Source: a virus
IMG/VR virus record: IMGVR_UViG_3300047160_035982
Coordinates: 13 to 64,012 of that record
Direction: 5' to 3' (one strand)
Length of the DNA: 64,000 nucleotides
Shown: piece by piece, positions 1 to 64,000 of the stretch
Layout of the letters: the number at the start of each line of letters is the position of its first letter
How positions within the stretch are numbered: position 1 is the first letter of the stretch
Program-made: the position numbers and the translations under genes
The notes under the pieces: model-generated
Databases searched by the model: none
What the model saw: the letters and a program-made list of their open reading frames with translations, nothing else
What the model was told of the DNA's origin: nothing

Positions 1-1893
1 GTCTACAAAGGAGGCCCGAGTCTCCCCTTCGGGCGCTGCAGCCGTTTCGGGCTTCGCTTCCTCGAAGTCTTGCGGAGTCGGGATCGTCGCCTCGACGCAG
101 AACGCGCCCGTCACACGGATGATGCCGCCTATGATTTCCGGTCGATCTACTAGTACTTCTTCTTCCGGCGGTTCGTTGTTTGCGATGCTCTTCAGCGTTA
201 CATGTGGGACGATCCCGCCAACTTCTTCGCCTTTCTTGTTCTGCTTGCGCTTGTAGACAAACCCGGCCGCCGGTCCTCGCGTTTCCTCTTTCAATTCGTA
301 CCAGGGAAAGGTGGCCGTTAGGAGCCGCTGGCGAGCGAGGGCGAGCGGTACCCGGCTGGTGTCGACGGTGATCCAGCGGCGGCCCCATTGCTCCGCGACG
401 TAGGCAGTTGTGCCGCTGCCGCAGGTGGGATCTAGTACGAGATCGCCGGGGTCGGTGGTCATGGATAGACACCGCTCTATCACTTTGGCCACCGTCTGTA
501 CGACGTAAAGCTTATCGACCATGAAGCTGCTGCTCGTGTCAGTCCAGAAGTTTGCCAACCCAAAGACTGGAAAGTCGGAGAGGTAGCGCTTGTAGTACAA
601 ACCGGAGCCCGATGCAATGAGCCTCCCAGCTTGAGCCAATCGCGACATTCCTTCTTGATGTGTCTTCCAAAAATTGCGACCGGGCGTGTACTTCTTGCCC
701 TCAAACTCAAACTCGTACGAGCCAGGAGGCCTCTGCGAAGTGAGGTTGTCCATGCTGAACACCCGCCAGCCCATTGGGATGAGGCTTGGGTTGTCGCGTT
801 CGGCTCTGGTCATACGCCTCCATGTCTTGGCGTCTGGGCTCTCAATGCAGGTGTAATTGGACGCCCCCTCGTTACCAACTTCCTTGTCAAGGTAGAGCTG
901 GCGGTACTTGATGCGCTCCCGATCTTTCGCATACCAGAGAATAAAGTCGCAGACGGTCGGCAGCAGCTCCTGTGTGCTGCCGGCTGTTTTTGCAAACGAG
1001 ATTATCGCCGCGCAATTGTCGGCGCCGAAGACCTCGTCCATCAACTCGCGTACATGGTGCAGGTTCTCGTCGCTGATCTGCACGAACACGCTTCCCGTTG
1101 GCGCCAGTAGGTCTCGTGCGAGCAGGAGACGGTCGCGCAGATACGTTAAATAAGAATGTAGTCCAAGCTCCCAGGTGTCCCGGTAGGCCTGCACCATTTC
1201 GGGCTCACGGGTCATGTCGCCATCGTCATTGTGGCTGACGTCGCGCTTGCGGACAAAGGGCTGAAAGTTCGACCCGAACTTAACCCCATAAGGCGGGTCC
1301 ATGTAGATCATCTGCACTTGGCCACCCAGGCCCTCGTAGTGCAAAAGAGAGTTCATCACTACCAACGAGTCACCCAAAATCATCCGGTTCACCCACTTGT
1401 CCGGGTACTCGTAGGCCTTCAGCACTTGGTCGATGACGGAGTGCTGGGGATCACCGAAAAGCTCGAACATCGTTTGTTGCTTATCGCGCTCGTGCGCGCC
1501 GAGGGTTTCGATGATTGCTTTCGTGGAAAGTCGCTCGTGGACGAACAACGGCAGGGTGGGCACATCGAAAGAGAGCCGCTCGGCCTTCCCGGCCCAGTTC
1601 AAAAACGGCTTGCTGAGCGCCTTGAGCTGCTCCGCGGCGCGCTTCGCTTCCTCCAGCGACTTGGCTTCGAGGATCTGGCGGATCGCCACCTCACCCTGCT
1701 CGCGCCCGGGATTCTGCCCGTCCCATTCCAGTATCGGCGAGAGCGACGAATCGTACCGATAGGTAGCGGGAGGCTTTTTCTTTTTGAACTGGGCCTGCGT
1801 GCCTACGTCCGGCCGCATTGGGTTCGTAGATTCTGGGTGCTTGTAGTTCTCAGCGCGCTGCGTTGACCTAGATACTCGCTTTCCTGGTGCCAT
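1..1893 (-). CDS. Site-specific adenine DNA methyltransferase, type III Mod-like (3' end beyond the left edge)
   Basis: Translated by hand from ATG at 1893: open to position 1. Contains IYMDPPYG (motif IV) and VLDPTCGSGTT (motif I, SAM binding). Absent from the ORF track because its stop is outside the window. Confidence 0.9.
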   Translation of the reverse strand, partial: MAPGKRVSRSTQRAENYKHPESTNPMRPDVGTQAQFKKKKPPATYRYDSSLSPILEWDGQNPGREQGEVAIRQILEAKSLEEAKRAAEQLKALSKPFLNWAGKAERLSFDVPTLPLFVHERLSTKAIIETLGAHERDKQQTMFELFGDPQHSVIDQVLKAYEYPDKWVNRMILGDSLVVMNSLLHYEGLGGQVQMIYMDPPYGVKFGSNFQPFVRKRDVSHNDDGDMTREPEMVQAYRDTWELGLHSYLTYLRDRLLLARDLLAPTGSVFVQISDENLHHVRELMDEVFGADNCAAIISFAKTAGSTQELLPTVCDFILWYAKDRERIKYRQLYLDKEVGNEGASNYTCIESPDAKTWRRMTRAERDNPSLIPMGWRVFSMDNLTSQRPPGSYEFEFEGKKYTPGRNFWKTHQEGMSRLAQAGRLIASGSGLYYKRYLSDFPVFGLANFWTDTSSSFMVDKLYVVQTVAKVIERCLSMTTDPGDLVLDPTCGSGTTAYVAEQWGRRWITVDTSRVPLALARQRLLTATFPWYELKEETRGPAAGFVYKRKQNKKGEEVGGIVPHVTLKSIANNEPPEEEVLVDRPEIIGGIIRVTGAFCVEATIPTPQDFEEAKPETAAAPEGETRASFVD

Positions 1894-2124
1894 AACCTTT
1901 CTGGTTATCGTTGCTGATATTACTTTGGCGACAATTAGAACAAAATCCGGGCTGAAACGTCAACCCGCGGTCCTTTCTTTCGAATTCGTGAACACTATTT
2001 CCCGAAAAACGCTATGCCATTGCCGATTTTCGCCCTTCCAAAACATCAGTTCAGGACGACCGCGGAATCCCGCAACGGGAATCGTATAAACATAAATGGA
2101 TAGCAGCTTTGACTTCGAGGCTTA

Positions 2125-2319
2125 TCAACTAGTGCCGATCAGTTTCAGGATCTTTCGCGCCGTCGGCCATCGCACAAAGGTAACCTGCAAATGCCACCGT
2201 TCATCCCAGTTGGGTGAAACGGTCATCAGCAACAGGCCTTTGTGCTCAACGCTCTGGATTTTAGCCAATGGCCTCAAGAGCTCGCGCTGTTCCGGCGTCA
2301 GCTCAAATTGAACGATCAC
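2125..2319 (-). CDS. Hypothetical protein
   Basis: 64-aa ORF overlapping the stop of the upstream lysin-like gene (ATGA coupling). Confidence 0.45.
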   Translation of the reverse strand: MIVQFELTPEQRELLRPLAKIQSVEHKGLLLMTVSPNWDERWHLQVTFVRWPTARKILKLIGTS

Positions 2320-3131
2320 ACCAGCTCCTTCTGTACAACGTTGACCTTCACGCCCGCAGGCACGTCAATGGTGATCGTGACGACGGGCGGTTCACTTGGG
2401 CTAGGCGATGGTTCAAGTGGCGCCGTGACCGGCTCGAATTGATCCCACTCAATCTGCGGCAGGATAAGCTTGGCACTGGCGAACCCGCCCCAATGATCAA
2501 AAAGCCGGTAAGCCTCGGCCGCGAGATCCTCATGCAACTGCGGCCACGGGCCAAGCGCGCTGCCCGGAAAGTAAATCGTCGCGATTACCTCCTCGCTCGT
2601 TCCGCCCCGCTTCGGATCGTTGCTCAGGCCCAGTAACTCGGCTAGCCGCATTGATCCCTCACCGATCTGGTTCGAAGGCCCGATGTCAGCGTAGACGGCC
2701 CAGGTCTGCATCCCGGTCTTGTTGTTGAACATCATAGCCACATCGCCCAGTTGCTGCGCTTTGTGAAATTGCGGCTTTAGGGGTAGAACCAAGAACGGAA
2801 CCTTCGCGCTATTGACGTAGCGCAACGGATCACTGATCGCCAGCACGATATTCTCCAGCGCCGTGTTTGAAACGTAAAAGCCCGGAGCCTCATCGTTGAC
2901 GGTCTGGATGTAAGGAAGGCCCTTACCGTTGGTAGCGATACCCCACCAGTTGCCGGGTGAACCAGCGTTAGCCAGATAATCGAGCCCCGGTGGCGAACCA
3001 CTTGGGTGATAGCACATCGGATGACCGTCCGCGTCAATCGCGAGGCGGCTGGTCCAAGCCAGCGCCCACGGCTTTTCATCCAACCGCATGATGTAGTTGG
3101 ACCCAAAACTGACCACTGCGCTTCTGCTCAT
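2316..3131 (-). CDS. GH75 (chitosanase-like) glycoside hydrolase, putative endolysin
   Basis: Motifs IDADG, YVNSAKVPFLVLP, LGDVAMM, YADIGPSNQIGEGS typical of GH75; lysis position; start re-called at ATG 3131 coupled to the upstream stop. Confidence 0.7.
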   Translation of the reverse strand: MSRSAVVSFGSNYIMRLDEKPWALAWTSRLAIDADGHPMCYHPSGSPPGLDYLANAGSPGNWWGIATNGKGLPYIQTVNDEAPGFYVSNTALENIVLAISDPLRYVNSAKVPFLVLPLKPQFHKAQQLGDVAMMFNNKTGMQTWAVYADIGPSNQIGEGSMRLAELLGLSNDPKRGGTSEEVIATIYFPGSALGPWPQLHEDLAAEAYRLFDHWGGFASAKLILPQIEWDQFEPVTAPLEPSPSPSEPPVVTITIDVPAGVKVNVVQKELV

Positions 3132-3451
3132 TTGCTCAGCTTCTCCTCGATTCGTTGGATCTGCGCAGCCATCTGCCGCTGCCGTTCGGTCGCCACCGAA
3201 ACATCGCTCTGGGTTGCTGCCGGGGTCCGCGCACCGAAGAGGTTTCGGACGCCGGCGATCAGGGCGATCCCGGTGAGCAGCACCAGCTCGTCCAACGGCC
3301 CGCTCAAGCCCTTCTCCTTGCCCATGATCCAGATGTCGTAACAGGAAACCCCGATGGCGATAATCCCCGCCAGGGGTTCCCGCCACCAGTGCACGGGATC
3401 ACCGTTGATAGGCTTGGGGTGGTCTAGTTGCTGCTGTTCCGGGTTGTCCAT
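3128..3451 (-). CDS. Putative holin
   Basis: 107 aa, two hydrophobic segments (LAGIIAIGVSCYDIWIM; LVLLTGIALIAGV), charged C-terminus, directly upstream of the lysin candidate. Confidence 0.55.
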   Translation of the reverse strand: MDNPEQQQLDHPKPINGDPVHWWREPLAGIIAIGVSCYDIWIMGKEKGLSGPLDELVLLTGIALIAGVRNLFGARTPAATQSDVSVATERQRQMAAQIQRIEEKLSK

Positions 3452-3719
3452 TGTTACTGGCCTCCGGTGGCGGTGGCGGCGGCAGTTCGGGCAGACGCTG
3501 GTCCAGCTCCTCAAGGAAAGCGTCGGAGATGTCCCAGGCCTTTTTGACCGGCTCGCCCTCGATCACCAGCCGCATCGCGACCTCCAGGCGGATCGAGTCG
3601 CGGGTCAGCGCGTTGGAGCTGCGGCCCTCGCTGAAGACCTGCGTTGCGGTGATGATGTAAGGCCGTTCGGGCTTACGGCTTGCTTTGCGAGGCCCAGGCT
3701 TTGGCGTAGTCGCTTTCAC
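3399..3719 (-). CDS. Hypothetical protein
   Basis: 106-aa ORF in the late operon, Pro-rich C-terminus. Confidence 0.45.
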   Translation of the reverse strand: MKATTPKPGPRKASRKPERPYIITATQVFSEGRSSNALTRDSIRLEVAMRLVIEGEPVKKAWDISDAFLEELDQRLPELPPPPPPEASNNGQPGTAATRPPQAYQR

Positions 3720-3912
3720 AGGCTGCTTTGGCTGCGTCGATCCCGTCGTGTTCGCCCCCGATGGGCTTGGTCATCGGGTTGCCGTTCTCGTCCAGAAAAG
3801 TCACGGTGGCCGCGTACTTGTCTGGAGCATTGGAGAAGGGGAAAATCTTGTAGTAATTCCCCGTCGTGCCTCGGGCCGCGAAGCGCGGCTCCTGATTCCA
3901 TTGTAGTGCCAT
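3673..3912 (-). CDS. Small phage protein, paralog family (copy 1 of 3)
   Basis: MALQW...DAAKAACE pattern shared with 11517-11837 and 16637-16957; follows a tail fibre gene. Confidence 0.55.
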   Translation of the reverse strand: MALQWNQEPRFAARGTTGNYYKIFPFSNAPDKYAATVTFLDENGNPMTKPIGGEHDGIDAAKAACESDYAKAWASQSKP

Positions 3913-3919
3913 AGGGTTT

Positions 3920-5101
3920 CTAGTTGCTCCTGATGATGTAATTGACGGCCAGATACGGTTGCATGTTGTTATGCGGCTGGTTACCGCCAGCCCCGTCCAG
4001 GCCGATATTGGATTGGGATGGGTTGATGGAAATGTTGGCATTGGCGGCATACAGGATCATGCCGGTCGCCGCGTAATAAGTCCCGCTCATCGGGTAGTCC
4101 CAGTACCGGATGCCGATGAACAGGCCGGATGCCGATTGATAGCCTTCCGGCGTCGAGTTCATCGGATGATTGTGCAGCGGGTCGGCCAGACCGTGACCGT
4201 GCGGGGTCTGTGCTACCACATGGGAGTGACCGTAATCAAGCACGGTATGGCCGTGCCAGGGCATCTCGCCCCAGGCCAGAACGTGCTGCTCCTCGCCCGC
4301 CTGCAGCCCCAGCCATTTGCTCGGGCTGACCCCGACCAGTGTGCGGTTCCGGCAGTCGGGCAGCGCGAGGTTGTTGGCGTCTCCCCCGTAAAAGTTACCG
4401 ACCACCGCCGCCAGGGCCGGATACTGGGCCTTCGGGTACCACGCCCCGTTGCAGACCAGCCAGCCCGGTGGCACGGCCCAATCGGGACCGGCATAGGGCA
4501 TCATGGCCCCGACCGGTACCGCCGTCTGGGAGGACACCCGGATCGTGTCCGCGTCCTCCGTCACCGTGGTCGCGCCCACCCCCGAGATCCGCTTCAGGCG
4601 GAACTGGTTCCCCAGGCGGTTGGCGAACACGCCCGCGCCCTGGCCGATGTTGACCAGCTCCATGTCGGCATTGAAAACAGCCGTGACGTTCTCGGTCGTG
4701 CCGATAGCCACCGCGATCTGCAGGGTATGCTCATTTCGGGAACCGCCGCCCATCTCGGGGCTGATCGGATCGGGCGGGCCTTCGGCGATGGAGACGGCGT
4801 ACAGTGCTTCCGGCTCGCTGCCCACGGTCGCAAACACGCCGATCTCGTTCAGGAAAAACTCCTGCGGGATGGAGCCCAGCGGGATCACGGTCGTGATCGT
4901 CACCTGCCCGATAGCGGTACGGGCCACGCCGACAATCGGGCTGTTCATAACCGGGTCTAGGAGCGCGGTCAGCTCGGGGATTTCTCCCCAGGTCGGCTGG
5001 CCCTGCCCGAGGCCGATCCGGGTGAACGTCACCAGTAATCCGGTCTGCCCCTTGGCGATGATGTCCCGGCCCCCGTCCGTCAGTCTTTGCCTGTAACTCA
5101 T
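3920..5101 (-). CDS. Tail fibre protein with tail-collar domain
   Basis: N-terminal baseplate-anchor region, collar motif VPVGAMMPYAG...WLVCNG...LPDCRNR, HxH repeats, C-terminal HNNMQPYLAVNYII. Confidence 0.85.
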   Translation of the reverse strand: MSYRQRLTDGGRDIIAKGQTGLLVTFTRIGLGQGQPTWGEIPELTALLDPVMNSPIVGVARTAIGQVTITTVIPLGSIPQEFFLNEIGVFATVGSEPEALYAVSIAEGPPDPISPEMGGGSRNEHTLQIAVAIGTTENVTAVFNADMELVNIGQGAGVFANRLGNQFRLKRISGVGATTVTEDADTIRVSSQTAVPVGAMMPYAGPDWAVPPGWLVCNGAWYPKAQYPALAAVVGNFYGGDANNLALPDCRNRTLVGVSPSKWLGLQAGEEQHVLAWGEMPWHGHTVLDYGHSHVVAQTPHGHGLADPLHNHPMNSTPEGYQSASGLFIGIRYWDYPMSGTYYAATGMILYAANANISINPSQSNIGLDGAGGNQPHNNMQPYLAVNYIIRSN

Positions 5102-6513
5102 GTCTTGATGATGTAGTTCACGCCCAAGGAGGGTTGAAGTAAGCTGAACCCACGGCTTTCGCCGACCCCTGAAGTCGTCCTGCCGGGATTATCGACCCAC
5201 CCGGTATAGCCGCCCAGGTTCCCGGCGTCGTGCAGGCCGCAGCCGCGCACGTCGGTGTTGCCGCTGGCCCAGTTGGCCGCGATGACGATCCCGGTATAGG
5301 CCGGATAATCCTGCGTCATCGGACCCTCGAAGACCTCTACGCTCGGGACCGCCCCAGGCTGCAGTGAGCGCGGCCAGCTGTTCTGCCAGTGGCTGTGCTG
5401 CGGATCGGCTAGACCGTGACCGTGCCAGAAGGAGGCCGCATGGAGGTGGCCGGGATCGCCGTGGTTGTGGTTCCCGGTTACAATCGTACCGTGGTTATGC
5501 TGGATGTCGACCGCGTGCGCGTGCCAGGGCAGGTTCTCGACCACCAGCTGCATGTTGCGCACGCCCTGCCGCTCGCCCAATTGCAGGCCCCAGCTCGGCT
5601 CGTCGTTGAGCGCGCCCGCTCCGACCAGCGTGCGCCCCTGCGCATCCGGCAGGTTGAAAGTGGTCACCCCGTCACCCGGCCCGAACCGCGTGCCGCAGAC
5701 CGCGAACAGGCCTGGAAAATCGGTGCGGCTGACGGCCCGCCCGTCTGCCATCAGGTAGCCGAAAGGCGGGTCCACGCCCACGAAGGGCAGCAGGGTTCCG
5801 GTCACGACCACGCCCGCGCCCTGCCCGCCCGTGGAGCCGCCCGTGCCGTTCTCGGTCCCAGCCGTAATGGAAAAATCAATGTGGTCGAGCTGCTCGTCGA
5901 TATTGAGCTTAAGCAGGCCGGGTTGCGGGATCAGCCTGCGGTAGCGCATCCGGTTGGCGATCCGCTCCTTGAATAATCCGGCCGGATGCCAGACCCCCGG
6001 CTGATCGGTGTCCTCGCCGATGTTCTCGCCGGTTAGGTAAACCTCGGCCAGGATCACCACCACCTCGACGTGTGCAGCCTTGGAGATCAGTACCTGGACC
6101 TCGATGGTGTGGATGACCACGGTCGCCTCGCCCTTGGCCGGGATGTAGTCTGGGCCTTCCTCGCCCGTGTTATTGATGGAGTAAAGGATCGGCGGGCCTT
6201 CGGTTGACCCTTCCGGCAGCGGCGTCAGCGTGACCCACAGCCCGATCTCCCGCAGGAAGAATCCCGTCTCGACGTCGCTGGAGCGCAGCGCCCCGGTGAT
6301 GATCACCTTGCCCTCGCCCGCAGGCCGGTAGTCGATGATGGGAATATCCATCACGTGGTTGATCAGGTCCGTGCGCTCGGCCAGATCCTCGCCTGGGGTC
6401 ATCTCGCCTGAGCCAACGCTCATCCGCATGAACTTCAGGCGCTGACCGGCCAGGGCGTCGGCCAGGGCGTCCCAGCCGCCGTTGGTTAGTTGTTGATTCG
6501 GATAGCTTGCCAT
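5098..6513 (-). CDS. Tail fibre protein with tail-collar domain
   Basis: N-terminal anchor region, collar GTLLPFVG...YLMADGRAVSRTDF...FNLPDAQGR, HxH repeats, QPSLGVNYIIK. Confidence 0.85.
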   Translation of the reverse strand: MASYPNQQLTNGGWDALADALAGQRLKFMRMSVGSGEMTPGEDLAERTDLINHVMDIPIIDYRPAGEGKVIITGALRSSDVETGFFLREIGLWVTLTPLPEGSTEGPPILYSINNTGEEGPDYIPAKGEATVVIHTIEVQVLISKAAHVEVVVILAEVYLTGENIGEDTDQPGVWHPAGLFKERIANRMRYRRLIPQPGLLKLNIDEQLDHIDFSITAGTENGTGGSTGGQGAGVVVTGTLLPFVGVDPPFGYLMADGRAVSRTDFPGLFAVCGTRFGPGDGVTTFNLPDAQGRTLVGAGALNDEPSWGLQLGERQGVRNMQLVVENLPWHAHAVDIQHNHGTIVTGNHNHGDPGHLHAASFWHGHGLADPQHSHWQNSWPRSLQPGAVPSVEVFEGPMTQDYPAYTGIVIAANWASGNTDVRGCGLHDAGNLGGYTGWVDNPGRTTSGVGESRGFSLLQPSLGVNYIIKT

Positions 6514-6517
6514 CGGT

Positions 6518-7201
6518 TTACTCGATTAAGGATGGGGCGAATATGGTGATCGTTCGCAGGTGGCGGATCGCGACCCCGACAAAGATGTTCTCGTCTGTGC
6601 TCAGGGTCGGGCGGTCCATCAGGTAGACCGTGGTCCTGATCCGCTTAACCGTGATGGAGGCCTCGTACAATTCCATCGCGGTCGGCTTGGCGATGACGAA
6701 GGATTCCATCCAGCGGCTTCTGGGCTTCATCGAGTTGATCGCCGCGACTACCCGGCGCAGGACCATCGGGTCGGAGGAGGAGGTGCCCGTCAGCACCTTG
6801 AAGCGGTAGGCGTCATGCCAGTCGGCGTGCGGCTTTGGGTTGTACTCGAACCACTCGATCACCCGGCCTTCCTTGAAGACGGTCTGTAGGATCTCTTCCA
6901 CGGCCCATTTGGTGCCCTTGTAGATGTGCCATTCCAGGCTCTTGCGGACCAGCGTTCGCCGCAGCTCCAGCGGCATGTCGGGCTCGTAAAAATCGACATG
7001 AAGCTGCCACGCCAGCAGGTCAATCAGATCGGAGTTAACGATCTTATGGAGATTCGGCAGGATGACGCATTCGTCGATGGCGTCGATGACTTCGCGGGCC
7101 TGCCGGTCCCAGGCATGACAGATCGCATCCGCCTTGGGGTCGTAGGCGACGCTCGGGGTGGTGATGTCGATCAGGTCAACGTCTTTACGGGATTGGCTCA
7201 C
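6518..7201 (-). CDS. Phage tail protein I (P2 gpI-like)
   Basis: LIDLLAWQLHVD...HIYKGTKWAVE motif; position after baseplate J. Confidence 0.85.
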   Translation of the reverse strand: MSQSRKDVDLIDITTPSVAYDPKADAICHAWDRQAREVIDAIDECVILPNLHKIVNSDLIDLLAWQLHVDFYEPDMPLELRRTLVRKSLEWHIYKGTKWAVEEILQTVFKEGRVIEWFEYNPKPHADWHDAYRFKVLTGTSSSDPMVLRRVVAAINSMKPRSRWMESFVIAKPTAMELYEASITVKRIRTTVYLMDRPTLSTDENIFVGVAIRHLRTITIFAPSLIE

Positions 7202-8522
7202 CTTCCAGGCCTCCTGATGGGATTGTGTACTCGTCCTCGAAGCCGCCGAAATTGATGATTGGGTCGCCCCGGAGGTGCGCCACCTGATTGAAGGCCAGCG
7301 GCGTAAAGGGCGGACTGGGCCGTACCAGCGGCACTTGCGGCATCGGCGGAAGGTCTTCGGGCCTGATTATCTGCCCCGGCTCGATAGGCGGCATGGCAGG
7401 CGGCACCCAGCCTTCCTCGGGCGCACGGACCGCCACCCGCTTGACCCCGGCCTCCTGAATCCAGCGGATCAGCTGGGTCGGGATAATGTCGCGCCCGACC
7501 TTGGTCCGCTGCCAGAACAGCCAGCGGTCAACGGCCCGCCGCACGTTGGACAGGATCTCGGAGGCGACCGTCATCCGGCTGCGCCACAGCCAGACGGTCA
7601 GCTGCAGCTCAAACTCGACCACTTGCGGCAACTGGGCAAAGACGTAATCGGTCAGCGGCCTGCGCCGATCCTGGCTGCATATCTCCAGCACGTCCTGCAG
7701 AATTGCCGGGGTAGGCAGCTCGCCGTCACGCATCAAGGGGAAAAGGTGCACCTCGCCCGCGATCTCGGGCGCGGAATGAACCGCGCAGTCGATAATGTCC
7801 GGGTGCGCCGTCTTGGCCCAGAACTCGTAGGCCAGTTCCGGCCCGCACGTCGAGAAGGATTCCGGCACCAGCCGCAGGCGGTCCCGGTAATGCTCGTCAT
7901 CTTCCCGACCAGCGCCCCCGGTGGTCGGCTCGATGTTGCTGACCGTGACCGCGAAAGGCTGGTTCCAATCCACCAGGGCGCTGATCGCCCCGATAGGGAT
8001 ATTGTTGAACTCGGTGCCCATCTCGGTCGAGTGCGCCGGGATGTCCACGGCGATCTGGCCGGAAGGGATCGAATCCGCCCGCGTGGTGTGGAAGATGATC
8101 TCGCCGTTGGAGGTCACCCGCGTGTCGACCGGGATCATGGCGGTGAAGGGCAACGGCGCCGTCAGGGTGAATCGCAGGATAGTGTCGGCGAAGGCCCCTT
8201 TGAGCCGTTTCGCCCGATCCCCGTAGAGCGCCCCCAGGTTATCCAGGTAATCCCCTCGGGAATACTTGAGGAGATTCATTTTCCCGGTGAAGTCGATGTC
8301 TACCCGGTCGTGAACGATCCAGTAAATCCCGGTCAAAAGCAGCAGCCGGGTCGGGTCGGCAGGCCCCAGTATCTTGCCGATCCCGGTCAGCGCCTGGAAC
8401 CGGAGCTGGTAATCGGTTAGCGCCTCGTCACGGATCAGGGTCGGGTCCTTCTTGGCGAAATCGACGTGCGGGATGAAATCCCAGTTGAACCCAGGCTCTG
8501 CTAATACTGTGCCGTTCGCCAT
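7185..8522 (-). CDS. Baseplate J/gp47 family protein
   Basis: YLDNLGALYG, GGAGREDDEHYRDRL, RRPLTDYV motifs. Confidence 0.9.
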   Translation of the reverse strand: MANGTVLAEPGFNWDFIPHVDFAKKDPTLIRDEALTDYQLRFQALTGIGKILGPADPTRLLLLTGIYWIVHDRVDIDFTGKMNLLKYSRGDYLDNLGALYGDRAKRLKGAFADTILRFTLTAPLPFTAMIPVDTRVTSNGEIIFHTTRADSIPSGQIAVDIPAHSTEMGTEFNNIPIGAISALVDWNQPFAVTVSNIEPTTGGAGREDDEHYRDRLRLVPESFSTCGPELAYEFWAKTAHPDIIDCAVHSAPEIAGEVHLFPLMRDGELPTPAILQDVLEICSQDRRRPLTDYVFAQLPQVVEFELQLTVWLWRSRMTVASEILSNVRRAVDRWLFWQRTKVGRDIIPTQLIRWIQEAGVKRVAVRAPEEGWVPPAMPPIEPGQIIRPEDLPPMPQVPLVRPSPPFTPLAFNQVAHLRGDPIINFGGFEDEYTIPSGGLEGEPIP

Positions 8523-8524
8523 GT

Positions 8525-8968
8525 TTAGAATATCGGGTTAAAGGGATCACTCGGGTCGAAGGCCCGCGTGGTCTGGTAGCGGGTCTTGGTGCCGAAGATG
8601 ACCGGGTTGACCTTGAGGGAAAGGACCGGGATCAGGTGCCCGTCGACCGCCTCCATAGCGTCACCGCCGTAATTCAGCTCAACTACTTCGGCCCTCGGCT
8701 CAAACTGGTACAGGGCGTCGATAATCTCGACGATGACGCCTTGGGCGATGTTCTGCGGCAGATCAATGATCTCGCCGCTCACCCCCAGCAGCCGGTCCAG
8801 CGGCACCGTGAAAAGCGGTGTGGTCAGGAGCATCTTGACGTTCTGGAAAATCTCCTTGAAGGAGATGGCCCCGAAATCGACCTCCACAAAGGATTCCATC
8901 GAAAGCGGCTGGCCGTTCTCGTCGGTGAATTGCAGCCGCCAGTTTGCACCCAGGCCCTTGGAGATCAT
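8525..8968 (-). CDS. Baseplate wedge protein (gpW/gp25-like)
   Basis: IFQNVKMLLTTPLFTVPLDRLLG...FEPRAEV. Confidence 0.75.
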   Translation of the reverse strand: MISKGLGANWRLQFTDENGQPLSMESFVEVDFGAISFKEIFQNVKMLLTTPLFTVPLDRLLGVSGEIIDLPQNIAQGVIVEIIDALYQFEPRAEVVELNYGGDAMEAVDGHLIPVLSLKVNPVIFGTKTRYQTTRAFDPSDPFNPIF

Positions 8969-9411
8969 ATCGCGGCTCCTCCTATCCCCGGCAGGTTCTC
9001 GGCGGCAAACGGCATGTACTCCTCGAAGTCCACGTCCAGCTCGACCGCGATCAGCCGCCCTCCCGGCAACCAGTGCTTGTGGCTTTCACTTAAGGACTTG
9101 ATGATGAACAGGCACGGCGGCGGACCCATCGGCCTGAAGCCGACAATCAGCGGTGCCGCCATCGCGCTCATGTGCATGGCGTGGAACTCGGCCAGGATAC
9201 GGTTGGGATCGCCGCACCATACCGAGTTCAGGCTCATCCGCAGACTGATCTCGACCAGATCATTCCCGGCCCATTCGGTCAGCGGCTTGTTCATGTGGAT
9301 CATGTGCTTGGCGAACCGCCCCTTGTAAGCCCGCTTGATCTCGTAGAAGGTGCGGATCGCGCCCAGGCCGCGCCCGAAAAAGATTGGTCCGAATAGTCCT
9401 TCCAGCGCCAT
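8965..9411 (-). CDS. Phage tail protein GpU-like
   Basis: KPLTEWAG...ISL, C-terminal VELDVDFEEY; synteny. Confidence 0.75.
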   Translation of the reverse strand: MALEGLFGPIFFGRGLGAIRTFYEIKRAYKGRFAKHMIHMNKPLTEWAGNDLVEISLRMSLNSVWCGDPNRILAEFHAMHMSAMAAPLIVGFRPMGPPPCLFIIKSLSESHKHWLPGGRLIAVELDVDFEEYMPFAAENLPGIGGAAI

Positions 9412-9412
9412 G

Positions 9413-9745
9413 TCATTCCTCGAAGTGCGCGTCCCATTTCCCCTCGTTGATCAGGATCGTGACCTTCTTGAGCTTGGGCAGCTCCAGGTTCTCGAAGACC
9501 TCATAGCGTTTGCCGTACTGCACCCGCAGATCCCATTGCGCTCCGGTGGCCCCGTTGCCGAAGACGGTCAGGCTTTCAGAGGTCTGCAGCGGTTTGCCGT
9601 GCAGGTAATCCTTGCCCCAGGCCTCCTGGGAGTGAGGCTTGATCCAGAGCTTGGTGAACGTCTGGCCCGAATCGTCGGTCAGGATGAAATGGAACAGGCT
9701 AACCCGAGCCAGGGCGGTCGCCATGAAGACGCTAGTTATGGTCAT
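9413..9745 (-). CDS. Hypothetical exported protein inserted in the baseplate module
   Basis: GGAGG RBS before ATG 9745; hydrophobic N-terminus; not a standard baseplate gene. Confidence 0.5.
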   Translation of the reverse strand: MTITSVFMATALARVSLFHFILTDDSGQTFTKLWIKPHSQEAWGKDYLHGKPLQTSESLTVFGNGATGAQWDLRVQYGKRYEVFENLELPKLKKVTILINEGKWDAHFEE

Positions 9746-10298
9746 ATCCCCTCCCGCTCTCATGAAGCCGCTGATCTGTATGGATCTCCTCGGTGGCGTC
9801 GATCCGGCCTTCCACCCGCAGGTTGCCTCGGATAGTGACGTTACCGACCAGGATGATGGTGTCGGCCTGAATGGTGACCGGAGCGCCCGCCTTCATGTTC
9901 ATCGCCCCTTTCAGATCCCAGTCCAGCTGGCCCGTCGCGGCGTTCATGCTCATCGTTGAGCCATCATCGTAGACCGTATAATCGAGGTTCGGATCGGTGA
10001 CCGGAGGCGGGTCACTGGTCGTGTAGTAGGTGCCCAGGATGATGCCGTCCGCCGTGCCGTTGGGCAGTTTCAGGACTACGCAGTTGGCCCCCTTGCGCGG
10101 CATCTGAAAGCTGCGCTTACCGGTCGTTCCGGCCTGCATCACCGGCATCTGCTTGGTGATGTAGTCGCCCTGATCGGGCCGGATCACGCGGGCGTTGGCG
10201 GCGGTATCGTCGTTCTCGCGGTCGGCGATCCGCCCGATGAAGATCGCGTTGTGATAGCGATTGTCGTAGCCGGTCTTGTTGGTGTCTCCCAAAATCAT
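9732..10298 (-). CDS. Baseplate assembly protein V / spike
   Basis: OB-fold N-terminus (IGRIAD...ARV, VVLKLPNG...GIILG) and beta-helix C-terminus. Confidence 0.85.
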   Translation of the reverse strand: MILGDTNKTGYDNRYHNAIFIGRIADRENDDTAANARVIRPDQGDYITKQMPVMQAGTTGKRSFQMPRKGANCVVLKLPNGTADGIILGTYYTTSDPPPVTDPNLDYTVYDDGSTMSMNAATGQLDWDLKGAMNMKAGAPVTIQADTIILVGNVTIRGNLRVEGRIDATEEIHTDQRLHESGRGYDHN

Positions 10299-10302
10299 GA
10301 TG

Positions 10303-11520
10303 CTAGTATCCTTCCAGAACTTTGCGGGCCGTTAGCTCGGTGTTGTAGTCCTCGGTCCCGAGCTTGTGCGTGACCTCCTCGATGAAATATTTGGCGTCGA
10401 ACTGGCCGCATCCCTCCAAGAGGAACGTCTGGCCTGCGGCCACCAGCGGGTTGCCGATCCCCAGGCTCATCTTCTCGCCCTTCTGTTTCTCCTTGTTCTT
10501 TTCCCTGAGTTTACCCTTGGCCTTGCGCATCGCGGCCTTCTTGCCCTTGGCCCCCTTGCCCTTGTTCTTGCTGGGAGCCGCCGAGGGCGGCGTCCAGTCG
10601 CTGATCACCGGGTCGGCCCCCTCGCGCACGCTGGCCGCGTAAGCCAGCACGAACGCCTCCCCGTCGCCCCCGTCGCGCGGCTCGTCCAGCTCGTAGTCCG
10701 GGTTCTCACAGAGGTTAATGGTGTCATCGATCACGTCCCGGTCATTGGCCGTGAACGTCTCCTTGGTCAGCCGACCCGTCTCCGGGTTCATGTAGGAGCA
10801 GCAGCATTCCTTGGCCGTATCGGTCAGCTTGGTGGTGAACTTGGCGCTCCTGAGCCGGTAACATGGGATGTCGTTCCGGCTGGGTGCCTGGTCGCCGTAA
10901 GCCAGGATAAACTTGGGCGGGCGCTTCTCATAGTCGGCCTCGTCGAAGACCACGATCTTGTCCCGGCTGATCTTCATCTTCAGGCTGGCGTCACCCGTCC
11001 GCTTCTTCAGGAACTCCAGATCACTCTCCTCGGTCTGATCGACCCGCTTATAGATCGGGTTAACGCTCGATTCGTACTGGACCGTCATCCCGCCGTCCGC
11101 CGCCATCTTCTCAGCGATGGCCTTGAGGTTAGTCGACTCGAAACCCTTGGTCTTCTTCGTTCCCTTGACCTTCGCGCTAGGCGGGATCGGATTGGCCTTA
11201 ATAGAGAGAGTGTGCTCGGGCAGGCTGAACTCCACTTGGTCGATGTAGAAGCTGCCGCAGTCCAGCAGCAGCGGGGCGGCGTTCGGGGAAAACCAGCGTT
11301 CGCAGCGGATTGCCACGTCGATCTTAGCGCCCTTCTCAGGCATCCAGTCAGTAATCCAGCGCCGGTCGGGATCGGCCAGCTTGAGCTGAATGTCGTCGGC
11401 CTTGTCGCCCGAAACGCTGTCCTTGTATGAAAGCTCAAGGAAGTAGGGTTCCAACTGGACCGAGTAATCCTGGCCGTTGACGCTCACCACCTGATGCGCT
11501 GCTCTAACTTGTCCGATCAT
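10303..11520 (-). CDS. Late control D / baseplate hub protein
   Basis: LSYKDSVSGDKADDIQLKL, QTEESDLEFL, LGIGNPLVAAG motifs. Confidence 0.85.
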   Translation of the reverse strand: MIGQVRAAHQVVSVNGQDYSVQLEPYFLELSYKDSVSGDKADDIQLKLADPDRRWITDWMPEKGAKIDVAIRCERWFSPNAAPLLLDCGSFYIDQVEFSLPEHTLSIKANPIPPSAKVKGTKKTKGFESTNLKAIAEKMAADGGMTVQYESSVNPIYKRVDQTEESDLEFLKKRTGDASLKMKISRDKIVVFDEADYEKRPPKFILAYGDQAPSRNDIPCYRLRSAKFTTKLTDTAKECCCSYMNPETGRLTKETFTANDRDVIDDTINLCENPDYELDEPRDGGDGEAFVLAYAASVREGADPVISDWTPPSAAPSKNKGKGAKGKKAAMRKAKGKLREKNKEKQKGEKMSLGIGNPLVAAGQTFLLEGCGQFDAKYFIEEVTHKLGTEDYNTELTARKVLEGY

Positions 11521-11837
11521 CTGGGCGCTTTATAGTTCTTGGGGATGTAGGGATCATCCACGGGTTCACAGGTCCGCAGGTTCTTTAAAAACTCCTGCCG
11601 CGAAGTGGCCGGCGTGGCCAGATAAGCCGCAAAGAAGCCTTCCGCCGCAGCCTTAGCCTCATCGACTGTATCGTAGGCCAGCCCGTGGCCGACCGGGATG
11701 GTTTCGACATGACCCTGTTGTCCCAGGTAACCCATGTGGACCGTGTACCCAGGCCCATGCACAATCGGGCCGACCCGGATGAAGTACCCATCCTGATTGG
11801 CGTAAAACTCCTCCGTCTGTTTCCATTCGATGCTCAT
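11517..11837 (-). CDS. Small phage protein, paralog family (copy 2 of 3)
   Basis: MSIEW...DEAKAAAE; coupled to the stop of the collagen-like fibre gene. Confidence 0.55.
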
Positions 11838-13144
11838 GTTCTGATGATAAAGGTAACTCCCGCCCACGGCGGCATGTTGTCGTGCGCCTCGTTGTTGCCC
11901 TGCGCATTGGTTCCCGGCGATTGCGCGTCCGTACTTCGGAGGTGCCAGTTGGGATTCTGATCGCTCACCCAGTTGGTCCAGCCCCCGAAATTCCCGGCAT
12001 CCCAACGCCCGGTCCCGGCAGCGTGCAGACCGGTACCAGCGCCGTGCGTGGAGTTGACCCCGGCCCAGTTGGCGTTCCCCCACATCTGCGCGTCCTGCGC
12101 CATCCAGCCGCCGTTACCTCCCGGCACATAGCCGAAATAGGTTCCCAGCGTGTGGGCGTGATGGCCGTCGTTAACCCCGTGCGCGTGACCGGGATCGCCG
12201 TGTCCGTGGCCTGGGTCGCCGTGGTTGTGGTTGTTTAACCCGATAGCGTGGGTGTGATTGAAATCGTAGCCGTGCGTGTGGCTGTTGACCGTGTGCCAGT
12301 GCCAGGGCATCTGACCTGCGGAGAGCACCACAGATTCCGCCCCGCCCGTCGCGCCCAGCGCCCTGGCAGTCAAGCCTGCCCCTGCACCCGTGCTTGCCCC
12401 CAGGAGGGTGCGCCCTCGGAGATCCGGCACATTGAAGTGGGTTTCGTCGCCGCCCCAGGTCGAACCCAGCACCTGCGACAGCTCGGGAAACTCGTCACGC
12501 GGGTAGCTGGCCCCATTGCAGAACAGGAAATACTCGGGCAGGGCGGTCTGCTGACCGGCAAACGGCAGAATCGCCCCGGTCGGGACACCCAGAACCGGGA
12601 CATACAAAAGGCCATCGGTACCAAGCCTCGCCGCGTTAAAAGGGTCGGCGCTGATCTCGGTCGGCCCTTCCGGCCCGCGAGCCCCGGTCAATCCCTGCGG
12701 GCCGCGCATGTGGCCGATGAACATCCAGGCCTCGCCGTCCCAGCTGAAGGAATCCCCGGTATCATCCACGGTATAAGCGTCGCCTACCTGCAAGTCCGCG
12801 GTCGGCAGATCGCCCTCGGTCGGCACCGTACCCAGAAACCGCAGGCCGTGACCCGGTTCGCCCTGCTCGCCCTGCTGGCCGGGAGGCCCAGCCGCCCCAG
12901 GCAAACCGGGTAAACCCTGGTCGCCGGGATCGCCCTTGTCGCCTTTCTCGCCGCGCTCACCGGCAATCCCTGGATCGCCCGTTCGGCCCTGCTCACCGGG
13001 AGGACCGATCGGGCCGCGCTCACCGGGAATCCCCTGAATCCCCTGCTCACCCGGGACGCCCTGCGGGCCGACCTCTCCGGGTAACCCCGGCAAACCAGGG
13101 TCGCCCTTCGGGCCTTTGATGTTGCCGATAAACTCAGTTCTCAT
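11834..13144 (-). CDS. Collagen-like tail fibre with tail-collar domain
   Basis: Long Gly-X-Y run, collar [11 protein letters not shown]...FNVPDLRGR, HxH repeats, HDNMPPW; start re-called at ATG 13144. Confidence 0.85.
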
Positions 13145-13520
13145 ACCGGAACACGTCGCCAGAGATCGAGTTGAGGAAGAAGTCGCCGATCTGCACGTCA
13201 AACGGCCAGCCTGGGTCCATCCAGCCCGTGTACCAGCGGGTGGCCCTGGTCGGCACAGGCTCGGCTCCGATCACGCTCTGCCCCGGCACCAGTTCCAGCC
13301 GCGCCCGTTTCCAGGGCACCAGCTGAACCTCCTCGACCGGATCGACATCGGGAATCCGCAGCTTGATCCCGGCAGAAAAAATCATCACGTTGCGCAACGC
13401 CCAGTCGGCCTCCATCAGCCGGTTGCACAAAAGCTCCCGGCCTCGGCGCATCCCGTACATCTTGAGCGCGATCACGTCGAAGTAATCCCCCTGGGTCGTG
13501 ATGTAGGAGCGGTCACCCAT
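13134..13520 (-). CDS. Tail protein X (LysM-like)
   Basis: [18 protein letters not shown]...[12 protein letters not shown], downstream of the tape measure. Confidence 0.8.
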
Positions 13521-16058
13521 TTAAGCCTCGAAGCTCAGCCTCCTTTCCTGATCCTGCGCGGCGTTCATCTGGGAAAGGAACTCTTCGGCCATTGACGCCA
13601 GCCGATTCTGCAGCGCGTCGATCACGTTCATGTCGGCGTTGCCGTTGATCGTGATGTTGGGCGCGAAATTCATGGTGGAAAGCTTTTGCATGGCCTGCCC
13701 CAGATTGCGGGCCGCGCCCACCGTTCCTCCCCCGCCGATAGCCTTGGCGGCATAGGAAAGCAGCCCCTCGGAACGCGGACCGCTCCGCAGCGGAATTACC
13801 GCCTCGGGACCGCGTTCGGCCAGGGTGGAAAGCATCGGGGTCGAAGCAATGCGGCCAAACTGGGATGAGGCTGGCTGACCGCCGCCAAACCGGCTCTTCA
13901 CTCCTTCCCACGCTGACTTGGCCCCGCCGATCAGGTCAGGCATCCTGAAAGAGGAGATCGCCCCAACCAGACCGTCCCAAGCTCGCTTGACCGCCTCGAT
14001 TGCGGCCAGGAACGCGCCCCGGATCGCTTGGTCGATAGTGGTCAGTGCGGACCCGATAGTGGTTGCCCCGGCAGTAAACGCCCCGGTCAGCCCATCCCAG
14101 GCTTGCCGAATAGTACCGATAGGGTCGGCCATCGCGCTGGTGAGCGCCGAACCGATAGCCTGAAGGGAAGGACCGATTACCGGCACGTTCTGAAGCGCGT
14201 TCCAGAGCGCGGTGAGCTGATCCATCGCCCCGGTGAAAACCCCCTGGAAAGCGTCCTGTATGGCCTGAAGCTTCGGACCCAGGACCGGCACATCCTTGAG
14301 CGCGGCCCACAGCTGCTCGATGTTCTCGGTCTTCATCGCGGCCCAGAGCCCCTGCATGATCGGGCCGATATTGGTAACCGTATTTCTGAAATCGTCTTCC
14401 AGGCCTTTCAGGACGGGGTCGATGACCGGCACCTCCTTGAGCTTGCCCCAGGTTTCCCCGATCACCCGGATGGACTCTCTGGCCCGCGTCATCAGGTCGT
14501 TAAACCCTCTCTCGACCGCCTGCAGTTCAGGCCCGATGACCGGCACCTCCTTCAGCTTGGCCCAGGCCTCCTCGATAGACTTGGACTTGAAGACCTGCTC
14601 CAGTCCTTTCCAGGCCTCCTGAAATACGGGCAGCATCCCTTTGACCGCGTTCTCGATGTCTTGCAGCATCGGCCCGATGACCGGCATCGCCTTGAGGGTG
14701 TTCCAAAATTCCAGGGTGGCCTTGCTGACCGCTTCCCAGTTCTGGATCAGGAGCACGATACCGGCGATGAGCGCGGCGATCCCGACCGTAACCAAGGTCA
14801 GCGGACTCATGACCAGGGCCAGCACCGCCATCCCGGCATTGAAGATCGCGACTGCCGCGGAAATAACGCCGAACGCCGCCGCCAGCGAAACCAGGGTCGG
14901 CACCAGCCAGCTGGCTTTATCGCCGACCCATTTAAGGGCCGCTGCCAGCGCGTTAATGGTCGCGACCAATGCGTCGCTGATTACGCTCTTCAAATCCTTG
15001 CCCGCCCCGAAGATTCCCTCGAAAGCTTTCTGGAACTCGGGGCCGACCTTAGCCGACATCTCGCTCCAGGCCTTCGACAAACCCGCGAACGCCTCCGCGC
15101 CCGGTCCCTTAAACCACTTGGAAACGTCATTGAGCATCGGCACCACGGCGGTTCTGGCAAATCCGGCCATGTCGCCCATCGCCCCGGCGATCCCCCGGAA
15201 CACATCCTTGGCGATAGGCTGCAGGGCCGGGATCACCTCGTTCCAGAACTCGGCCATCTTGGCCTGGACCGGCAGCATGTCGCGGGAAAGGGTGGAGGCG
15301 AAATCGGCGATGTTGCGGTTCATGACCGCGACCTTGCCCTCGTCGGTCTTGGCCAGCCGCTCCATGTTGCCCGCGTAATTCCGGACCATATCGGTCAGGT
15401 ATTTCTGGCGCTGAGCGGGCATCTTGAGCGCCTTCCACTCCTTGGCGTTGGTCTTGTCGATTAGGATTCCGTACTCAGCCAGCCCCCGGACGGGGCCTCC
15501 GCGCAAAGCCCGGCCCCAGGCGGTGGCCAGTTTCTGGGCATCCTCGGTCGTCGCCCGCGTACCCTTAAAGGTCGCCAGGACATCGTTAAGGATCGGCAGG
15601 GTCTGCTTGATCGCGGCGGGCGTGACCTTGGTCGTCGCCAGCGAGGCGATCATGTTGTTATAGACGCCTCGCGAATAAATGCCCTGCTCGGAGAGAGCCG
15701 CTCCTTGAGCTTTCAGCTCCTCCGTCAGCTGGGCGGCATACCTCGGGCCTTGTTTGGCGACCTGGGATTGAGAGAGTAGCGCCCCCTCAATCTGCCGGGT
15801 AACCTGCAGCGATTGCTCGGCCCGGTCCCGCGCATCGGCGAACATCCGGCCCAGCACGTTGGCCGCGCCGAACGCAGCCAGCGCCCCGGTCAACGCGCCG
15901 AAACGCCCGACCATCCCCATGATGCCGCGCCCGACCGCCATCGCGCCCGTCCGCAGCCGGGTCAGGCCAGCCTGGGCCTGGGCCATGACGCCACGGAACG
16001 AACCGAGGAGCCGCGCCCCGATCCAGAATTCCGCCCGGTAATTTCTCTGCGAAGCCAT
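13521..16058 (-). CDS. Tape measure protein
   Basis: 845 aa, Ala/Gly-rich, periodic aromatic residues and LKEVPVIGP-like repeats; follows the tail chaperone. Confidence 0.88.
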   Translation of the reverse strand: MASQRNYRAEFWIGARLLGSFRGVMAQAQAGLTRLRTGAMAVGRGIMGMVGRFGALTGALAAFGAANVLGRMFADARDRAEQSLQVTRQIEGALLSQSQVAKQGPRYAAQLTEELKAQGAALSEQGIYSRGVYNNMIASLATTKVTPAAIKQTLPILNDVLATFKGTRATTEDAQKLATAWGRALRGGPVRGLAEYGILIDKTNAKEWKALKMPAQRQKYLTDMVRNYAGNMERLAKTDEGKVAVMNRNIADFASTLSRDMLPVQAKMAEFWNEVIPALQPIAKDVFRGIAGAMGDMAGFARTAVVPMLNDVSKWFKGPGAEAFAGLSKAWSEMSAKVGPEFQKAFEGIFGAGKDLKSVISDALVATINALAAALKWVGDKASWLVPTLVSLAAAFGVISAAVAIFNAGMAVLALVMSPLTLVTVGIAALIAGIVLLIQNWEAVSKATLEFWNTLKAMPVIGPMLQDIENAVKGMLPVFQEAWKGLEQVFKSKSIEEAWAKLKEVPVIGPELQAVERGFNDLMTRARESIRVIGETWGKLKEVPVIDPVLKGLEDDFRNTVTNIGPIMQGLWAAMKTENIEQLWAALKDVPVLGPKLQAIQDAFQGVFTGAMDQLTALWNALQNVPVIGPSLQAIGSALTSAMADPIGTIRQAWDGLTGAFTAGATTIGSALTTIDQAIRGAFLAAIEAVKRAWDGLVGAISSFRMPDLIGGAKSAWEGVKSRFGGGQPASSQFGRIASTPMLSTLAERGPEAVIPLRSGPRSEGLLSYAAKAIGGGGTVGAARNLGQAMQKLSTMNFAPNITINGNADMNVIDALQNRLASMAEEFLSQMNAAQDQERRLSFEA

Positions 16059-16063
16059 AGGTG

Positions 16064-16294
16064 TCAGTGTGCATGGGCCTGCCGCCGAACACGTTCCTGC
16101 TCGGCCTCCAACGCCTCACGCTCTTCCTCAAGTTGTTCGGAGAGTTCAATTGCCCAGAGCGCCAGGGTTCGTACCGGCAGCTCCATCCAGAAGTCTATTC
16201 CGCCTCCGCTCGAACGGGCCATCCGCAGGACCACGCCCCGGAGCGCCCCGGTTACGGATTCTCCTCTTCCGACGAGCTGCCACAGGCTTTTACC
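16064..16294 (-). CDS. Putative -1 frameshift extension of the tail assembly chaperone (GT/E'-like)
   Basis: -1 frame open from G-GTA-AAA (16294-16288) to TGA at 16066-16064: KSLWQLV...DFWMELPVRTLALWAIELSEQLEEE... Confidence 0.55.
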   Translation of the reverse strand, partial: GKSLWQLVGRGESVTGALRGVVLRMARSSGGGIDFWMELPVRTLALWAIELSEQLEEEREALEAEQERVRRQAHAH

Positions 16295-16662
16295 ACTTCG
16301 AGCCGTAACTTGACGTAATAGCGCCGGGGCATCTTCATGAAGAGGCCCAGCGGAGCATCGGACAAATGGGCCATCACCAGCTTGTAATAAAGATGCTTCG
16401 TTTCGGGCAATGGGTAGCCCTCGTTTTTGTCGGCCTTGTAGAGCCGGGTGAAATCACGGTCGAGCCGGTCGAAATCCTTCCCGTTCATCTTCTCGAAATC
16501 GAGGATAACCGTCTTGTACGTTTGCCCGTCATAGTCGATGGGCGGGTCAAAGGTCACCCGCAGCGGAAGCATCGGCGGATCGATCTTCAGATCCCGGTAC
16601 TCCTGCGGCGGGGCTTCCTTCTTGACTACTTCAAGTTCAGCTACTGCGTTGTCCTGCTGCAT
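16252..16662 (-). CDS. Tail assembly chaperone
   Basis: PIDYDGQTYKTVILDFEKMNGKD; between tube and tape measure; start re-called at ATG 16662. Confidence 0.75.
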   Translation of the reverse strand: MQQDNAVAELEVVKKEAPPQEYRDLKIDPPMLPLRVTFDPPIDYDGQTYKTVILDFEKMNGKDFDRLDRDFTRLYKADKNEGYPLPETKHLYYKLVMAHLSDAPLGLFMKMPRRYYVKLRLEVVKACGSSSEEENP

Positions 16663-16957
16663 AAGCTTTTTGTTCGATCGACATCGGAGGCCAGGGTTGC
16701 GACCCTTCCGGTATATCCGGCCCGTGCTGGTCGTAATCGTCCTGGCACGCCCGCTGGGCGAGGTTGAGGTTGTTAAATGCGCCGAGGGAATAGGCGAAGG
16801 CTCCCAGCCCACCGGAAGCGGGCGACGGCTTGTAGGCCACCGCCTCAAAGTTGATGAGCTGTCCGTGAGCCGGATAAAAAACCAGATACTGGAAATGCCG
16901 GTCCAAGATGGACTGGGAGGCAATCCTCGGGTCGTCGGTCCAGGGGAGATTAGCCAT
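16637..16957 (-). CDS. Small phage protein, paralog family (copy 3 of 3)
   Basis: MANLPW...LNLAQRACQDDY; inserted between tube and chaperone. Confidence 0.5.
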   Translation of the reverse strand: MANLPWTDDPRIASQSILDRHFQYLVFYPAHGQLINFEAVAYKPSPASGGLGAFAYSLGAFNNLNLAQRACQDDYDQHGPDIPEGSQPWPPMSIEQKAYAAGQRSS

Positions 16958-16959
16958 GC

Positions 16960-17493
16960 TTACATCCCGATCAGCTGCCGGATACGGCCACCCACATCGC
17001 GGACGGCGTTGCCATCCCACCACCGGCAGACGGCGTTCTCCTTGTGCACCTCCAGCATGATCTGGTCATCGCGCAGGATGCGGATGCCGATCAGCTCGAA
17101 CTCGGTGACCGCCGCGCCTTTGACCCCGACCCCAAGGGTGCCCAGAGCGAAGGATTTCGGGGCGCAGTGCATGATGTAGCGCCAGCCGACATGGATAATC
17201 GAGTTGTCGCCCGTGTCGTCATACTGAAGCGCGGCCCAGGCATCCAGGGTGGTCTTGTCCTGAAAGGTCGCGGCCACCGCGTCCTCGACCGGCGTGTGCC
17301 AGTTGAGGGTGACGGAGGCGGGCGCGAAATGGCACTGGACCGGCATGTCGATCTCGCCGAAGACCCCAGCTCCGCGCACGGCATCGGTGATGTTGGCAAG
17401 GGTCGGCAGGGTGACATCGGCCAGCCCGATCAGGCGGCGACCGGGACCCTGAAAGATATTGTAGTTGGTAACGTGGTTGGGGATTCTGGGCAT
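16960..17493 (-). CDS. Tail tube protein (P2 FII-like)
   Basis: IGLADVTLP...GAGVFGEIDMP; follows the sheath. Confidence 0.88.
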   Translation of the reverse strand: MPRIPNHVTNYNIFQGPGRRLIGLADVTLPTLANITDAVRGAGVFGEIDMPVQCHFAPASVTLNWHTPVEDAVAATFQDKTTLDAWAALQYDDTGDNSIIHVGWRYIMHCAPKSFALGTLGVGVKGAAVTEFELIGIRILRDDQIMLEVHKENAVCRWWDGNAVRDVGGRIRQLIGM

Positions 17494-17505
17494 GGTGGCC
17501 TCCTC

Positions 17506-19014
17506 TTATGCGGCAATCGCCTCCTCCACCGGTTCCTCGAAGAGAGCGTTCAAGTACGGAATCCAGTATTCGATCCTGAACTCAAGCCACTCAGCCGGCG
17601 TGGGAACGGCGATGAAAACGTGGAAAACATAGTGGCCATTGAGCAGCTCGGTTGCCGGGTTCTCCGAGTGCAGGAACTCGATCCGCGCACCTAAAAGCGC
17701 CCCCTCGTTCTGGATGCCGTCCAGCCACAGCTGGATCGAGGTGACAATCGAATCGATCAGGCGGCGGTTGCCGGGATCGTCAACCTTCTGCCAGATGGTC
17801 AGCACGATGGTGTTGCCGACAAAATCAAAGGTGCGCCTGACCGGGATGAACATGTCCTTCACGTCGGTCACATCGGGGAAACAGGCCGTGCGGTTGCCCC
17901 AGCTTTTCCAGCCGCCGATCCAGTTGATCGCGGTCACGATCCCGTGCGAGTTGAGGTAATTGGCGTCGAAGAGGTTCAGGTTGATTTCCTCGCCGTCTTC
18001 ACGCAGGAGCGCGTTCATCCGCAGGTTCTTGTTCGACGGGCTGAAGTACGGGATGGACCGTCCGCGCCATACGTCGGTGTGCTGCATCAGCGGGCCTTGC
18101 TGCGAGCAGAAGTTGTAGACTTTGCGCTGCGTCTGGCCCAGCAGCGCAGGTTTGCCGAACAGACAGGTCTGGCGCGGGAAGACCATGTTGTTGCGGTTCT
18201 TAAAGAGCGGGGCGTCCTGGGCCACCTTCGCCACGTCGGTATCGATGGATACCAGACAGGTGCAGGCAAAGCAGCCGTTGATGTTCTCGCTCTTGGCGTT
18301 GGCGACGGAAGCCACAATGGGATCCTTGTCGAACTTCGGGATGACGATAATCCCCGGCACTTTGCGGTGGATCGGGAACACTTCCTCGATGACCTCCAGG
18401 CCGGTGCGCTCGCCCGTGTTGATGTCGATCCCACCGATCACGTCGGCGCTCGTCATCAGCTCGGCGTGTGGTTCCCTGCCGCTCACCCAGATCGAAGAGG
18501 TGTCGGATGGGATCAGCCCGGTGGAAAGCCGGGTAATGACCCAGGTGCCAGCCTTGGACAACGAAAGGGTGTAGTCCACGCCTTCCTCCAGGGCCTGCGG
18601 GGCAGATTCCATCGCCCTGACCTGGACCGTCCAGGCCAGCAGCTCCTTCTGAGTATCGACCTCGCCGTCAACCAGGGTGAACTCGGTCGCGGGCATTACG
18701 GTCGAATTCTCCTGCGGGTCCCAGACCGGGATGTAGACCACCGGGAACATGGCGAACTGGACGAAGAGCGAATCCATGTGCTCGCAGATCGTGTACTTCT
18801 CCCAGTCATCCGAGTAGCCCAGTTCCCTGACGGCCTCGGGATAATTGTTGTACAGCCGCGCCTTGTTGACGAAATCGCGACCGTTCTTGCGGAGGTGCAG
18901 AGGCGCAGCGCCGAACACGACGTTGAGGCCAACGTCGGCCCTGCGGGGCGCGAGGATGGAAGTCGGCACGTCGCTCCAGCTGACGCCGTGCGGGAAAGGA
19001 CCAAGGTATGGCAT
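17506..19014 (-). CDS. Tail sheath protein
   Basis: HGVSWSDVPT, SPSNK, SWGNRTACFP, FIPVRRTFDFV, PTPAEWLEF motifs. Confidence 0.92.
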   Translation of the reverse strand: MPYLGPFPHGVSWSDVPTSILAPRRADVGLNVVFGAAPLHLRKNGRDFVNKARLYNNYPEAVRELGYSDDWEKYTICEHMDSLFVQFAMFPVVYIPVWDPQENSTVMPATEFTLVDGEVDTQKELLAWTVQVRAMESAPQALEEGVDYTLSLSKAGTWVITRLSTGLIPSDTSSIWVSGREPHAELMTSADVIGGIDINTGERTGLEVIEEVFPIHRKVPGIIVIPKFDKDPIVASVANAKSENINGCFACTCLVSIDTDVAKVAQDAPLFKNRNNMVFPRQTCLFGKPALLGQTQRKVYNFCSQQGPLMQHTDVWRGRSIPYFSPSNKNLRMNALLREDGEEINLNLFDANYLNSHGIVTAINWIGGWKSWGNRTACFPDVTDVKDMFIPVRRTFDFVGNTIVLTIWQKVDDPGNRRLIDSIVTSIQLWLDGIQNEGALLGARIEFLHSENPATELLNGHYVFHVFIAVPTPAEWLEFRIEYWIPYLNALFEEPVEEAIAA

Positions 19015-19027
19015 AGATGTTCCTTCT

Positions 19028-19405
19028 CTAGTTGGTGACCGGGTAACGGTCGAAACGGGTGCCGAGCTGCCGGACGGTCACGGATTCCCTGGCTCCAGGC
19101 CGAACCTTCTCCAGCCACTTCTCGATCTCGGTATAGAAAGCGTTGAACTTGCCGGTCGTGCCGCGCCGGTTCCGGGCGATGTCGAAATCCAGCTGACGCT
19201 GTACCTCGGCGCTCTTGCCGACCGCCACGAATAGCTCGCCGATGGACGGGCATTCGGCGATGGCCGCAGCGAACCCCGGATAAATCCCGTTCTTGAAAAT
19301 GGTGCCGAACTGCAGCCCGATATGCGGGATATTCGGCCCGAGGTACTGGGTCTGGCCGACAAACTTGCTTTTGATTCTCTCGATCTTCTCTTCTTGCTCG
19401 CTCAT
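19028..19405 (-). CDS. Hypothetical virion-module protein
   Basis: 125-aa ORF upstream of the sheath (YLGPNIPHIGL). Confidence 0.55.
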   Translation of the reverse strand: MSEQEEKIERIKSKFVGQTQYLGPNIPHIGLQFGTIFKNGIYPGFAAAIAECPSIGELFVAVGKSAEVQRQLDFDIARNRRGTTGKFNAFYTEIEKWLEKVRPGARESVTVRQLGTRFDRYPVTN

Positions 19406-19695
19406 GCTTGTGCCTCCTCTTCCGGCTTCAATGATTCCTCCAGCTCCTCGAGTCGCGCCTCCAGCCGGTTAACGCGCTGGATAAGCCTGCGGCTCCAGCG
19501 CCAGGCCACCGCTGTCGGGCCGTTCTCGCGCCAGTGATAGTAAGGGTTGATGACTCCCCAGCCGGGCCGGTATCGCTCACCGTAAAGCTCCAGCAGTTTC
19601 TCCTCGCACTCGACCGTGGGCGCGACATCCATCTCAGTGAAGCCTCGAGCCTGACCGTGGGTGGTGTGCGCCAGAAAGATGTTCACGTTCATCAT
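19402..19695 (-). CDS. Hypothetical protein
   Basis: 97-aa coupled ORF. Confidence 0.45.
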   Translation of the reverse strand: MMNVNIFLAHTTHGQARGFTEMDVAPTVECEEKLLELYGERYRPGWGVINPYYHWRENGPTAVAWRWSRRLIQRVNRLEARLEELEESLKPEEEAQA

Positions 19696-20318
19696 GTTCT
19701 CCTTGCCGGGTGCCGCCCCTCGAAGACCTGATAACCTTCGGGCAGGCCGTTGTTGGTGATGCGGGGCGCGGCCACCTGCATAGACCAGTTGGTCGTCATC
19801 TCGGCCAGATAATGCGGGAAGGTCGCGGCCTCGATCAGCTTCCAGTTGACGGGCAGGATAATCGGGAAGGAGCGGGCGATTGCGTCCTGCCCGCTTGCCG
19901 CCAGCTCGTAGCCGACCATCTCGGTCAGGATCAAAAGATCATGCAGCCCGTGGCCTTCGGGCGACTCGTCGTAGACGTTGAACATCAGGCGCACGGTGCA
20001 CTGGGACTGGTTGTCGGTCGTCGCCAGCTCGGGCGTCTTGTGGATCACCCCGCTAACCGCCTGGACCACGACGGCGGGCGCGTCAGGCGAAAGCTTGTCC
20101 AGGTCGATCTCGCCGGTCACGGTACGCGGGATCATGCCGCGTTCGACCCTCGGCGGGGCTTTCAGGTAAAGGGATTGCGCCCGCTCCTGCGGGTCGAAGC
20201 TCACCTCGTCGGGCTGGCCCAGGTTCAGCGTGGGGTTATCCATCCGCAGGTTGCGGAGCAGCCCCCGGATAAATTTGACCAGGGCTACCTCCAGAAAGTA
20301 TGCGCCTCGCACGTTCAT
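19692..20318 (-). CDS. Putative tail completion/terminator protein
   Basis: 208-aa coupled ORF at the position of the tail terminator; call from synteny only. Confidence 0.45.
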   Translation of the reverse strand: MNVRGAYFLEVALVKFIRGLLRNLRMDNPTLNLGQPDEVSFDPQERAQSLYLKAPPRVERGMIPRTVTGEIDLDKLSPDAPAVVVQAVSGVIHKTPELATTDNQSQCTVRLMFNVYDESPEGHGLHDLLILTEMVGYELAASGQDAIARSFPIILPVNWKLIEAATFPHYLAEMTTNWSMQVAAPRITNNGLPEGYQVFEGRHPARRT

Positions 20319-20869
20319 GCGCTTGCCAGCACCCTCCTGAGTTCGTGGTCCATCCGCTTGTCCAGCACGTCCCCCATCCGCTTGTTGACGGCAGGCCCGA
20401 CCGCGGGCTGGCTCGCCATGATCGGAGGAGAAATCGTGTGCAGCTCGTTGATCGGGTTCCGGCCCGCCCCGGCTTGCCGGATAAAGACCCCGACGTGGCC
20501 CGACTGCATCTGGGCGACGAACGCCCCCGGCATTGTGCCGCCACCGCCGACCTTGACCTGCGCGAAGACGGGCTTCTTCTGCTTGCGGGTCTGCACCCCC
20601 TTGGGGTTCAGCTTCATATCGTAAAGCTTGAGCATACCGGGATGCTCGACGGACGCCGTGCCGTTCATGCCCTCCATCTGCAGCCGCACATTGATCAGGC
20701 CCGCCTTGACCACGTAGGCCTTGCGCACCTCGCGCTTGATCTCCGTGCGCCCCAATTCCAGCGCCCGCCAGACCGCAGGCCGCACCGCCTTGGGCACACC
20801 GTCTTTAATGTGCCCGATGGCCTTGGTCAGGCGGGCCAGCTGCGTTGCGTTGACCTGGATTCCGATCAT
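20315..20869 (-). CDS. Minor tail protein Z-like (neck/tail completion)
   Basis: Basic, AFVAQMQSGHVGVFIR...TISPPIM; start re-called at ATG 20869. Confidence 0.7.
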   Translation of the reverse strand: MIGIQVNATQLARLTKAIGHIKDGVPKAVRPAVWRALELGRTEIKREVRKAYVVKAGLINVRLQMEGMNGTASVEHPGMLKLYDMKLNPKGVQTRKQKKPVFAQVKVGGGGTMPGAFVAQMQSGHVGVFIRQAGAGRNPINELHTISPPIMASQPAVGPAVNKRMGDVLDKRMDHELRRVLASA

Positions 20870-21240
20870 TAGTTCTTCCCGTAGCGGGCCGGATGCGACC
20901 GGGTGCCGAAAAGGTTCATCACATAAATCCCCTCCTCGTCCGTGCAGGAGATGACCTCGTATGGACTGTTGGCGGGCGAATAAATCAGCTCGCCCGCGAC
21001 CGGCATCCGGGGCAAAAGCCACGCCTGGATATAGCAGACCACGTCGCCCTGAAAGACGCCCATGTTCTTGACCACGGGCATCTGCTTGGCGGCTTCCCGG
21101 TCCCAGACGCACGGGGCGTAGAAAACAGCAAAGCCGCTGGCGCCGTCCGCGATGCGAAACTCCCGACACTCCCCCATCTCGCGGGGATTGACGTGAACGG
21201 CGGTATCCCGCCGCAGGGCCAGTTTGAAGGCAGGGATCAT
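20869..21240 (-). CDS. Head-tail joining protein (FII-like)
   Basis: 123 aa, beta-rich; synteny after the capsid gene. Confidence 0.55.
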   Translation of the reverse strand: MIPAFKLALRRDTAVHVNPREMGECREFRIADGASGFAVFYAPCVWDREAAKQMPVVKNMGVFQGDVVCYIQAWLLPRMPVAGELIYSPANSPYEVISCTDEEGIYVMNLFGTRSHPARYGKN

Positions 21241-22574
21241 GCGCTAGGCGGCGGCTGTTCGTGTCTCCTCGAGCGATGATGTTCAGTGCCACCGCCTCCA
21301 CCGGCCTGCGGAACTGCGGCCTTCTGGCCTCCGGTGTCGGCTGGCTTGTCGCTCCTGACGATGTCTTCCTGAAACTCCTTGTAGGTTTGCTGCTCGGTCG
21401 AGGGCGCGTTGTAGGGATACTCGGTGCGCCGAATCACGTTGCCGTCCGGAGGCGGCGGGGTGAAGACCGGCACCTGATTGGTAGTGTCAACCGGCCCGAG
21501 CGGCTCGATGATGCGGAAGCCCAGAACGTCAAAGGGCATCGGCAGCGGCAACGAGGTCAGCCGGTAGAACATATGGTTGTGCTCCTCATCGCCGTAGACA
21601 AACGGCACACGGGCCTGGGTGTAGGTCACGAAGCGCCCGGTGCGCTCGTCCTCCAGTTGGGTGTATGCGCCGTAGATGATCCGGTTCTGGATCGTGGTCG
21701 AAGCCAACAGGACCAAGTTAGCGGGCAGCATGGGAAAGAGGTTCCCCACGTCGTCCTCAAACCACTCAGCATAGGTGTAGAGCTGCAGGCCGGGTAGCTG
21801 TCCGAAGATGGTCACGGCCGGATCGACGATCTGCGGGATCAGGGTGCCCATCTCGAACCGGCGATTGTTGAGCAGGTCGTAGACCTTCTGGTTGCGGGTG
21901 AACACGTTCGCGGCCTCGGTACCGAAAAGCGCCACGTTGGGGTTGACCCCGGAAAGGCGGACCATATTGAGCCGTGCCGTCTCGATGTCGAGCATCGGGT
22001 CACTGTTGGGCTGGTTCCACTGGATGGCGGGCGTCTCCCGGTTAGTGACCGGGCCAGCCGCGCTCTCCATGTAGTTGATGACCATCCGGTAACCGTCATC
22101 GGCGGTCACGATGATTGCGCCGTTGATCATGACCTCACGGCACATCCATTCCTCGCGGCGGCTGATCGCTTCGTCACAGAACACGGCGTCCTCGGCCATC
22201 AGCTCGGCGGCACGGTCAGCGGCGGTACGGCCCGAATAGATCGATTCACCCATCATCCGCATCTCGGCCTCGATGGCCCGCAGGTTGCGGACCGGGGCCA
22301 CGCGGGGTGCCTGATAAAACCTTGTTTCCCATCCTTTGCGCTCCATCGCTTTTCCCCCGATGAGCGGAGCAACGAACGGGGCCATCTGTCTGCGCCCGCG
22401 CCGGAAATCAAACTCCACCAAAGCGGTCGGAGGAAAGCGGCGGTCTTGGAAAAACGTGTCCCGCAGAAAGGTGTGGATCAGCGGGCCTTCGTCGAAGGGC
22501 TCCAGCAGCGTCCGCACATCGTAGATGTTCGGGTGCGGGTACTCGGTATAGAGCGGATTGACTTGAGTCGGCAT
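21237..22574 (-). CDS. Major capsid protein (lambda E family)
   Basis: FLRDTFF, EFDFRRGRRQMAPFV, ISRREEWMCREVM motifs; preceded by a decoration gene. Confidence 0.9.
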   Translation of the reverse strand: MPTQVNPLYTEYPHPNIYDVRTLLEPFDEGPLIHTFLRDTFFQDRRFPPTALVEFDFRRGRRQMAPFVAPLIGGKAMERKGWETRFYQAPRVAPVRNLRAIEAEMRMMGESIYSGRTAADRAAELMAEDAVFCDEAISRREEWMCREVMINGAIIVTADDGYRMVINYMESAAGPVTNRETPAIQWNQPNSDPMLDIETARLNMVRLSGVNPNVALFGTEAANVFTRNQKVYDLLNNRRFEMGTLIPQIVDPAVTIFGQLPGLQLYTYAEWFEDDVGNLFPMLPANLVLLASTTIQNRIIYGAYTQLEDERTGRFVTYTQARVPFVYGDEEHNHMFYRLTSLPLPMPFDVLGFRIIEPLGPVDTTNQVPVFTPPPPDGNVIRRTEYPYNAPSTEQQTYKEFQEDIVRSDKPADTGGQKAAVPQAGGGGGTEHHRSRRHEQPPPSA

Positions 22575-22607
22575 AAAAAAAAATCCCTTGTCTTAGGGGC
22601 CCTCCGG

Positions 22608-22988
22608 TTACGGGTCGATGGTTTTGCGCAGGAAGATGCCGATCTCGCGCAGGCGCAGCCGCGCAGCCGGTGAAAGCTGGGGCGGTTCCACGCCGGGTAC
22701 GGCATCGGCATAGTGGACGTGCTCGAGCGCCATCGCGCCGTGCACGGCAATCGTGCAGCTCTTTTCCTCGAACCACGGGTCGCGCACGATCACCCCGTAA
22801 AGCTCGGCGTCGTCTGCGGCGGTCGCCGGTTCCACGCCGGTAAAGTCAGCGTTCATCTTGACCAGAAAGCCGATCCGCATCTGCTCGATGGTCTGGGCTC
22901 CGTCGATGAACGACCAGTGCTCCATCACGTATGGATGGGCATCGTCAGCCAGGATCGGGGTCCACGGTTTCGTTTCGCCAATGATCAT
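22608..22988 (-). CDS. Head decoration protein (lambda D-like)
   Basis: 126 aa between protease and capsid; ends LRLREIGIFL. Confidence 0.7.
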   Translation of the reverse strand: MIIGETKPWTPILADDAHPYVMEHWSFIDGAQTIEQMRIGFLVKMNADFTGVEPATAADDAELYGVIVRDPWFEEKSCTIAVHGAMALEHVHYADAVPGVEPPQLSPAARLRLREIGIFLRKTIDP

Positions 22989-23026
22989 AAGTTCTCTCCT
23001 GCTTTTTGAGCTTTTGAGTCAAAGAC

Positions 23027-24211
23027 TCAATTTGTCGTTGCCTTCCGCATCCCGTTGAACCGGCCCGCCCTGGCTTGCGCCTTGGCTTTAAGCATGGCCC
23101 CGAACTCCTCGCGCTTGACGCCGTGAATGCTCCCCTTGGAGCCTGTCGGGGCGTTGGTAGCCCGCACCGCGTTAAGCGCCTGGGCATCGGCCATGCGTGC
23201 GGCTTGCTGGCCCGCGTTCTCGTCCATTACTTCCCAGCACTGGGCGACAATGTCCTCAACGCTCGATCCGTCCTGAATCGCTTCGGCCACGATCTCAGTG
23301 GTGAGCGGGTGCAGGAATTTGGCCAGCGCCGTCACGCGCTTGCGCTCTGCAGCCACGCCGCGCTCGAACTCGTTGGCAGGCGGCTTGGGTTCGGGTGGCG
23401 CGGGAGGCGGCTGCGGCTGCGGTTGCGGTTTAGCTGGTTTGGGAGGTTCCGGTGGAGGTTCAGGCTGATCCACCGGCGCTGCTGATGCTGTCGCTGCGGT
23501 TGTCATGGTTGCTTTCTTTGTGGGTTTCTTCACCGGAGGAAACGCCGGGACGTTGTGGTAGGCACTGACATCGTGAGTCACGCCGTCAAAGATGACCTTG
23601 CCGGGTCCGGCTGAAAAAGGGCCATCGGCGCTGGCGGTGGCCTTGACCACACTACGGACCTCATCGGCAAAACCTTTCTCGACCGCATCCTCAGCGGTGA
23701 ACCAAGTCTCGGCGTTCATCAGGTCGCGAATCTCGTCACGGGGCAGGCCGGTTTTCTTGGCATAGACGTTGATCATCGATTCGCCGATGGTGCGCAGGGT
23801 GCCTGCGGTATGGTCCATCTCTTCAGCTGTGCCGATGGCGATTGCCCTCGGGGCATGAATCATCATGTTGGCGTTGGACCGGATGTAGACCTTGTGCCCG
23901 ACCATCGCGATCAGGCTAGCCGCGCTGGCCGCAAGGCCATCGACGTAAATCACCTTTTCGCTCCGGTGATCGGCCAGCCGCGAATAAATCGCTTGCGCCT
24001 CAGAGACTGAACCGCCAGGAGAATTGATATGGATGTCCAGCCGTTTGACACTTGTGGGCAGCTTGGCAAGGTCGCGGGCGAAGGTCTGGGCGGCGGTTTC
24101 GCCCATGTCATCAAACGCGCCAATAGGCGAATAGATGAGTAGCTCGGCCACCACGGGCGGGTCTTCGGCCTGGGCTTGCGCACGGAACTGGTAGAAGGGC
24201 TCGTCGTTCAT
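23027..24211 (-). CDS. ClpP-type head maturation protease with scaffold-like C-terminus
   Basis: INSPGGSV, DGLAASAAS, MMIHAP, ETWFTAEDAVEKGFAD. Confidence 0.92.
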   Translation of the reverse strand: MNDEPFYQFRAQAQAEDPPVVAELLIYSPIGAFDDMGETAAQTFARDLAKLPTSVKRLDIHINSPGGSVSEAQAIYSRLADHRSEKVIYVDGLAASAASLIAMVGHKVYIRSNANMMIHAPRAIAIGTAEEMDHTAGTLRTIGESMINVYAKKTGLPRDEIRDLMNAETWFTAEDAVEKGFADEVRSVVKATASADGPFSAGPGKVIFDGVTHDVSAYHNVPAFPPVKKPTKKATMTTAATASAAPVDQPEPPPEPPKPAKPQPQPQPPPAPPEPKPPANEFERGVAAERKRVTALAKFLHPLTTEIVAEAIQDGSSVEDIVAQCWEVMDENAGQQAARMADAQALNAVRATNAPTGSKGSIHGVKREEFGAMLKAKAQARAGRFNGMRKATTN

Positions 24212-26079
24212 CGGATGAATACTCCGGATAGGCCGCTGGCCAGCGTGGCGCGGCGATAGGCCTTGCTCTTGAAGTAGGCACCGGGCACCGGAGGCGGTGC
24301 GTTAGGGGCGGGTGCGCCCCGGCTGGGCGGGGTCGTCTGCGGCTGGGCGCTGGGTGCGCCTCCAATCCCGGCCCCGGCTCCGCTCGGGCGGTAAGGCGGA
24401 TAGTAAAGATCGACTTCCTCGAATTCATCCCGTTCGACGGCCTGCTGGGCGATGTTGTCCCGGTAGTTCGACCCGTTCATCTCAAAGCTCTCCCGCTCAA
24501 CGGTGGAGTAACCGCACTTGACCCGCAGATCGGCGGCGACCACCTCGCGGTTCGGGTCAAGGCTCCCGGCGCTCGCGCCCGTCCAGACGCAGCCGAGCAT
24601 GGCGCGGCGGACGTAGGGATCATCCCAGCCGCCCCGGAACCGCTCGATGCGGCCCAGGCTGATAGCGTCGGCCAGCCACTCCTCGTAGATCGGCTGGCAC
24701 CACTGATCGATCATCAGCGCCCGATACTTCCGCACCCGTTTCCAGAACTCCAGTATCGCGGCACGGCTCGCCGAGTAGGAAGCGGTGAACTGCTTGAGCA
24801 GCACCTCGTAGGGAATCCCCAGCGCGGCACCCAGAATCTTGGCCATCGCAATGATGAAGGATTCGAAGGTTGTCGGCGGTTGGGTCGGGCTCGCAAACGA
24901 CAAACCGTGGCCCGGTTTCATGAGGTTGACGATCCCCGGCCCCAGCTGAACGTTGTAAGGGTTCATGTCGAAGATCTCCCGCTTCTGCTGCTCGGTCAGC
25001 AGCGAATCGAGGATCTCAGCGCTAGGAAACTGGCTGGTGATGAAGGCGGTGAAATAGGATTGGATCACCGCTGCCACGACGGTGGAATCGATGTAGCGCC
25101 CGCCCTGTTTCAAAAGTTCCAGCACAATCGCCAGGAGCGGCACGCCCCGCCGCTGCTCCGGTCGCCACGGGCGGAACATCATCAGCATGTTGCGCCTGCC
25201 GGTCACCTCGCCGTAGGGTTTGACCCGCACCGTCTCATACGGACCCCAGCCGCCCAACCGGGTGGTCTGTCGGCCCATGCGTGAAAGCGGATGCTGATTG
25301 GCGATATGGTAGGCGATCAGCTCGCCCTCCTCGCTCATCTCAACCCCGTTGAACACGGTATGGCGTCCCTCGATCAAGGCCTCCTCGTCCTCAAAGGAAA
25401 GGTCAAGGTCTTCAAAGATCCCGGCTGGCGCATAGCCGTTGCCGTTCAGCCAGCCGCCGTTGCCGTTGTAGCCGTAACCGGAATAGGCGGACGGGTCGCG
25501 GACCCGGTCGCTTTCGAGGATGCGAATCCGCAAGTCAAAAAGAGTTCCGGCCCGTGGCCGCAGCGGAAGCAGTGTCGGAGTATCGCCACTTAGCAGCATG
25601 GTCTGCAACGCCAAGCTCTGTTGCTCGTAGAAGGAAAGCCGTCCCTCGAAATCGCTCTCGCGGGGGTCGCCCGCCCACCAGTCAAACTTGGTCCCGATCT
25701 CCTGATTCAAGGCGGATGTCTCATCGGCGCTCATGCCCAGCAGCTCGCCGTCTACGCTCGGCGCTGGAATCAGCCCTTCGCCGATCACGGCGGTATCGAG
25801 GGTTTCGATGGCGGCGGCTCCGAACGGGATACCCATGAAGGCGTCCCGCGAGCGTTCGCGCAAAACCTGGATGTTTTCCCCGATGTCGGTATCGGCATCG
25901 CCGCCGCGCCAGAGCCAGCCGATCATCGAGTTCTTGGTCTGGTTCGCGCCGTAATTCGAATAGCCGGTGGCCCAGACCGGCTTGGCCCGTCCGTCGATCA
26001 GGACGCCGCCATCCGAACTTAAGATGGTGCCTTTGGCAAACTGCTCTGGAATTCGGCTAGACATCGCGTAAGACGGCAC
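24208..26079 (-). CDS. Portal protein, lambda family
   Basis: LRERSRD, RPEQRRGVP, YSASRAAILEFW motifs. Confidence 0.92.
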   Translation of the reverse strand: MPSYAMSSRIPEQFAKGTILSSDGGVLIDGRAKPVWATGYSNYGANQTKNSMIGWLWRGGDADTDIGENIQVLRERSRDAFMGIPFGAAAIETLDTAVIGEGLIPAPSVDGELLGMSADETSALNQEIGTKFDWWAGDPRESDFEGRLSFYEQQSLALQTMLLSGDTPTLLPLRPRAGTLFDLRIRILESDRVRDPSAYSGYGYNGNGGWLNGNGYAPAGIFEDLDLSFEDEEALIEGRHTVFNGVEMSEEGELIAYHIANQHPLSRMGRQTTRLGGWGPYETVRVKPYGEVTGRRNMLMMFRPWRPEQRRGVPLLAIVLELLKQGGRYIDSTVVAAVIQSYFTAFITSQFPSAEILDSLLTEQQKREIFDMNPYNVQLGPGIVNLMKPGHGLSFASPTQPPTTFESFIIAMAKILGAALGIPYEVLLKQFTASYSASRAAILEFWKRVRKYRALMIDQWCQPIYEEWLADAISLGRIERFRGGWDDPYVRRAMLGCVWTGASAGSLDPNREVVAADLRVKCGYSTVERESFEMNGSNYRDNIAQQAVERDEFEEVDLYYPPYRPSGAGAGIGGAPSAQPQTTPPSRGAPAPNAPPPVPGAYFKSKAYRRATLASGLSGVFIR

Positions 26080-26407
26080 GGACCATCATGTCGCTGCCCA
26101 GCAGCTCGGCGGGCGGCATCGGGAGAGAGTTGGGGCAGAGCAGCCAAACGCGCCGGGTCCACATCTCAAAAGCGTCTTTGGAGTCCTGCCATGCCTTGTA
26201 GGCGATGTTGCGTGTGCCGGTCTGATAGCTGCGCCAGTAGGCCATGCTCAGTTGAGACTCGGCAGCAGCGGCCAACCGCAGATTGTACCGAGCCCATTCG
26301 CAGGTCCACGGCTCGAAACCGCCATCGTCGCCAATCGGTCCGCACGGACACGGGTTAGCCGGGTCACACGGGTTGGCTGGTAGCATGTATAAAAAGAACC
26401 ACACCAC
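26057..26407 (-). CDS. Head-tail adaptor (gpW-like)
   Basis: YQTGTRNIAY motif, immediately upstream of the portal. Confidence 0.55.
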   Translation of the reverse strand: MVWFFLYMLPANPCDPANPCPCGPIGDDGGFEPWTCEWARYNLRLAAAAESQLSMAYWRSYQTGTRNIAYKAWQDSKDAFEMWTRRVWLLCPNSLPMPPAELLGSDMMVRAVLRDV

Positions 26408-26427
26408 CCGTAGAATTTTCTAGTGAC

Positions 26428-26700
26428 ATGAAAAAAAGCGTGCTAATCAAGTTTCCCGAGGTGAAACACGGTGGCAAACGCCAGGGGGCAGGTCACAAAC
26501 CGTGCGATTCTGTCCGCCTTGAGTTCTCGATCCCGCGCCCGATCTATAACGAACTGGCTCGCCGGGAAGCCGTGAGCGGCATCTACCGAACCCGGATCGC
26601 CGCCACGATTTTGTGCGAAGAATTGATCGGCGGGATCGTTGATCGTGAGCTATCCTTTTACGGCAGGGTAGACAAGAGGCCTAAGTCACTACGCTCATAA
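26428..26700 (+). CDS. Small DNA-binding protein (GGxRxGAG motif, ribbon-helix-helix-like)
   Basis: KHGGKRQGAGHKP followed by strand-helix-helix; 3' end overlaps the tRNA. Confidence 0.45.
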   Translation: MKKSVLIKFPEVKHGGKRQGAGHKPCDSVRLEFSIPRPIYNELARREAVSGIYRTRIAATILCEELIGGIVDRELSFYGRVDKRPKSLRS

Positions 26701-26735
26701 CGTAGAAATCGAGAGTTCGAATCCCTCCCCTGCAA
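26662..26735 (+). tRNA. tRNA with CAT anticodon (Met or Ile2), CCA not encoded
   Basis: Folded by hand: acceptor GGCAGGG/CCCTGCA (G1:A72 mismatch), D-stem GAC/GTC, anticodon stem CTACG/CGTAG with loop CTCATAA, T-arm GAGAG-TTCGAAT-CCCTC (one mismatch), discriminator A. Confidence 0.75.
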
Positions 26736-26784
26736 TGCAACTGCAGTACAACCGCAGTACAAATGCTGAAGCCCCGTAGATTCG

Positions 26785-26970
26785 TTGCATCCGATGGCGA
26801 AGCACCTCGGGCAATCTGTCCGGGTGCCCGATGGACGGACGGGTATGCTTATCGCGTTCCGCGCAGAGATTGACCGGGCCGTAGTACAGTTCCTCAAGGA
26901 CGGCTGGTACCGACCCGAACCCTTTGTGCTTTCAGAGCTGCGTCCCACTGAGGAGCCGGAGAAACAATGA
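26785..26970 (+). CDS. Hypothetical protein
   Basis: 61-aa ORF downstream of the tRNA on the same strand. Confidence 0.4.
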   Translation: MHPMAKHLGQSVRVPDGRTGMLIAFRAEIDRAVVQFLKDGWYRPEPFVLSELRPTEEPEKQ

Positions 26971-27178
26971 ACATCGCGCCAGCTTACAGCCCCGAGTACG
27001 ATCATCTCGCCGGGTGTCGCGTTTACCTCAACGGCCAGGGAATCCGTAGGGATTTCCAGGGTGAGCCAGCAGACAGGACGCTTGCCGGACGGAATCATTC
27101 GAGTCCAAAAAGCGGGGTTTTCCGAGGGGCGCGAATGGAACTCTTCTCGGTTAGACCTGATAATCGGGCTGTTTGCGT

Positions 27179-27631
27179 TCAGTCTCCCGCCATACTCATG
27201 AGATTGATGCCGGTAATCTTTCCCTCCGCGTTGAAGCCCAACAGAAGGCTGGCTGCATCGCCGCGCGGAAAGACAAGCTTCACCACGTAGAATGTCTGCT
27301 CCCCGATCGTGCGGGTCTGCAGAACTTGAGCACCCGAGGGCGACGCGCCGTAATCGTACTTCTTGAGGTACTGCGACATCGCCTGCACCGCGTCATCCGT
27401 CAGCTGCGCACTGTAGTCGGCGGCCAATTGCGTACGATCGATCTGACCCGTTCGCATCTTGGCAAACCATTCAAGCGCAAGGGTCTTGACGCTGTTCTCT
27501 GTCGGAACGCTGGTCGGCGGCGGGGACCCGGCAAGCGCAGTCGCGACGCTGCCTGTCAACAACGCAGCGACCAACCCAATCACAACGAGGATCCTTGTCT
27601 GCGATATTTTGGGATTACAATCCGTTATCAC
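27179..27631 (-). CDS. Exported hypothetical protein
   Basis: Signal-like segment ILVVIGLVAALLTGSVATALA; directly downstream of the sulfatase. Confidence 0.6.
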   Translation of the reverse strand: MITDCNPKISQTRILVVIGLVAALLTGSVATALAGSPPPTSVPTENSVKTLALEWFAKMRTGQIDRTQLAADYSAQLTDDAVQAMSQYLKKYDYGASPSGAQVLQTRTIGEQTFYVVKLVFPRGDAASLLLGFNAEGKITGINLMSMAGD

Positions 27632-27700
27632 GATTTGTGGGGGTGGGATGAGGGGCGTACGATTCCCGTACGCCCCTTCGTCCTGTGGTTGGAGCCGCGA

Positions 27701-29389
27701 CTAGCCGCCGCCACCACCGATATGGATACGGTCGATCTGGTCCTTCAGCAACGGCACCGGGTTATCCGGGTGTTGCAAGTTCGGAACCAGGTCGGTCGAC
27801 GCACCACCAACATAGCGCATGATGCTCGGATACTTGATGATCGACTTGTCGAAGTCGATAATAACCGGGTAGATCAGCGACAGTACCCAACCGTTGTCCT
27901 CACCCGCGTACTTCCCGGGCGAAGCGCTCAGCACGCGGTAGGGTGCGGCCCCATTGAAGACCATGTCGTACTTCTCGTACGGGTCCATGGTCAGGTTGTA
28001 CAGGGCGCCAATTGAGCCCAGGTTCGCTTCTGAGCCGAGCCAGGAGTCCTTTGCCGTCAAGAGGTATTTCCAGGCTATGTGCACCCAGGGTTCCTTTGGA
28101 TCCCCGCCGATGTCGGCTCGTGCGCCGTTGAAGTTCTCACCATCGATATAAATCCACCCATTGCGCGCCGAGTGTTGTGCCTGCCCCAGGATGTAGGCGC
28201 TGTTGTCGATGCTGTCGAAGTAGATCCCCTTGCCATCGTTGCCGACCCAATCGTGGGGCGGCGGTGTCAGACCGACCATCGCGGCAAGCGTCGCCCAGCA
28301 GTCAATGTGGGACATCATTTCGTAGTACGTCACGCCAGCCGGGATGTGATTTGGCCACCACATGATCCCCGGGCAGCGCCAGCCTCCTTCGAACGGGGAT
28401 CCCTTTTCACCGCGGAACGGTATGGTTCCGGCATCGGGATAGGCATCCAGCCAGGCGCCGTTGTCGGCCGTCACGATAACGATCGTATCGGGTGCCTCCG
28501 CACGGATGGTATCCATGATCTTACCAATGTCGGCATCCATTTCCATGAGGGAATCCGAGTAGTCGCCGAGGTGTGATCTGCCTCTGAATGCCGGCGCCGC
28601 ATTGGTCGGGTTGTGCATCTTAATGAAGTTGATATCCAAGAAGAACGGCTTAGCGCTCTTCGCGTGGTCCTTGATGTAGGCGACCGCCGAGTCAGTCTGG
28701 CGAATGTCAAAGTCCGCAAGCGTGTCGTAGGTGATTGTGCCAACCATCTTGGCAGGCTGACCGGCGGTTCCTTCCCACTCGCCCAGGTTCACGATGTCGT
28801 CGTACATCTTATTGTATTCCGGGTTGTATGAGGGGAACCAGGGATGAAACCACTTAGAGGTGTCGTTGTAGGAATAGACGCCCGCATAGTAGGCGGCAAA
28901 ATGTTTCATCTCGTCGAAGCCATGCTCAATCGGATAGGCATCGGGCTTGTCGCCAAGATGCCATTTGCCCGAGAAGTAGGTCGTGTAGCCGTTTTTTTGG
29001 AAGAATTCGGCGATCGTCGGTGTCTCCTTCCGAAGGCGGTTTTCGTCGCCCGGGGCAACCACGATCGAGAGCGCCGAACGGATCGGAATACGCCCCGTCA
29101 TGAACGAGGCACGGCCGGCGGTGCAGCTTGCCTGGCCGTACCAGCAGGTGAAGACGGCACCCTCCTTGGCGATGCGATCGACATTCGGTGTCGGATGCCC
29201 GAGGCCGGCGCCTCCACCCGAATAGCAACCGAAATCGTTCCATCCGGTGTCGTCGGTCATTAACATTACGATGTTGGGTCTCTTGTCCGCCGCCCGTGCC
29301 GGGTAGATTGCGGACAGAATAGCAGCAGAAGCCGCCAGGGCTGTCACAAGGGACAGACCGCAACTGAGTATTTTTGGTTTATGTTTCAT
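27701..29389 (-). CDS. Arylsulfatase (formylglycine-dependent), exported
   Basis: RPNIVMLMTDD, CTAGR (CxAxR) signature, GKWHLG, ADNG, GEKGSPFEGGWRCP; signal peptide; start re-called at ATG 29389. Confidence 0.92.
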   Translation of the reverse strand: MKHKPKILSCGLSLVTALAASAAILSAIYPARAADKRPNIVMLMTDDTGWNDFGCYSGGGAGLGHPTPNVDRIAKEGAVFTCWYGQASCTAGRASFMTGRIPIRSALSIVVAPGDENRLRKETPTIAEFFQKNGYTTYFSGKWHLGDKPDAYPIEHGFDEMKHFAAYYAGVYSYNDTSKWFHPWFPSYNPEYNKMYDDIVNLGEWEGTAGQPAKMVGTITYDTLADFDIRQTDSAVAYIKDHAKSAKPFFLDINFIKMHNPTNAAPAFRGRSHLGDYSDSLMEMDADIGKIMDTIRAEAPDTIVIVTADNGAWLDAYPDAGTIPFRGEKGSPFEGGWRCPGIMWWPNHIPAGVTYYEMMSHIDCWATLAAMVGLTPPPHDWVGNDGKGIYFDSIDNSAYILGQAQHSARNGWIYIDGENFNGARADIGGDPKEPWVHIAWKYLLTAKDSWLGSEANLGSIGALYNLTMDPYEKYDMVFNGAAPYRVLSASPGKYAGEDNGWVLSLIYPVIIDFDKSIIKYPSIMRYVGGASTDLVPNLQHPDNPVPLLKDQIDRIHIGGGGG

Positions 29390-29767
29390 GATGCTGGGGG
29401 TATGTAGTTTTGGGCTCAGGCCCACTCCGTCCAAGACGGACAACGCGAACTGCTTTGTAATACGCCACAAAGCTTCATTGTACTTACGCTACAAAGCTGC
29501 TTCGTGCGAGCGAGTGTCGTCAAGTTGTACCTTAGCTCAATTTAAAGGGCCTGCTCCCCTTCGACACGCACCGAGTATCAGCTCGACTTGGCACGGCCTT
29601 TGGAAACACAGTGGCCAGTCTTTGCGCAGTCTAAACTTATTTCCGATCACTAGAGTAATTAAAACTCCAGCACCCAATGCAAGATGATCGGCTTTTTATG
29701 CCAGCCTGGTTTGACGCGAACCAGATCCGATTGTAACTGTGGGTGGGTTTATATTTCATTATCATCG

Positions 29768-29799
29768 ACTTGGGCAAGCCCCATAAGGCTTGCCCAAGT
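29768..29799. terminator. Perfect 13-bp hairpin, possible terminator
   Basis: ACTTGGGCAAGCC-N6-GGCTTGCCCAAGT; no clear U-tract. Confidence 0.4.
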
Positions 29800-29945
29800 T
29801 CGTTCAATGCTTCGTTTGATGCAGTGAGCCTCTAGATCACCTCCGATATCTGATCGGTTGTGCCGACGTGCACGTGCCCCGGATGTTCGACTGGGTAGTC
29901 GAGCGCTGGAAGAATGAGCACCCGGGATTTTTCGATGAACAACCC

Positions 29946-30051
29946 AAAGCGCAATTCGCAACCGGGCCGTACCTCGCGTCAGATGACACGGGGCAGGCCC
30001 CGAAACCGTAACCCGGTTCAGAAGCCCCCACCGCCGACCCCCAGTCGCATC
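29946..30051 (-). repeat. Long inverted repeat, copy 1 (partner at 33144-33261)
   Basis: 72-nt core 29946-30017 matches the reverse complement of 33190-33261 at 66/72; looser similarity extends to the terL stop codon. Confidence 0.85.
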
Positions 30052-32032
30052 ACGAAACCGGCCGGTTGATCGCTCCGAAGCCTCTAGGCCGAGCAGGCGG
30101 TGGCGATGAGGAGGGCGGTGGCGTCGCTGCTGGCGTGGTGAATACCGAGCCTTGAGCGCCGTAAGGCGACGGTTGCACGACCTCACCCGTCCGGGCGGCT
30201 TCGGCCTCAGAGTAAATGTCGCGTGCCATCTGATCGAGCCGGATACCGGTCCACGGCAGGCTCAACGCTGCCAGATTGTACACCCGCAGATCGAACGGCT
30301 CGTTGCGCTGGGAGAGGCGCTTGATCCAGATGTAGGTACGAAACCCGTGCCTTGATTTCACAATCCGCTGCTCGGCAGTCAGGCCTCGGAAGTATTCCTC
30401 GTCGTACCCCCGCGCCGGTTCGCCGTTGGCTAAGGCTGGGAAATGGCAGTAGCCAGGTCCTGGCTTGGCGACCATCAGGCGCCTGATGATTTCTTCTTTG
30501 CCGGTATCAACCCCCAACGTAATCAGGTGCGCACGGTTGCTCTTGGTCAAGATCCCGGCTGACTTGATCAGCGGTTTGCCCATCCCGCCCTCGCCACGAA
30601 CCGAGATGGCGCGGGGCTGGCGCGGTTTGGTGTAAGCATAGACGTGATCGGACGCGAAGTTGGAATCGACCGGCATCCGGCGCACCCGCATCTTTTTTTG
30701 GTCCGCGCAAACGAACAAGCGCTTGAACACGGCAACGTCGAGCAGCTCCCAGACCTCGGGCTCGCGTGGGTTGCCGTCCAGAATCCCGTACTCGATCCCC
30801 CACGATTCTCTGCCCCGACCCCAGCCGACCACCTCATAGTTGAGCTGGTTGTCGCCAACGTCTACGGCTGCGGTCAACACCAGCACGCCGTCCGGCACCT
30901 CGGCGTCGTACACTTCCCGGCGCTCGGCATAGAGATCGACCTCGACCTTCTGGCCCTTGTCCTCATGCAGGATGCCCAGCCGCGTGTTCCGGAAAGCTTT
31001 CAAGGGCTCGATGTCGCCCTCCTCGTTGGCTTGCGCTGCGCTCACAAATTCTTCGACCAGCTCTTCCCACTCGATCCAGGGCGAGTACAGCCCGCTTAAG
31101 AAAAAGCCTCGGGTCTTGACCGTCCGGTTACGTGAATCGATCGGGCGATGCGGACGCCATTCGCCGTAGGCGCTCATCGCTAGCCAGACGTATTTCTCGG
31201 CAAAGTGGTTACAGGCCACGCAACGGTGGCAAAGATCGCTGAACCTGATCCGGTCCCAGTTCAAGATCTGGAACTCGTTACAGTGCGTGCAGGGCAAGTA
31301 CCAGTGTTCCTGCGTGCTCATCTTCATCTCGCGCTCGATGTGGCTGATGCCAGCGATACCGGGGCTCGACACGATAACGATCTTGCGGTTCCAGAATGCG
31401 CTGGTGCGTGCGATAGCCAGCCGGATCGGGTTGCCTTCCGTTCCCGCGCTCCGCGGATAACGGTCAACGTCATCCAACAGGACCACCCGGACCGGCCGTC
31501 CCGAAAGGCTCGCCGCTGAGTTGGCTCCACCGATCTGCACGTAGCCGCCTCGGAACGCTTTCCGATAAATCGTGTTAGATGAGTCGCGGGACGCGGGCTC
31601 GGCGATTCGCCCCCGAAGTCTTGGGCTGTCCCGTAGCATCGGGGCCAGCCGGTCTGTCGAAAAGGCGCTGGCCAGTTCTAAGGTCGGTTGTACGACCAGA
31701 ATCGGACACGGATCCTGATCGATATAGTAGCCAATCGGGTTCAGGATCGCGCAATCGGTTGCCCCAACCTGGGCAGCTTTCTGGATCACGACACGCGGAG
31801 TCAGCGGATCAGAGATTGCGTCCATGATCTCTTTCTCGTACTGCGCCTTTGCCGTTACCCACGCGCCCGTCTCGGCGCTCGATTCCGGAGAGAGTATCCG
31901 ATAGGCGTCGCTCCATTCCGAGAGCGGCATACGGGACGGAGGGCGCAGGAGCCCGGAGATTCGCTTGAACAGATCAGAGGTGTTGAAGAAGGAAGCGCGA
32001 ACCTCACACCTCTCCGGTGCCTGCCTGGGCAT
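30050..32032 (-). CDS. terL: Terminase large subunit (GpA family)
   Basis: QKAAQVGAT, VVLLDDVDRYP, IVIVSSP, LTAAVDV, NEPFDLRVY; start re-called at ATG 32032. Confidence 0.92.
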   Translation of the reverse strand: MPRQAPERCEVRASFFNTSDLFKRISGLLRPPSRMPLSEWSDAYRILSPESSAETGAWVTAKAQYEKEIMDAISDPLTPRVVIQKAAQVGATDCAILNPIGYYIDQDPCPILVVQPTLELASAFSTDRLAPMLRDSPRLRGRIAEPASRDSSNTIYRKAFRGGYVQIGGANSAASLSGRPVRVVLLDDVDRYPRSAGTEGNPIRLAIARTSAFWNRKIVIVSSPGIAGISHIEREMKMSTQEHWYLPCTHCNEFQILNWDRIRFSDLCHRCVACNHFAEKYVWLAMSAYGEWRPHRPIDSRNRTVKTRGFFLSGLYSPWIEWEELVEEFVSAAQANEEGDIEPLKAFRNTRLGILHEDKGQKVEVDLYAERREVYDAEVPDGVLVLTAAVDVGDNQLNYEVVGWGRGRESWGIEYGILDGNPREPEVWELLDVAVFKRLFVCADQKKMRVRRMPVDSNFASDHVYAYTKPRQPRAISVRGEGGMGKPLIKSAGILTKSNRAHLITLGVDTGKEEIIRRLMVAKPGPGYCHFPALANGEPARGYDEEYFRGLTAEQRIVKSRHGFRTYIWIKRLSQRNEPFDLRVYNLAALSLPWTGIRLDQMARDIYSEAEAARTGEVVQPSPYGAQGSVFTTPAATPPPSSSPPPARPRGFGAINRPVS

Positions 32033-32621
32033 CGTTCCAATCCTCCTCGTGGTCCTGCGGGTGCTCCCCGTTGCCGTTGCCGTTCGGCAGACCGGCATCA
32101 ACGCTCGCTAGGTATTGCTCGTTCTGTTCCGCGAAATCAGCCGGGTTATACTCGGCCAGCTCTTTTAGCGCCTGCTCAATCTCGCCGTACAGCAGCGCGT
32201 AGATTTCTTGGAACGCGGTCTTGCCCAGCAACAGTCGCGTGGTTCGCGCCGGGATTGCCAACAACCTGCTCTTGACCGCAGTCAACATCGCGCACATCAA
32301 AAACTCCACGTCTTGGCTCCGGTGCAACTGACGTTTGTAAAGCCGAAGCTTCAGCGCGGACATCTCGGCCTCGTGCGCCATTTTCTGGTTCCGAAGCTGG
32401 GCGTAAGCTTTCCCCTCTGCGTCATCGAGCCGTGCGGCTTCCCGTAAATACTGGCAGTAGGCACGGACATTGGTCACTAAATCGTACCGGCCTTTGATCG
32501 GCACCCCGTGCTCATCGATCCAGCGGACCAGGACGCCGGCTGCGGTCAGCCGGAAAACGTGCCGGACCGTGATATCAAACAGGACCGAAAGCTGGTCAGC
32601 AGTGGCGACATTTGTGGCCAT
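32004..32621 (-). CDS. terS: Terminase small subunit (Nu1-like)
   Basis: N-terminal wHTH-like region, GRYDLVTNVRAYCQYLR, coiled coil; directly upstream of terL. Confidence 0.85.
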   Translation of the reverse strand: MATNVATADQLSVLFDITVRHVFRLTAAGVLVRWIDEHGVPIKGRYDLVTNVRAYCQYLREAARLDDAEGKAYAQLRNQKMAHEAEMSALKLRLYKRQLHRSQDVEFLMCAMLTAVKSRLLAIPARTTRLLLGKTAFQEIYALLYGEIEQALKELAEYNPADFAEQNEQYLASVDAGLPNGNGNGEHPQDHEEDWNDAQAGTGEV

Positions 32622-32666
32622 TGTGGGTCAAAACTGCGGTGACATGGCGTTTGGCGATTTTAATTC

Positions 32667-32927
32667 CTAACGAATCTTGGGTGCTGTCTCCGCCCGCTGT
32701 CGTTTTGGCCTTGGGAAGAACCTAAACCGGGGGACAAAAAATTTTTCGGGCGGCGAATGGCTGGGTGGCGAAAGGCGTTTTGTTTTGCTTTGGCAAAGCA
32801 TTAGTTGCGGCTTGAGATCCTCAAGCCAGCAATCGTCATCGCAGCGCGTTGGCAGCTTGCCTTTCAGCCAATCGAACATGCGACTAACATCGAGGGAACT
32901 TTCAGCGATGATTACATGAGGTTTCAT
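32667..32927 (-). CDS. Hypothetical protein
   Basis: 86-aa coupled ORF. Confidence 0.35.
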   Translation of the reverse strand: MKPHVIIAESSLDVSRMFDWLKGKLPTRCDDDCWLEDLKPQLMLCQSKTKRLSPPSHSPPEKFFVPRFRFFPRPKRQRAETAPKIR

Positions 32928-33115
32928 CGTCTCCTCTTCCTCGCTCTTGCTTGTGCTGCACGCCGGGTAGTGAACGCAGCCCCGACCGCCATCGAACGCG
33001 CCTTGGCTTTGGAGTAACCGCGTGCGCGGAAATCGCGATAGAACGTTCTGACGTTTTTGTGGAACGCTTCCTTACTTGCGCTTTTGATGTAGGGCATAAG
33101 CACTCCTGCCCCCAC
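32924..33115 (-). CDS. Small, very basic phage protein
   Basis: MPYIKSASKEAFHKNVR...AVGAAF, R/K-rich. Confidence 0.55.
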   Translation of the reverse strand: MGAGVLMPYIKSASKEAFHKNVRTFYRDFRARGYSKAKARSMAVGAAFTTRRAAQARARKRRR

Positions 33116-33143
33116 CCACCCCTCACCCCTACCCGGTACCCCG

Positions 33144-33261
33144 GATGCGACCGGGGGTAGGAGGTGGGGGTTGGGGCTGGGGCCTCGGGACCGGGTTACG
33201 GGTCCGGGGCCTGCCCCGCATCATTTGACGCGAGGTACGGCCCGGTTGCGAATTGGGCTTT
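33144..33261 (+). repeat. Long inverted repeat, copy 2 (includes a G-rich insert)
   Basis: See copy 1; G-runs at 33153-57, 33166-70, 33173-76, 33179-82. Confidence 0.85.
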
Positions 33262-33269
33262 ACCGACAT

Positions 33270-33539
33270 TTACCGTCTCCGTTTGCGAAGCCCGGAGACT
33301 TCGATGGACGGCCACTTGCGATGCACGGCTCGCCTGACGGCGGTTTTCTCGGCGGGGCTGCCGTGTTGAGCAACCCTGGTCAATGCGTTCCTCGCCCGCC
33401 CGAGTGTATCGATCGGGTAGCGACCTTTAACTCCCTTTGGTGTATCCCTGTTAGGCGGCAGCGCGAAGCTGCTGCGTGCTAACCGCTTTCGTCTGGCTGC
33501 GGTTAACTCTGGTGAACGGGCACGGGCTCGACGCCTCAT
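33270..33539 (-). CDS. Small basic phage protein
   Basis: LTAARRKRLARSSFALP...YPIDT...ARNALTRVAQHGSPAEK, a pattern recalled from phage hypothetical proteins. Confidence 0.6.
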   Translation of the reverse strand: MRRRARARSPELTAARRKRLARSSFALPPNRDTPKGVKGRYPIDTLGRARNALTRVAQHGSPAEKTAVRRAVHRKWPSIEVSGLRKRRR

Positions 33540-33612
33540 TTCCTAACGTTGCTCCTTTCTGGGTTAACCCGAGTGGCAGAATGCGTCCTAATGCGGGAAC
33601 GGTCAAGCCGTT

Positions 33613-33819
33613 CTACGTAGAACACTGGTCGTGTTCGATAGTCTCCTCGTCCATCAGGATGTCGTGCGCGACGCTGAACAGTGCGCCTACCATCTGACGG
33701 ACGGTCAACTGATGCTCATGCCGTTGTACCACCACCATCAGATCAGTGATGAAGGCGGTTTCCTGCCCCATCATCTGAACAATGTTAGCGCTGCTTTGCT
33801 GCTTCTGCTTCTTGCTCAT
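33613..33819 (-). CDS. Hypothetical protein
   Basis: 68-aa coupled ORF. Confidence 0.4.
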   Translation of the reverse strand: MSKKQKQQSSANIVQMMGQETAFITDLMVVVQRHEHQLTVRQMVGALFSVAHDILMDEETIEHDQCST

Positions 33820-34472
33820 CGGTTCAAAAGGAGTGCGTAGTTGCGGTCACCTAACCGGTAAGCCTTTACCGCACGGGAGAGCTTGGAGAGGATTCGGCGC
33901 AGGCCCTCAGCGGAGAGGTCGAAATCGATAATGTGCTCTGCTGGAATACCGAGCCGCAAGCCGTAACTGATGCCTGGACGCGGCGTGATAAAGATGAACT
34001 GCCAGCCGCGTGCCTGAGCGTCAGCAATCATTCCGATGACCTCGTTCAAGCTGTATTTACTTGAGGAGTTCTCAAACCCATCGGTGAAGATGGCAACCAG
34101 CACACGGGCGTTAACGCCTCCCCCATGTCCGATCTGATGGATCATCGCGCCGATGCCGTCTAGGAGCGCAGTGTTACCCTCCGGGGAATAGTTGCCGTGA
34201 TCGAGTCTAGCTACCTGACTGATCGGCACATCATCGGCCAGCGTTTTAACCAAATGATTGAACAGGTTCAGGCTGGCGCTAACGTTCGGCGCGGTCTGTT
34301 CAGCCAAGACGGCGTTAAAACAACGGATGAGTTCAGCCGAGAGGTCGTGCATCGAAGCTGAGCGATCAATGACAAAACCCAATCTCAGCGGGAGCGAGAG
34401 ATCAACCTCGGACCCTGATTGCAGGTTCTGAACATCCGACGATTTAGGTATTTTTTTGCTTTTAACTGCCAT
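33816..34472 (-). CDS. von Willebrand factor A domain protein
   Basis: Complete MIDAS: DRSASM, TALLDG, IFTDGFENSS; start re-called at ATG 34472. Confidence 0.8.
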   Translation of the reverse strand: MAVKSKKIPKSSDVQNLQSGSEVDLSLPLRLGFVIDRSASMHDLSAELIRCFNAVLAEQTAPNVSASLNLFNHLVKTLADDVPISQVARLDHGNYSPEGNTALLDGIGAMIHQIGHGGGVNARVLVAIFTDGFENSSSKYSLNEVIGMIADAQARGWQFIFITPRPGISYGLRLGIPAEHIIDFDLSAEGLRRILSKLSRAVKAYRLGDRNYALLLNR

Positions 34473-34526
34473 AGTTAGTTTTCCACAAGTTGTTAGTTCA
34501 CGTGGAAAAAGTGCGTGGACGTGGAC

Positions 34527-34648
34527 TAAGTGTGTGAGGGAGGGAAACTCTATCCCTATATTCCTTTCCACTAGTCCACACACACCTTATAGGGTGTGGA
34601 CTGGTGGAAAGGAATAGGGGGATAGATTTCCCCCAACGCACACACTTA
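34527..34648. other. Long imperfect palindrome, putative replication origin
   Basis: Arms ~55 nt incl. TATTCCTTTCCACTAGTCCACAC / GTGTGGACTGGTGGAAAGGAATA (1 mismatch); directly downstream of the primase-helicase gene. Confidence 0.55.
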
Positions 34649-34667
34649 AGTTGTCTTTCCACACCTT

Positions 34668-36653
34668 TTACTTTTTCTGAACGTACTTGATTCGGTTCTC
34701 AGTGGTTTCGATCAGGCGATCGTTACCAAGGAGGATTTGAAAGATTTCATAGGCGCGTGACTTTGCGCAGAACGCCCGCCCGTTCGAACCGGGCTTAGTC
34801 AGCCGGTCCATAAACTCGGCCTTTGGAATCACCTCAAGGAGAGTGAGGAATTTCAGCGCGACCTCCGGATCGATGTATTTGTTTTGGGCCTGGGCCTGAG
34901 CGGATTTGCGGGCTGCTTTGAGATCGGCCGGGTCCAGCGTATCATCCCTGAAAAAGAGCGGGTACTGCCACCGGATCGCGAACGGCTTGACCGGCTCATG
35001 GTTGCGGACGTAGGGCTCGATGGAAAAACAGTCTGCGGTTGCCAGCGGTGTGATAGGAAAGAGCGTGTCAGGGTCACGCTGGAACACGCCCGACCCGCTG
35101 GCCCGATCAATGGCCTCCTTGTTAGCCTGATTCCCTTTGGAATAATGATGGCTTGAGGCATTGGCGCCTTCCACCAGCTCGACGATCTCTTCCAGTTGAT
35201 CCAGCACGGTCTGCACGTCGCCGGTATGCAGCTCGTTGCCGCGCCCCATCAGTTTGTAGAGCGGATCATTCAGGATCAGCGGGTGCGCCAGGACTTTGCA
35301 CTCCTCGATCAGGGCGAGCTTGAACGCGGCCCAGCGGTCGGGCTCATAGAGCCGCGCACCGCGCAGATGCCAGACCGTGAAGAGCTCCGGCACCGGGATA
35401 TGGTGCGCTGCGGCCACCTCGCGAACCCGCATTTCGAAGAACGGCCGTGGGATCTCAAGGTTGAGGTAAATGACCGGCGTCTGAACGGTCTTGAAGCCCC
35501 ACCAGGGAAGTCCTGCCGCAACACTGATCCCCAGGTCGATCAGTACCCAGCTCTTGGAACTTTTGCTGCCGCCCGCCAACTGGAATTTCTCGCCGCGTGA
35601 AAGCAGCCCTTCGATGATCACGGGTGGCAACGGGAGCCGGGTGCGCTGAATGTCTTTACCCATGATCAATGGCGGTGGGAAATTTGAGCGGTAAACCCGA
35701 GCCGCGAAGAACGCTTCGACGATGCGAACCGGGCCCTCGGGCGTTTGGAGCCATTCGTTAACGTCATGGTGGTCGGGCGGTACGATGATCCACTTGAAGC
35801 AATGCACGACTTTGAGCGCTTCCAGCCATGCGCGGCCCGGTTCATCGTTCTGACCGACCGCGTAAAGCTCGCCCGTGAACGTGAGCTGCCCGACCAGCGC
35901 GGCGTTACCCGCGCCCCTAGTGGTGACGCCGGCGATTCTTTCGCCATTGTGGATCCCCATTGTGTCCAAGACACCGAACAGATCCCACTGGCTTTCGCTG
36001 CCGATGACCCAGGTGGCATCGGTGAGATCGCCGACGACCAACGGGGTTAGCGACATCCCCAGGCTTTTGAGCGTCGGGATAAACTGCCACTTGTTTTTGT
36101 CGAGCCGTTTGTGGATCGCAACGATCTCGCCCCTCGCGTTCTTGACCGGGATCACCCAGCATGGGCCGGATCTTCCAATGTAGCGCTCGTCAGCCAGCCA
36201 CTGGCAAAAGGCCAGCGAGTAACCGCGCCACGCGACCAGCTCCTCCAGCTGTTTCGCGCCCGGTTTATAGTCGCGATCCCAGTCGATCACGATTGCTTGC
36301 GTGTTGGGCTGCGATGAATTTGGCCGATACTGATGCGCCGGGTTCGGCCCGGTGCCGTTCCAGATCGGTACGCCCAAGGCGCGACCGATCGCCTCGGCGG
36401 CACCCGCCAGATCGAGCCCTAGCGCCGCTACGAGCGCATCCAAGAACGAACCGCTCTGCTGTGTGGCAAAATCGATGAACACCCCGGCCTTCTCGCCCTC
36501 CAGCTCGAATTTGAGCGATTCACCCGGGTCACCTCTCAGGTTGCCGATCAGCCATTCATGGCCGACACGTTTCCCAGCCGGGAAAAAGTGTCTGCACAGC
36601 AATTCGGGCCGCTCACGGATAAGCCGGTGCACGATGCCCCAGTCAATCCGCAT
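34668..36653 (-). CDS. Primase-helicase (C-terminal RepA-like/AAA_25 helicase)
   Basis: N-terminal FFPAGKRVGHEWLIG, Toprim-like ESQWD, Walker A AGGSKSSKS, ILNDPLYKL, HHYSKG, RASGSG. Confidence 0.8.
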   Translation of the reverse strand: MRIDWGIVHRLIRERPELLCRHFFPAGKRVGHEWLIGNLRGDPGESLKFELEGEKAGVFIDFATQQSGSFLDALVAALGLDLAGAAEAIGRALGVPIWNGTGPNPAHQYRPNSSQPNTQAIVIDWDRDYKPGAKQLEELVAWRGYSLAFCQWLADERYIGRSGPCWVIPVKNARGEIVAIHKRLDKNKWQFIPTLKSLGMSLTPLVVGDLTDATWVIGSESQWDLFGVLDTMGIHNGERIAGVTTRGAGNAALVGQLTFTGELYAVGQNDEPGRAWLEALKVVHCFKWIIVPPDHHDVNEWLQTPEGPVRIVEAFFAARVYRSNFPPPLIMGKDIQRTRLPLPPVIIEGLLSRGEKFQLAGGSKSSKSWVLIDLGISVAAGLPWWGFKTVQTPVIYLNLEIPRPFFEMRVREVAAAHHIPVPELFTVWHLRGARLYEPDRWAAFKLALIEECKVLAHPLILNDPLYKLMGRGNELHTGDVQTVLDQLEEIVELVEGANASSHHYSKGNQANKEAIDRASGSGVFQRDPDTLFPITPLATADCFSIEPYVRNHEPVKPFAIRWQYPLFFRDDTLDPADLKAARKSAQAQAQNKYIDPEVALKFLTLLEVIPKAEFMDRLTKPGSNGRAFCAKSRAYEIFQILLGNDRLIETTENRIKYVQKK

Positions 36654-36681
36654 AGTTTCAGACTCCGTTCGTTTTAACTTT

Positions 36682-37014
36682 CTATTGGTCTAAAAAATTC
36701 TCGATCTCCTCCAGCAGACTCGGGAACTTGGTCCCGTTCTCGCGCATGTCGTGCGACAGCCAGCGGAGGTAGGATGGCGGGATGTCCTTGAACTCTTTGC
36801 CCTTGTGTTTTCCGAACGGCATCGTGCACAGCCCGTAATCTGGTGCCCAATACTCAGGTGGTCGCTGACCGTTCTCGCCGAAAATCTGCTCCAGGGTCAG
36901 GCCCTCTTTGCGCCACTGCTCGACTACCATCCTAGCGGCGTTAGCGATCTCACCGGGCTGCGCTGCCGGGTCAAGTGCCAGGCGCATCAGTTTCTGTTGC
37001 TGCTCGGTCAACAT
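36682..37014 (-). CDS. DUF3820/QSregVF_b-like small protein
   Basis: MPFGKHKGKEFKDIPPSYLRWL. Confidence 0.65.
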   Translation of the reverse strand: MLTEQQQKLMRLALDPAAQPGEIANAARMVVEQWRKEGLTLEQIFGENGQRPPEYWAPDYGLCTMPFGKHKGKEFKDIPPSYLRWLSHDMRENGTKFPSLLEEIENFLDQ

Positions 37015-37292
37015 GCTGCTTCAAGCGTGTCCGGCGCTTGCCCAGTCTTACCAATTTGCGGTTCTGCTCCTTCCTAATCTTGGCAAGTAGCCGGAAGGCG
37101 CGTGCCCATTTGAATCTCATAAGATTGTCCAGTGTAGATCCCAACGCCGACAACAGTGGAGCACCTGGGCCAGCGTCAGGTGCCGCAGCCGTTTCCAGAT
37201 CGGCGCGTAGCGCTTGACCCGGTAGGTGGCGCCGTCGAACACGATGCCGCCGCAGGAGGTCGGCGTTTCAATTCGAAGCAGGATTTCACGTT

Positions 37293-38018
37293 TCACCAGA
37301 AGACCAGTTCATCCTCTGCCGTAGCTCCTTCATCTTCGGCCTGCGGTTGCGCCACTTTGGGTTCACCCTCGTCAGGGTTAGCGGCGAAGAGCCCGAACCG
37401 TTCCGCGATGCTCCAGGTAAGGAAAAGATCCTTTTCCAGATAGGCCCGAGCTGCGGCTTTATCCGCGTAGAGCAGTTGGGCGAACCCGGCCCCGGAACCG
37501 TCCTTGTTGCCCAGCCCCAGAAACCGGGCCAGCCGGTCAAGGCTGATCAGTTCCTTCTCGTAAGCGCACAAGCGCCAAACTTGAGCCAGATCAATAAAGT
37601 TGCTGGACAGGTAACGCCCGTTGACCAGCCAGCGCGGCGGCTGAATTCCCAGCGCCCAGGCCCGACGCACCACAAACGGGAGATCGAACTGGGCGATGTT
37701 AAAGCCGATCCACCAGCCGGCGTTGTCATGACAGAAGTAATCGAACAGGGACCGGATCAGCTTTTCTTCCTCGCTGAAATCCACCCGCAAATCCCGCTTG
37801 TTCGGACCCAGGATGCCGACCGCCGCGACCCGGCCGGTGAGCGGACTCAACGCGGCCCGCTCATAACAACGGTTCTCGTGCTCGCGCCTCTTGGCCTCGA
37901 TCTTCTCGGGATCCTTGAGGTTGCCAAGCTTGACAGCCTCACCCAGATCCATCTCAGCGAGCTGGTCGTCCGGCAGCGGGACTGTCTCGATATCGAAAAC
38001 GTAAAAATTCGGTGTCAT
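37293..38018 (-). CDS. DEDD 3'-5' exonuclease (PolB-exo-like)
   Basis: VFDIET, GFNIAQFDLPF, YLEKDL. Confidence 0.85.
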   Translation of the reverse strand: MTPNFYVFDIETVPLPDDQLAEMDLGEAVKLGNLKDPEKIEAKRREHENRCYERAALSPLTGRVAAVGILGPNKRDLRVDFSEEEKLIRSLFDYFCHDNAGWWIGFNIAQFDLPFVVRRAWALGIQPPRWLVNGRYLSSNFIDLAQVWRLCAYEKELISLDRLARFLGLGNKDGSGAGFAQLLYADKAAARAYLEKDLFLTWSIAERFGLFAANPDEGEPKVAQPQAEDEGATAEDELVFW

Positions 38019-38021
38019 TGG

Positions 38022-38489
38022 CTAGAACGGGATGTCATCGGGTTCGATGTCCGGTCCGGCCTTGACGATGGCCCTGGTCGTGCCGTCCGCGTTTTTCCAA
38101 ATGTAATAGGCGACCTTGTTAACAGGTTTGCCCGCCAGCCTTCCCATCTGCGCTGTTTCTACCTTGAGCATCAACTCCCCACGCGCACCGACCAGATGAC
38201 CTTTTGACAGATCCGCCCGTTCACCCGATTTCGGGTTGCGCCCGATACATTTGAGAAATGAGGCGATGTTGTCGTAGGGTCCGGCCTTACCGATCCCGGC
38301 GCTCGGGTTATCGTAGAGCGGCACTTTCTCCGGCCCGACCGCAAGTTTGACCGGCAGCACGGTGTTGCCATTGCGCGACGTGTACGGCTCGCTGATGACA
38401 TCAGTGACTTGGAACGGGTACTGGCCCTCGGGCAACGGTCCGAAGGTGGGCTGAACAGGTTCATGATAAACGTAGTCAGTTTGATCCAT
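38022..38489 (-). CDS. Putative single-stranded DNA-binding protein (DUF669-like)
   Basis: PLPEGQYPFQVTD; acidic tail EPDDIPF; follows Sak4-like gene. Confidence 0.75.
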   Translation of the reverse strand: MDQTDYVYHEPVQPTFGPLPEGQYPFQVTDVISEPYTSRNGNTVLPVKLAVGPEKVPLYDNPSAGIGKAGPYDNIASFLKCIGRNPKSGERADLSKGHLVGARGELMLKVETAQMGRLAGKPVNKVAYYIWKNADGTTRAIVKAGPDIEPDDIPF

Positions 38490-39294
38490 TTTTTGGTTCC
38501 TCGGGTTTAGGGGTTTCCTCGGTGGGATTTAAGTCGTAAAAAGTGCGGATGGCCTTAGCCAGGGGTGCCCATTCCAGCGGCATCTCGAATGGGAGGCTGA
38601 ACCGGTTCTTGGCTTCCAGAAACGCGGGCCGGAACTCGGTATACATCACCCGCGTTCCATCGGTAAGCGCACGGACTTCCTTGGTTTTCTTGTCGCGGAT
38701 CAGGTCGGTCCTGAACGTGCAGAACAGCATCAGGTCGACCGCCTCCCGAATGACGCCAGCAGCTTTTTCGTTGATCTTGAGCTGGTAGCGGTCATAGCCG
38801 CTGGCCTGATTCGGGTCTTGAAACGTCTTAACGGCGACGTGGCCGGTTAAGAGCACGTGATACCTGGGCACCAACACGGTCGCCAGCTCGTGCAGGATAG
38901 AGCGCCAGATCTCCATCGCCCGCACATAGCCCAGGCCGTAGCCGCCCCCGTAATCGCCAATCGATTCCACCTTGCCCTCGTAACAGACCTGTCGCCAGAT
39001 CAAATCTTCGAGCGCATCCACGGTGTCGAGCACGATGGTTTTAAACGGGTGTTTTTCGGTTGAGAGTCCGCGGAGCTGGGCCAGAAAATCAGCCAGCGTC
39101 TGCGCCTTTGGGAAGCGGGACACGGGCAACTGATACGTGCCGCTTTCCAGCCCGAGAAAGACCGGCGAGGGTGCCTTGCTTGCCAGGGTGGTTTTGCCGA
39201 CTCCCGGCAGGCCTGAAATTAAAGCGTAGATGGGCCGGATAATTTTGCCGTTGGTGATCCCGGCCAAAGCCCCGGTTAGTTGGGGTTTATCCAT
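38476..39294 (-). CDS. Sak4-like ATPase/recombinase (AAA_24)
   Basis: GLPGVGKTT, TIVLDTVD, LLTGHVAVK, EAKNRFSLP. Confidence 0.85.
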   Translation of the reverse strand: MDKPQLTGALAGITNGKIIRPIYALISGLPGVGKTTLASKAPSPVFLGLESGTYQLPVSRFPKAQTLADFLAQLRGLSTEKHPFKTIVLDTVDALEDLIWRQVCYEGKVESIGDYGGGYGLGYVRAMEIWRSILHELATVLVPRYHVLLTGHVAVKTFQDPNQASGYDRYQLKINEKAAGVIREAVDLMLFCTFRTDLIRDKKTKEVRALTDGTRVMYTEFRPAFLEAKNRFSLPFEMPLEWAPLAKAIRTFYDLNPTEETPKPEEPKNGSN

Positions 39295-39317
39295 GAGAAA
39301 AGCAGTGCCTTTCCTTG

Positions 39318-39578
39318 TTAAGTTGTTTTAGCCTTCGAGCGTGACAGCGCCCGCAGTGAGCGGGTCGTGTCGTGACTGGTGCGTTCAAACCGGCGCAAGG
39401 CCGTTTTCGCTTTGAGAGGATCGACCAAGGTGATGCGCCCGATCTTGATCGAGGGAATGATTCGCGCCCTGACCCAGCGGTCGACCGTATCGGGGCAAAC
39501 GCCGAACTCGGTCCTGAAGAATACGACGTAGTCCTTCCGGCGCATGAGACGTTCGCCCACAGCCTGCTCCGTTTGCAT
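39318..39578 (-). CDS. Excisionase-like HTH protein
   Basis: GVCPDTVDRWVRARIIPSIKIGRITLVD. Confidence 0.65.
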   Translation of the reverse strand: MQTEQAVGERLMRRKDYVVFFRTEFGVCPDTVDRWVRARIIPSIKIGRITLVDPLKAKTALRRFERTSHDTTRSLRALSRSKAKTT

Positions 39579-39707
39579 AGGCGAACGGTTACACCCTATT
39601 TTGTGCGCTCTTTTCTAAAGCGAAAAAAGCCCCCCAGGAGAAATGGGGGCTGAAAACGAAAGATCCCGCGCTCGAGAAAAAATTTTTAAAACGAATGTTG
39701 ACAGCTT

Positions 39708-40370
39708 TTAGTCGGCTTCCTTTTCCTCGTGACCAGCAACGTCATTGATGAACTGATCATTGCGGATAATCGGCTGCTGGTAATTGTTGCGGAGCTGCCG
39801 GTAAGCGGCCTCAAGAACTTTACGCCCCACGTCCCCGGAAGCTAGGCTCTTCTCTATTTCCTGGGGCGGAAGTCCGAAGGCTTTTTCGACGGCTCCATCT
39901 GGGAGGCCGAGAACTTTTTCAATCCAGTCGGCGCGGTCGCCCTTCTTCAGATGAAACACCCCTTCGACAACGTCTGGAACGCCATTGTGATCATTATCGA
40001 TTGTCAGGCTAAGGAGTCCAGCCAGGAGCAACGCGGCCACCAATAACCTAGTAACCATCCTGATCCAGACTTTCCTTTCATCGGCACTGAGCTGGACCTC
40101 GACACCAAGCTCTTTTGCTTCGCGTTTCACCGCTCGAAGCACCGCGCCGATTTCATCGATCGGATATCGATGTTGATGAGTGCGGGCGTCGATCAGAGTT
40201 GATCCCCCGAAGACCCACCGCAGATCAATTAGCTGCCTAATTCGCCGCTTGCGGCTTCCATGTTTAACACGTGGGACCTCCCCCACCTGCGGAGCAAGCT
40301 CTTTCTTAGGCATTTTATCTCCCGATTGTGAGTAACTTCGGGATGCGCTTACTAACAAATTCGTTGCCAA
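39708..40370 (-). CDS. Hypothetical membrane-anchored protein
   Basis: Hydrophobic LLVAALLLAGLLSLTI followed by DNDHNGVPD; start uncertain. Confidence 0.4.
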   Translation of the reverse strand: MATNLLVSASRSYSQSGDKMPKKELAPQVGEVPRVKHGSRKRRIRQLIDLRWVFGGSTLIDARTHQHRYPIDEIGAVLRAVKREAKELGVEVQLSADERKVWIRMVTRLLVAALLLAGLLSLTIDNDHNGVPDVVEGVFHLKKGDRADWIEKVLGLPDGAVEKAFGLPPQEIEKSLASGDVGRKVLEAAYRQLRNNYQQPIIRNDQFINDVAGHEEKEAD

Positions 40371-40836
40371 ACGTTTGCTAGTAAGCTAGAAGAGAAGTAG
40401 TTCACACCCCAAAGTGTGAATAAGTTGTGAACAGCTGTATTAACAACTGGCGGTTGAGAGCAGTCCCTCTCAGCCGCTTTTCCTTTTCCCCCAGTGCCGT
40501 TGCACGCTTCACGACGAATCCATGTTCCAGAGGGTTTCCTAATGTTAGAGATGGCATTCTGCCTGCTTGTCAGGTTACGTCCTGATATAGGCTATTTATC
40601 CGTGGCTAACACTTAGGTGTTGGAATTGCAAACGCAAGTAAAAAGAGTGCAAAAACCAGAATGTATCGATCACGAAATGCACGACAAGCGGTCCCGCAAA
40701 CCGCTACGGCAAGGGCAGAAATTCTGAAAATTTGGCGGGCCTTTTCCTAGGAAAACGGGTAACCTTTTTCGGAGGAAAGAGGGGCAGTGGAGGGAAGCCT
40801 TCTATCGGAAATCATGCAAACGGATTGTGAAACTTC

Positions 40837-41169
40837 ATGCTCAAAAATTCAGCTCTGGTTACCGGGCTACCTGCCCAAAAGCCCGAACCAACTTTACCGG
40901 CGACACTGGACGCTGATCTATCGCGAACGTTGGCGAGCGGCCGGTGCGCTCTTGTGCGCTTTACAAGACGCTCAACGCAACTCATGGACGAGGACGACAA
41001 CCTCAACGAGTCCTACAAGTGGCTCAGGGATTGGTTACGCAGTGCAGGCCTTATCATTGGCGATGGTCCAGGCCAAATCAAAGCGGAGTACCACCAGGAG
41101 AAGGTCCATCACCGGAGGCAAGTGGGCACGATTGTTGAGATCACATACCTCAGCGCGGGAACACTCTAA
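40837..41169 (+). CDS. RusA-like endonuclease, catalytic C-terminal part (overlapped by 40787-41173 carrying a RusA-like N-terminus)
   Basis: MDEDDNLNESYKWLRDWLRSAGLIIGD resembles the DxDNxxKxxxDxL..G...D core. Confidence 0.55.
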   Translation: MLKNSALVTGLPAQKPEPTLPATLDADLSRTLASGRCALVRFTRRSTQLMDEDDNLNESYKWLRDWLRSAGLIIGDGPGQIKAEYHQEKVHHRRQVGTIVEITYLSAGTL

Positions 41170-41439
41170 ATGAACAATGGAGAGATGCGCGGCTTCCCAA
41201 CCTTGAAATTTCAGTTCGCGAAAACGATGCCGGACATCCCGCATTTTTACGTGGTGCGGAGCCCGGACAACGAGGCTGATTACGTCAAGCTGTTCACGCT
41301 GATCGGCGAGCAAGGCGTCTGGGGAGAGTTCCAGGGCCGACGCTATCAGTACCTTTACCTGGGCGGCTGGAAGTATTGGCGCATGACTGATCACCTCAAA
41401 TTCAGCCGGATAATCAACCGGGCAAAAGCGGGGCAATGA
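41170..41439 (+). CDS. Conserved hypothetical phage protein
   Basis: FAKTMPDIPHFYVVR...YLYLGGWKYWRM...IINRA; coupled to the next gene. Confidence 0.6.
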   Translation: MNNGEMRGFPTLKFQFAKTMPDIPHFYVVRSPDNEADYVKLFTLIGEQGVWGEFQGRRYQYLYLGGWKYWRMTDHLKFSRIINRAKAGQ

Positions 41440-42554
41440 AGAACGAGAATTACCTCGCAACTAACGTTTTCGAGGAGGCCATCAACCGGATCAATTTTGT
41501 CTATGACAATTGCGACGACGTAATTGTCTCGATGAGCGGCGGGAAAGACTCAACCGTCGTCTTTCAGCTCTCAATGCGGATCGCCACGGAGCGCAGGCGC
41601 CTCCCGCTCAAGGTCTACTGGCTGGATCAGGAAGCCGAATGGCAGGCGACCGGCGATTACATGCGGGGCGTCATGTACCGGCCTGACGTGCTGCCTTTCT
41701 GGTTCCAGATCCCGTTCCGGCTCACCAACAGCCTGTCGTTCAAGGACAATTACCTGCACTGTTGGGACCCAAATGAGCGTGAGAAATGGATTCGGGAACA
41801 GGACCCAATCTCGATCAAGGAGAACCCGACTCATTTCGACCGCTTCCATGACGTGATCACGCACCTGCCTTCCTACTGTGATTGCGCCGACAAAACCCAC
41901 GTCGCTGTGCTGGTCGGGATGCGGATTCAGGAGAGCTTGGTCCGGCGCATGGGGATCGGCTTTGCCAAGAGCCAGTTCAAGGGCATCACGTGGTGCCGGA
42001 AGCCGGTCGCTAACACTCGCGTTTTCTGGCCCATTTACGATTTTCATGATACCGACATCTGGACCGCGATCGGTAGCAACGGCTGGCCCTACAACCGGAT
42101 CTATGACTACATGTACGCTTGCGGCTCGCATATGCGCGTGTCTGCGCTGATCCACGAAACCGCTTGGTCCCACATCCGCGACCTGCACGAGTTCGAGCCG
42201 CAGATCTACGACCGGTTCCTGCTCAGAGTGAACGGCGTCAATTGCTTCGATCATTTCGACGATGAAGTCATGCCGCGGACGCTCCCGCCCTATTTCAAAG
42301 ACTGGCAGGAGTACCGGGATTACCTGTTAGAGAATTTGATCGAGCCCGAGCACCACGAACGGTTCCGGAACCGATGGAAAAAGCAGCACGGAACCGTCTG
42401 GTACAAAAATCACGTCAAAGAGGTTATGGTGAACGACACGGACGGCACGCTCAACCAGAACGCCCGCAGCCGGATCAAAAAAGAGGCGCGGAAAAACGCC
42501 GGGTACTACCGGGCCAAAGACGAGAAAGCTTTTGCGGAGTTTATCAAACAATGA
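41436..42554 (+). CDS. PAPS-reductase-like PP-loop protein (IbrA/YbdN family)
   Basis: SMSGGKDS PP-loop, WLDQEAEW, LVGMRIQES, FWPIYDF, MRVSALIHE. Confidence 0.85.
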   Translation: MKNENYLATNVFEEAINRINFVYDNCDDVIVSMSGGKDSTVVFQLSMRIATERRRLPLKVYWLDQEAEWQATGDYMRGVMYRPDVLPFWFQIPFRLTNSLSFKDNYLHCWDPNEREKWIREQDPISIKENPTHFDRFHDVITHLPSYCDCADKTHVAVLVGMRIQESLVRRMGIGFAKSQFKGITWCRKPVANTRVFWPIYDFHDTDIWTAIGSNGWPYNRIYDYMYACGSHMRVSALIHETAWSHIRDLHEFEPQIYDRFLLRVNGVNCFDHFDDEVMPRTLPPYFKDWQEYRDYLLENLIEPEHHERFRNRWKKQHGTVWYKNHVKEVMVNDTDGTLNQNARSRIKKEARKNAGYYRAKDEKAFAEFIKQ

Positions 42555-42723
42555 TCAGAAGCTTCTACCGGACACGGTTCTTGATCGCCCTGGTCAACGG
42601 CGTTCCGCTTCTGAGCGCCCTAGTGGCCAGTCTGCCGATCCCGCCCGCCGTGGACACCTCTTGCATGTTCGCTTTGATGGACGCTGGATTCAGCCGCCGC
42701 GTCAGGTTTCTGAAGAACTAACC

Positions 42724-43365
42724 ATGAACGAGCATAATCCAGTCTCAAACGTCCGCTGGGTACCGATAGAAAAGGTGCACGCCAACGATTACAACCCGAA
42801 CTCAGTGGCCTTGAACGAGCTGCGGCTGCTTTATGTCTCGATTCGCCACGACGGGTACACCATGCCCATCGTCACCGTGCACGACCCAAAGCGCGACCGC
42901 TACATCATCGTCGACGGCTTCCACCGTTACATGATCATGAAGCGCTACCGGGACATTTACGAACTCAACCAGGGCCATATTCCGGTGGTGGTGATTGACA
43001 AGGACGTCAATGACCGGATGGCCTCCACGATCCGGCACAACCGGGCTCGGGGGAAGCACGCCATTGCGGGCATGAGCCAGTTGATCTTTGAGATGTTAGC
43101 TAACGGGTGGACCGACGCCCGCGTCTGCGATGAGCTGGGCCTTGAGAAGGAAGAGTTTATCCGGCTCAAGCACATCACCGGGTACGCCAAGTTTTTCGAG
43201 CATGGCAAGTACAGTCAGGCGCGGATGACCACCAAACAGATCGAGGAAAAGCTCAAGTTTGAGCAGAGCAAAACAAATGAACTGGAACAAGGACGACACT
43301 CTAAAAGCAGATCAAACCGGGCATCCGGTGCTGTGGAGCGAAACGCTCGCAACACTCGGGTATAA
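42724..43365 (+). CDS. ParB/Srx-like protein (IbrB/YbdM family)
   Basis: NDYNPNSV, GYTMPIV, IVDGFHRY, MASTIRHNRARGKH. Confidence 0.88.
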   Translation: MNEHNPVSNVRWVPIEKVHANDYNPNSVALNELRLLYVSIRHDGYTMPIVTVHDPKRDRYIIVDGFHRYMIMKRYRDIYELNQGHIPVVVIDKDVNDRMASTIRHNRARGKHAIAGMSQLIFEMLANGWTDARVCDELGLEKEEFIRLKHITGYAKFFEHGKYSQARMTTKQIEEKLKFEQSKTNELEQGRHSKSRSNRASGAVERNARNTRV

Positions 43366-43813
43366 CGTGACCTACCCGCAGTTGGACCCGGTTTGGTTCT
43401 TCGAATTCTGGGGCGATTGGAAGAGCACGAGACGCCTCAAAACCTTTGGCCACAAAGACCCCAAAGATAAGACCTCACCGCATTTTCTCTGCACCCGAGG
43501 CGGTACGGTGATGCACACCGATCCGGGGTTCGTCCGCTATGCGCTCCAGATCCAGCTTTACAACGACGGCTTCGTTGTCCACGGCCTGGAAGACGACCTC
43601 GACCTGATGCCGCTCTTCAATCCGGGGCTGGTCATTCTGCTGGATACGTGGTCGCCGCATCAGGTGAGCCGGGATCGCCGGCTGGGCAAGGCTGGCCCAA
43701 ACAAGCTCCTCATCGGGATCGACTTCCTGCACCGGCCTGATATCGACACGGAGCTACCAAAGCTGGTGGAGCACATTCCAACCCTGACTTTACCGACCAA
43801 TGGAGATCGTTAA
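43277..43813 (+). CDS. Possible Fe(II)/2-oxoglutarate dioxygenase (cupin fold)
   Basis: HTD...H pattern (MHTDPG ... TWSPHQV) in a beta-rich sequence. Confidence 0.45.
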   Translation: MNWNKDDTLKADQTGHPVLWSETLATLGYNVTYPQLDPVWFFEFWGDWKSTRRLKTFGHKDPKDKTSPHFLCTRGGTVMHTDPGFVRYALQIQLYNDGFVVHGLEDDLDLMPLFNPGLVILLDTWSPHQVSRDRRLGKAGPNKLLIGIDFLHRPDIDTELPKLVEHIPTLTLPTNGDR

Positions 43814-44327
43814 GGAGATCAAGCTGGTGCCGGTCATGGAGATCCGGCCATACCATCGCAACGTGCGAATCCACGAGAAGACCGTCGAGGAGCTGGTCAA
43901 GGTGATCCCGTACGTAGGGTTCAACGTTCCCCTGCTCCTTACCCGCTCGAACGTCATCGTTAAAGGACACGCTCGGTGGAAGGCCGCAATCCAGTTGGGC
44001 CTGGAGCGCGTGCCGTGCGTTTACACCGATTCCGATGAGGAGCTGATCAAGCTCGACCGGCTGACCGATAACAAGATTCAGGAGTTGTCAGACTGGGATG
44101 ACGAGATGCTGCCCTCGGAGCTGGCCAGCCTGAACCTAGATTTCGAATTTGACCTGAGCGCACTGGGCTTCAACCTCAGCCTGCCGTCGGCCATCGAGAC
44201 AGAGAAACTTGAGTCGGAATCCATCACCGACGAGGACGTGCGCAAGACCGTGCCGATGAACATGGACGAGTACGAAAAGGTGATCTGTTCCAAGTGCGGC
44301 AACCAGATGTTCATCAAGAAGGAATGA
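43800..44327 (+). CDS. ParB N-terminal domain protein with C-terminal CxxC
   Basis: IRPYHRNVRIH...GFNVPLLL...IVKGHARWKAA; CSKCG. Confidence 0.8.
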   Translation: MEIVKEIKLVPVMEIRPYHRNVRIHEKTVEELVKVIPYVGFNVPLLLTRSNVIVKGHARWKAAIQLGLERVPCVYTDSDEELIKLDRLTDNKIQELSDWDDEMLPSELASLNLDFEFDLSALGFNLSLPSAIETEKLESESITDEDVRKTVPMNMDEYEKVICSKCGNQMFIKKE

Positions 44328-44521
44328 GCACGACCAAAATCTATCTCGGCGACGCGCTCTACGCGGAAATCGATGGCAACATTATCCTTCTGACAACCGA
44401 AACCGAGGGCATCGCGACTAACAAGATTTACTTAGAGCCGGAGGTCCAGCAGGCGCTCTGGGATTACATCGAGTGGCTCAAACACCATAAGCAGCAGGGC
44501 GATGAGAGTAGACCTGAATGA
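44324..44521 (+). CDS. Hypothetical phage protein
   Basis: KIYLGDALYA...NKIYLEPEV; coupled. Confidence 0.5.
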   Translation: MSTTKIYLGDALYAEIDGNIILLTTETEGIATNKIYLEPEVQQALWDYIEWLKHHKQQGDESRPE

Positions 44522-44732
44522 AACCGAGGTGGCGTATCTGTTTAAGCTCTTGGAGGCTGGCCGACAGTATTATGGGTTGTTAGCCGGGAACGGCAAATGT
44601 TCTGAATCAAACCGTCGAATGTACGGTCTGGTGGAGGGCTTGAGACGGAAGCTTGAAAAGTGCCAAGAAGTGACCGCAAAGGGGAGAAGCGGACCTCGGC
44701 GGATCTCATTTAGCTCCCCCCCCGACCTTTGG

Positions 44733-44930
44733 CTAGGCCTGTTCGGCCTCCTTCTCCTTGGCCCATCGGGCGTTAGCGGCTGCGCGGGCCTGCTCTGGGC
44801 TGCGTGCCTTGAGCTGGCCCCGCGCCTTTCTACCGGCAAGTGAGGCGGTGAACGCTTTAACCTTCGCGACGTTCATCTTTTTGAGCAGCTCATCCTCGTC
44901 AAGGTTTTGTCTGCAATGCGGACATCTCAT
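44733..44930 (-). CDS. Small basic protein with CxxC
   Basis: MRCPHC...; preceded by an operator-containing promoter. Confidence 0.5.
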   Translation of the reverse strand: MRCPHCRQNLDEDELLKKMNVAKVKAFTASLAGRKARGQLKARSPEQARAAANARWAKEKEAEQA

Positions 44931-44936
44931 GGTCTT

Positions 44937-44965
44937 AACATACGCAACAGTTGCGAAAAAGTCGA
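44937..44965 (-). promoter_or_regulatory. Sigma70-like promoter with operator CGCAACWGTTGCG in the spacer
   Basis: TCGACT-N17-TATGTT; operator 44943-44955. Confidence 0.6.
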
Positions 44966-45002
44966 GCCGGGTTTTTAGGCCCGGCTCAGCGGTTAGTGGG
45001 GG

Positions 45003-45383
45003 TTACTCGTTGTTTCGCCTTTCGGCTTCCGCCAGCGCTGCTTCCAGATTGTCGAACTTGGCTAGCAGGATGAACTTCTTTTCCCCTGCCAACTTGATTT
45101 CGAGCGTGAACTCCGCTCCCTGGCGCTTCGGGTTTCCGACGGCGAACTTTCCATTTTTGCCCTCGGCGTACCGCCAGCCGTTCTTGTGCGCGGCAAACTC
45201 CAAGTTACCGGCCCGGTTGACCTCTGGTGCCCCGGCCTTCGCGGCCTTGGCCTTTTTCGCGGCCTTCGCGGCCTTGGGAGCTTTCGGGGCCTTCACCTTT
45301 TTGGCCCTCTTGGGCTCGGCTGCGGCTGGCATCTCGACCACTTCCGGGTTCTCCACTGCGTTGTTCATTTCGTTGTTTCCCAT
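45003..45383 (-). CDS. Lys/Ala-rich (histone H1-like tail) protein
   Basis: AKKVKAPKAPKAAKAAKKAKAAKAG. Confidence 0.6.
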   Translation of the reverse strand: MGNNEMNNAVENPEVVEMPAAAEPKRAKKVKAPKAPKAAKAAKKAKAAKAGAPEVNRAGNLEFAAHKNGWRYAEGKNGKFAVGNPKRQGAEFTLEIKLAGEKKFILLAKFDNLEAALAEAERRNNE

Positions 45384-45431
45384 TTTGGTTGTCCTTCGAT
45401 TTGTTAGGGTTAGTTGTTTTTAACTGTCGCT

Positions 45432-45460
45432 ACCATAGCGCAACTGTTGCGCATTGTCAA
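45432..45460 (-). promoter_or_regulatory. Sigma70-like promoter with operator
   Basis: TTGACA-N17-TATGGT; operator 45439-45451. Confidence 0.75.
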
Positions 45461-45507
45461 GTGGGTAAAAGTTAGTTTCTTGTTAGAAAACGTTAGGTGG
45501 ACTGCTC

Positions 45508-45535
45508 TTGACATTGCGCAACTGTTGCGTATAAT
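45508..45535 (+). promoter_or_regulatory. Consensus sigma70 promoter with operator
   Basis: TTGACA-N16-TATAAT; operator 45517-45529. Confidence 0.8.
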
Positions 45536-45558
45536 AGCACCTTTACTAACAAAGATGC

Positions 45559-45587
45559 CTGACCAGTGCGCAATTGTTGCGTATAGT
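45559..45587 (+). promoter_or_regulatory. Sigma70-like promoter with variant operator
   Basis: CTGACC-N17-TATAGT; CGCAATTGTTGCG 45569-45581. Confidence 0.6.
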
Positions 45588-45870
45588 TAGAGACATGGAG
45601 AACATGAAAAGACTAACCAAAATTACCATCGCTCACAAAAGCGACGATCCCGAAAAGGAGATCGAACTAATGGATCGACTGGACGCGGTCTTCGGCGAAG
45701 ACCCGGAATATCTCGGCCCCATCCAAATCGGACGGCATGGTCGGGACTACCGGGAGATTATCTACCACGTCTCCCCCATCCATAATCAGGAGCAGGTTAT
45801 CTCCATCGCCCTCCGCATCTACGGCCTGGACCTCTACGAAGTGAAATGTGAGGACCACAATGAAAACTGA
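45574..45870 (+). CDS. Hypothetical protein
   Basis: ORF downstream of the tandem promoters; real start probably ATG 45595 or 45604. Confidence 0.5.
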   Translation: MLRIVRDMENMKRLTKITIAHKSDDPEKEIELMDRLDAVFGEDPEYLGPIQIGRHGRDYREIIYHVSPIHNQEQVISIALRIYGLDLYEVKCEDHNEN

Positions 45871-45988
45871 ACGCTTCGCGGACGTGCCCGACACCCGCTG
45901 GATCGTTTTCAAGATGGAGCGCTACGAGCTTTCCCGAGATGGTGGTGTTCCGCTTGCGGGACACCGAAGGGTTTAGGCTCAAGTTCGT

Positions 45989-47155
45989 TCATGCTGTTTT
46001 GAATGCGACAACCTTCCCGTCCTCAGTTGGCCTAATTCCGAAGTAAGCCAAAGCTTCCTCTTTCGGGACGCCGGCGAGATAGTGACGCCCGAGCATCATC
46101 ACGCCCAGGTGCCCCATTCTCAGCGAGGTCAACGGCACGTCATCGTACATCGCGACGTGGTAGCTGGCAAAGGAATGCCGCATCCCGTCCTGAATCCACT
46201 TGGACCCGGCGATCTTGTTGGCGCTGACACGAACATCGCGGAGCTGCTTGTTGGTGAAGGGAAGCACCTTGCCTTCCACCTTACCGCCGCGATCCCGGTA
46301 CGCCATGAGCCACGCCATCGCGTTTTCAGGGATTTCAACTTGGCGTCCGCGCCGTCCGCCCTTGGCGACCTTGGCCCGGATGTTCAGCCTGGCGCGAGCC
46401 CAGTCAACCGCGCTCCACTCAAGCGCTCCCATCTCACCTTCGGGCCGGACACCGCAGAAGAATCCAAGCGTGAAGTACGGCACGAGGTTCAGCTCATACT
46501 CGAGCGCGTACTGCAGATATTTGCTGACCGTGCTTACCGGGTAGATCTCGACCTCACGCGGTGCGCCCGTGTCGGGCATGTCGAGCCGATCGATCGGGTT
46601 CTTGCCAGCCGCCAGAAACTCTTTGCGGATGGCGTAATTGAAGATGGCCCGCAGGTGACGCATGTGCTGGGCGCGGGTGGTTTCAGGGATCAGTCGCAGG
46701 ATCTCCCAGAAGGCGTCACTGCTCACGTCCTGAATCTGCTCATCTCCAAGAGGCGTGAATTTGCTCTTGGTGCCGCGCAGGCTCCTCCAGTACTTGGTAT
46801 CCGGCTTGGCCGCAACCTCGATGTAAGCGTCGCAGGCCTCGGCAAAGGTGCGCTCTGGCAGGCGGTCGGCCTGAGCCCGTAGGAAGAACCGGACAGCCTC
46901 CAGCACGTTGAAGCCGTTACCGGCCTCGTCCAAGAGCTGCTTGGCGTGAAGGAAATCGCGGGACTCGCTCCCGCTCAACGTGGCGATGACTTCGCGGGCC
47001 TCGGGCGTGCCGCGCTCGAATTCAAGCAGCGCGGCCTGCGCTTCCTCCTTGGTCGCGTAGTAGCGCCGGACAGGTTTACCCAAACCCGTGAGGCGTGGTG
47101 GAAGCCAGAATCCCCACGGCTTGGGTCGTCCCGGTGTTTTAGAGATTGTAATCAC
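45989..47155 (-). CDS. int: Tyrosine integrase (prophage)
   Basis: GVRPEGE (R), MRHSFASY (RH), RMGH, RHY (Y); adjacent to the att site. Confidence 0.92.
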   Translation of the reverse strand: MITISKTPGRPKPWGFWLPPRLTGLGKPVRRYYATKEEAQAALLEFERGTPEAREVIATLSGSESRDFLHAKQLLDEAGNGFNVLEAVRFFLRAQADRLPERTFAEACDAYIEVAAKPDTKYWRSLRGTKSKFTPLGDEQIQDVSSDAFWEILRLIPETTRAQHMRHLRAIFNYAIRKEFLAAGKNPIDRLDMPDTGAPREVEIYPVSTVSKYLQYALEYELNLVPYFTLGFFCGVRPEGEMGALEWSAVDWARARLNIRAKVAKGGRRGRQVEIPENAMAWLMAYRDRGGKVEGKVLPFTNKQLRDVRVSANKIAGSKWIQDGMRHSFASYHVAMYDDVPLTSLRMGHLGVMMLGRHYLAGVPKEEALAYFGIRPTEDGKVVAFKTA

Positions 47156-47160
47156 GGCGA

Positions 47161-47189
47161 AGTATAGCGCAACTGTTGCGGATTGACAA
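47161..47189 (-). promoter_or_regulatory. Integrase promoter with operator
   Basis: TTGTCA-N17-TATACT; operator 47168-47180. Confidence 0.7.
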
Positions 47190-47354
47190 CCCCATGTTAT
47201 AAATTTGTTACAATTTTCTGTAATAACTTTATTACAGCGGGTGGGCTGCCTGTAAGAATTTGTAATATTCTAATGTCTGCGGGGCCGGACACAACCTGAT
47301 TTCTCAGGACTCTCCACGAGGGAAATGGCTTTTTCCCTAGGCGCGGGCGGCTGT

Positions 47355-47412
47355 CTCGAAATCAGGCGTACGGGTAACCGTACCGTGGGTTCGAATCCCA
47401 CCCCTTCCGCCA
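47355..47412 (+). pseudogene. 3' half of tRNA-Ser(CGA): prophage attR and satellite attL
   Basis: CTCGAAA loop, TCAGG, long variable arm CGTACGGGTAACCGTACC, T-arm GTGGG-TTCGAAT-CCCAC, CCCTTCCG-CCA; no acceptor 5' strand or D-arm upstream. Confidence 0.85.
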
Positions 47413-47464
47413 GTCGTTGGAGGTGAACGACTTACGACGAATCACTCGATGAAAAGCCACTCGC

Positions 47465-47485
47465 TACATAACAGGATACATAACA
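47465..47485 (+). promoter_or_regulatory. Putative integrase arm-type sites (left)
   Basis: TACATAACA twice, 12 nt apart; mirrored by TACAGAAC twice, 12 nt apart, at 63381-63400. Confidence 0.55.
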
Positions 47486-47949
47486 AGAATCCTGGAAAGC
47501 GTCTGAACTAACTTTCGAACGGTCAGGAAAAGAGACGGGCAGGTCGGGGAAAACATAACAAAAACCCGAGCCTGCCGCGTCAGCACACGCACACAATAAC
47601 GATACGACTCGAGACAGTAACACAGTCGAATTCTGCCTCTGGGTCAAAAACAAACGCGCTTAGGATCGTCCCAGGTGCGTTTTGATAGAGCGAGCGCTAT
47701 GTCGCTATTGCCCGAAAAGCTCGCATCAGCAGACACGAAAGAAACGCGCCTCGGATACGCACATGCACGGATTGTTTCGCCCTCAAGCGAGCTTGAGACA
47801 CACTATGCTGCTGAAACAATCAGAAACAGCTCGCCCGGCAAAACCTGCAAATACGCACCGAGGCGCTCGCTCGTAATGTAACACGAAAAAGCGTTCACTG
47901 CACAAAGTCCTATCGACGAGGGACTTATCCAGCGTTATTTTGAGCGATC

Positions 47950-49101
47950 ATGCACGACCGATATTCCGATACGCTCGACCACCCGAGGACTCTGCTGCCG
48001 ACGACTCAACTGCCCGATTTCAGCCGTAATTTCGCAGAGCTCGAGAAGCGTTGTAAACGCCCCTATTCGATCCTCAAGGTTGTCCGCGCCCTTTCGGACA
48101 AGCCGTCGCGCTTAGAAGGTTTCGAGGCTGAAGTCGACCAAGAGCTGAAGTCGTTGAACCCACGGCGCAGCGTAGATGGAATATTGATCCCGCTCGAGGC
48201 ATTAGCAGTATCGCGCCGTGACTTGACGACAGGCGTGCTGCCAGTGATCCAAACGACAATTTCACCAGATGAGCCTATCCCGTTTCTGCGGGTGAAATCT
48301 GTCTGCGCCCGTTGCGGAGCGACGCTGCTCGACGGGTTGACTGGCGGCAATATTTCACTGCCTAGAGCTTATGCGACTGCAGGTGCTGGGTGGTACGGCG
48401 AGGTCGGTCCGGTCCCGAGCGCTGACCAGTCTCTCGATAACATTACACTTTCGCCGAAACTGATCGCTGGCTCGACGATCGTCTCGAATCAATTACTCGC
48501 GCAAAGCTCGCTCGATATCGAGAGATTTGTTACCCGCGATATCAGCGACGCAATCGCGGTCGCGGTCGACCAGGCTGCGCTCTACGGCGCAGGCTCGGCG
48601 ACGGTGCCAAAGGGGATCATGAGCTACGCGGCAAACGGCGCAGGCAACTACAGCTACGGGCTGCGATCCGCTAGTCAGTCTTTTGGCGGAGCGGCAACTT
48701 GGGCTGCTGTCTTGAGCTTCGAAAAAACGCTCGAAGACGGGCGAATCCAGAACGATGGCACTTTCACCTTTGTTTCGACATCAGCAACGCGCACAAAATG
48801 GCAGCAAATCGCCAAGGTCGCGACTTACCCCGAGTTTCTATGGCAACAGCGCGACGACGAGTTGGACGGTCGCGTAAACGGCCGGCGCGCAGTTTCGAGC
48901 GCGCAAATCAGCGGCGACATCGTGCTCTGCGGAAAATTCTCTGAAATGATTCTTGCGAACTGGTTAGGAGTCGAACTTTTAGTGAACACGTACAGCCGCG
49001 CGATCAACGCTGAGACCGTGATCCTTGCCACGATGCTGTGCGACGTCGGGATTAGATATCCATTAGCGTTCTGCGCATCACTGGACTCAGGGGCTCAGTA
49101 A
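47950..49101 (+). CDS. HK97-fold major capsid protein (satellite)
   Basis: GATLLDGLTG.NISLPR, WYGE, ITLSPKLIAG...SNQLLAQSSLDIE, AVDQAALYG. Confidence 0.88.
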   Translation: MHDRYSDTLDHPRTLLPTTQLPDFSRNFAELEKRCKRPYSILKVVRALSDKPSRLEGFEAEVDQELKSLNPRRSVDGILIPLEALAVSRRDLTTGVLPVIQTTISPDEPIPFLRVKSVCARCGATLLDGLTGGNISLPRAYATAGAGWYGEVGPVPSADQSLDNITLSPKLIAGSTIVSNQLLAQSSLDIERFVTRDISDAIAVAVDQAALYGAGSATVPKGIMSYAANGAGNYSYGLRSASQSFGGAATWAAVLSFEKTLEDGRIQNDGTFTFVSTSATRTKWQQIAKVATYPEFLWQQRDDELDGRVNGRRAVSSAQISGDIVLCGKFSEMILANWLGVELLVNTYSRAINAETVILATMLCDVGIRYPLAFCASLDSGAQ

Positions 49102-49108
49102 GATCTTA

Positions 49109-49240
49109 GGAAAAACGAAAAGGCCAGCTTTTACACTGACCTTTTCTCCATGCATTGCCTCGCCAGACCGCGCCCAGCCATACCACGCCAAAGCGAGCCT
49201 TGCCGTGACGTCTTCAATATCGACTCGTTTGAATCACGCT
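49109..49240 (-). ncRNA. Orphan (NN-GGY)10 pentamer tract with flanking hairpins (putative guide D)
   Basis: Ten RCC-NN pentamers at 49157-49206; hairpin 49117-49146 whose loop CCAGCTTTTACACTGA resembles 58021-58037. Confidence 0.75.
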
Positions 49241-49414
49241 TAAAGCAAAAAAGAAGCCCAGGCATTGGCACTCGCCAAGCTGGGCCTCGGACGTGACTCG
49301 TCTCAATTAGAGACATACTGGCGCTTGACCGTGAGAGAAGGCGCATGTCATCATTGCGTCTTCTCATGAACGTGACCCACCTCAGAGCTGCCCTCAGAGC
49401 CGCTGCAACGAGAG

Positions 49415-50260
49415 ATGGTCACGCCAAACGGCGAAGGTAACCAGCAGCATTTCGACAACGCACGCCTCGAGGCAGTTATCGCTCGCTTTCAGCGCAATGG
49501 CGATGCGTCGAGTTTGAACGAAATCGTTCAACTGAGTCAGCAACGCGCATTGACGCTGATAAGATTCAACGGCACGACCTCTTACGGCACAGAGAGCGAG
49601 CTGCTCAGCGATATTAACTACAAACTGCTGCGCTCAGTTAGGAAGTTCGACCCGTCGAAAGGTAGCGCGTTTACGTTTATCTCGGCCGTGATCACGAGCA
49701 CGCTTAAAACGTCAGTCACGGTCACGCGCAAGAATTGGCTGCGAAACTGCGAACTCAGCGACGAACTAGTGAACTCGCTGCACACGAACGAAATCGATCA
49801 CTCGACTGCAGACGATCTCACGCATCGCATCAAGAGCGAAGCGAAAACAATGTTGACTGATCAGATCGAGATCGAGGCGCAACGCTGGTTTGTTGAGAGT
49901 TTTTGTCAGGAAGGATTCGCTTATCGCCGACATCATTGCAGCGACGCATGCATGGGCGTTTTCCAATTGAGTCATGCGCGGTCGAGAGAATTGTACGATT
50001 TGACGATGCTCGAAGTTAGACGGGCGTTGTACGACGACGTCAAGCGACGTCAGCAGATCGCCCCTGGCAGATTGCTCGGCACGCGCAGCGCTTGGGTCAC
50101 GCAGTATGCCGCGCTCTTGAGCGCTGACGAATTCACGAAGTTTTATTTTCTGATGAAAAATCTTGCGCCGTACTTGCTGCTGATGATCGCCGACCCGTCA
50201 AAGACCAATAATCATCGCAGAGATAGGAATCAACAATCGGTCGCCAAACGCTCGAATTGA
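49415..50260 (+). CDS. Sigma-70 region 2-like protein
   Basis: ELLSDINYKLLRSVRKFDPSKGSAFTFISAVI. Confidence 0.6.
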   Translation: MVTPNGEGNQQHFDNARLEAVIARFQRNGDASSLNEIVQLSQQRALTLIRFNGTTSYGTESELLSDINYKLLRSVRKFDPSKGSAFTFISAVITSTLKTSVTVTRKNWLRNCELSDELVNSLHTNEIDHSTADDLTHRIKSEAKTMLTDQIEIEAQRWFVESFCQEGFAYRRHHCSDACMGVFQLSHARSRELYDLTMLEVRRALYDDVKRRQQIAPGRLLGTRSAWVTQYAALLSADEFTKFYFLMKNLAPYLLLMIADPSKTNNHRRDRNQQSVAKRSN

Positions 50261-50392
50261 TCTTGTACGGCGATCCTGCCGCAACGCCACTGTTTCAATA
50301 AGTTGCGCTCGACCGCGTATAATTTCGAAGTTTTCGCGCGAAAACTTTATCTTTGCTTTGAACGATTTTGATCATCGTCACTCTTGGAGAGA

Positions 50393-50986
50393 TTATTTTT
50401 TGAACGATTTGCATACCTCTTCGGTCGACTGAACTTTCGCGCGTCTCTTCGGCTTGCTCTTGCGCACGTTCTTTATCGCGACTGCGTCCTCGGCCGCTTC
50501 CCCGTTGCCGTTCTTCTCACTATTGCGCCTGAGCCGCGTCTGACTGCGAGCAACGTTATCGAGAATAATTGGAATGCTGCTCAATTCTCGCAACAAATCA
50601 TCCTGCTCGGAGCGATCCAGTTTCGAAACCCGTATCCGAGACACGACCGCGTCAGCCAACGCTGCGAATGCTGACGAGAGCGCCGAGCGATTCAAGACGC
50701 TCGCTTCGACGATGCTGTTTTCAAGCTCAAGCTTTCGCCGAATCTCGCGCTGAGTCCCGAGCTTCTCGACGTGCATCGAGCCAAAGATTGCTTGGCAGAT
50801 CTGCTCGGTCGTATAGCAAAACGCCGCATCAGGCTCAGCGCCGTCTTTGACGAGATTCTTGCGCAACGTATGTGGAGCTAGCTTGAATTCGATTGCTGCG
50901 CGATCGACCGACCATTTCAGGGGATCTGGTGGGACGTTGCATCGCACAGCATGGCGCATTCGAAGATGGTCGTCAGATTCACACAC
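50393..50986 (-). CDS. Terminase small subunit-like protein (Nu1/DUF1441-like)
   Basis: WSVDRAAIEF..APHTLRK wHTH-like region, YTTEQICQAIFG, RRKLELEN coiled coil; start uncertain. Confidence 0.6.
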   Translation of the reverse strand: MCESDDHLRMRHAVRCNVPPDPLKWSVDRAAIEFKLAPHTLRKNLVKDGAEPDAAFCYTTEQICQAIFGSMHVEKLGTQREIRRKLELENSIVEASVLNRSALSSAFAALADAVVSRIRVSKLDRSEQDDLLRELSSIPIILDNVARSQTRLRRNSEKNGNGEAAEDAVAIKNVRKSKPKRRAKVQSTEEVCKSFKK

Positions 50987-51188
50987 TATCGCAACTGAAA
51001 ACGTCTAGAGCGAAGTCGATCAGCCGCTCGGTGCTTGCGCTACGATCGACTGAGACGCGTCCTGATCGGCGAGACGTCTGATCCACCAGCTTTACGCACT
51101 CGCTCATCTGCCAACGCAAAGATAAAATGTTGGGTCGCGTCCAATATTGGCTTTATTAATTCAAGAGAGTGACGTATGCATAAGTAGA

Positions 51189-51602
51189 ATGAAAAACTTT
51201 TCAGACCATTGGCTCCATAACCACGACGTTGCACATAAGCATAAAGTCAACCTTGATTTTAACTGTCCTCATTGCGGGCAGACTGTCTATGAGACCTTTT
51301 TCCCGATAGACGAATACAATCCTGAGTCCTTTTCTTATTACTTCTGTGGCTGTGCTAACATCAGCTTTTCTGAACCGCAGAAAATGACCAAAAAACGCTG
51401 GCTGGAACTATACCCACAATCACGCGAAGAGATGGAGCCCCTCGACTTCAACTGCCCCGTTTGCAACCAGCCTGTTTACGGAACCATGATGTGGGCGGAC
51501 CTTTATCATTTCGATTGCGGCTGCGGCTACATCAACACCGAAAACGCGATCATGACTCCTGAACGATGGGCCAAAACGACTAAACATAAACTCGAAGACT
51601 AA
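51189..51602 (+). CDS. Protein with two tandem Cys-rich (zinc-ribbon-like) repeats
   Basis: DFNCPHCGQTVY...CGC...MTKKRW and DFNCPVCNQPVY...CGC...MTPERW. Confidence 0.6.
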   Translation: MKNFSDHWLHNHDVAHKHKVNLDFNCPHCGQTVYETFFPIDEYNPESFSYYFCGCANISFSEPQKMTKKRWLELYPQSREEMEPLDFNCPVCNQPVYGTMMWADLYHFDCGCGYINTENAIMTPERWAKTTKHKLED

Positions 51603-51834
51603 AGACCGAAACGCGCTTTCGGCGCGTCAGTGCGTGATGCGCACTCTGACGATGGTCGTCAGCCAACTCTCAACACAGAAAAACGAACATGATAATCTTG
51701 CTCTATTTACTGCTGCTCGCGCTCGCAGTGAGAGCTTTGCGCTCGGCCAGCACGCCGATAGGCTGCCTGAGCTGGGTCGTGCTGTTCGCGATCATCTTTA
51801 TGTTTCTAAGCACACGATTTTTTCATCCAGCACT

Positions 51835-52008
51835 ATGAAAGGCGGACCACGCAAGGGAGCAGGTCGACCACGCGGAGCGGACAAGCGGACAGTCACGATC
51901 AAGCTCGCAGTCGAGGTGATCGATCTGCTTCACGAGCTGCCAAAAGGCTCGATGTCTGCGTTCGTCGAGCGAGCGTTGCTGCGCGAATTTAAGCGAACGA
52001 TAAAGTAA
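51835..52008 (+). CDS. Small ribbon-helix-helix-like DNA-binding protein
   Basis: GGPRKGAGRP...VTIKLAVEVIDLL...MSAFVERAL. Confidence 0.55.
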   Translation: MKGGPRKGAGRPRGADKRTVTIKLAVEVIDLLHELPKGSMSAFVERALLREFKRTIK

Positions 52009-52831
52009 ACCACGAGCTCCGGCGTTCTCCGCAAATCCGAGTGATGTTGATTCAACTTCACTTAACTTGACGCATCGAAGGTCTCTCTGCCCTCGCTCGC
52101 CTGCTTGCGAGTACATCGACGCGCGCAGCGCAGCGAGCACCTCCCCAGAATTTCATATAATCGAGTAAAATAGGTCGCAATCCATTCCATATCAGCTATT
52201 TACACTTAAAGCATTGTACGAATTTTTGGCGGTCAGCCCATCGCCGCGATCGGAGCGCTCGCCGTGCCTACCCCCTTGGAGAGGACCCAGGATTCTACGG
52301 GGCGAAAGAAAATCTCGAAATTGCTATAGCTCTCGCATCACGCGAGGGTGCGTCACTGGTGTGATCACGCTCAAAGCAATCTCGATCGGTCGCGCTCACT
52401 ATGCGCGCCAACGTGCGCATCTCGACGCCACAAGCGTTTTGATTGCTGAGCAGTATGGACACAGTGCAAAGAAAATCTGCCGCGCTCTGGCGTGATCTGC
52501 ATGTCGATGTCGGGCGACATATCTCTGAGGTCGTGATCATCGATTACAGGATTGCGAGATCGCGAACATTCAGATCCTGAAAAACGTGCTGCTCGCTTGC
52601 TTGCTGACAGTGGAGTTGGAACGTCGCAACTGTTGGCACGACATGTAAGAAAATCGAAGGCGAGATCAGCTCATCGTACATATTTTATGTACGATGATCA
52701 ATCGCAGCATCTCTTAATCGAACACGGATCTAGAGGGGTTAAGAACCGTAGGAATCATGTCGTCGCGAACGACGTTATCGAATCTTCGATCAGCGAGAGA
52801 ATTCGACAAGTTCACTGCCAGCCCCTCATCG

Positions 52832-53146
52832 TTAATCAAGATAGGGCGTCAGCAGACGCTCTTTCTCTAAAGCTTCGAACCATTGCTGGATTTCCGAGCA
52901 ATTACTCGCGAGGAATATCGCTCTTTGCAGTTTGATGCCCCACAGTCGTTTCTGTTCCGAGTCATCCACCCATTCAAATGTGCTGCATTTGTCAGGGTCG
53001 TAAATGTACTGCTCTATGGTATTGAGGACTTCGTCATCATAATCCGACTCTATCTTGGACTCGTCGATATAGCCGCCCTTAATCAATTCGCTAGCAAGTT
53101 CATCTTTCGTCATGCGCCTATACATCAATCGGCTGCGCGCAAACAT
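52832..53146 (-). CDS. Hypothetical acidic protein
   Basis: 104-aa ORF. Confidence 0.35.
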   Translation of the reverse strand: MFARSRLMYRRMTKDELASELIKGGYIDESKIESDYDDEVLNTIEQYIYDPDKCSTFEWVDDSEQKRLWGIKLQRAIFLASNCSEIQQWFEALEKERLLTPYLD

Positions 53147-53392
53147 CCAGTAGAATCTTCGATCAGAGCGCGAAAAGCTTATTTCAAATGCAAACTATCA
53201 AATCGTTTGTCGCCGTCGACGAGGTGAATGCTTGCTGAGATGCGTCGCTGTCTGTTTTCCTGACGGCGCGTCTCGCGTTTTTGACGGCGTTCCTGCTGAC
53301 GTTCTCGCCGTTCAAGTTCCTTGAATCTGTAAGGTCGAGCCATAGTATAACACTGCGTAGAGCTTGACTATTTCGCGTGTGAGACGTTTTGA

Positions 53393-53707
53393 TTGTTAAG
53401 AGCTCCTAATTATATCGTCTCTGCAGTTGTGAAAAGATTAGAGTTTCCTTTTACGCGCAATGGGTTCACGCACGAGCTGATCGAGCGCAACGACATGATC
53501 TGTCTCGTGAAACGCTCGAAACGTGAGCATTCGCATTATGAGGTCGTGCGGCTGCGCATTGAAAAAGACAAAGAACGCTTTGGGAAGTTCTATCCTGAAC
53601 ACGAGAGGTATCCGAGCGACGAAGACTGGGGCTCATATGGATTCACGTATCCTGCGGCTGATCTTGCCGAGGCTCAGAAGCGGTTAGGAGAAATTGCTGA
53701 CCATTAG
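53393..53707 (+). CDS. Hypothetical phage protein
   Basis: YEVV...ERYPSDEDWGSYGFTY. Confidence 0.5.
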   Translation: MLRAPNYIVSAVVKRLEFPFTRNGFTHELIERNDMICLVKRSKREHSHYEVVRLRIEKDKERFGKFYPEHERYPSDEDWGSYGFTYPAADLAEAQKRLGEIADH

Positions 53708-53731
53708 CGATTGTTGTAACCTGTTGATTCA

Positions 53732-54016
53732 ATGACTCCAGCTCAATCGGCGCACAGTAAAATAAGATTCCTCATCAAGACCGGACGCCTCGAACGAAAA
53801 CCATGTGTGAAGTGTGGAAAACCTCATGGGCATGCCCACCATCGTGACTATTCAAAACCCTACGAGATCGAATGGCTTTGCGCTTCTTGTCACAGAAAAT
53901 GGCACAACGCTCAACTAACTGAAGAGCGACACGAAGCACTCAACGCAAAATGTAGATCTAAGAAGCGTCCAAAACCTGAACGACCTGAAGTTCTGAATTT
54001 GTGGGCTCTGGGGTGA
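53732..54016 (+). CDS. HNH-like zinc-binding protein
   Basis: CVKCG...HAHHRDYSKP...WLCASCHRKWH. Confidence 0.7.
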   Translation: MTPAQSAHSKIRFLIKTGRLERKPCVKCGKPHGHAHHRDYSKPYEIEWLCASCHRKWHNAQLTEERHEALNAKCRSKKRPKPERPEVLNLWALG

Positions 54017-54326
54017 ATGTTTGCATTATGCAATCATTACACGCAAGAACACGTAAAAACGACAAGCGTACTCGCTTTGTAAGTCATTGATAATCAGCGC
54101 AGTTTCTATGGGCTATAACCGATAGATTTTCCTTTAACGGGAACGGTTTTTCAGGTGAATCAAACCGCGCCCAAATCGAATCCTAGCGCGATTACCGAGC
54201 ATACCGAAGCAAGCAATGGCATGACTGCGACCAGTCGCGTCGATCGTTTGGGCCGAATCCTGACGCGATTACAGGTGGGCCGATTTTCAATGGATTTTAG
54301 ACGTCAGAGGCTGTCTTTTCTTCATG

Positions 54327-54671
54327 TCAGTTGATTCCCGCTTTACTGACGTAGACAACTGATTTCGCAAGCTTGGCGTTTGCAACGTCGCGACCGAATT
54401 TCGCCTCGACTTTAAAATCGTCACCTATCTTTCTGATCGTGAAAACCCAATCTTTTTCAATAACTAGATTAAACGCCTCGGTGTAAATGGCGCGCGCCGC
54501 AGAATCATCAAGGGATTCCATCTTTGAGCGGCAGCACAAATCGACAGCTTCAGCGATGACGTTTGATGTTCGATCGTCAACGGCGCTTGAATCACCGGCA
54601 GATAATTCAATAATCAGCTGGCTTAAAATAATCGTGATCCGAGCGCGATCTGTTTCAGATAATCGTTTCAT
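54327..54671 (-). CDS. Hypothetical protein
   Basis: 114-aa ORF downstream of the origin. Confidence 0.4.
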   Translation of the reverse strand: MKRLSETDRARITIILSQLIIELSAGDSSAVDDRTSNVIAEAVDLCCRSKMESLDDSAARAIYTEAFNLVIEKDWVFTIRKIGDDFKVEAKFGRDVANAKLAKSVVYVSKAGIN

Positions 54672-54726
54672 AGGTACTTAGGTTTTCTCATAAGGTTGCG
54701 TGCCAGCATCAGTCTGCATTGCGTTT

Positions 54727-54920
54727 AGTCTGTACTGACGTTTAGTCCGTACTAGTACAGACTGGCTTTAGTGACGACTGTTCTTTAGTTTAGTCTGTAC
54801 TACGAATACTAACTAGATTCCCCCGTAAGGGGGATCTAGTATTCGCAGTATAGACTGAACTCATGTCGTCACGTACACGCACAGTCAGCAGTCAGTACAG
54901 ACTGGATGTCAGTACAGACT
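54727..54920. repeat. Iteron array with central palindrome, putative satellite origin
   Basis: Seven AGTCTGTACT-like decamers (54727, 54744, 54792 forward; 54754, 54847, 54894, 54911 reverse) around ACTAGATTCCCC-CGTAA-GGGGGATCTAGT. Confidence 0.75.
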
Positions 54921-54948
54921 GGCAAGCTGGAAATAAGAAAAAGAGCGC

Positions 54949-56205
54949 TCACTCGTCGTCGGCAGGTTCGCGCACAGTCGGCAGGTGATAGAGAGCGAAC
55001 GCGCCACCTTCAGGGTTTTTCGCTTCGGACCGAAGCAGCCGCCTCGCAAAAGTCATTTCTTTTATAGCGGCGAATGTCCAGTCGCGACCTTTATTGAGTT
55101 CTTTTTTCACAAGTTCACACAGACTTTCTCGCGAATATTTCTGCGTTGGTTTTATGAGTTTCAGGATTCGTTCGTACGGGACAAATTTCGATTGCCCAGC
55201 GCCCCCTTCTTGCTTGCCGATGCGTTTCTCACGCTTTTCATTCGCTGCGTCTGCTTTGTCTGATTCGCAAAGCAGCCACAGCCAATCGCCGTTGTCATCG
55301 ACTGAGCGGCGCAGATGAATACGGTCTTCGGTCCAGCCGAGTTCGTGAAACCCTTTACCGCCGCAGAGACAGAACACGTCATCGTCGACGGGCAGAAGCA
55401 GAATGTTTCCACGGCAAGCGTTCGTGATCGACGCCATCCCAGCGCCCGCGTACTGAATCTCGTAGATCGTCTGGTCGTTAGGATTCTTCCCACTCGGTTT
55501 CGGCGGGTGATGAATAACAAGACCGCCGCAGTTGAGCCTGCGCAGAACCGACGGGAACCGCGCACGGATGAAATCGTTAAGGCTCGGCTCGTCGTAAACG
55601 CCCTTGCTGAGGAACGAGGTCAGCGGGTTGACACAAATAACGTCGGGTTTGAAAACTGCAGCGTGACGCCCTATTTCAGCGATTGCCGCAGAGTCTTGAA
55701 CACCCTGCAGCGTCACGACAGCCGTGTTGGCATCGACCATCGCCCGTTGCTCAGCAGTGAGATTAAGCCGACGGCAGAGATGCCCGATGCGGATCAGCTT
55801 GTTCTCTGAATCTTCAGCTTGAAAGAAGATAGTCCGCAACGGCCGCGGGATCTTGATCGAGAAACACATCTCGCCCATCGCCCAATACACTGATAATTGA
55901 GCTGCGAGCGTACTTTTGCCGGCGTAGCTTGCGCCGACGAGAACAACGAAATTTTCTGGTTCGAGAAACCCGCTGCCCATCAGGAACTTTGTGACATCGA
56001 CTTCAAGGTCCGAGTAATAGATCCACGACCGCATCGGCAACAGCGGCTTTTCATGTTGCTGCTCGCCGTTCGCGAACGGATCTGGTTCTTCAGTTTCACG
56101 CTCGGGCTCTTGCGCGTAGTAAGGGTTACCTTGTCGTGACGACGACTGAGCAGATGACTTTGATTTGGATTCGCATTCATGAAATTCATGGGCTGATGGC
56201 TCCAT
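54949..56205 (-). CDS. RepA-like (AAA_25) helicase
   Basis: VGASYAGKST Walker A, FFQAED, VIHHPPKP, YAGAG; AAGGAGG RBS before ATG 56205. Confidence 0.82.
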   Translation of the reverse strand: MEPSAHEFHECESKSKSSAQSSSRQGNPYYAQEPERETEEPDPFANGEQQHEKPLLPMRSWIYYSDLEVDVTKFLMGSGFLEPENFVVLVGASYAGKSTLAAQLSVYWAMGEMCFSIKIPRPLRTIFFQAEDSENKLIRIGHLCRRLNLTAEQRAMVDANTAVVTLQGVQDSAAIAEIGRHAAVFKPDVICVNPLTSFLSKGVYDEPSLNDFIRARFPSVLRRLNCGGLVIHHPPKPSGKNPNDQTIYEIQYAGAGMASITNACRGNILLLPVDDDVFCLCGGKGFHELGWTEDRIHLRRSVDDNGDWLWLLCESDKADAANEKREKRIGKQEGGAGQSKFVPYERILKLIKPTQKYSRESLCELVKKELNKGRDWTFAAIKEMTFARRLLRSEAKNPEGGAFALYHLPTVREPADDE

Positions 56206-57235
56206 CTGCTTCCTCCTTGATAGGCTCGGGTCGAAGCGCCTCGTCAGGCGCGACATAGTAGATCGTCTGACGGTTACCGTTGTCGCGGATACCGCCAGGC
56301 AGTCTGACGTATTGGTTAAGGTCAAAAACTTGTGAATCAGCGCCAAGGCGCACAGCTCGGCACATGAAATTACGTGATTGTTTTTCAGTCTTTTCAAAGA
56401 CACGCCACCACGCATGCAGACTTTTCCCGCCGCTTGAGACGACGAGGACAAGCGGCATCAACTTTGCATTTGCAAGCTCGACGATCGCAGCCGCGCAAGC
56501 GTCAGCGACCGAGACACCTGACTGCTCCCATGCTGTGATGATTGGCTTCCATGCGGTCTCGGTCTTGCCATCACGCGCATACGGGGCGATGTCGAACTCG
56601 GTCACGAGATAGCATCTGCGGCCTACACTGGCCTTGGCATGTTCGCTTTTCTTCCCTTCTTGCGTCAGCCCGTAAACTGAGAGCATTGGGTTCGGGAGGA
56701 TAAATTGATACTTTGCTAAATGACCACGCCAGACCTCACGTCGGCGCGTAGCAAATTTGTAAGCAAATTTCGCAACGCATAGCAGCGGGTTCGCAGGGAA
56801 AAGGATGTCGATAGTCTGCTCGCAATGATCATCCGCGTCCTCGAAACGCAGCGGCGAACGTTCCCAGAGGTCGTATAACCCTGGCCCGTGTTTTCCTAAC
56901 AGATAGACGTGACCTGTATCAGGCGCAGGCCAAGCAGGTTCAGGCGATGCAGCTCTGATGATCGCACTCGCTGGACTCTGCGCATTGATCGGGGCAGTCT
57001 TCTTTTCAGCAGCAGCGACTGCGCCCTTGATTTCGCGCTGTGTGACAGTGCGCCCAACACGGCGCGTCGTTTGATAGAGCATCTCGATCTTAGCCGCTGT
57101 CGAGTACCCCGCCTCGTGCAGCAGACACGCGGTCACGAACAGCCATTGGTGCACGCCCGAGCCAGCTGTTGGAGGAGTCGCCAACGCATTCAGAGCGCGA
57201 GCTGAAACCTTATCAATAGCTGAATCAGCGCTCAT
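56186..57235 (-). CDS. RepB-like/AEP-type primase
   Basis: LVTEFD, VSSGGKSLHAWW, YVRLPGGIR; coupled to the helicase. Confidence 0.7.
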   Translation of the reverse strand: MSADSAIDKVSARALNALATPPTAGSGVHQWLFVTACLLHEAGYSTAAKIEMLYQTTRRVGRTVTQREIKGAVAAAEKKTAPINAQSPASAIIRAASPEPAWPAPDTGHVYLLGKHGPGLYDLWERSPLRFEDADDHCEQTIDILFPANPLLCVAKFAYKFATRRREVWRGHLAKYQFILPNPMLSVYGLTQEGKKSEHAKASVGRRCYLVTEFDIAPYARDGKTETAWKPIITAWEQSGVSVADACAAAIVELANAKLMPLVLVVSSGGKSLHAWWRVFEKTEKQSRNFMCRAVRLGADSQVFDLNQYVRLPGGIRDNGNRQTIYYVAPDEALRPEPIKEEADGAISP

Positions 57236-57633
57236 TTTCGCAGTCCTTGATTGAGCACAATCTCCATCGCTCGGCGCAGATTGAAGCTCAGGTTGTCGCA
57301 CTCTTCCAACGCCCATCGTATATAGTTAGGCGGCAGCTCGCCGACGCTTCGACCTTTATACTTACCGAAATTGACGAGGTAACCCCTAGCGGCTTCGAGT
57401 TGTCTGAGCGCAAAAGTTCTCTGCGCGAACGCAGCGACGACCTGCTCTGCACTCACGCCGCGTTGGCGCCATGACCGCACAAGCATAACTGCTGCATTGT
57501 CGACCTCGCCTTGATGCGCCGCAGAATTGAGACCTAGCGTTAGCAATTTTTGCTCAACGTCGGTGAACACGGGCCCGTCGGGCGAGACAACTTCTCGCTT
57601 GAAAATCAGATGGTCTTCGACAAAACTGAACAT
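57232..57633 (-). CDS. DUF3820/QSregVF_b-like protein (homolog of 36682-37014)
   Basis: FGKYKGRSVGELPPNYIRW; N-terminus also similar. Confidence 0.7.
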   Translation of the reverse strand: MFSFVEDHLIFKREVVSPDGPVFTDVEQKLLTLGLNSAAHQGEVDNAAVMLVRSWRQRGVSAEQVVAAFAQRTFALRQLEAARGYLVNFGKYKGRSVGELPPNYIRWALEECDNLSFNLRRAMEIVLNQGLRK

Positions 57634-57748
57634 GTTATTGTGTTGTTAAAAAACTGAACTCTCGATTTACCTCTCGACGTTTAGTGCCTTTTGCCCGCCC
57701 TGGCTCGTTACCTCGGCGGGCTCTTTTTTGTGATTATCCTCCGTGCGG

Positions 57749-57940
57749 TTATTTCGGTTTGATTTCGAGCCGCTCCAACGCAGCAACGACCTTCTCGGGG
57801 TTATATAAAAACGTGCGGCGATCGACTTTTACGGCGGGGATCAACCCTGTACGCCGCAGCGTTCTGATCTTGCGCGGCGTGAGTGGGACAACTGATCGAA
57901 GCGATTCTTCGTCAACCAGAGAACATAAAGCGTTCAGCAT
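57749..57940 (-). CDS. Excisionase-like HTH protein
   Basis: IRTLRRTGLIPAVKVDRRTFLYNPEKVVAAL. Confidence 0.6.
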   Translation of the reverse strand: MLNALCSLVDEESLRSVVPLTPRKIRTLRRTGLIPAVKVDRRTFLYNPEKVVAALERLEIKPK

Positions 57941-58007
57941 ATGTCATGAAATACTTCACGAGATCGTTGAGACTCGTCAGCGACGCGTACGCACTTGTTA
58001 GGACCCC

Positions 58008-58373
58008 AGAATGCCGCCGACCAGCTTGTTAAACTGATCGGCGGACTTCCATGCCAACGCCTTGCCTTGCCCGACCACCCCAGGCCTCACCCGGCCTCAC
58101 CTTGCCCGGAATGCCGCTGTCTGCTGAACAAGCCAAACAGCGGACTTCCATGCCATGCCTCGCCTTACCGGGCCGGACCCCGCCGCGCCACACCTGGCCG
58201 CGCCAAGCCGTACACTGCCCTGCCTTGCCGCGGAATGCCGCCCACTCTTTGCGAATGAGCGGACTTCCATGCTTTGCCTTGCCCGACCACGCCGCGCCAA
58301 AACGCGCCAAGCCCAACCTGGGCGTGCCTCGCCGGGGAATGCTGCCGACTCTTCCTTTAATCGGCAGATTTCC
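58008..58373 (-). ncRNA. Array of three (NN-GGY)n pentamer tracts separated by four conserved hairpins (putative guide RNA array)
   Basis: Tracts A 58053-58107, B 58152-58231 (16 pentamers), C 58271-58335 (13 pentamers); hairpins 58008-58050, 58108-58149, 58232-58268, 58336-58373. Confidence 0.88.
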
Positions 58374-58384
58374 ACAGCCTGACT

Positions 58385-59095
58385 TCACGCGTTCACTAAC
58401 TTTTGACGTTTCATCCATTGAGTTAAAGCCTGCTCAAGTTTCAGTAATGCCTCGACTGTGTCGTCGTCATCAGCCTCGATGTAATCGTCAGTAAGCAGGA
58501 TTGTTAGATCATCAGCCAACTTAATAACCTTTTGTCCACTGAGCGAGCGTTGGCGTTCGTCGATTGCTTTCACTTCTTTTTTGATCCACTGCTCATCCTT
58601 GCTCTGCATCTTGATCTGCAGCGGTTCAACTAGAGGCGCTTTTAAAACAACAGGTTTGACTGCGTCCGAGTCACTCCACACGCCGCGTTCACTAATAGCT
58701 TTCTCGAATTCAGAAACCGGGATGCGCACGATCTTGGCAATCTCCTCTGAAGAAAACTTCATGCGGGTTAACTGCATCGCTGCACTAAGCTTTTCCTGAT
58801 AGCTGAGGCCGTGACCGTGTGTGGCGTTGTCTTTAACGGCTAAAGGGAACCATTGTGTTTCGAGCTCTTTGGTTACGATTGCAGCGATCCGCGGCAACTT
58901 CCTTCGTCGGTGCGCCTCGTATCGGTGACGGCCTCCGATAATCACATAACGATCATCGCGTTTACCAACGAGAATCGGTGGCAAAACATCGCCTACGCGC
59001 AAGGCATCGAGCAGCGACTCGATGTGTCTCCAACTAACTTGATTGCGCGGATAGATCGTCTCATCAATCAAAATTCGGTCGATGCTGATATACAT
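58385..59095 (-). CDS. ParB/Srx N-terminal domain protein
   Basis: IYPRNQVS...LPPILV...YVIIGGRHRYEAH...NATHGHGLS. Confidence 0.8.
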   Translation of the reverse strand: MYISIDRILIDETIYPRNQVSWRHIESLLDALRVGDVLPPILVGKRDDRYVIIGGRHRYEAHRRRKLPRIAAIVTKELETQWFPLAVKDNATHGHGLSYQEKLSAAMQLTRMKFSSEEIAKIVRIPVSEFEKAISERGVWSDSDAVKPVVLKAPLVEPLQIKMQSKDEQWIKKEVKAIDERQRSLSGQKVIKLADDLTILLTDDYIEADDDDTVEALLKLEQALTQWMKRQKLVNA

Positions 59096-59098
59096 AGG

Positions 59099-59743
59099 TC
59101 AGGCTGCCTTTCTCTTTTTAGATTTCTTTTCTTCAAGAATCGTCGGCTCTGAATCGAAACCGACAATCTCGGGTTCAGGAATAAAAGCTTCTTCGCGCTG
59201 CGGCAACAACTCGAAGCGTTTTAGGTAATACTGCCCAAATGGGCCTTTCTTCTCTGGTCGAAAATCGCAGACGCCATTGAGCACTCCTGCAGTTTTGATT
59301 ATTTGCGGCCCAAATTTCTGCATGATGGGGATCGGAATCCATTCATCGCGGAAGTGCAGCTCAAACGTCACCTCCCACGGCCAGATCTTCGGTCGGCTAT
59401 GTGGCACGCGATTTTTCTGAATGACGACTGAGCGCGTATCGATCTTGTACTCTGTCGTGTTCAACGAAACGAATTCTGGCGTGATCGCGACACAACCGAT
59501 CATCGCTGTCGACATTTTCAACTTGCCGACTTTATAGTTGCCAGCAGCCTTAATGAAAGACCGGTAGAACGCTACCCCAGGAATCGCCAACGAGGATTTG
59601 TCGTCGGTCCAGTATAAGCGCTTTCTTGCTTCCTCAGCTGGATCGTAACTGACTTGCTTAACGCTCGTCTCACTGTTCATCGAGCTGATGTTATTCAATA
59701 AAGCGGGGGTCAACCCGCAAACTGTAATTTTGATTTGTCTCAT
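59099..59743 (-). CDS. RAMP/Cas7-like RRM protein (Vipr-like effector)
   Basis: ITVCGLTPALL (beta1), LAIPGVAFYRSFIKAA (IPG-helix), RPKIWPWEVTFEL, Gly-rich loop AGVLNGVCDFRPEKKGPFGQY. Confidence 0.75.
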   Translation of the reverse strand: MRQIKITVCGLTPALLNNISSMNSETSVKQVSYDPAEEARKRLYWTDDKSSLAIPGVAFYRSFIKAAGNYKVGKLKMSTAMIGCVAITPEFVSLNTTEYKIDTRSVVIQKNRVPHSRPKIWPWEVTFELHFRDEWIPIPIMQKFGPQIIKTAGVLNGVCDFRPEKKGPFGQYYLKRFELLPQREEAFIPEPEIVGFDSEPTILEEKKSKKRKAA

Positions 59744-59768
59744 AGATAATTAACCGCGTTTTGTCAGA

Positions 59769-60527
59769 TTAATTGCTTTTATCCCCGAGTGCTCCCTTCG
59801 CTATCGTGACTCGACTACCAGCCGCATCACCTGCATGGTAAGCGCTCGAGTCGGAGAAAAACTCCTCACGCCGCGCTTTATGCGTAATATTTATGTTTCT
59901 GGCCTCGAATGCCTTCCTAACAATATCCTCTTTCACAACGACAATCGCCCGACAATTATTGTCGGCAGCTTCGTTCTGCGCCGCCTTCATGGTGTAGAGC
60001 CGAGTTGATATTCTCTCGACCATTCCCCGCATGAAATTGGCGCGTGCCGTTCCAGGCGATGAAATTGAGTCCTTGCGGTGTGCATTCCAATACAAGTGCC
60101 ACTCAGTATCCATCGCGTTGCGCAAGATGTCGGTTAGATACGTTGCGACCTGTACATCAGTGGCTAGCCCGAAGTAGACTAACAATACGCCACGATGATC
60201 GTGGAGCCGCTGATACCAGTGGCGTGTGTCAGTGTAATCGGCGATTGCACCCGCGACATGTAAGACCTCATGCGCACGCACTCTGCCTATCGTCATCGCA
60301 TCCGTCTCGCAGACATCCGAAGGTGTTGAGATCGATTCAAGTTCCGAAAGACTCAGACCGTACTTCGTCATTAATTTCGAAGCCAATTCAGCGGCTGCTA
60401 ATGCTTCGCCCTCGGTACAGCCGCGCTCTTTCGTTTTTGCAAGTAACGCTGAGATCTTGTCGAGCAACGCGGCTCGTTTATCGGCAGATTGCCCTTGATC
60501 AGAGCTTCGCGTATCTTTCGTTCGCAT
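59769..60527 (-). CDS. DUF2786-domain protein
   Basis: LLDKISALLAK...EGEALAAAELASKLMTKYGLS. Confidence 0.8.
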   Translation of the reverse strand: MRTKDTRSSDQGQSADKRAALLDKISALLAKTKERGCTEGEALAAAELASKLMTKYGLSLSELESISTPSDVCETDAMTIGRVRAHEVLHVAGAIADYTDTRHWYQRLHDHRGVLLVYFGLATDVQVATYLTDILRNAMDTEWHLYWNAHRKDSISSPGTARANFMRGMVERISTRLYTMKAAQNEAADNNCRAIVVVKEDIVRKAFEARNINITHKARREEFFSDSSAYHAGDAAGSRVTIAKGALGDKSN

Positions 60528-60584
60528 ATTCAGTTGATTAATTCTCGCTCGCGGTTGATTGCAGTCGGCCCGAGCGGTTTGTTG

Positions 60585-61250
60585 TTAATCGTTAGATTCA
60601 AGGACGTCATCTTTAAGGCCCTTGTAGTGGTGGAACAGATGCAGGACCATAGCCGTCGCAAGATAACGGCAGGCTTTAGGATTTTGGTCTTTCTTGATTT
60701 TCTCCCAGCCAAAATAAACAAGTTTGTTGGCCTCGTTTTCCGTGATGCCGTATTTGGCTTGCTCGACTTCTGATTTCACTTGCTTCCGTAAAGGGGGAGT
60801 CGAAGAATCAGGGGGCTTGTTTTCCGGGGGTTTGCCAGTGTCTGGGATTCCTTCTTCGTCGTTACTGGGAATCTCAGATTCAGGGTTCAAACTTGACGCA
60901 GGCGTCAAGTTTGATGGGGCTGTCGAATCTGACTCAAGTTTGCTATTGTGACCCATGATCTCTGCTATGAATCGGGCTTGATGCTCTTGCAGCAGTGGAT
61001 CATCGCGTCGTTTATAGACGCGCATATAACGGGCGATCGTCCGATAACTGAGTTCGGGGATATTCTTTTCGACCCAAGGCATCCATGATCCATGAGGCAG
61101 TCCGTGTTTGACACGGGTCATGATCTCTCCAGCTTCGATCATGCGCTCGATCATGATTTTACCCATGCCGATGAGCTGATGATGAATCGTCTTTATCTGG
61201 TCGGCTTCTTCGCGAAAAAGCGGCTCTGATTGATCCGAAGGCGTTATCAC
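60585..61250 (-). CDS. DUF3102-domain protein
   Basis: MIEAGEIMTRVKHGLPHGSWMPWV...RTIARYM. Confidence 0.75.
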   Translation of the reverse strand: MITPSDQSEPLFREEADQIKTIHHQLIGMGKIMIERMIEAGEIMTRVKHGLPHGSWMPWVEKNIPELSYRTIARYMRVYKRRDDPLLQEHQARFIAEIMGHNSKLESDSTAPSNLTPASSLNPESEIPSNDEEGIPDTGKPPENKPPDSSTPPLRKQVKSEVEQAKYGITENEANKLVYFGWEKIKKDQNPKACRYLATAMVLHLFHHYKGLKDDVLESND

Positions 61251-61489
61251 TTCGACGCCTCCGCAGATTGCGCATAGCGACTGCCGCCGGGTAGAAAGCT
61301 ACGGATATAGGCGTCAAGGCTAGCGAGGTTGACGAGCCAAACGCCCTTCGTTGCCCCGGGTTTCTTGATATGCGAGCCGAGGATGTCACCGCGCACGACA
61401 GCGCGAAAGAGTTCTGGGCGACTTATACCAGAACCCGCAGAGGCGCGGGCAAGTCGATCCCATTCGAGACCGGTTAGTTCCTTTTTCAT
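61247..61489 (-). CDS. AlpA/excisionase-like DNA-binding protein
   Basis: GISRPELFRAV...KGVWLVNLASLDAYI. Confidence 0.6.
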   Translation of the reverse strand: MKKELTGLEWDRLARASAGSGISRPELFRAVVRGDILGSHIKKPGATKGVWLVNLASLDAYIRSFLPGGSRYAQSAEASK

Positions 61490-61613
61490 AGTGGAACTAA
61501 CTGTCGCATGAGAAAATCAGCGGAATAAGTGACCTCGTAAAAAAATTGTATGTCACCCTATCCCGCTATGAATTGGGTGACGTCGCGAGAAAGTTAGGAG
61601 TCACCCTATCAAG

Positions 61614-62213
61614 TCATGTAATCTTCGATCGACGAGTGGCGTTGCGCAGTTTTGACAGCCCAGCTTTTTTGAAGAGACGCGCCCATTCGGATGATGTCTT
61701 TGGAATTCGTAAGCCGGCTTGCTCGAAAATCTCGACTGCTCTCTTGCGCACTTCCTTCTTGAGCGGCCAATCGTTCTCGTCGTCACCTTTGCACAAGTCA
61801 CGAAAAGCAATCATCACGACGCGCACGCCGTGCATGTCAGGTTCTGGGGATTGAGCGAGTCTGACAGTGTCAATCAACGCTCGCAGGATTTCGTCTTCCT
61901 TATAAAACACGGCAGCAAGGATCAGCTCTTTGAAATCTGCAATGAATACGCGGTCATCGCATGACGGATGCGTATTTGTTATTCTGAACCACGGGGCGAA
62001 TTCCGGGTTTTGTTTCGCGTATTGTCGCCACCTTTGTAATTCCTGCCAGATCTCGGTCCGAAAGACGAATTTCGTATCCGTGTATCGTTTGACCGCTTGC
62101 AAAAATTCCCGTGGATAGTTTTTCCCGACATCGGTCATTTGATGTCGCAGTAAGGAGTAACGACCCCAAAGCGACCTCGGCAAATCATGCGAAGAGTATT
62201 CGTCGTCGCTCAC
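61614..62213 (-). CDS. Hypothetical protein
   Basis: 199-aa ORF coupled to the integrase stop. Confidence 0.5.
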   Translation of the reverse strand: MSDDEYSSHDLPRSLWGRYSLLRHQMTDVGKNYPREFLQAVKRYTDTKFVFRTEIWQELQRWRQYAKQNPEFAPWFRITNTHPSCDDRVFIADFKELILAAVFYKEDEILRALIDTVRLAQSPEPDMHGVRVVMIAFRDLCKGDDENDWPLKKEVRKRAVEIFEQAGLRIPKTSSEWARLFKKAGLSKLRNATRRSKIT

Positions 62214-63376
62214 TGTTGCCCCTCCAATTTCGGCAAGCGCGGGATGAGCTGCGTTGCTGCTTTGATCGATTCGAGGTCTTCGTGGATGTAGCGATCGACG
62301 GCACCGCCAGCGGCGTGGTTCGTAACTCTGCGCGTGATCTCGCGAAGCGACGCTTGGTTGAACACGTTACTCGCTGCGGTATGGCGAAAACTGTGAAACG
62401 AGAGCGCTCGCACAGCTCGCCCTTTACCCGTGTTGCCTTGACGCAGCAGACGCTTTTCGATTCCTGCCTTATCGAGCAGCTCGACAAAACATATCGAAAG
62501 ACCGTGTGCGCCCTTAATGCCTTTATTCGCCAAAGTGGGAAACACCGGCGCGTCAGGATCGTCGGGCACGGGGCGACTGCTCAACCAATCGAGAAAGTCA
62601 GGGTGCAGACCGAGACACGCCTTCGCATTTGTCTTTTGCTCGCGGAATGTGACGATCGAGTTCGCGACATCGAGGTTCGACCATTTGAGACTCTTGCAAT
62701 CACCGAGCCGCGCCCCGGTGCCGTACGCGAACAAGATCAGCCCTTGCCAATCCGAGTCGGCGATCGAGAGCAGAGCGGCGATTTGATCTCCCGTGAATGT
62801 CTCTTTCGCAAGCGGCTCGCTCTTTTCGGGCGTTGTCGCCATGACAGGGTTGAAACGAAGTTTGCCGATCTTTCGCGCTTTCTCGAAGGGCGCCGACAGG
62901 TACTTGCGGATCAGTTTGTTGATCGTCGCTGACGATCGCCCTTCTTTACGCAAGAGTCGGACGAACCCTTCGATGTCTGCGGTCGTGATCGATTCGAGCC
63001 GACGCGTTGCCCCGCGTTCACCGAGATAAGCAATGAACTCGTCGACCGCTTGCCCGTAAGCTTCGAACGTCGATGCAGCGATTTGCCCCTCTTTCGAGTC
63101 GAGCCATTCGCGCAACCAGTCCTTTACGCTGACGTATCCGATCGTCGCTGCGCCGATGCGTGCGAGCGTCTCGTTCAGGATTTGCAGAACTCGATCGTGC
63201 GACAACTCGACGTTTACAGCAGCGTCCTCGGCGGCCTGCCACGCTTCGGTGATGATCTTCGCCTTGTTTTTGTCACGAGTTTTGGTTGAACGCCAGACAC
63301 GTCGACCGTCAGCGAGGCGCAGAGCGGCGTACCAGACACCTTTCGGCGAACGCGGATTACGATGAACAGAAGCCAT
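62210..63376 (-). CDS. int: Tyrosine integrase (satellite)
   Basis: TGARLGD (R), SFHSFRHT (HxxR), VTNH, DRYIH (Y); adjacent to attR. Confidence 0.92.
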   Translation of the reverse strand: MASVHRNPRSPKGVWYAALRLADGRRVWRSTKTRDKNKAKIITEAWQAAEDAAVNVELSHDRVLQILNETLARIGAATIGYVSVKDWLREWLDSKEGQIAASTFEAYGQAVDEFIAYLGERGATRRLESITTADIEGFVRLLRKEGRSSATINKLIRKYLSAPFEKARKIGKLRFNPVMATTPEKSEPLAKETFTGDQIAALLSIADSDWQGLILFAYGTGARLGDCKSLKWSNLDVANSIVTFREQKTNAKACLGLHPDFLDWLSSRPVPDDPDAPVFPTLANKGIKGAHGLSICFVELLDKAGIEKRLLRQGNTGKGRAVRALSFHSFRHTAASNVFNQASLREITRRVTNHAAGGAVDRYIHEDLESIKAATQLIPRLPKLEGQQ

Positions 63377-63476
63377 GAACTACAGAACGACATACAGAAC
63401 AAAAACTTTAAATACAGTTTGTTCCAGAACATCCAACTCGCTCGCGGATAGGTACTTACGAGAGAGCAAAAACGTT

Positions 63477-63503
63477 CCGTGGGTTCGAATCCCACCCCTT
63501 CCG
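63477..63503 (+). repeat. attR of the satellite (27-bp tRNA-Ser 3' duplicate)
   Basis: Identical to 47383-47409. Confidence 0.93.
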
Positions 63504-64000
63504 TTGGTTCTGGTAAAGGATCGGACCCCGGCATCCCCAACCGCTCCAGTTCGCGCAAGATGAGCAAAGTGGATTGGAATTGCGGTAAAAAGCGCTGATC
63601 CCGCCTTCCACAGATTCCCCAAAAGAAAAGGACTCCGCCCTGGTCCACTCTTAAAAGCCAAGGCGGAGCCTTTAGTGGCAGGTCACAGGAATCCCTCTGA
63701 AAGATCCCGCGACGATAAGGTTTCGTTTTGCGTTCCGTGGACGGATGTAAAGAATCAACCTTAGGAACCGACCACGCTCTTCCTCTTTCTGCTCCCGGGT
63801 GGCATCTGCTTCGAAGTCAGAAGGCCAAAGCAATCGGGAACTTTCAGCGCTCAGCCATCAGATATTCTCTTCCTCCGTTCCTTAATCCGGAAGGAAGAGC
63901 GTTACCCATTCGAAGTATTAGCCGGTAAGCAGACCGTCGCCTCTTTCTGTTCGCTCTCATAAGTCCAATAATTCTATCCGCCCGAGTGGCTCGGGAAGGC

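What the first reader, a model, noticed from the sequence alone, without database searches (positions are those of the whole stretch)
48676..48924. Two guide tracts decode to near-self sites in the satellite capsid gene
Seen: the variable dinucleotides of tract B (plus strand AT TC TT GG GG CC GC AC TG GC AA GT CT CT TT GC), read as NN-x-NN-x, match 48676-48722 at 10/16 dinucleotides, 17/18 nt in the core 48679-48704. Tract D matches 48895-48924 at 7/10 dinucleotides (16/20 nt). Translated as codons they spell [IM]S[FL]GGPAT[CW]A[KN]VLL[FL]A vs own QSFGGAATWAAVLSFE, and S[SR]A[HQ][IM]T[KN][DE][FL]V vs own SSAQISGDIV. My rough binomial estimate for the B core is about 1e-4 per window, uncorrected for choosing the core. 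Inference: the true targets are capsid genes of sister satellites, with self spared by mismatches (or self tuned down).
Basis: partly seen in the sequence, partly recalled or inferred. Interest (0 to 1): 0.92.

Follow-up and report, generated by a model that had tools for sequence, protein, structure and literature searches.

The report
VIPR guides aimed at rival capsids
A 16-kb satellite-like element from a soil bacterium carries a recently described VIPR RNA-guided silencing system, and two of its guide RNAs fit the capsid genes of related elements better than they fit its own, so this is a natural example of a known mechanism and not a new one.

Summary
Read with the rule "pair two bases, skip one", tract B matches 48676-48722 at 10/16 units. 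That is the best site in the window (next best 7; shuffled-guide P=0.0012). Tract D matches 48895-48923 at 7/10 (P=0.036 window-wide; P=0.0002 within the capsid gene). Both sites are in frame, and the skipped base is the wobble position.

The locus has the family's sequence and fold hallmarks:
- a 214-aa protein with a Cas7/Csm3-like fold;
- an adjacent ParB_N accessory gene;
- NN-GGY tracts separated by a conserved hairpin that shows compensatory changes;
- distant homologues that also sit beside NN-GGY arrays.

Guide B matches a related soil-metagenome capsid gene (L014) at 13/16, with 13 consecutive perfect units. Guide D matches six sister capsid genes at 8/10, and one homologue carries all ten predicted residues. 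The targeted genes lie in the same kind of element.

The near-self matches are best explained as a by-product of homology, because own 10/16 is the family median. Weak self-repression is not excluded. Verdict: a new member of a known kind.

The parts
48676..48722 (+). Near-self site of guide B in the element's own capsid gene (codons 243-258, QSFGGAATWAAVLSFE). Scores 10/16 units and 23/32 nt. Mismatched target units are 1, 6, 11, 13, 14 and 16.
48895..48923 (+). Near-self site of guide D in the element's own capsid gene (codons 316-325, SSAQISGDIV). Scores 7/10 units and 16/20 nt.
47950..49101 (+). HK97-type major capsid gene of the element (383 aa; Pfam Phage_capsid, E=1.4e-32).
49157..49206 (-). 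Tract D, a dispersed ('solo') vrRNA-like guide of 10 NN-GGY units. It is convergent with the capsid gene and lies 9 kb from the main array.
49105..49150 (-). Hairpin plus U-run following tract D. It looks like a terminator and is shared with the capsid gene's 3' end. It begins with the same ATGGA junction as the array handles, but the handle covariance model does not recognise it.
58152..58231 (-). Guide B, 16 NN-GGY units.
58271..58335 (-). Guide C, 13 units. Its best site is 58827-58864 in the adjacent ParB_N gene (9/13, P=0.0014).
58059..58108 (-). Guide A, about 10 units. No significant target was found in the window or in the fetched loci.
58004..58385 (-). The whole vrRNA array: four copies of a conserved handle hairpin (58332-58378, 58228-58273, 58104-58154, 58004-58055) bracket guides C, B and A.
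58385..59095 (-). The accessory (vap-like) gene, 236 aa with a ParB_N domain. The same pairing with vipr is seen in L124, L125 and L127.
59099..59743 (-). The vipr-like gene: a 214-aa single-RRM RAMP protein with a Cas7/Csm3-like predicted fold.
47376..47409 (+). Left copy of a 34-nt direct repeat that looks like a tRNA 3' end (T-arm and acceptor). Putative attL of the 16.1-kb element.
63470..63503 (+). Right copy of the direct repeat, 94% identical to the left copy. Putative attR, next to the integrase.
62210..63376 (-). Tyrosine integrase of the element.

Best explanation
The window holds a 16.1-kb integrative, capsid-encoding, satellite-like element (about 47376-63503). It carries a complete VIPR system: a Vipr RAMP protein, a ParB_N accessory protein, a three-guide vrRNA array and one dispersed guide (D).

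In the published mechanism, Vipr protomers polymerise on the GGY motifs of the vrRNA and present the NN dinucleotides. These pair with double-stranded DNA while skipping every third base, and the bound complex represses transcription.

Guides B and D are directed at two conserved stretches of the HK97-type capsid gene of related, competing elements. The element's own capsid gene is homologous to those targets, so it carries weaker copies of the same sites: 62% and 70% of units, below the published 80% threshold for a natural target.

Shown here:
- the matches and their statistics;
- the better matches in non-self capsid genes;
- the fold of the protein;
- the conserved array architecture in homologous loci.

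Inferred: that the RNAs are expressed, that an RNP forms, that rival capsid genes are silenced, and that the element's own gene escapes.
For: The code and its statistics.
- Only the 1-nt skip, antiparallel decode gives outliers.
- Window-level shuffle P is 0.0012 for B, 0.0014 for C and 0.036 for D. D within the capsid gene gives P=0.0002.

Non-self targets fit better than self.
- B scores 13/16 with 13 consecutive perfect units in L014, and 12/16 in three more loci. The best shuffled guide scored 11.
- D scores 8/10 in six sister capsid genes. Homologue P0047 is 10/10 at residue level.
- A soil run that also holds the element carries the sister allele 48911 G>C, which turns Ser into Thr.

The system's identity.
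- The Vipr model has pLDDT 80, and its top PDB matches are Csm3 and type VII Cas7 (E about 2e-6).
- The protein matches phrog_4652.
- Homologues at 24-52% identity in L124, L127, Pseudomonas phage LESphi2 and phage DSL-LC04 all sit next to NN-GGY arrays.
- The handle hairpin has 13 pairs, 4 of them with compensatory changes.

Element bounds come from the tRNA-like direct repeat.

Literature.
- 1-nt skip rule, wobble alignment, targets on either strand, the 80% threshold, and satellites whose vrRNAs target related satellites: 10.64898/2026.04.26.720920.
- Filament and triplex structures: 10.64898/2026.04.26.720927.
- Solo vrRNAs, and self scores lower than non-self scores: 10.64898/2026.10.15.759431.
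Against: - No perfect target was recovered. B's best hit mismatches at both terminal units next to the 3' handle and at the 5'-most unit.
- The cryo-EM paper reports that unwinding proceeds 3'-to-5' from the tail. Mismatches next to the tail could therefore matter.
- D's best DNA-level hits (17/20 nt) exceed self (16/20 nt) by a single base.
- D's tail is not recognised by the handle model, so whether this Vipr loads it is uncertain.
- Counted per nucleotide, the self sites of D (0.80) and C (0.81) touch the 0.8 identity score used in the October 2026 paper.
- There is no RNA evidence; all runs that hold the element are DNA.
- Guides from L124 and L127 found no significant targets in my small set.
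Confidence: 0.8

Rival explanations
1. Autoregulation. The partial matches are functional, and guides B and D (and C on the vap gene) weakly repress the element's own capsid and VIPR genes. For example, this could keep capsid expression low until induction. On this view the mismatches tune the strength of repression and do not abolish it.
For: - All three significant best hits in the 64-kb window fall inside the same 16-kb element.
- Per nucleotide, D self scores 16/20 = 0.80 and C self scores 21/26 = 0.81. Both are at the 0.8 score used for target calls in 10.64898/2026.10.15.759431.
- D sits directly behind the capsid gene.
Against: - Better non-self matches exist for both B and D.
- Own B score is just the median of 93 homologous sites, which is what homology alone predicts.
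- The discovery paper found no self hits at 80% or more in any clade. It also reports that disturbing NN pairing abolished silencing.
Confidence: 0.12
2. The real target is the capsid gene of the helper phage, not that of sister satellites. The satellite would silence the helper's capsid so that particles are built from its own capsid protein.
For: - The B site is a motif conserved even in IMG/VR phage capsids that are only about 32% identical to the element's own (11/16 in L094 and L109).
- The element encodes a capsid protein but no recognisable portal, terminase or tail genes. It must therefore borrow those from a helper.
Against: - The best hits (12-13/16) lie in loci with satellite-like or chromosomal context. 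These have an integrase, the conserved 281-aa neighbour gene, a histidine kinase or a sulfatase beside them, and no head module.
- No phage genome with a hit of 80% or more was found in IMG/VR or in the representative genomes.
Confidence: 0.06
3. Chance, or a protein-binding repeat in which the NN bases are mere spacers. On this view the pentamer tracts are binding sites for a TRAP-like ring protein, or G-rich structural repeats, and the capsid matches are coincidence.
For: Triplets repeated with 2-nt spacers resemble TRAP-binding RNA (established knowledge). This was my first alternative, before any statistics.
Against: - The shuffle P values are 1e-3 or lower for B and C, and only for the 1-nt skip, antiparallel decode.
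- B has 13 consecutive perfect units in a homologous gene from another locus.
- The protein has a Cas7-like fold, not a TRAP fold.
- The mechanism has been shown experimentally for homologous systems.
Confidence: 0.02

Closest known systems
VIPR systems (Viral Interference Programmable Repeat) of coliphage SUSP1 and a Pseudomonas fulva prophage; bioRxiv 10.64898/2026.04.26.720920 and 10.64898/2026.04.26.720927
   Same: - A small single-RRM RAMP protein with an adjacent accessory gene.
- vrRNAs of 9-16 GGY/NN pentamers followed by a structured 3' element.
- An array downstream of the genes plus one separate vrRNA.
- The 1-nt skip rule, with the skip on the wobble base.
- Targets in mobile-element genes, and no strong self hit.
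   Different: - The protein is only distantly related. No SUSP1 hit came up in the phage collection; the nearest phage homologues are LESphi2 at 24% and DSL-LC04 at 32% identity.
- The accessory gene carries a ParB_N domain, which the papers' main texts do not mention.
- The 3' element is a simple hairpin with a 2x2 internal loop. A pseudoknot was not tested.
- The host is an integrated satellite-like element of an uncultured soil bacterium.
Satellite-encoded and phage-encoded solo vrRNAs (F5 satellites of SUSP1); bioRxiv 10.64898/2026.10.15.759431
   Same: - A guide unit placed away from any vipr gene (tract D).
- Guides whose self-match score is lower than their score on relatives.
- Guides aimed at rivals' VIPR genes (guide C on the vap gene).
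   Different: - Here the satellite carries its own vipr and vap genes, so D need not hijack a helper's protein.
- D's tail differs from the array's handle.
- The targets are capsid genes, not the recombinase or host REP decoys.
Class 1 CRISPR-Cas backbone (Cas7/Csm3 filament on crRNA)
   Same: - RAMP fold, with top structural matches to Csm3 and type VII Cas7.
- Protomers that polymerise along a guide RNA.
- Periodic interruption of base pairing.
- A repeat-derived hairpin that brackets the guides.
   Different: - There are no cas1/cas2 genes and no spacer-repeat array.
- The period is 5 nt in the guide against 3 nt in the target, not 6 against 6.
- The guide information is spread over dinucleotides.
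TRAP (trp RNA-binding attenuation protein) binding sites
   Same: Conserved triplets separated by 2-nt spacers in an RNA.
   Different: In TRAP sites the spacers carry no information. Here the spacers decode to gene sequences at P of about 1e-3 or lower, and the protein has a RAMP fold.

Membership tests
VIPR system | A small (about 20 kDa) Vipr protein with a single-RRM RAMP fold, G-loop and thumb. | tested here: met
   - 214 aa; AlphaFold2 model with pLDDT 79.8.
- The top 50 PDB matches are Csm3, Cmr and type VII Cas7 chains (E from 2e-6, TM about 0.5).
- AFDB cluster matches include Cmr6 and Csm3.
- The invariant G-rich motif G..DFRPEKKGPFG is in the position of a G-loop.
VIPR system | Sequence homology to experimentally characterised Vipr proteins (SUSP1, P. 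fulva). | tested here: inconclusive
   - tblastn against 50,697 phage records gave only LESphi2 (24%, E=2e-7) and DSL-LC04 (32%, E=6e-8). SUSP1 did not appear.
- Both of those homologues do sit directly downstream of NN-GGY arrays.
- No direct comparison with the SUSP1 protein was made.
VIPR system | vrRNAs made of 9-16 tandem pentamers: conserved GGY alternating with variable NN. | tested here: met
   - Tracts of 13, 16, about 10 and 10 units.
- The same is seen in homologous loci L124, L127, L128 and L129.
VIPR system | A conserved structured 3' tail after each tract. | tested here: met
   - A 13-pair hairpin, 4 pairs with compensatory changes, across the window and L124.
- The covariance model finds it 4 times in the window.
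- It does not find tract D's tail. A pseudoknot was not examined.
VIPR system | An accessory vap gene next to vipr. | tested here: met
   A ParB_N protein lies immediately downstream. The pairing is conserved in L124, L125 and L127.
VIPR system | The 1-nt skip rule: matches appear only with one skipped base and fall in coding sequence with the skip on the wobble position. | tested here: met
   for spacing and polarity. All B, C and D sites are in frame.
VIPR system | A natural target with at least 80% NN match outside the source contig, and none on it. | tested here: met
   - B: 13/16 = 81% in L014. D: 8/10 = 80% in six loci.
- Self scores are 62%, 70% and 69% of units.
- Counted per nucleotide, self D is 0.80 and self C is 0.81, which is borderline.
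VIPR system | The vrRNAs are expressed, co-purify with Vipr, and repress matched dsDNA targets. | not testable with these tools
   Only DNA runs from soil metagenomes hold the element.
Phage satellite | An integrative element with an integrase and att repeats, its own replication genes, and an incomplete set of virion genes. | tested here: met
   - A 34-nt tRNA-like direct repeat, with copies 16,094 bp apart.
- An integrase, an AAA_25 primase/helicase-like gene and a capsid gene. No portal, terminase or tail hits.
- Several ORFs have no family hit, so absence of these genes is not proven.
Phage satellite | Mobilisation by a helper phage. | not testable with these tools
   No helper was identified.

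The most novel reading that the evidence does not exclude
The sub-threshold self matches are not just leftovers of homology. They would act as a tuned brake, so that the same guides that silence rivals' capsid genes also hold the element's own capsid (and vap) expression at a set level. VIPR would then be both a weapon and an internal dosage regulator. Tract D, with its terminator-like tail convergent on the capsid gene, would be a dedicated cis-linked regulator. A ParB_N-type accessory protein might add CTP-dependent spreading from the bound site.
Probability: 0.1. Interest if true: 0.6.

Novelty: new member of a known kind. Interest (0 to 1): 0.35.

Why it matters
The case shows that the published VIPR code can be read straight from an uncultured soil bacterium's DNA and used to predict who fights whom. 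Here a capsid-encoding satellite-like element carries a full VIPR system and points two guides at conserved stretches of its relatives' capsid genes.

This extends the natural-target catalogue beyond Enterobacteria and Pseudomonas, and beyond recombinase and regulator targets. It documents a ParB_N accessory gene conserved with this Vipr clade. It also gives a clean natural pair of matched and near-matched alleles, L014-type against self, for measuring how many mismatches VIPR tolerates. It does not change the understanding of the mechanism.

Tried and rejected
The tracts have period 5, and the list is a decode.
- Rfam gathering-threshold search of the whole window found only a tRNA.
- PADLOC had no hit for the four genes.
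- Single-sequence capsid searches of the genome and viral collections found no relatives.
- Alignment-based searches found only capsids at 38% identity or less in IMG/VR and two distant MAG hits. The close family is known only from metagenome contigs.
- DNA for the best D candidates, P0047 and P0032, is not on record.
- Guides from L124 and L127 gave no score above their shuffles against the window plus 127 loci.
- Guide A has no significant target.
- Guide C's best score on vap homologues is 10/13 at residue level. The predicted residues P1, A7 and R11 occur in homologues, but never together.
I repeated it without them.
- The discovery paper's supplementary files are not held. I could not check whether this locus or a ParB_N vap type is already listed.
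- The TRAP-like spacer reading was rejected on the statistics and the fold.

Full report
**What is there.** The finding refers to "tracts" that lie outside its coordinates. On the minus strand at 58385-58004 there is an array of strict 5-nt repeats, NN-GGY. Guide C has 13 units (58335-58271), guide B has 16 (58231-58152) and guide A has about 10 (58108-58059). Each guide is bracketed by a conserved hairpin of the form GGAAGTCCGC...GCGGCATTCC. A fourth tract, D, has 10 units at 49206-49157. It sits alone on the minus strand just behind the capsid gene (47950-49101, +; Pfam Phage_capsid E=1.4e-32) and is followed by a terminator-like hairpin. Immediately upstream of the array, on the same strand, are a 236-aa ParB_N protein (58385-59095) and a 214-aa protein with no Pfam family (59099-59743).

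**Checking the observation.** I scanned both strands of the window with spacings of 0-4 bases between dinucleotides.
- With one skipped base, B's best site is 48676-48722 (10/16 units, 23/32 nt).
- D's best site is 48895-48923 (7/10 units, 16/20 nt).
- C's best site is 58827-58864, in the ParB_N gene (9/13 units).
- The other spacings give only background (5-8 units), apart from the trivial self-hit of each tract at spacing 3.
- For B, the score distribution over about 128,000 positions ends at 7 (two sites), and then there is the single 10.

Ten thousand shuffles of unit order give window-wide P=0.0012 for B, 0.0014 for C and 0.036 for D. Given that B already points to the capsid gene, D's chance of reaching 7/10 inside that gene is 0.0002. 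Parallel, unit-flipped or order-reversed decodes give no outlier.

**What it is.** A literature search found that this architecture and this code were published in 2026 as VIPR, for Viral Interference Programmable Repeat.
- The discovery paper (10.64898/2026.04.26.720920) describes a Vipr protein of about 20 kDa that is an early-branching RAMP, an accessory vap gene, and vrRNAs of 9-16 GGY/NN pentamers with a structured 3' tail.
- It also describes recognition of double-stranded DNA by the NN bases under a "1-nt skip rule", with the skipped base usually on the codon wobble position, targets on either strand, and no PAM.
- It calls natural targets at 80% NN match or more, and found no self hit above that level.
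- It notes that some satellites encode vrRNAs directed at closely related satellites.
- A cryo-EM paper (10.64898/2026.04.26.720927) shows the Vipr filament sequestering GGY and presenting NN, with unwinding proceeding from the 3' end of the vrRNA.
- A third paper (10.64898/2026.10.15.759431) shows satellite-encoded solo vrRNAs, guides aimed at rivals' VIPR genes, and self-match scores that are systematically lower than non-self scores.

**Membership tests.**
- The 214-aa protein was modelled from 15 homologues (pLDDT 79.8). Its closest solved folds are Csm3, Cmr and type VII Cas7 subunits (Foldseek E from 2e-6, TM about 0.5). Its AFDB neighbours include Cmr6 and Csm3.
- It has an invariant glycine-rich motif near the C-terminus and matches phrog_4652.
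- Its homologues are few and mostly metagenomic. Wherever enough DNA is available, they sit next to NN-GGY tracts.
  - L124 (52% identity) has a three-guide array with the same handle.
  - L127 (30%) has a long staggered array after a ParB_N gene.
  - Pseudomonas phage LESphi2 (24%) and phage DSL-LC04 (32%) have arrays directly upstream of the gene.
- The handle hairpin has 13 pairs, 4 of them with compensatory changes between the window and L124.
- A covariance model built from the handles finds four copies in the window, three in L124 and a truncated one at the edge of L125/L126. It does not find D's tail.
- I did not obtain a direct comparison with the SUSP1 protein, so that one criterion stays inconclusive.

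**The element.** A 34-nt direct repeat that looks like the T-arm and acceptor end of a tRNA occurs at 47376-47409 and at 63470-63503. The left copy continues into CCA, and the right copy abuts a tyrosine integrase (62210-63376). The 16.1 kb between the repeats holds the following:
- the capsid gene and tract D;
- a conserved 281-aa gene;
- small ORFs;
- an AAA_25 primase/helicase-like gene;
- the VIPR locus;
- DUF2786/DUF7168 and DUF3102 genes.

No portal, terminase or tail gene was recognised. This is a capsid-encoding, satellite-like integrative element, and the B, C and D sites are all "self" in the strict sense. Runs that hold parts of it are all soil metagenomes.

**Testing the interpretation.** The code ignores the wobble base, so I first looked at residues. 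Among 94 capsid homologues, every residue that the guides predict but the own gene lacks does occur at the homologous position. For B these are Pro at unit 6, Asn or Lys at unit 11 and Leu at unit 14. For D they are Thr at unit 6, Asn at unit 7 and Phe at unit 9. One homologue (P0047) reads SSAQITNDFV, which is all ten D units.

I then fetched 119 capsid-bearing loci and scanned them at DNA level.
- Guide B matches L014, whose capsid is about 53% identical to the own one, at 13/16 units and 29/32 nt. Units 3-15 are all perfect, and the site is in frame.
- Three more loci reach 12/16.
- Five hundred shuffled guides never exceeded 11 over the same 748 kb.
- B's three mismatches in L014 are its terminal units.
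- Guide D matches six capsid genes of the 72-77% clade at 8/10 units and 17/20 nt.
- The DNA of P0047 is not on record.
- A soil run that holds the element also holds contigs with 48911 G>C. This is the Ser-to-Thr allele that restores one D unit, so the sister allele turns up in soil runs that also contain the element.

The context of the targeted genes is satellite-like. The capsid + 281-aa gene + 197-aa gene module recurs in both clades, and L048, at 12/16, has the 281-aa neighbour. L005 and L014 show an integrase or ordinary chromosomal genes beside a lone capsid gene, with no head module.

**How to read the near-self sites.** The B site lies in a very conserved capsid motif (xTFGGxxTWxxVLxFE). 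Across 93 homologous sites the B score ranges from 5 to 13, and the own gene's 10 is the median. The near-self match is therefore exactly what homology to the real target predicts, and I see no sign that the own gene has specifically escaped.

For D, the own gene differs from the clade consensus at one guide-read position (Ser for Thr). That is only a weak hint of self-avoidance.

By the unit criterion all self sites are below 80%. Counted per nucleotide, D (0.80) and C (0.81) touch the 0.8 score used in the October paper. Weak self-repression therefore cannot be excluded, and I keep it as the main rival (about 0.12). A helper-phage capsid as the true target remains possible but has no support from context (about 0.06).

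**Guide C and guide A.** Guide C has the same sense as the ParB_N mRNA, which agrees with DNA targeting on either strand. In nine vap homologues the residues it predicts (Pro1, Ala7, Arg11) occur but never together, and the best score is 10/13. This fits the published pattern of guides aimed at rival VIPR loci, but no target at 80% or more was found. Guide A has no significant match anywhere I looked.

**Verdict.** The gapped code, the protein, satellite-against-satellite targeting and the lower self scores are all already described. This is a new member of a known kind. Its modest points of interest are a full VIPR carried on a soil satellite, a ParB_N accessory gene, capsid genes as targets, and a dispersed guide with a divergent tail.

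Noticed in passing
window 47320-47412 and 63470-63503: The att repeat is the 3' part of a tRNA with a long variable arm. I read a CGA anticodon loop by eye, which suggests tRNA-Ser. ARAGORN and Rfam call no tRNA here, and the 5' acceptor strand does not pair. The copy at attL may be a remnant, with the intact gene elsewhere.
   Followed up: partly
window 41436-47155: Directly left of attL lies a second island with its own integrase (45992-47155, -; phrog_1). It also holds a PAPS-reductase-like gene (41436-42554) and two ParB-like genes (42532-43365 and 43800-44327). A 26-nt repeat occurs four times, at 45435, 45513, 45565 and 47164. This looks like tandem islands at one site.
   Followed up: no
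window 58042-58352 (soil runs X2, X3): Contigs from other soil samples join the conserved handles across different inserts. One insert reads as other NN-GGY units on the minus strand. Related elements therefore seem to carry different guides between the same handles, which suggests guide turnover.
   Followed up: partly
window 48911: Run X2 carries G>C here (AGC to ACC, Ser to Thr) in 4 contigs, together with 48906 A>G at a wobble position. This is the sister allele that raises the guide D match from 7/10 to 8/10.
   Followed up: partly
L127:11321-11786: A distant Vipr homologue (30% identity) with a ParB_N neighbour has at least seven back-to-back guides separated only by GAGGAC or AGGGAC. 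This resembles the 'staggered arrays' mentioned in the discovery paper. It lies beside IS21-like and group II intron genes.
   Followed up: no
window 58827-58864: Guide C's near-self site in the ParB_N gene scores 9/13 (P=0.0014), and the guide has the same sense as the mRNA. The vap homologues carry the predicted Pro1, Ala7 and Arg11 separately. The best residue-level score is 10/13.
   Followed up: yes
window 49415-50260 and loci L013, L018, L023, L032, L048, L059, L060, L120: A 281-aa gene with a weak Sigma70_r2 hit always follows the capsid gene in this element family (49-72% identity). It may be the element's late-gene regulator.
   Followed up: no
window 54711-54922: Just upstream of the primase/helicase-like gene there are tandem 16-17-nt repeats (54711-54753), a third copy at 54788, and a 15-nt direct repeat at 54891 and 54908. 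These are candidate iterons or a replication origin.
   Followed up: no
L125:1-30 and L126:1-30: A truncated copy of the handle hairpin lies at the very start of these contigs, just upstream of vipr. In this relative the array precedes the genes, as it does in L124.
   Followed up: partly

Follow-up and report, generated by a model that had tools for sequence, protein, structure and literature searches.

The pentamer tract located just behind the major capsid gene in the 64,000-nucleotide stretch of viral DNA analysed here (the window) probably belongs, judging from its sequence, to the element's own VIPR system as a vrRNA gene that stands by itself, with a guide that spells the capsid allele of a rival element. 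VIPR was described in three 2026 preprints. Vipr is a minimal RAMP protein which polymerises on vrRNAs made of GGY and NN bases, with one protomer per repeat; the GGY bases are sequestered, the NN bases pair with double-stranded DNA, every third target base is skipped, and transcription is silenced (bioRxiv 10.64898/2026.04.26.720920). The guide part of the orphan unit is as follows.

49157-49206, minus strand: guide part of the orphan vrRNA, ten in-register NN-GGY pentamers (evidence: shuffled sequences, and an orthologous tract with other NN bases in contigs L016 and L017)

From 49206 to 49157, the minus strand reads AC-GGC AA-GGC TC-GCT TT-GGC GT-GGT AT-GGC TG-GGC GC-GGT CT-GGC GA-GGC. The original prediction had counted ten NN-GGY pentamers here; its list of NN dinucleotides was right, but only nine of the ten units conform, the third being TCGCT, with GCT in place of GGY. 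Degenerate units are frequent in vrRNAs according to the VIPR authors, and the published tracts have 9-16 units (bioRxiv 10.64898/2026.04.26.720920). A vrRNA is expected to have at least four tandem 5-nt units of GGY plus NN, and the orphan has ten, including the degenerate one. In 200 dinucleotide-preserving shuffles of the 64-kb window, the best run had a mean of 4.6 and a maximum of 6, and 7/10 was never attained. The window itself contains four in-register clusters of at least 8/10, on the minus strand only, three of them in the main array and the fourth being the orphan. The heptamer GCATGGA (TCCATGC on the plus strand) occurs seven times on the two strands of the 64 kb, and four of these copies form the 3' junctions of the four tracts, in agreement with the earlier claim that the orphan and the main array have this junction in common.

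The orphan unit is located in the 313-bp gap between the capsid gene (47950-49101, plus strand) and the next plus-strand gene (49415-50260). It is antisense to the capsid gene, starts 8 bases past the capsid stop (49101), and is separated from vipr by 9.9 kb and from the main array by 8.8 kb, much as predicted (about 9 kb from the effector, antisense right behind the capsid gene). The 281-aa product of the gene that follows the orphan (49415-50260) had a weak match to Sigma70_r2 (E 2e-4, below the Pfam cutoff). No Rfam family was matched at the orphan or the main array, and PADLOC returned no defence-system match. A CRISPR array or crRNA was considered and rejected, as the repeat-spacer pattern is absent, the period is 5 nt, and contiguous (0-skip) reading gave no target. 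A possible eleventh unit (AA-UGC) was also rejected as guide; it never gave a full match, the capsid codon at that place is an invariant Val, and it was counted as tail. A 250-nt contig from soil run X3 aligned to 49157-49195 through the GGY scaffold only, with other sequence on both sides, and probably represents a further vrRNA locus, carried in the same habitat by an unrelated element.

The effector gene, its accessory gene and the main array are part of the same integrated element as the orphan. These features are listed below.

47376-63503, no strand assigned: integrated element of 16.1 kb, with 34-nt direct repeats and an integrase gene (62210-63376)

58008-58378, minus strand: main vrRNA array, with a leader hairpin and three tracts of 13, 16 and about 10 units, and a hairpin behind each tract

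58385-59095, minus strand: vap-like accessory gene with a ParB_N domain (Pfam ParB_N, 3.7e-07), directly downstream of vipr

59099-59743, minus strand: vipr gene encoding a RAMP protein of 214 aa (profile match to 36pp_D, AF2 model, Foldseek, G-loop)

The 34-nt direct repeats (family D6) at 47376-47409 and 63470-63503 are 94% identical and resemble a tRNA 3' end. They bound 16.1 kb which contain the capsid gene, the orphan, replication genes, the array, vap and vipr, with the integrase at the right end; a single integrated element therefore carries the orphan, the array and vipr, and the idea that guides are dispersed in this element was supported. ARAGORN found an intact tRNA at neither element end. 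Both repeat copies may be fragments left by tandem integration beside the neighbouring prophage.

The protein encoded at 59099-59743, predicted to be a RAMP protein, was confirmed as such by homology and by fold. A profile made from this protein and 15 homologues matched PDB 36pp_D, 'SUSP1 Vipr protein', over nearly its full length (E 5.7e-16), and a single-sequence search against SUSP1 Vipr gave E 0.25 only. No Pfam family was found for the protein. Its AlphaFold (AF2) model had a pLDDT of 81 and gave Foldseek matches to Csm3/Cas7 RAMP proteins (E ~1e-6). The G-loop is G-V-x-D-F-R-P...F-G, with D160-F161-R162 aligned to D177-W178-R179 of SUSP1, the residues which hold G1, G2 and Y3 of the repeat (bioRxiv 10.64898/2026.04.26.720920). 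The identification of this gene as vipr makes the locus a VIPR system as defined in that work; earlier candidates, namely a ParB centromere or iteron and a TRAP-like RNA-binding site, were dropped after the Vipr homology and the VIPR literature came to light. No second vipr was found in the 64-kb window. A vipr-ParB_N pair beside pentamer arrays was also found in two other loci, L001 and L002. In L002 (11321-11786, plus strand), seven pentamer tracts stand back to back behind the gene of a distant Vipr (30% identical), whose neighbour is a weak ParB_N match; the tracts have no hairpins and only GAGGAC/AGGGAC separators, and the locus is adjoined by IS elements and a group II intron. By analogy, this array resembles the 'staggered' array type of the VIPR paper.

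The array units are probably cut from the vipr-vap transcript. The leader of the array (58336-58378), right after the vap stop codon, is a full fourth hairpin of the tail type, and every array guide is thus flanked by hairpins on both sides, unlike the orphan. The third array guide (guide C, 58062-58108, minus strand) has the NN bases CG AA GA CG GA CT GT CG AA AA, and no site above the shuffled-guide null was observed for it in the window or in the other loci examined.

The guide of the orphan was decoded against the window, and the features involved are the following.

47950-49101, plus strand: HK97-type major capsid gene (Pfam Phage_capsid, 1.4e-32; 120 homologues)

48895-48923, minus strand: near-self site in codons 316-325 (SSAQISGDIV) of the element's own capsid gene, with 16/20 NN bases matched and all skips on wobble positions

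The ten NN dinucleotides were read against the two strands of the 64 kb, with the number of skipped bases set to 0, 1, 2 or 3. Only the 1-nt-skip rule performed better than the shuffled-guide null (p ~0.02, in the window); the rules with 0 and 2 skipped bases gave no match, and the 3-nt-skip rule recovered the orphan's own locus only. The best site on either strand was 48923-48895 in the neighbouring capsid gene. Codons 316-325 (of 383) lie in the most conserved part of the capsid protein, and NGR[RK]AVSSA is one of two conserved peptide patterns chosen from its alignment. The homologous capsid site scored higher, 17/20 (85% of NN), in nine soil loci (L003, L005, L007, L012, L014, L034, L037, L043 and L044), and this is the best DNA match scored so far. 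Both these relatives (17/20) and the element itself (16/20), with all skips on wobble positions, reach the 80% match that the VIPR authors use as their threshold for calling a target (bioRxiv 10.64898/2026.04.26.720920).

In the plus sense, the guide is TCx AGx GCx CAx ATx ACx AAx GAx TTx GT, which corresponds to S-S-A-Q-I-T-(K/N)-(D/E)-(F/L)-V. The element's own allele is SSAQISGDIV and the family majority is SSAQITGDIV; the N and F codons, still mismatched at 17/20, co-occur in two metagenomic capsids, P0047 (SSAQITNDFV) and P0032 (SSAQISNDFV). The P0047 allele, for which the protein sequence is the basis, should score 18-20/20. The first Ser codon is TCG in most relatives and AGT in some; it is possibly AGY in P0047, so that the predicted score may be as low as 18/20. 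The apparent target of the orphan guide is a single capsid allele of sibling elements, from which the element's own allele differs at four read positions. Such a guide, with self mismatched, corresponds to the published pattern of wobble-phased targets in essential genes with a lower self than non-self match. Single-protein scans of viral contigs and genome contigs returned no capsid relatives, and no perfect target pattern was found by a pattern scan of viral contigs. L043 and L044 are long contigs with capsid genes that are 72-73% identical and with similar replication modules, and a gene with a TIR domain lies upstream of the capsid gene in L043. As these two contigs have neither vipr nor a pentamer tract, and as the guide scores 17/20 on them, they are plausible targets, or candidate victims.

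The same data bear on self-regulation, in which the guide on its own Vipr would act on the element's own capsid gene 234 bp away, damping or timing late-gene expression, or blocking read-through into downstream genes in lysogeny. The best match in the window is indeed the own capsid gene, at an NN identity of 80%, equal to the published calling threshold; likewise, the site best matched by the L016 orphan (18/22) is at the beginning of the gene next to it, on the same contig, and array guide A (58271-58335) matches the element's own vap gene at 21/26. However, a self regulator would be expected to match perfectly, relatives reach 17/20 where the element itself reaches 16/20, and the two codons still mismatched are fitted by a natural allele. 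Moreover, the published systems have no self matches of 80% or more, and their self scores are lower than their non-self scores. Self-regulation is considered unlikely, and a guide aimed at siblings is the reading which we retain.

An orthologous cassette was found in L016 and L017, two contigs which are identical in this region, which have a capsid C-terminus 80% identical to that of the window, and in which the tract is at the same place on the same strand. The 40-nt 5' flank is ~81% identical between the window and L016 (compared to ~30% at NN positions) and is unique in the window; the tail is ~96% identical, and GGY is kept in 9/11 units. The NN bases, in the tail-anchored comparison, are equal at only 6/20 positions, which is near random, for what amounts to one independent full-sequence orthologue. 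Conservation of flanks, tail and GGY but not of NN is the signature of a programmable guide. The L016/L017 guide was matched, in wobble phase, by the opening codons of the gene that follows the cassette; the score was 18/22 both in L005 and on the contig of origin, and 17/22 in L014, L043 and L044. The genes matched by this guide are homologues of the 281-aa gene at 49415-50260. Contigs from soil runs X2 and X4 share the orphan tail (49110-49159) and then diverge to an L016-type guide, one of them with a changed NN base.

The cassette is absent from L004, L007, L008, L012, L034, L038, L043 and L044. In L007 the T-run of the upstream hairpin directly abuts the bases before the capsid stop, which makes the ~135-nt cassette a clean presence/absence difference. 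Neither the orphan tail nor, in genome contigs, the 5' flank was found by pattern scans.

These comparisons also make it very unlikely that the tract is a guide which no longer works, either a decaying copy of an array unit kept as capsid terminator, or part of a 78-aa minus-strand ORF (49131-49367). One unit is degenerate (TCGCT), the hairpin is 16 nt behind the capsid stop, the ORF spans the tract, and its L016 counterpart is 59% identical. On the other hand, GGY is kept in 9/10 units here and in 9/11 in L016 with NN randomised, a period of 5 and not of 3, and the guide still decodes, in wobble phase, to the right gene family. Read on the minus strand, the hairpin is followed by a T-run, which is not so on the capsid strand, and the ORF crosses the terminator hairpin and has no family match. 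On the period-5 variation between orthologues, a coding reading of this ORF was rejected as unlikely.

The sequences flanking the guide part were examined for signals of transcription and processing. The three flanking features are listed below.

49109-49156, minus strand: orphan tail, with an AAUGC-AUGGA junction, a 12-bp hairpin (49117-49146), a U-run and a terminal UUCC

49207-49246, minus strand: conserved 5' flank and putative promoter region, with a weak TTTAAG-17-GATATT

49247-49285, minus strand: upstream hairpin and T-run, with apical UGGC-GAGU-GCCA, kept in L004, L007, L008, L012, L016/17, L034 and L038

The tract had been described as lying between hairpins, and this was found to be so, with the hairpin at 49117-49146 and its T-run downstream, and a hairpin at 49256-49285 with a T-run at 49247-49255 upstream. 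[quoted passage not shown] In soil runs X2 and X4 this tail is found next to other guides, with a further guide variant in X2. No consensus sigma-70 site was detected by the promoter scan on the minus strand at the orphan. The TTTAAG-17-GATATT sequence would put the start 1-3 nt before the first unit, in the window and L016 alike, and a promoter would lie in the conserved 5' flank, with this sequence as a weak candidate site. The upstream UGGC-GAGU-GCCA hairpin, which had no Rfam match, resembles a terminator at the end of a conserved antisense transcript that comes from the intergenic region between the capsid and sigma-like genes. We propose, from its position, that it might shield the orphan unit from antisense transcription further upstream. 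The same hairpin and T-run are present behind the capsid gene in most relatives, whether the orphan cassette is present or absent, and in two copies in L008. The bracketing of the orphan by two minus-strand terminators, together with a conserved and unique flank, argues for a separate transcription unit of ~100 nt. The published vrRNAs are also ~100 nt (bioRxiv 10.64898/2026.04.26.720920).

The tail itself is of a different kind from the tails in the array. The array-type tail hairpin is GGAA-GU-CCGC...GCGG-CA-UUCC, with 11 pairs, 100% paired, of which 3 are covarying. With a covariance model built on six tails from the window and L001, the array tails scored 51-59 bits, the array leader 30 bits and the orphan tail 6.0 bits (E 7.5). 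The loops have no common sequence, and the match originally predicted between the loop of the downstream hairpin and that of the main array was not confirmed. Both types of tail have the GCAUGGA junction, with a hairpin immediately after it, and end in UUCC, which could pair with GGAG. The L001 array has the junction GCGUGGA (GCGTGGA in DNA) in place of the GCAUGGA of the window, and its system is 52% identical to that of the window. Every tract of this clade closes with the unit (A/G)UGGA. In this unit a purine occupies the place from which the Y pocket of Vipr excludes purines, and may mark the end of the filament. Compared with its own array units and the L001 array, the orphan shares the NNGGY units, the final (A/G)UGGA, the hairpin directly behind and the terminal UUCC, but lacks a 5' hairpin, has a promoter-like flank, and fails the array-tail model. 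As the orphan tail is outside the array tail family, its acceptance by the element's own Vipr is uncertain.

This tail is one reason to consider that the guide might serve a foreign Vipr, of a helper phage or a rival, loading there and redirecting or diluting that system. Published satellite solo vrRNAs act in this way (bioRxiv 10.64898/2026.10.15.759431), and the cassette is a discrete module which is present or absent among relatives. Against this, the element has its own vipr, with no other in the window, the GCAUGGA junction is the same as that of its own array, and the decoded target is the capsid gene of siblings and not a repeated decoy. Furthermore, no array with a AUGGAGAAAAGG-type (orphan-type) tail was found in any locus examined or in viral contigs. 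This alternative is therefore judged improbable, and loading on the element's own Vipr remains the preferred reading.

The original prediction that the orphan is a separately transcribed guide for the same RAMP protein was supported by several lines of indirect evidence: the presence of a Vipr-family protein, the vrRNA grammar and the array-type 3' junction; the reprogrammed cassette in L016/L017 and the wobble-phased capsid site read by the 1-nt-skip rule; and the layout as a unit of its own between terminators, with orphan and vipr in one element. We infer transcription, loading on the element's own Vipr, silencing and self-sparing as the steps of its action. A transcript of ~100 nt would be driven by the conserved 5' flank, start just before the first pentamer and end with the hairpin and U-run of the tail. 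Vipr protomers (59099-59743) would then assemble one per pentamer, holding GGY and exposing the ten NN dinucleotides in the manner seen in the structure of the SUSP1 homologue, and the filament would read double-stranded DNA by the 1-nt-skip code. On the SSAQITNDFV allele, the guide would occupy the capsid gene or late operon of the rival and block transcription, possibly helped by the ParB-like Vap. The own allele, SSAQISGDIV, differs at 4/20 read positions, and the element would probably be spared; this is not assured, as the own site reaches 80%, the target threshold of the VIPR authors. The capsid site (codons 316-325 of 383) is also far from the promoter, whereas the GFP-reprogrammed guides in the VIPR paper were aimed close to the promoter (bioRxiv 10.64898/2026.04.26.720920).

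Guides without adjacent effector genes, aimed at related viruses, are known from orphan or mini CRISPR arrays on viruses. Compared with these, the orphan has no repeat-spacer structure or contiguous pairing, and two bases in five are read. Lone vrRNAs and guide dispersal are already published, and the differences presented by the orphan are ones of detail, with the mechanism unchanged. Solo vrRNAs were reported on F5 satellites and on 346 VIPR-null phages, as were vrRNA-targeting vrRNAs on VIPR-positive phages (bioRxiv 10.64898/2026.10.15.759431). Like the solos of F5 satellites and of VIPR-null SUSP1-family phages, the orphan is a single GGYNN tract with a tail, away from an array and on a mobile element, and it shares with them wobble-phased targets and a self-match below the rival match. 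Those solos are without vipr and vap, borrow a Vipr and have tails close to the SUSP1 tail, whereas the orphan has its own vipr and array in the element and a tail unlike that of the array. Many of the solos target REP decoys, vipr or other vrRNAs, while the orphan targets the capsid gene of siblings. In the strict sense a solo vrRNA is on an element without vipr and vap; here both vipr and a ParB-like vap are present, which makes the orphan a dispersed unit of a VIPR-positive element. A close comparison is vrRNA1 of Escherichia phage SUSP1 (type II; PDB 36pp), also a lone ~100-nt unit apart from a three-unit array. SUSP1 vrRNA1 is bound by the same Vipr as its array, is directly upstream of vipr and has a pseudoknot tail, whereas the orphan is 9.9 kb from vipr, in another gene module, antisense, and with a simple terminator-type hairpin tail. 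The two Vipr proteins are related at the profile level only (E 5.7e-16, against 0.25 by single sequence).

The position of the guide near a mismatched copy of its own target might indicate that lone vrRNA cassettes are kept near a resistant own-target allele, with weapon and immunity moving together, or that guides arise from the neighbouring gene; we regard this as possible but doubtful. Each cassette may be a promoter-guide-terminator module of its own, no more than a few hundred bases away from that allele. The distance from guide to near-self site is 234 bp for the orphan, 264 bp for the L016 orphan, on the other side, and ~500 bp for array guide A (in vap). The chance of the best site in 64 kb falling within 320 bp is ~1%, for the window alone; this adjacency is much less surprising if guides are always aimed at a few conserved late genes. 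The array guides of L001 had no significant near-self site on its 5.4-kb contig, and this locus adds no support for linkage. Linkage between a guide and its own target is not described in the published VIPR preprints, although a lower self than non-self match is. If the idea is true, sibling elements that recombine would pass on weapon and immunity jointly, in the manner of a poison and its antidote.

The orphan unit is a natural case of a VIPR-positive, satellite-like soil element with a guide outside the array, in another gene module and with a terminator-type tail. It suggests that the tail requirements of Vipr are looser than one conserved structure. The allele pair SSAQITNDFV and SSAQISGDIV offers a means to measure VIPR mismatch tolerance and self-sparing, and the orphan widens the picture of VIPR, so far drawn from Enterobacteria and Pseudomonas, to uncultured soil elements.

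Follow-up and report, generated by a model that had tools for sequence, protein, structure and literature searches.

A putative VIPR system with a ParB-like accessory gene on a satellite-like element from soil metagenomes

Within a 64,000-nucleotide stretch of viral DNA (IMG/VR record IMGVR_UViG_3300047160_035982, positions 13 to 64,012; hereafter the window), we found a minus-strand locus that is very probably a VIPR system borne by a satellite-like element, its most likely role being to silence related rivals while sparing its own copies. VIPR (Viral Interference Programmable Repeat) is a class of RNA-guided DNA-silencing systems first reported in 2026 preprints (bioRxiv 10.64898/2026.04.26.720920,.720927, and 10.64898/2026.10.15.759431). 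Such a system combines a single RAMP protein, Vipr, with an accessory gene named vap and with vrRNAs, which consist of GGY/NN repeats followed by a structured 3' tail and skip every third target base in pairing (same preprints). An initial annotation of this DNA had pointed to such a class; the class exists, and its description fits the locus in the lone RAMP protein, vap gene, tailed GGY/NN vrRNAs, and one-base skip. The class is only months old, and bench work has so far been limited to two systems, those of Escherichia phage SUSP1 and a Pseudomonas fulva prophage, which are the exemplars of type II (10.64898/2026.04.26.720920,.720927; PDB 36pp). To these the locus adds a Vipr clade from soil metagenomes with an accessory protein of the ParB/Noc/KorB family. 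Its parts are as follows.

59099..59743, minus strand: vipr gene, 214 aa, predicted lone RAMP/Cas7-like guide-binding protein
58385..59095, minus strand: vap gene, 236 aa, ParB/Noc/KorB-like, with N-terminal ParB domain, HTH, and helical C-terminus
58336..58375, minus strand: tail-only hairpin at the head of the array, located after the vap stop codon and before vr1, with the same fold as the vrRNA tails
58232..58335, minus strand: vrRNA 1 (vr1; tract C of the initial annotation), 13 NN-GGY units (58335..58271) and hairpin tail (58270..58232)
58108..58231, minus strand: vrRNA 2 (vr2; tract B), 16 NN-GGY units (58231..58152) and hairpin tail (58151..58108)
58008..58108, minus strand: vrRNA 3 (vr3; tract A), 10 NN-GGY units (58108..58059), a 6-nt GTTGGC unit, and hairpin tail (58052..58008); its first base (58108) is common to the vr2 tail
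49108..49206, minus strand: solo vrRNA 4 (vr4; tract D), 11 NN-GGY units (49206..49152), then a hairpin; about 9 kb from the main array, outside 58008-59743, and directly behind the capsid gene

Judged by sequence profile and predicted fold, the 214-aa protein is a Vipr, a minimal Cas7-like RAMP. The profile of its family (A1) matches the entry "SUSP1 Vipr protein" (PDB 36pp_D) over the full length with an E value of 5.7e-16, and the best PDB folds for its AF2 model (pLDDT 81) are Csm3/Cas7 subunits (Foldseek, probability 1.00), so that both lines bear out the RAMP hallmarks noticed at first. Of the six best AFDB neighbors of the model, five are the founding Viprs of the discovery preprint, matched in AFDB clusters as X1U2U4, A0A661D0E2, A0A0F9A1L0, A0A1F4YLN4, and A0A2D6XG06. 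The residues of SUSP1 Vipr that hold the GGY bases are R138, D177, W178, and R179, together with H17. The first four align with R117, D160, F161, and R162 of the window Vipr, R117 and R162 being invariant and D160 at least 90% conserved in family A1; H17 aligns with N17, and histidine is found there in more distant relatives. None of the Pfam, NCBIfam, and PADLOC models matched the protein. It is about 24% identical to the homologue of LESphi2, a stand-in for the P. fulva clade whose sequence is not from the paper. The discovery preprint divides VIPR into seven types, and the published accessory genes run from vap1 to vap6. In a quick tree, the Viprs that group with that of the window are all ParB-linked (supports 99 and 96), and LESphi2 is placed elsewhere; as far as this tree and proxy tell, the locus does not fall within type II as given by the SUSP1/P. 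fulva clade and a vap1-type gene.

The call of a ParB-like gene beside vipr also holds. Vap matches Pfam ParB_N (PF02195) with 30.5 bits (cut-off 26.3 bits), its PHROGs and NCBIfam matches are also ParB/Noc, and its family profile aligns to ParB residues 9-155 with an E value of 5e-8. Foldseek matches its AF2 model (pLDDT 83.6) best to ParB, Noc, and KorB in their CTP- or CDP-bound form, across 200-228 columns. Compared with the ParB CTP motifs (box I Q-P-R, box II GERRxRA, box III ENLQR), Vap keeps P16-R17 of box I, G55/H57/R58 of box II, and N90 of box III, and the Gln and Glu mutated in 7bnr and 7o0n align to Tyr and Leu/Asp in the Vap family. The gene adjoins vipr in 12 of 104 loci, a conserved arrangement. 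No nuclease domain was found in Vipr or Vap, and it is solely in the sense of this missing domain that the system may be called nuclease-free.

Published vrRNAs are recognized by runs of four or more YNNGG units in tandem, typically 9-16, in which GGY is conserved and NN hypervariable. Over the four tracts described here, 43 of 50 units are canonical NN-GGY and seven are without the GG, and entropies across the 50 units are 1.93 and 1.97 bits at the N positions and 0.38, 0.38, and 0.96 bits at G, G, and Y. An eight-unit window scores 8/8 at the array versus a best of 6/8 in 50 block shuffles. The NN lists of the three strict 5-nt tracts are the same as in the initial annotation, except that we count one extra first unit in vr3. 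The last four units are common to vr1 and vr3. Tandem Repeats Finder did not detect the array because the NN positions vary, and Rfam has no family that matches the array or its tails. Consistent with the earlier statement that cas1/2/3/5/6 and CRISPR repeats are absent, no cas family of Pfam, NCBIfam, or PADLOC matched among the neighboring genes scanned, and no CRISPR-type repeat family was found in 20-64 kb of the window.

The hairpins had been described as conserved elements separating the tracts; they are conserved, but they are not mere separators. The main array has four, one in the tail of each tract and the tail-only copy ahead of vr1, which is probably a processing or boundary element. 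Each folds 3.5-5.8 standard deviations better than shuffles (z -3.5 to -5.8), and the RNAalifold consensus of the tails is a hairpin of 14 bp interrupted by a 2x2 internal loop. Across the window and two related loci (L002 and L004), compensatory changes occur at five pairs, and 13 of the 14 pairs are never broken. The vr4 tail is a hairpin beginning with ATGGA, unlike the other tails in sequence and followed by a T-run, as in a terminator.

Same-strand NN-GGY tracts flank vipr in 97 of 103 related loci and opposite-strand tracts in none; about 90 related loci that have such arrays beside vipr lack a ParB-like gene. In the nearest relative (L107), the order vipr-vap-hairpin-array is identical, down to a tail-only hairpin at the equivalent place. 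Guides of L002 and L107 found no site in the window above the level of permuted guides, so no cross-targeting is seen between them and the window. The element and its variants are present in many soil metagenomes, and the public runs listed for the locus are all soil metagenomes, labeled "DNA?". Reads from four soil runs gave exact fragments of the locus, together with contigs that share only tail segments and have unlike flanks, as related arrays with different guides might produce, although this material is too fragmentary to carry weight.

The carrier is a 16.1-kb unit between two direct repeats, with these landmarks.

47376..47409, plus strand: left 34-nt direct repeat and element boundary, resembling a tRNA/tmRNA 3' end (family D9; the two copies are 94% identical)
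47950..49101, plus strand: HK97-family major capsid gene (Pfam PF05065, E 1.4e-32; PHROG major head protein)
62210..63376, minus strand: tyrosine integrase (Pfam Phage_integrase and SAM-like domains)
63470..63503, plus strand: right 34-nt direct repeat, the element boundary beside the integrase

Besides the integrase and capsid genes, the unit encodes a RepB-primase-like protein, an AAA_25 helicase, and an HNH protein, and it stands in tandem with a prophage. An Rfam tmRNA match at 47320-47412, around the left repeat, is weak and below the gathering score. No large terminase, portal, or tail gene was found among the element ORFs examined, a set that leaves aside some small ones, and, the helicase aside, no ORF within the element is large enough for TerL or portal. 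Lacking these genes in the ORFs examined, the 16-kb integrated element is therefore plausibly satellite-like, and the earlier suggestion of a satellite carrier fits an integrase/primase/capsid island of this kind. A complete VIPR system on a satellite-like island, and not on a phage, would be a carrier new for the class.

Decoding the guides by the published one-base skip (NNx, one target base skipped per pair of NN) gave three sites within the window.

58827..58864, minus strand: near-self site of vr1 in vap, codons 78-90, 21 of 26 NN bases matched
48676..48722, minus strand: near-self site of vr2 in the capsid gene, 23 of 32 NN bases matched
48892..48923, minus strand: near-self site of vr4 in the capsid gene, 17 of 22 NN bases matched

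Only a 1-nt skip yields outlying in-window matches. Permuted guides do as well in the window in 1 of 2000 cases for vr1, 18 of 2000 for vr2, and 77 of 2000 for vr4, and the in-window hits first reported for these three tracts are real; they are, however, near-self and imperfect, with 72-81% of NN bases matched. The skipped base is codon position 3 (wobble) at all three sites, which fall in those motif-coding stretches that are most conserved in the capsid gene (vr2, vr4) or in vap (vr1). The published target threshold is an 80% match, and published systems have no self hits at or above 80% and are self-sparing. As sub-threshold or borderline self sites, the in-window matches thus support the decoding rule and do not identify the true targets. 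No target was found for vr3, whose best scores of 15-16/20 are at chance level, be it in the window or across about 1.1 Mb of retrieved loci.

Beyond the window, vr2 matches 28 of 32 NN bases (87.5%) in the capsid gene of a metagenome assembly (L152) versus 23 of 32 in its own capsid gene, suggesting kin competition with self-sparing. Of 41 distant capsid genes from IMG/VR, 26 also match it at 24-26 of 32 (other skip lengths reach at most 21), and since its site is a conserved motif, part of this match to other capsids follows from homology. The peptide coded by vr4, compared by peptide decoding only, agrees at 10 of 11 residues with a capsid allele (P0057) versus 7 of 11 with the own capsid. 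For vr1, the best match in all DNA examined is the element's own vap (21/26, 81%), and in each vap homologue tested, the homologous site at codons 78-90 scores best; the mismatches of vr1 to self (P, A, R) correspond to residues common among these homologues. In the element's own copies of the decoded sites, a few codons differ from the guides, and these differences are non-synonymous. Scans of IMG/VR for exact matches to the full vr3 guide and to 9-unit cores of vr2 and vr1 gave 0 hits each. The window capsid protein alone as an IMG/VR query retrieved no related loci, and a capsid alignment retrieved homologues at 25-38% identity only. The proposed use against competitors fits these data, in that the sites lie in capsid and vap genes and vr2 does better on a rival allele than on self. 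In published phage-satellite systems, non-self match likewise exceeds self-match, and some vrRNAs are aimed at VIPR genes of rivals (10.64898/2026.10.15.759431). A capsid motif and a rival vap as decoded targets would extend the "codon-reading, escape-proof, self-sparing" logic known for a recombinase target. The near-self sites (72-81%) and the 87.5% rival site are also natural substrates for measuring the NN mismatch tolerance of VIPR, and the number of mismatches tolerated decides how such systems escape autoimmunity.

By homology to the solved SUSP1 Vipr, the window Vipr would polymerize on every vrRNA, gripping each GGY triplet and exposing the NN dinucleotides. In such a ribonucleoprotein, these would pair with double-stranded DNA, skipping every third target base, and block transcription. 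The three arrayed vrRNAs, downstream of vipr and vap, would probably be co-transcribed with both, the conserved hairpin tails and the tail-only copy at the array head would mark unit boundaries, and the fourth guide, 9 kb off, would use its own terminator-like tail. Related rival elements would be silenced and the element's own copies spared.

The same machinery could instead be turned inward, with vr1, and perhaps vr2 and vr4, acting on own genes such that vap and the downstream array are throttled by negative feedback and the capsid gene stays silent until induction. Because its 81% match to the own vap meets the 80% threshold, vr1 could serve self-regulation instead of rival targeting; moreover, the array lies downstream of the vr1 site in vap, and vr2 and vr4 both match the own capsid gene, with vr4 directly behind it. 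We nevertheless consider self-regulation unlikely, since vr2 is better on the foreign allele (28 versus 23 of 32), the vr4-coded peptide is nearer to allele P0057 than to self, and the self mismatches of vr1 are non-synonymous, toward residues common in homologues. It would also depart from the published systems, which lack self hits of 80% or more and spare self (for lower self-match, see 10.64898/2026.10.15.759431). More improbable still is that the guides are relics, copies or near-copies of kin gene segments without living targets, whose near-self matches record origin only. The loss of GG in 7 of 50 units would agree with decay, the four last units common to vr1 and vr3 suggest duplication, and the exact-core scans of IMG/VR gave no perfect target. 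However, the databases searched sample this family thinly, and the intact vipr and vap reading frames, the tails maintained by compensatory change, the 28/32 match in a metagenome assembly, and the presence of the element and its variants in many soil metagenomes all argue against relics.

Two further readings dispense with guide RNAs of the VIPR kind. The ParB-like gene immediately adjoins the repeat array, as it would if the pentamer tracts acted as DNA, that is, as iterated centromere- or parS-like sites for this protein, but we give this very little credence: about 90 related loci have arrays beside vipr and no ParB-like gene, the strand of the tracts is strictly fixed with respect to vipr, hypervariability marks the NN positions, and the tail helices contain many G-U pairs, whose formation requires RNA of that strand. 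Least probable, to the point of being barely credible, is a decayed type III or IV CRISPR-Cas remnant of which a lone Cas7 survives. Although the best solved-structure matches are Csm3/Cas7 subunits, the nearest relatives in sequence and fold are Vipr proteins and not Cas7, the array has a 5-nt period, and neither CRISPR repeats (20-64 kb) nor other cas genes (genes scanned) were found. We thus retain a VIPR system aimed at related rivals as the preferred reading.

Because Vap belongs to the well-understood ParB/Noc/KorB clamp family, a concrete and testable idea of its function can be framed, which we offer as a speculation with a small chance of being right as a whole. Vap might be a nucleotide-gated DNA clamp loaded at, or retained by, the R-loop or triplex formed by Vipr and vrRNA, with the guide RNA serving as a programmable "parS" and silencing spreading or locking past the footprint of about 40 bp. 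The ParB-linked clade, which occurs in several well-supported Vipr lineages, might then be a distinct VIPR type, which the satellite turns on the capsid and VIPR genes of its kin.

Compared with type II VIPR of SUSP1 and P. fulva, the locus has the same lone Vipr with conserved GGY-contact residues and vap directly downstream, vrRNAs of 10-16 NN-GGY units that each have a conserved structured 3' tail, a one-base skip on the wobble position, and a mobile-element carrier; its putative targets, known here as decoded sites, are likewise in rival mobile elements, VIPR genes included. It differs in that its Vipr falls in a separate, well-supported clade (about 24% identity to the LESphi2 proxy) and has a conserved 35-aa C-terminal extension, its predicted tail is a simple interrupted hairpin, and a tail-only hairpin heads the array. 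Its vap is ParB/Noc/KorB-like, whereas the LESphi2 gene after vipr has no ParB_N domain. In the phage-satellite VIPR of 10.64898/2026.10.15.759431, a phage bears vipr, satellites bear only solo vrRNAs, and the target is the excision recombinase. The locus resembles it in a dispersed solo vrRNA on a satellite-like element, in guides that read the codon periodicity of conserved genes and would be aimed at VIPR genes of relatives, and in a non-self match above self-match. In contrast, the island described here has the complete system, and its decoded targets are capsid and vap genes, not an excision recombinase.

The individual components have relatives outside VIPR. With the CTP-dependent ParB/Noc/KorB DNA clamps (PDB 7bnk, 7nfu, 8qa8), Vap shares the N-terminal ParB domain and HTH fold and retains P-R of box I, G-x-x-R of box II, and Asn of box III; unlike them, its family does not conserve the catalytic Gln and Glu of Myxococcus xanthus ParB, and it has no recognizable ParA partner and is set in a guide-RNA system, not in plasmid partition. 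The RRM core, thumb, and glycine-rich loop of Vipr are those of the Cas7/Csm3 backbone of class 1 systems, by analogy with which it would be expected to polymerize on RNA at a fixed period, but its register is 5 nt instead of 6 nt, and CRISPR repeats, Cas5/6/8/10/11, and adaptation genes are absent among the genes scanned in the window. The carrier, going by its genes, may be a capsid-encoding satellite (cf-PICI-like), a kind of element that relies on a helper phage, as it has an integrase, its own replication module, and a capsid gene, with no TerL, portal, or tail genes in the ORFs examined.

The 214-aa protein, which the initial annotation described as RAMP/Cas7-like, is a Vipr. It has no match among Pfam, NCBIfam and PADLOC models; a profile built from its 15 metagenomic homologues matches one solved structure, PDB 36pp "SUSP1 Vipr protein", over the full length (E 5.7e-16), and its AlphaFold model (pLDDT 81) has Csm3/Cas7 subunits as best solved folds. 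The AlphaFold-cluster neighbors at ranks 1, 2, 3, 5, and 6 (X1U2U4, A0A661D0E2, A0A0F9A1L0, A0A1F4YLN4, and A0A2D6XG06) are the exact starting set of the VIPR discovery paper (10.64898/2026.04.26.720920). Residues R138, D177, W178, and R179, which hold the GGY bases in SUSP1 Vipr according to the cryo-EM paper, align to R117, D160, F161, and R162 in the window, with R117 and R162 invariant in the family and D160 conserved in at least 90%. The closest clade (P0001-P0007) is alone in carrying a 35-aa C-terminal extension (residues 180-214; window 59099-59203), which contains the motif FELLPQREE..PEPEI.GFD followed by a basic end, is predicted to be disordered (pLDDT 46-61), and might be a docking peptide.

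Downstream of vipr lie the ParB-like gene vap and about 380 nt of non-coding sequence, in which three guide tracts, variable dinucleotides (NN) between GGY triplets, are found; a fourth, vr4, lies apart from them:

59743 to 59099, minus strand, vipr ORF, 214 aa
59095 to 58385, minus strand, vap ORF, 236 aa, 3 nt after the vipr ORF
58375 to 58336, minus strand, leading (fourth) hairpin copy ahead of vr1, with no tract in front
58335 to 58271, minus strand, vr1 tract, 13 NN-GGY units read in 5-nt steps
58231 to 58152, minus strand, vr2 tract, 16 NN-GGY units
58108 to 58059, minus strand, vr3 tract, 10 NN-GGY units
49206 to 49152, minus strand, vr4 tract, 11 units, then an unlike hairpin and a T-run

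The three strict 5-nt tracts reported initially are borne out, at 13, 16, and 10 units. Over 50 units, entropy is 1.93 and 1.97 bits at the two N positions versus 0.38, 0.38, and 0.96 at G, G, and Y, and the best 8-unit window scores 8/8 versus a maximum of 6/8 among 50 shuffles; because the period is five, a coding origin is excluded. Scanning the whole window revealed vr4 as the sole further tract of this kind. Two plus-strand prophage stretches (24294-24358 and 22192-22231) with 5-6/8 units were judged to be chance, scoring within the shuffled range in G+C-rich coding DNA. Each of vr1 to vr3 is followed by a 39-45-nt hairpin that starts with ATGGAAGTCCGC and ends with GCGGCATTCY. A 6-nt unit, GTTGGC (58053-58058), disrupts the register right ahead of the vr3 tail; L107 (1330-1938), the nearest relative, has the same interruption before the tail of three of its four guides. 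The last four NN units, GT CG AA AA, are common to vr1 and vr3, suggesting duplication of guide ends.

Among 103 loci encoding Vipr relatives, drawn from metagenomes, IMG/VR, and assemblies, same-strand NN-GGY tracts adjoin vipr in 97, and opposite-strand tracts beside vipr were found in none. Together with the Vipr profile, the fold, and the founding AlphaFold entries, this association supports the VIPR reading, and the initial observation is confirmed. The hairpins between tracts are likewise conserved: the tail is common to the window and the two closest clades (L107/L001 and L002/L004/L109), aligning with the window tails as a 14-bp helix with a 2x2 internal loop, in which five pairs are changed on both sides in compensatory fashion and 13 of 14 are never broken. 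G-U pairs are numerous in it, which makes this a structure of RNA from the vipr strand. The window order (vipr, vap, a tail-only hairpin, then guide-tail units) recurs in L107, which has four such units and a Vipr 78% identical in the homologue search and 82% identical across 172 tree columns. The arrays of L002 and L004, upstream of vipr and without a leading hairpin, match the published layout, in which a vrRNA (guide RNA) is a tract plus 3' tail; this suggests that the extra copy leading the window array separates the mRNA from the first guide.

A more distant ParB-linked clade has long tail-less arrays of 5-14 tracts (L003 11321-11791, L099 7348-8175, L100 7354-7962, and L102 6180-6513), in which the sole break between consecutive guides is a GAGGAC or AGGGAC unit that shifts the register by one base; they may be the "staggered"/punctuated architecture named in the discovery paper. 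One ParB-less relative (L065 6786-7835) encodes a PD-(D/E)XK/Cas4-like nuclease (Pfam E 1.5e-21) after vipr and the array, possibly a nuclease-type vap.

By homology to the solved system, Vipr protomers would coat each vrRNA, one per pentamer, with the GGY bases flipped out and the NN bases pairing with the target strand of duplex DNA while skipping each third base; the resulting R-loop/triplex would block transcription. As had been proposed, neither Vipr nor Vap resembles a nuclease, and therefore repression rather than cleavage is expected.

Applying the published rule (NN plus one skipped base, gapless, both strands) to the window gave these best sites:

58864 to 58827, inside vap, vr1, 21/26; next best 16; permuted guides as good 1/2000
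48722 to 48676, capsid gene, vr2, 23/32; next best 19; permuted guides as good 18/2000
48923 to 48892, capsid gene, vr4, 17/22; next best 15; permuted guides as good 77/2000

The claimed window sites for guides B, C, and D (our vr2, vr1, and vr4) were thus recovered, and skips of 0, 2, and 3 gave only the trivial array self-match. For vr3, no window site exceeds chance (top 15/20, next best 14, permuted guides as good 1336/2000). The skipped base falls on codon position 3 at each of the three sites, which code for the best-conserved segments of both proteins: residues 78-90 of Vap, including invariant A86, V87, and N90, and residues 243-258 of the capsid, including invariant F245, W251, F257, and E258.

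On the simplest reading, the guides target alleles of conserved genes in kin, and the element's own copies of those genes bear a few non-synonymous differences. Read as codons, vr2 gives (I/M)-S-F-G-G-P-A-T-W-A-(K/N)-V-L-L-F-A versus Q-S-F-G-G-A-A-T-W-A-A-V-L-S-F-E in the own capsid, and its P, N, and L-L occur in a capsid clade about 54% identical to the latter; at the homologous site of L152, the member of that clade scored as DNA, vr2 reaches 28/32 (87.5%). Of 41 distant capsid genes from IMG/VR, 26 also give 24-26/32 with vr2; permuted vr2 reaches at most 24 there, once in 200 permutations, and other skip lengths reach 21. Compared as peptides, vr4 agrees with allele P0057 at 10/11 residues versus 7/11 for self.

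Self-regulation by the guides is the main alternative, and vr1 speaks for it: in every vap homologue it scores best at the homologous position (offset 231 nt), self scores highest at 21 against 18-19 in other homologues, and the own-site match lies at the published 80% threshold. Yet vr1 reads P-E-T-Q-W-F-A-L-A-V-R-(K/N)-N versus L-E-T-Q-W-F-P-L-A-V-K-D-N in the own vap, and of the four guide residues that differ, three (P, A, and R) are common among homologues. Rival targeting is further weakened by the lack of a perfect target in exact-pattern IMG/VR scans (full vr3, 9-unit vr2 and vr1 cores) and by conserved motifs, which inflate guide matches to homologues. On balance, we consider rival targeting somewhat probable and self-regulation unlikely.

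The vipr-vap-array cassette is carried by an element in a virus record from soil metagenomes:

47376-47409 and 63470-63503, 34-nt direct repeat, similar to the 3' end of a tRNA/tmRNA, copies 94% identical
63376 to 62210, minus strand, integrase of the element
47950-49101, HK97-type capsid gene of the element

The repeats bracket 16.1 kb that also holds DUF3102, DUF2786/DUF7168, small HTH, RepB-primase-like, AAA_25 helicase, HNH endonuclease, and sigma-like genes, besides vipr, vap, the array, and vr4. The helicase aside, the ORFs of the element are too short to encode a large terminase or portal protein. To its left is a prophage, whose own unrelated integrase directly adjoins the left repeat; the layout resembles that of a satellite with its own capsid gene, inserted in tandem with the prophage. 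The tyrosine integrases (45989-47155 and 62210-63376), both 388 aa without detectable similarity, each lie just left of one repeat copy, so two unrelated elements, in tandem, appear to share one attachment core; the window contains no intact tRNA or tmRNA gene corresponding to the repeat. Four copies of a 26-nt motif with the palindrome GCGCAACTGTTGCGC (45435-45590 and 47164-47189) flank the prophage integrase gene and are probably operator or arm-type binding sites. In the prophage, an IbrAB/DNA-modification-like cluster (41436-44327, plus strand), unrelated to vap, comprises a PAPS-reductase-like gene (PHROG E 1.9e-81) and, after it, two more ParB-like genes (42532-43365 and 43800-44327, plus strand). 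In the element, 51604-51668 (plus strand) has a weak Rfam match, under the gathering score, to the type II hammerhead ribozyme (25.9 bits, E 0.17); hammerhead-interspersed vrRNA arrays are reported for other VIPR types (10.64898/2026.04.26.720920), and no array is found at this match.

The ParB-like assignment of the gene beside vipr also held. Vap passes Pfam ParB_N and matches ParB, Noc, and RepB models, and its AlphaFold model (pLDDT 83.6) matches CTP/CDP-bound ParB, Noc, and the RK2 repressor KorB across both the N-terminal and HTH domains. Of the ParB motifs, P-R of box I, G-x-H-R of box II, and the Asn of box III are conserved, whereas the Gln and Glu that are catalytic in M. xanthus ParB are not. 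Vap homologues adjoin vipr in 12 of 104 loci, which form a few well-supported clades outside a large ParB-less clade in a quick Vipr tree (4 label changes versus 13.2 in shuffles). A clamp-like spreading or locking role is a matter of speculation.

The VIPR class has been in print since April 2026 (10.64898/2026.04.26.720920); four features merit specialist attention here: the clade with a ParB/KorB-like accessory gene, the placement of a whole system on a satellite-like island, guides that decode to capsid and vap, and natural near-self/rival site pairs, usable to measure mismatch tolerance. The text of the VIPR papers does not mention ParB; the discovery paper predicts DNA binding for the vaps of types II, VI, and VII, and no ParB domain is present in the gene that follows vipr in Pseudomonas phage LESphi2, taken here as a stand-in for the published P. 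fulva-type clade. SUSP1 Vap1, which differs from the ParB-like Vap, enhances or is required for protection. On the kin-targeting reading, the guides in the window would show the same self-sparing pattern as that reported for SUSP1-family vrRNAs (10.64898/2026.10.15.759431).

Follow-up and report, generated by a model that had tools for sequence, protein, structure and literature searches.

Conserved hairpins with a 2x2 internal loop as probable 3' tails of guide RNAs in a ParB_N-linked VIPR locus

The four hairpins located between positions 58,008 and 58,373 of the window (the whole stretch of 64,000 nucleotides analyzed here, from the IMG/VR record IMGVR_UViG_3300047160_035982) are, with a probability that we place at about 85%, conserved, structured elements that form the 3' tails of vrRNAs in a VIPR system, which comprises a vipr gene, a ParB_N gene and an array of three guides. 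They are read as vrRNA tails because the stretches between them are pentamer tracts, and because a homologue of Vipr is encoded upstream. As is the case for VIPR tails, they lie 3' of a pentamer tract, are conserved among the guides, carry compensatory changes, and are found beside vipr.

VIPR, first described in 2026 (bioRxiv 10.64898/2026.04.26.720920, 10.64898/2026.04.26.720927), is a CRISPR-like system that silences DNA under the guidance of RNA. It consists of a minimal RAMP protein, Vipr, and of vrRNAs in which 9-16 or more YNNGG repeats precede a structured 3' tail that is invariant; each repeat takes one Vipr protomer, and the NN dinucleotides read double-stranded DNA, with every third base skipped. 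Seven VIPR types and the accessory genes vap1-6 have been published. The tail of the SUSP1 system is a pseudoknot, seen by cryo-EM to cap the 3' end of the Vipr filament (10.64898/2026.04.26.720920, 10.64898/2026.04.26.720927), and in the VIPR systems for which there are RNA data the tail always remains part of the mature vrRNA to which Vipr is bound. In the P. fulva complexes that have been published there is no tail density usable as a marker, and thus not every tail visibly caps the filament. For the maturation of arrays without ribozyme punctuation, no nuclease is named in the VIPR preprints. Both VIPR and structured vrRNA tails are therefore already published, and the picture of the system is unchanged by our results, which add detail to it: what is new is a hairpin tail, specific to one clade and bearing a 2x2 loop, that is linked to a ParB_N gene in a satellite-like element, together with its proof by covariation, the observation of leader copies, and a rule for an in-phase GGR triplet at the end of the guides.

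The four hairpins are conserved RNA structures

The original prediction had described three copies of a GGAA-GT/CA-TTCC motif and one variant. The pattern GGAAGTCCGC-N(5-35)-GCGGCATTC does match the window three times, always on the minus strand (58268-58233, 58149-58109, 58050-58009), and has no match in 100 dinucleotide-preserving shuffles of the window, so the copies and their coordinates are as described. The variant is the hairpin at 58373-58336, whose motif is GGAAATCTGCCGA...TCGGCAGCATTCC: its architecture is the same as that of the other three, but its sequence differs (GGAAAUCUGCCGA...UCGGCAGCAUUCC), reading GGAA-AU-CUGCCGA...UCGGCAG-CA-UUCC on the minus strand. All four fold as ((((..(stem)..)))), with minimum free energies from −17.4 to −26.0 kcal/mol and z-scores from −5.1 to −6.2, and none of 200 shuffles folds as stably. 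What they have in common is a lower stem of 4 bp (GGAA/UUCC) and a symmetric 2x2 loop that never pairs; the linkers, which had been noticed to differ while remaining self-complementary, form upper stems 9-14 bp in length, topped by loops of 3-12 nt; the stem sequence varies while pairing is kept. For every hairpin the complementary strand folds less well (in one example, −12.6 versus −21.1 kcal/mol), because the stems contain U.G pairs: the tail of vrRNA 1, GGAA-GU-CCGCUCAUUC-GCAAA-GAGUGGGCGG-CA-UUCC, has three of them, valid on the minus strand only, and in the tail of vrRNA 3 the closing pair is G.U (TTCT/UUCU in place of TTCC/UUCC). A look-alike hairpin at 3344-3380 on the plus strand was discarded as a chance match to the search pattern.

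We aligned 23 hairpins from six related loci, which had been found in metagenomic contigs through homologues of the ParB-like protein and of Vipr (alignment A1). Under the structure ((((..((((((((((...))))))))))..)))), 96.6% of the 322 pair cells hold standard pairs, a share that drops to 82.6% if columns are shuffled and to 23-54% if the 3' partner columns are slid. Double compensatory changes are present at 7 of the 14 pairs, in 51 cells where 18 are expected, a level of covariation reached by none of 500 shuffles; RNAalifold, to which it was not supplied, independently gives the identical structure. Since 44 of the 322 pair cells are G.U pairs that fit the minus strand only (the complementary strand would pair in 82.9% of cells), the structure is that of an RNA transcribed from the minus strand, which is also the strand of vipr. 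Ten columns of the alignment are invariant and six nearly so (n = 23), and the lower stem GGAA/UUCC, the first upper C-G pair and the 2x2 loop are essentially invariant. The opposed bases of this loop are G/A in 19 hairpins, G/G in 3 and A/A in 1 at one position, U/C in 22 and C/C in 1 at the other: the internal loop proposed from the window is thus a conserved feature, unpairable in each of the 23 aligned hairpins. The hairpin loop (columns 17-28 of A1) is conserved neither in length nor in sequence. Overall, these data show that the four hairpins are genuine RNA structures, conserved in evolution.

The covariance model R1, derived from A1, recovers all four copies in the window with scores of 43-54 bits, as well as copies that were not part of the alignment (L200:92-130 with 46 bits, L198:1-30, and four in L202 with 49-55 bits), which add further compensatory variants such as CCGGUGA/UCACCGG. 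The model has no match in 115 distant Vipr loci (≤38% identity), nor in SUSP1, LESphi2 or DSL-LC04; the hairpin family is confined to one Vipr/ParB-linked clade. At the gathering threshold Rfam reports only a single tRNA in the window, while a permissive search of 57600-58800 gives chance-level matches (E > 2), and blastn of 57700-59100 against phage and plasmid collections finds no match. Scans of viral and genome contig collections with the exact hairpin pattern (19 specified bases) were set aside, as they returned single matches only, in about the number estimated for chance.

The locus and its guide tracts

The positions of the features of the locus are listed in Table 1.

Table 1. Predicted features of the VIPR locus in the window, with the putative stand-alone guide (hairpin energies and z-scores from RNAfold).
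Feature	Position	Strand	Basis or description
Stand-alone vrRNA, 9 kb from the array	49109..49204	-	GGY tract 49204-49157, 3' hairpin 49149-49109 and U run
Tail hairpin of vrRNA 3, last in the array	58008..58050	-	−26.0 kcal/mol, z −6.2; R1 47.3 bits
vrRNA guide tract 3	58051..58107	-	11 pentamer units, 1-nt slip before the last unit
Tail hairpin of vrRNA 2	58108..58149	-	−20.9 kcal/mol, z −5.1; R1 47.8 bits
vrRNA guide tract 2	58150..58231	-	16 pentamer units
Tail hairpin of vrRNA 1	58232..58268	-	−21.1 kcal/mol, z −5.9; R1 54.3 bits
vrRNA guide tract 1	58269..58335	-	13 NNGGC pentamer units (10 canonical GGY, 3 degenerate), ends GGCAU
Leader hairpin (variant tail copy)	58336..58373	-	−17.4 kcal/mol, z −5.9; R1 42.8 bits, E 3.8e-8
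ParB_N-domain accessory gene, 236 aa	58385..59095	-	Pfam PF02195, E 3.7e-7
vipr, predicted RAMP/Cas7-like protein, 214 aa	59099..59743	-	hhalign, phmmer, AlphaFold2/Foldseek

The 214-aa protein has no Pfam match. A family profile made from it and from its homologues in six related contigs (alignment A2, 41-80% identical) matches SUSP1 Vipr, whose sequence was obtained by translation from the phage record, with an hhalign probability of 97.1% (E = 6e-11, 162 columns). Its best phmmer match in the PDB, with a weak E of 0.25, is the chain described as 'SUSP1 Vipr protein' (36pp_D). The AlphaFold2 model (pLDDT 78) gives a best Foldseek E of 3e-5 with a TM-score of about 0.5, and the matches at ranks 1-50 are CRISPR effector chains, almost all of them Csm3, type VII Cas7 and Cmr backbone subunits. 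In SUSP1 the D-W-R residues of the G-loop hold two guanines and the pyrimidine; the D-F-R-P of the window protein aligns with them, and D-[FYW]-R is invariant in the family alignment. Judged by profile and model, this protein is a homologue of Vipr with a predicted Cas7-like fold, and on the combined basis of the hhalign score, the PDB match, the AlphaFold2 model and the G-loop the locus is assigned to VIPR.

The ParB-like gene follows vipr immediately in 8 of the 8 related loci in which the downstream gene is readable (L152, L154, L156, L160, L161, L198, L200, L204). Its product is unrelated to SUSP1 vap1, and a search of the viral contig collection with it gave no related loci. The VIPR locus is hosted by a small integrative element on the minus strand (window 54949-63376) of a metagenome-derived record that IMG/VR lists as a provirus, with the gene order integrase, DUF3102, DUF2786/DUF7168, vipr, ParB-like, array, AlpA-like HTH, RepB-like primase and AAA_25 helicase; this placement fits the published bias of VIPR toward proviruses and satellites. 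Neither Pfam nor PADLOC recognizes cas or defense families in ten neighboring genes. A possible tie of the hairpin to a C-terminal extension of the Vipr proteins of the clade was dropped, since most of it is also present in L204, which lacks the hairpin.

The stretches between the hairpins were recognized as tracts of NNGGC pentamers, 67, 82 and 57 nt long, both by reading the sequence and with a tract caller; a tandem-repeat finder did not report them, because they are too degenerate. Each of the three canonical hairpins is directly 3' of a tract of 11-16 units, and the same order of tract and hairpin is found in L150, L152, L154, L156, L161, L200 and L202. Throughout the tracts the NN positions differ, while the base of the hairpin stays conserved.

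The junction between tract and tail follows a pattern of its own. In 64 of 111 distinct tracts (58%), distributed over many clades, the triplet in phase after the last GGY-NN unit is GGR (GGA or GGG). The corresponding figures are 2 of 111 for 5' flanks, 3% for positions out of phase, and 18% for degenerate units inside the tracts, the last of these differing from the tract ends with a Fisher p of 2e-11; this count covers the window (58008-58373 and 49109-49204) and the loci L147-L150, L152, L154, L156, L160-L196 and L200. The Y of GGY sits in a pocket of Vipr that sterically excludes purines, as seen by cryo-EM (10.64898/2026.04.26.720927), and for this reason the filament could plausibly be stopped by a GGR with a helix behind it. 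More generally, a purine at the Y position may be the stop unit of Vipr filaments, which suggests a simple sequence rule that would be useful for the annotation of guide ends and for guide design. The last pentamer before the hairpin is also fixed within each locus: it is GGCAU in the window and in L150, and GGCGY (with one GGUGC) in L152, L154 and L202. Being fixed in this way, the 3'-most unit may belong to the handle rather than to the guide.

Position and probable role of the hairpins

The original prediction had pictured the array as hairpin-guide-hairpin. That hairpins separate the guides is correct, but the repeating unit is a guide plus its 3' hairpin: the self-starting arrays of L152, L154 and L202 open with a tract and not with a hairpin, and a hairpin follows each tract, and the stand-alone guide of the window has its hairpin on the 3' side only. 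The hairpin therefore belongs to the 3' end of the guide, as published for vrRNA tails. In the three self-starting arrays the first tract begins 5-8 nt after an A/T-rich, −10-like hexamer, identified by eye only.

The fourth, variant hairpin is a leader copy placed between the array and the ParB-like gene; its first base is 12 nt past the stop codon of that gene, and it ends 2 nt ahead of guide tract 1. Leader copies directly after the ParB-like stop codon are present in the window, in L156, and in the more distant L160, where the tail fold is different; the copy in L150 is degenerate (18.6 bits), and in L161 only a remnant is left. This rule is drawn from fewer than ten loci, with three self-starting arrays against four or five that follow a gene. 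Two layouts can be distinguished among the loci: array-vipr-parB (L152:1360-1400, L154:1200-1230, L202:40-70) and vipr-parB-array (window 58373-58385, L150:1383-1433, L156:2670-2724, L160:3699-3746).

Only 1-2 nt separate each hairpin from the tract that follows. No sigma-70-like promoters or terminators are found on the minus strand inside the array of the window, where there would also be no room for them, and scans of the L152 and L154 arrays for promoters and terminators give nothing on the relevant strand. The bases after the four hairpins are CCGG, GCGG, GGGC and GGGG; with no U run, and with no minus-strand terminator called at any of the four, we ruled out that they are intrinsic terminators.

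The stand-alone guide ends differently. Its hairpin (−19.1 kcal/mol, z = −4.7) is terminator-like, with a 12-bp stem closed by GGA/UCC and followed by the U run; R1 does not match it, and it shares with the array tails only the in-phase GCAU-GGA junction and the GGA/UCC closing helix. The record has a single copy of vipr. If the same Vipr loads this differently tailed guide, then the conserved motif of the array tails is not needed for loading. Because the stand-alone guide has no neighbor from which to be separated and does not carry the GU/CA motif, the comparison mildly favors a role of this motif in the maturation of the array rather than in the loading of Vipr.

Among known systems, the type II VIPR of SUSP1 is one of the closest parallels: there too a conserved structured element lies directly 3' of a GGY/NN tract, once per guide and beside vipr, its tails begin with an in-phase GGR (GGGUG, GGGUA, GGAAG), and the Vipr proteins are homologous. 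The tails differ in fold, however: that of SUSP1 forms an H-type pseudoknot (~40 nt), that of the window one hairpin carrying a 2x2 loop, for which a pseudoknot fold was rejected, since the hairpin loops vary in both length and sequence. SUSP1 array units are separated by ~40-60 nt of conserved sequence, while in the window the next tract begins 1-2 nt on; the accessory gene is vap1 in one case and ParB_N in the other; and R1 has no match in SUSP1. By fold, by the unconserved loop and by R1, the window hairpins thus fall outside the pseudoknot tails of the SUSP1 clade. The closest relative of the window Vipr found in an annotated phage is that of LESphi2 (L147), a VIPR of a Pseudomonas prophage (tblastn E = 2e-7). 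Its tracts are likewise followed by an in-phase GGG and by short hairpins with conserved bases and variable upper parts, but its tail has two or three hairpins (GGGCUG-loop-CAGC and others) over 60-70 nt, with no shared sequence and no R1 match.

In CRISPR systems of types I-E and I-F a repeat hairpin is found at the 3' end of the mature guide, where it caps the RAMP backbone filament, and the Cas6 cut at its 3' base produces the next 5' end. The likeness to our array lies in a hairpin that is repeated between guides, at the 3' end of each. As a class, the CRISPR array to which the locus had been compared does not describe it: CRISPR repeats are near-identical over their full length, and the spacers are contiguous guides taken up by Cas1-Cas2, whereas here the hairpin is fixed only at its base, the 'spacers' are pentamer repeats that code the guides, and Pfam and PADLOC find no cas genes among the ten neighboring genes searched. 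A CRISPR array was ruled out on these grounds.

Arrays of vrRNAs punctuated by hammerhead ribozymes, and 'staggered' arrays, have also been published (figs S18-S20 of 10.64898/2026.04.26.720920); they resemble the array of the window in being compact, so that each vrRNA begins where the previous one ends, which implies that the units must be separated after transcription. That separation is needed is also indicated by the hammerhead ribozymes that published arrays of other types carry between their units. In the window, by contrast, Rfam finds no ribozyme, and self-cleavage by a hairpin of 36-43 nt is unlikely.

These comparisons can be put together in a tentative scheme. The operon would be transcribed as a single minus-strand RNA, and Vipr protomers would polymerize along each GGY/NN tract, one per pentamer, until the in-phase GGA of the tail places a purine in the pyrimidine-only pocket and a rigid helix follows, at which point the filament would end. 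The mature guide would keep the hairpin at its 3' end, where it would act as a cap and hold off exonucleases; this capping role is suggested by the homology to SUSP1. The same hairpin would mark the cut in the precursor, near its own 3' base, much as the CRISPR repeat hairpin does for Cas6: we infer this second role from the geometry of the array, with gaps of 1-2 nt, and from the leader copy before guide 1, which would insulate that guide from the upstream ParB-like mRNA. Candidates for the enzyme that would make the cut are Vipr, the ParB-like protein, and an RNase III-like or RNase E-like enzyme of the host. Both of the roles envisaged by the original prediction, processing and filament capping, are supported in this way by analogy with the published VIPR systems and by the comparison of loci.

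The part of the hairpin to be recognized would be the GGAA/UUCC stem, the never-pairing GU/CA loop and the first C-G pair, with the upper stem acting as a scaffold, and we infer a recognition role for this motif toward a protein. A more specific version, which we consider unlikely, is that the stem and the loop form a Cas6-like recognition and cleavage site read by Vipr itself or by its ParB_N partner. If true, the clade would mature its own polycistronic array with neither a ribozyme nor a host RNase, in what would be a direct functional antecedent of pre-crRNA processing, and this would explain why the motif is kept in arrays and leader copies and is absent from the stand-alone guide. The maturation of multi-guide vrRNA arrays is not settled in the VIPR preprints, and the clade provides a compact test case for it: a hairpin of 36-44 nt with a short invariant core, no spacer to the next guide, an insulating leader copy, and natural controls in the sister loci with AU-rich linkers in place of hairpins and in the differently tailed stand-alone guide.

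Other explanations of the hairpins share some of this evidence. They could be pure processing sites, cut on both strands (for example by the RNase III of the host) and discarded, leaving guides that are bare tracts with no cap. A helix of 15-20 bp-equivalents interrupted by an internal loop resembles the RNase III sites of phage T7, cleavage at the hairpins is suggested by the leader copy and by the gaps of 1-2 nt, and, as the sister loci L203 and L204 indicate, a guide in this lineage can function with no hairpin tail. We nonetheless consider this rather improbable, as Vipr-bound vrRNA still carries its tail in all VIPR systems for which RNA data exist, the stand-alone guide ends in a 3' hairpin even though there is nothing to cut it from, and the in-phase GGR junction ties the tail to the register of the filament. 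The freedom with which upper stems and loops vary, the unrelated terminator-like hairpin of the stand-alone guide, and the presence of other hairpins directly after GGR in other clades would all be accounted for if the tails were generic 3' stabilizers or transcription punctuation (a block to exonucleases, or a polymerase pause) with no sequence-specific recognition. This is decidedly improbable: 11-12 positions (GGAAGUC...GCAUUCC) vary hardly or not at all among loci with Vipr proteins only 48-80% identical, the internal loop never mutates to a pairable combination while the neighboring pairs covary freely, and the stems are found with neither a U run nor a minus-strand terminator call.

Plasmid centromeres are often arrays of inverted repeats, and the position of the array, with a ParB_N gene immediately before it and the AlpA-like, primase and helicase genes after it, would suit inverted repeats in the DNA that serve as centromere or operator sites bound by ParB_N, or as the origin of a satellite-like element. 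This interpretation is extremely improbable. The G.U pairs in 44 of 322 cells would be A.C mismatches on the other strand and are meaningless in duplex DNA; the conserved arms GGAAGUC and GCAUUCC are not reverse complements of each other; the hairpins of L152, L154, L200 and L202 travel with the tracts upstream of vipr, away from the ParB-like gene; and the tracts obey the published grammar of vrRNAs. On the sequence evidence a ParB-parS centromere was likewise rejected, the conserved base being non-palindromic and its pairing dependent on G.U.

Tails and linkers in related loci

The vrRNA tails of this lineage are not all of the same kind. The sister loci L203 and L204 have no tail hairpins, and AU-rich linkers are found instead, even though the Vipr and the ParB-like protein of L204 are 44% and 50% identical to those of the window; therefore the hairpin is not indispensable to this lineage of Vipr, and represents one of several interchangeable solutions. 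In both loci (L204:1-130 and 1380-1536, L203:230-490) the tracts end in fixed GGCGA units before the AU-rich linkers begin, and two of these linkers hold GGAUUU or GAUUUCC, which look like remnants of a collapsed GGAA...UUCC stem.

Another arrangement is found in L189:3501-3850 (IMGVR_UViG_3300036804_000195), where five consecutive tracts are set apart only by 6 nt (GGAUCC, GGACGC or GGAUUU) and no hairpin is present; this arrangement may correspond to the published class of 'staggered' arrays. In L160 (Vipr 41% and ParB-like protein 38% identical to those of the window) the tail, in the region 3699-4200, consists of two hairpins closed by GGA...UCC, and a divergent second ParB_N gene is encoded upstream on the opposite strand.
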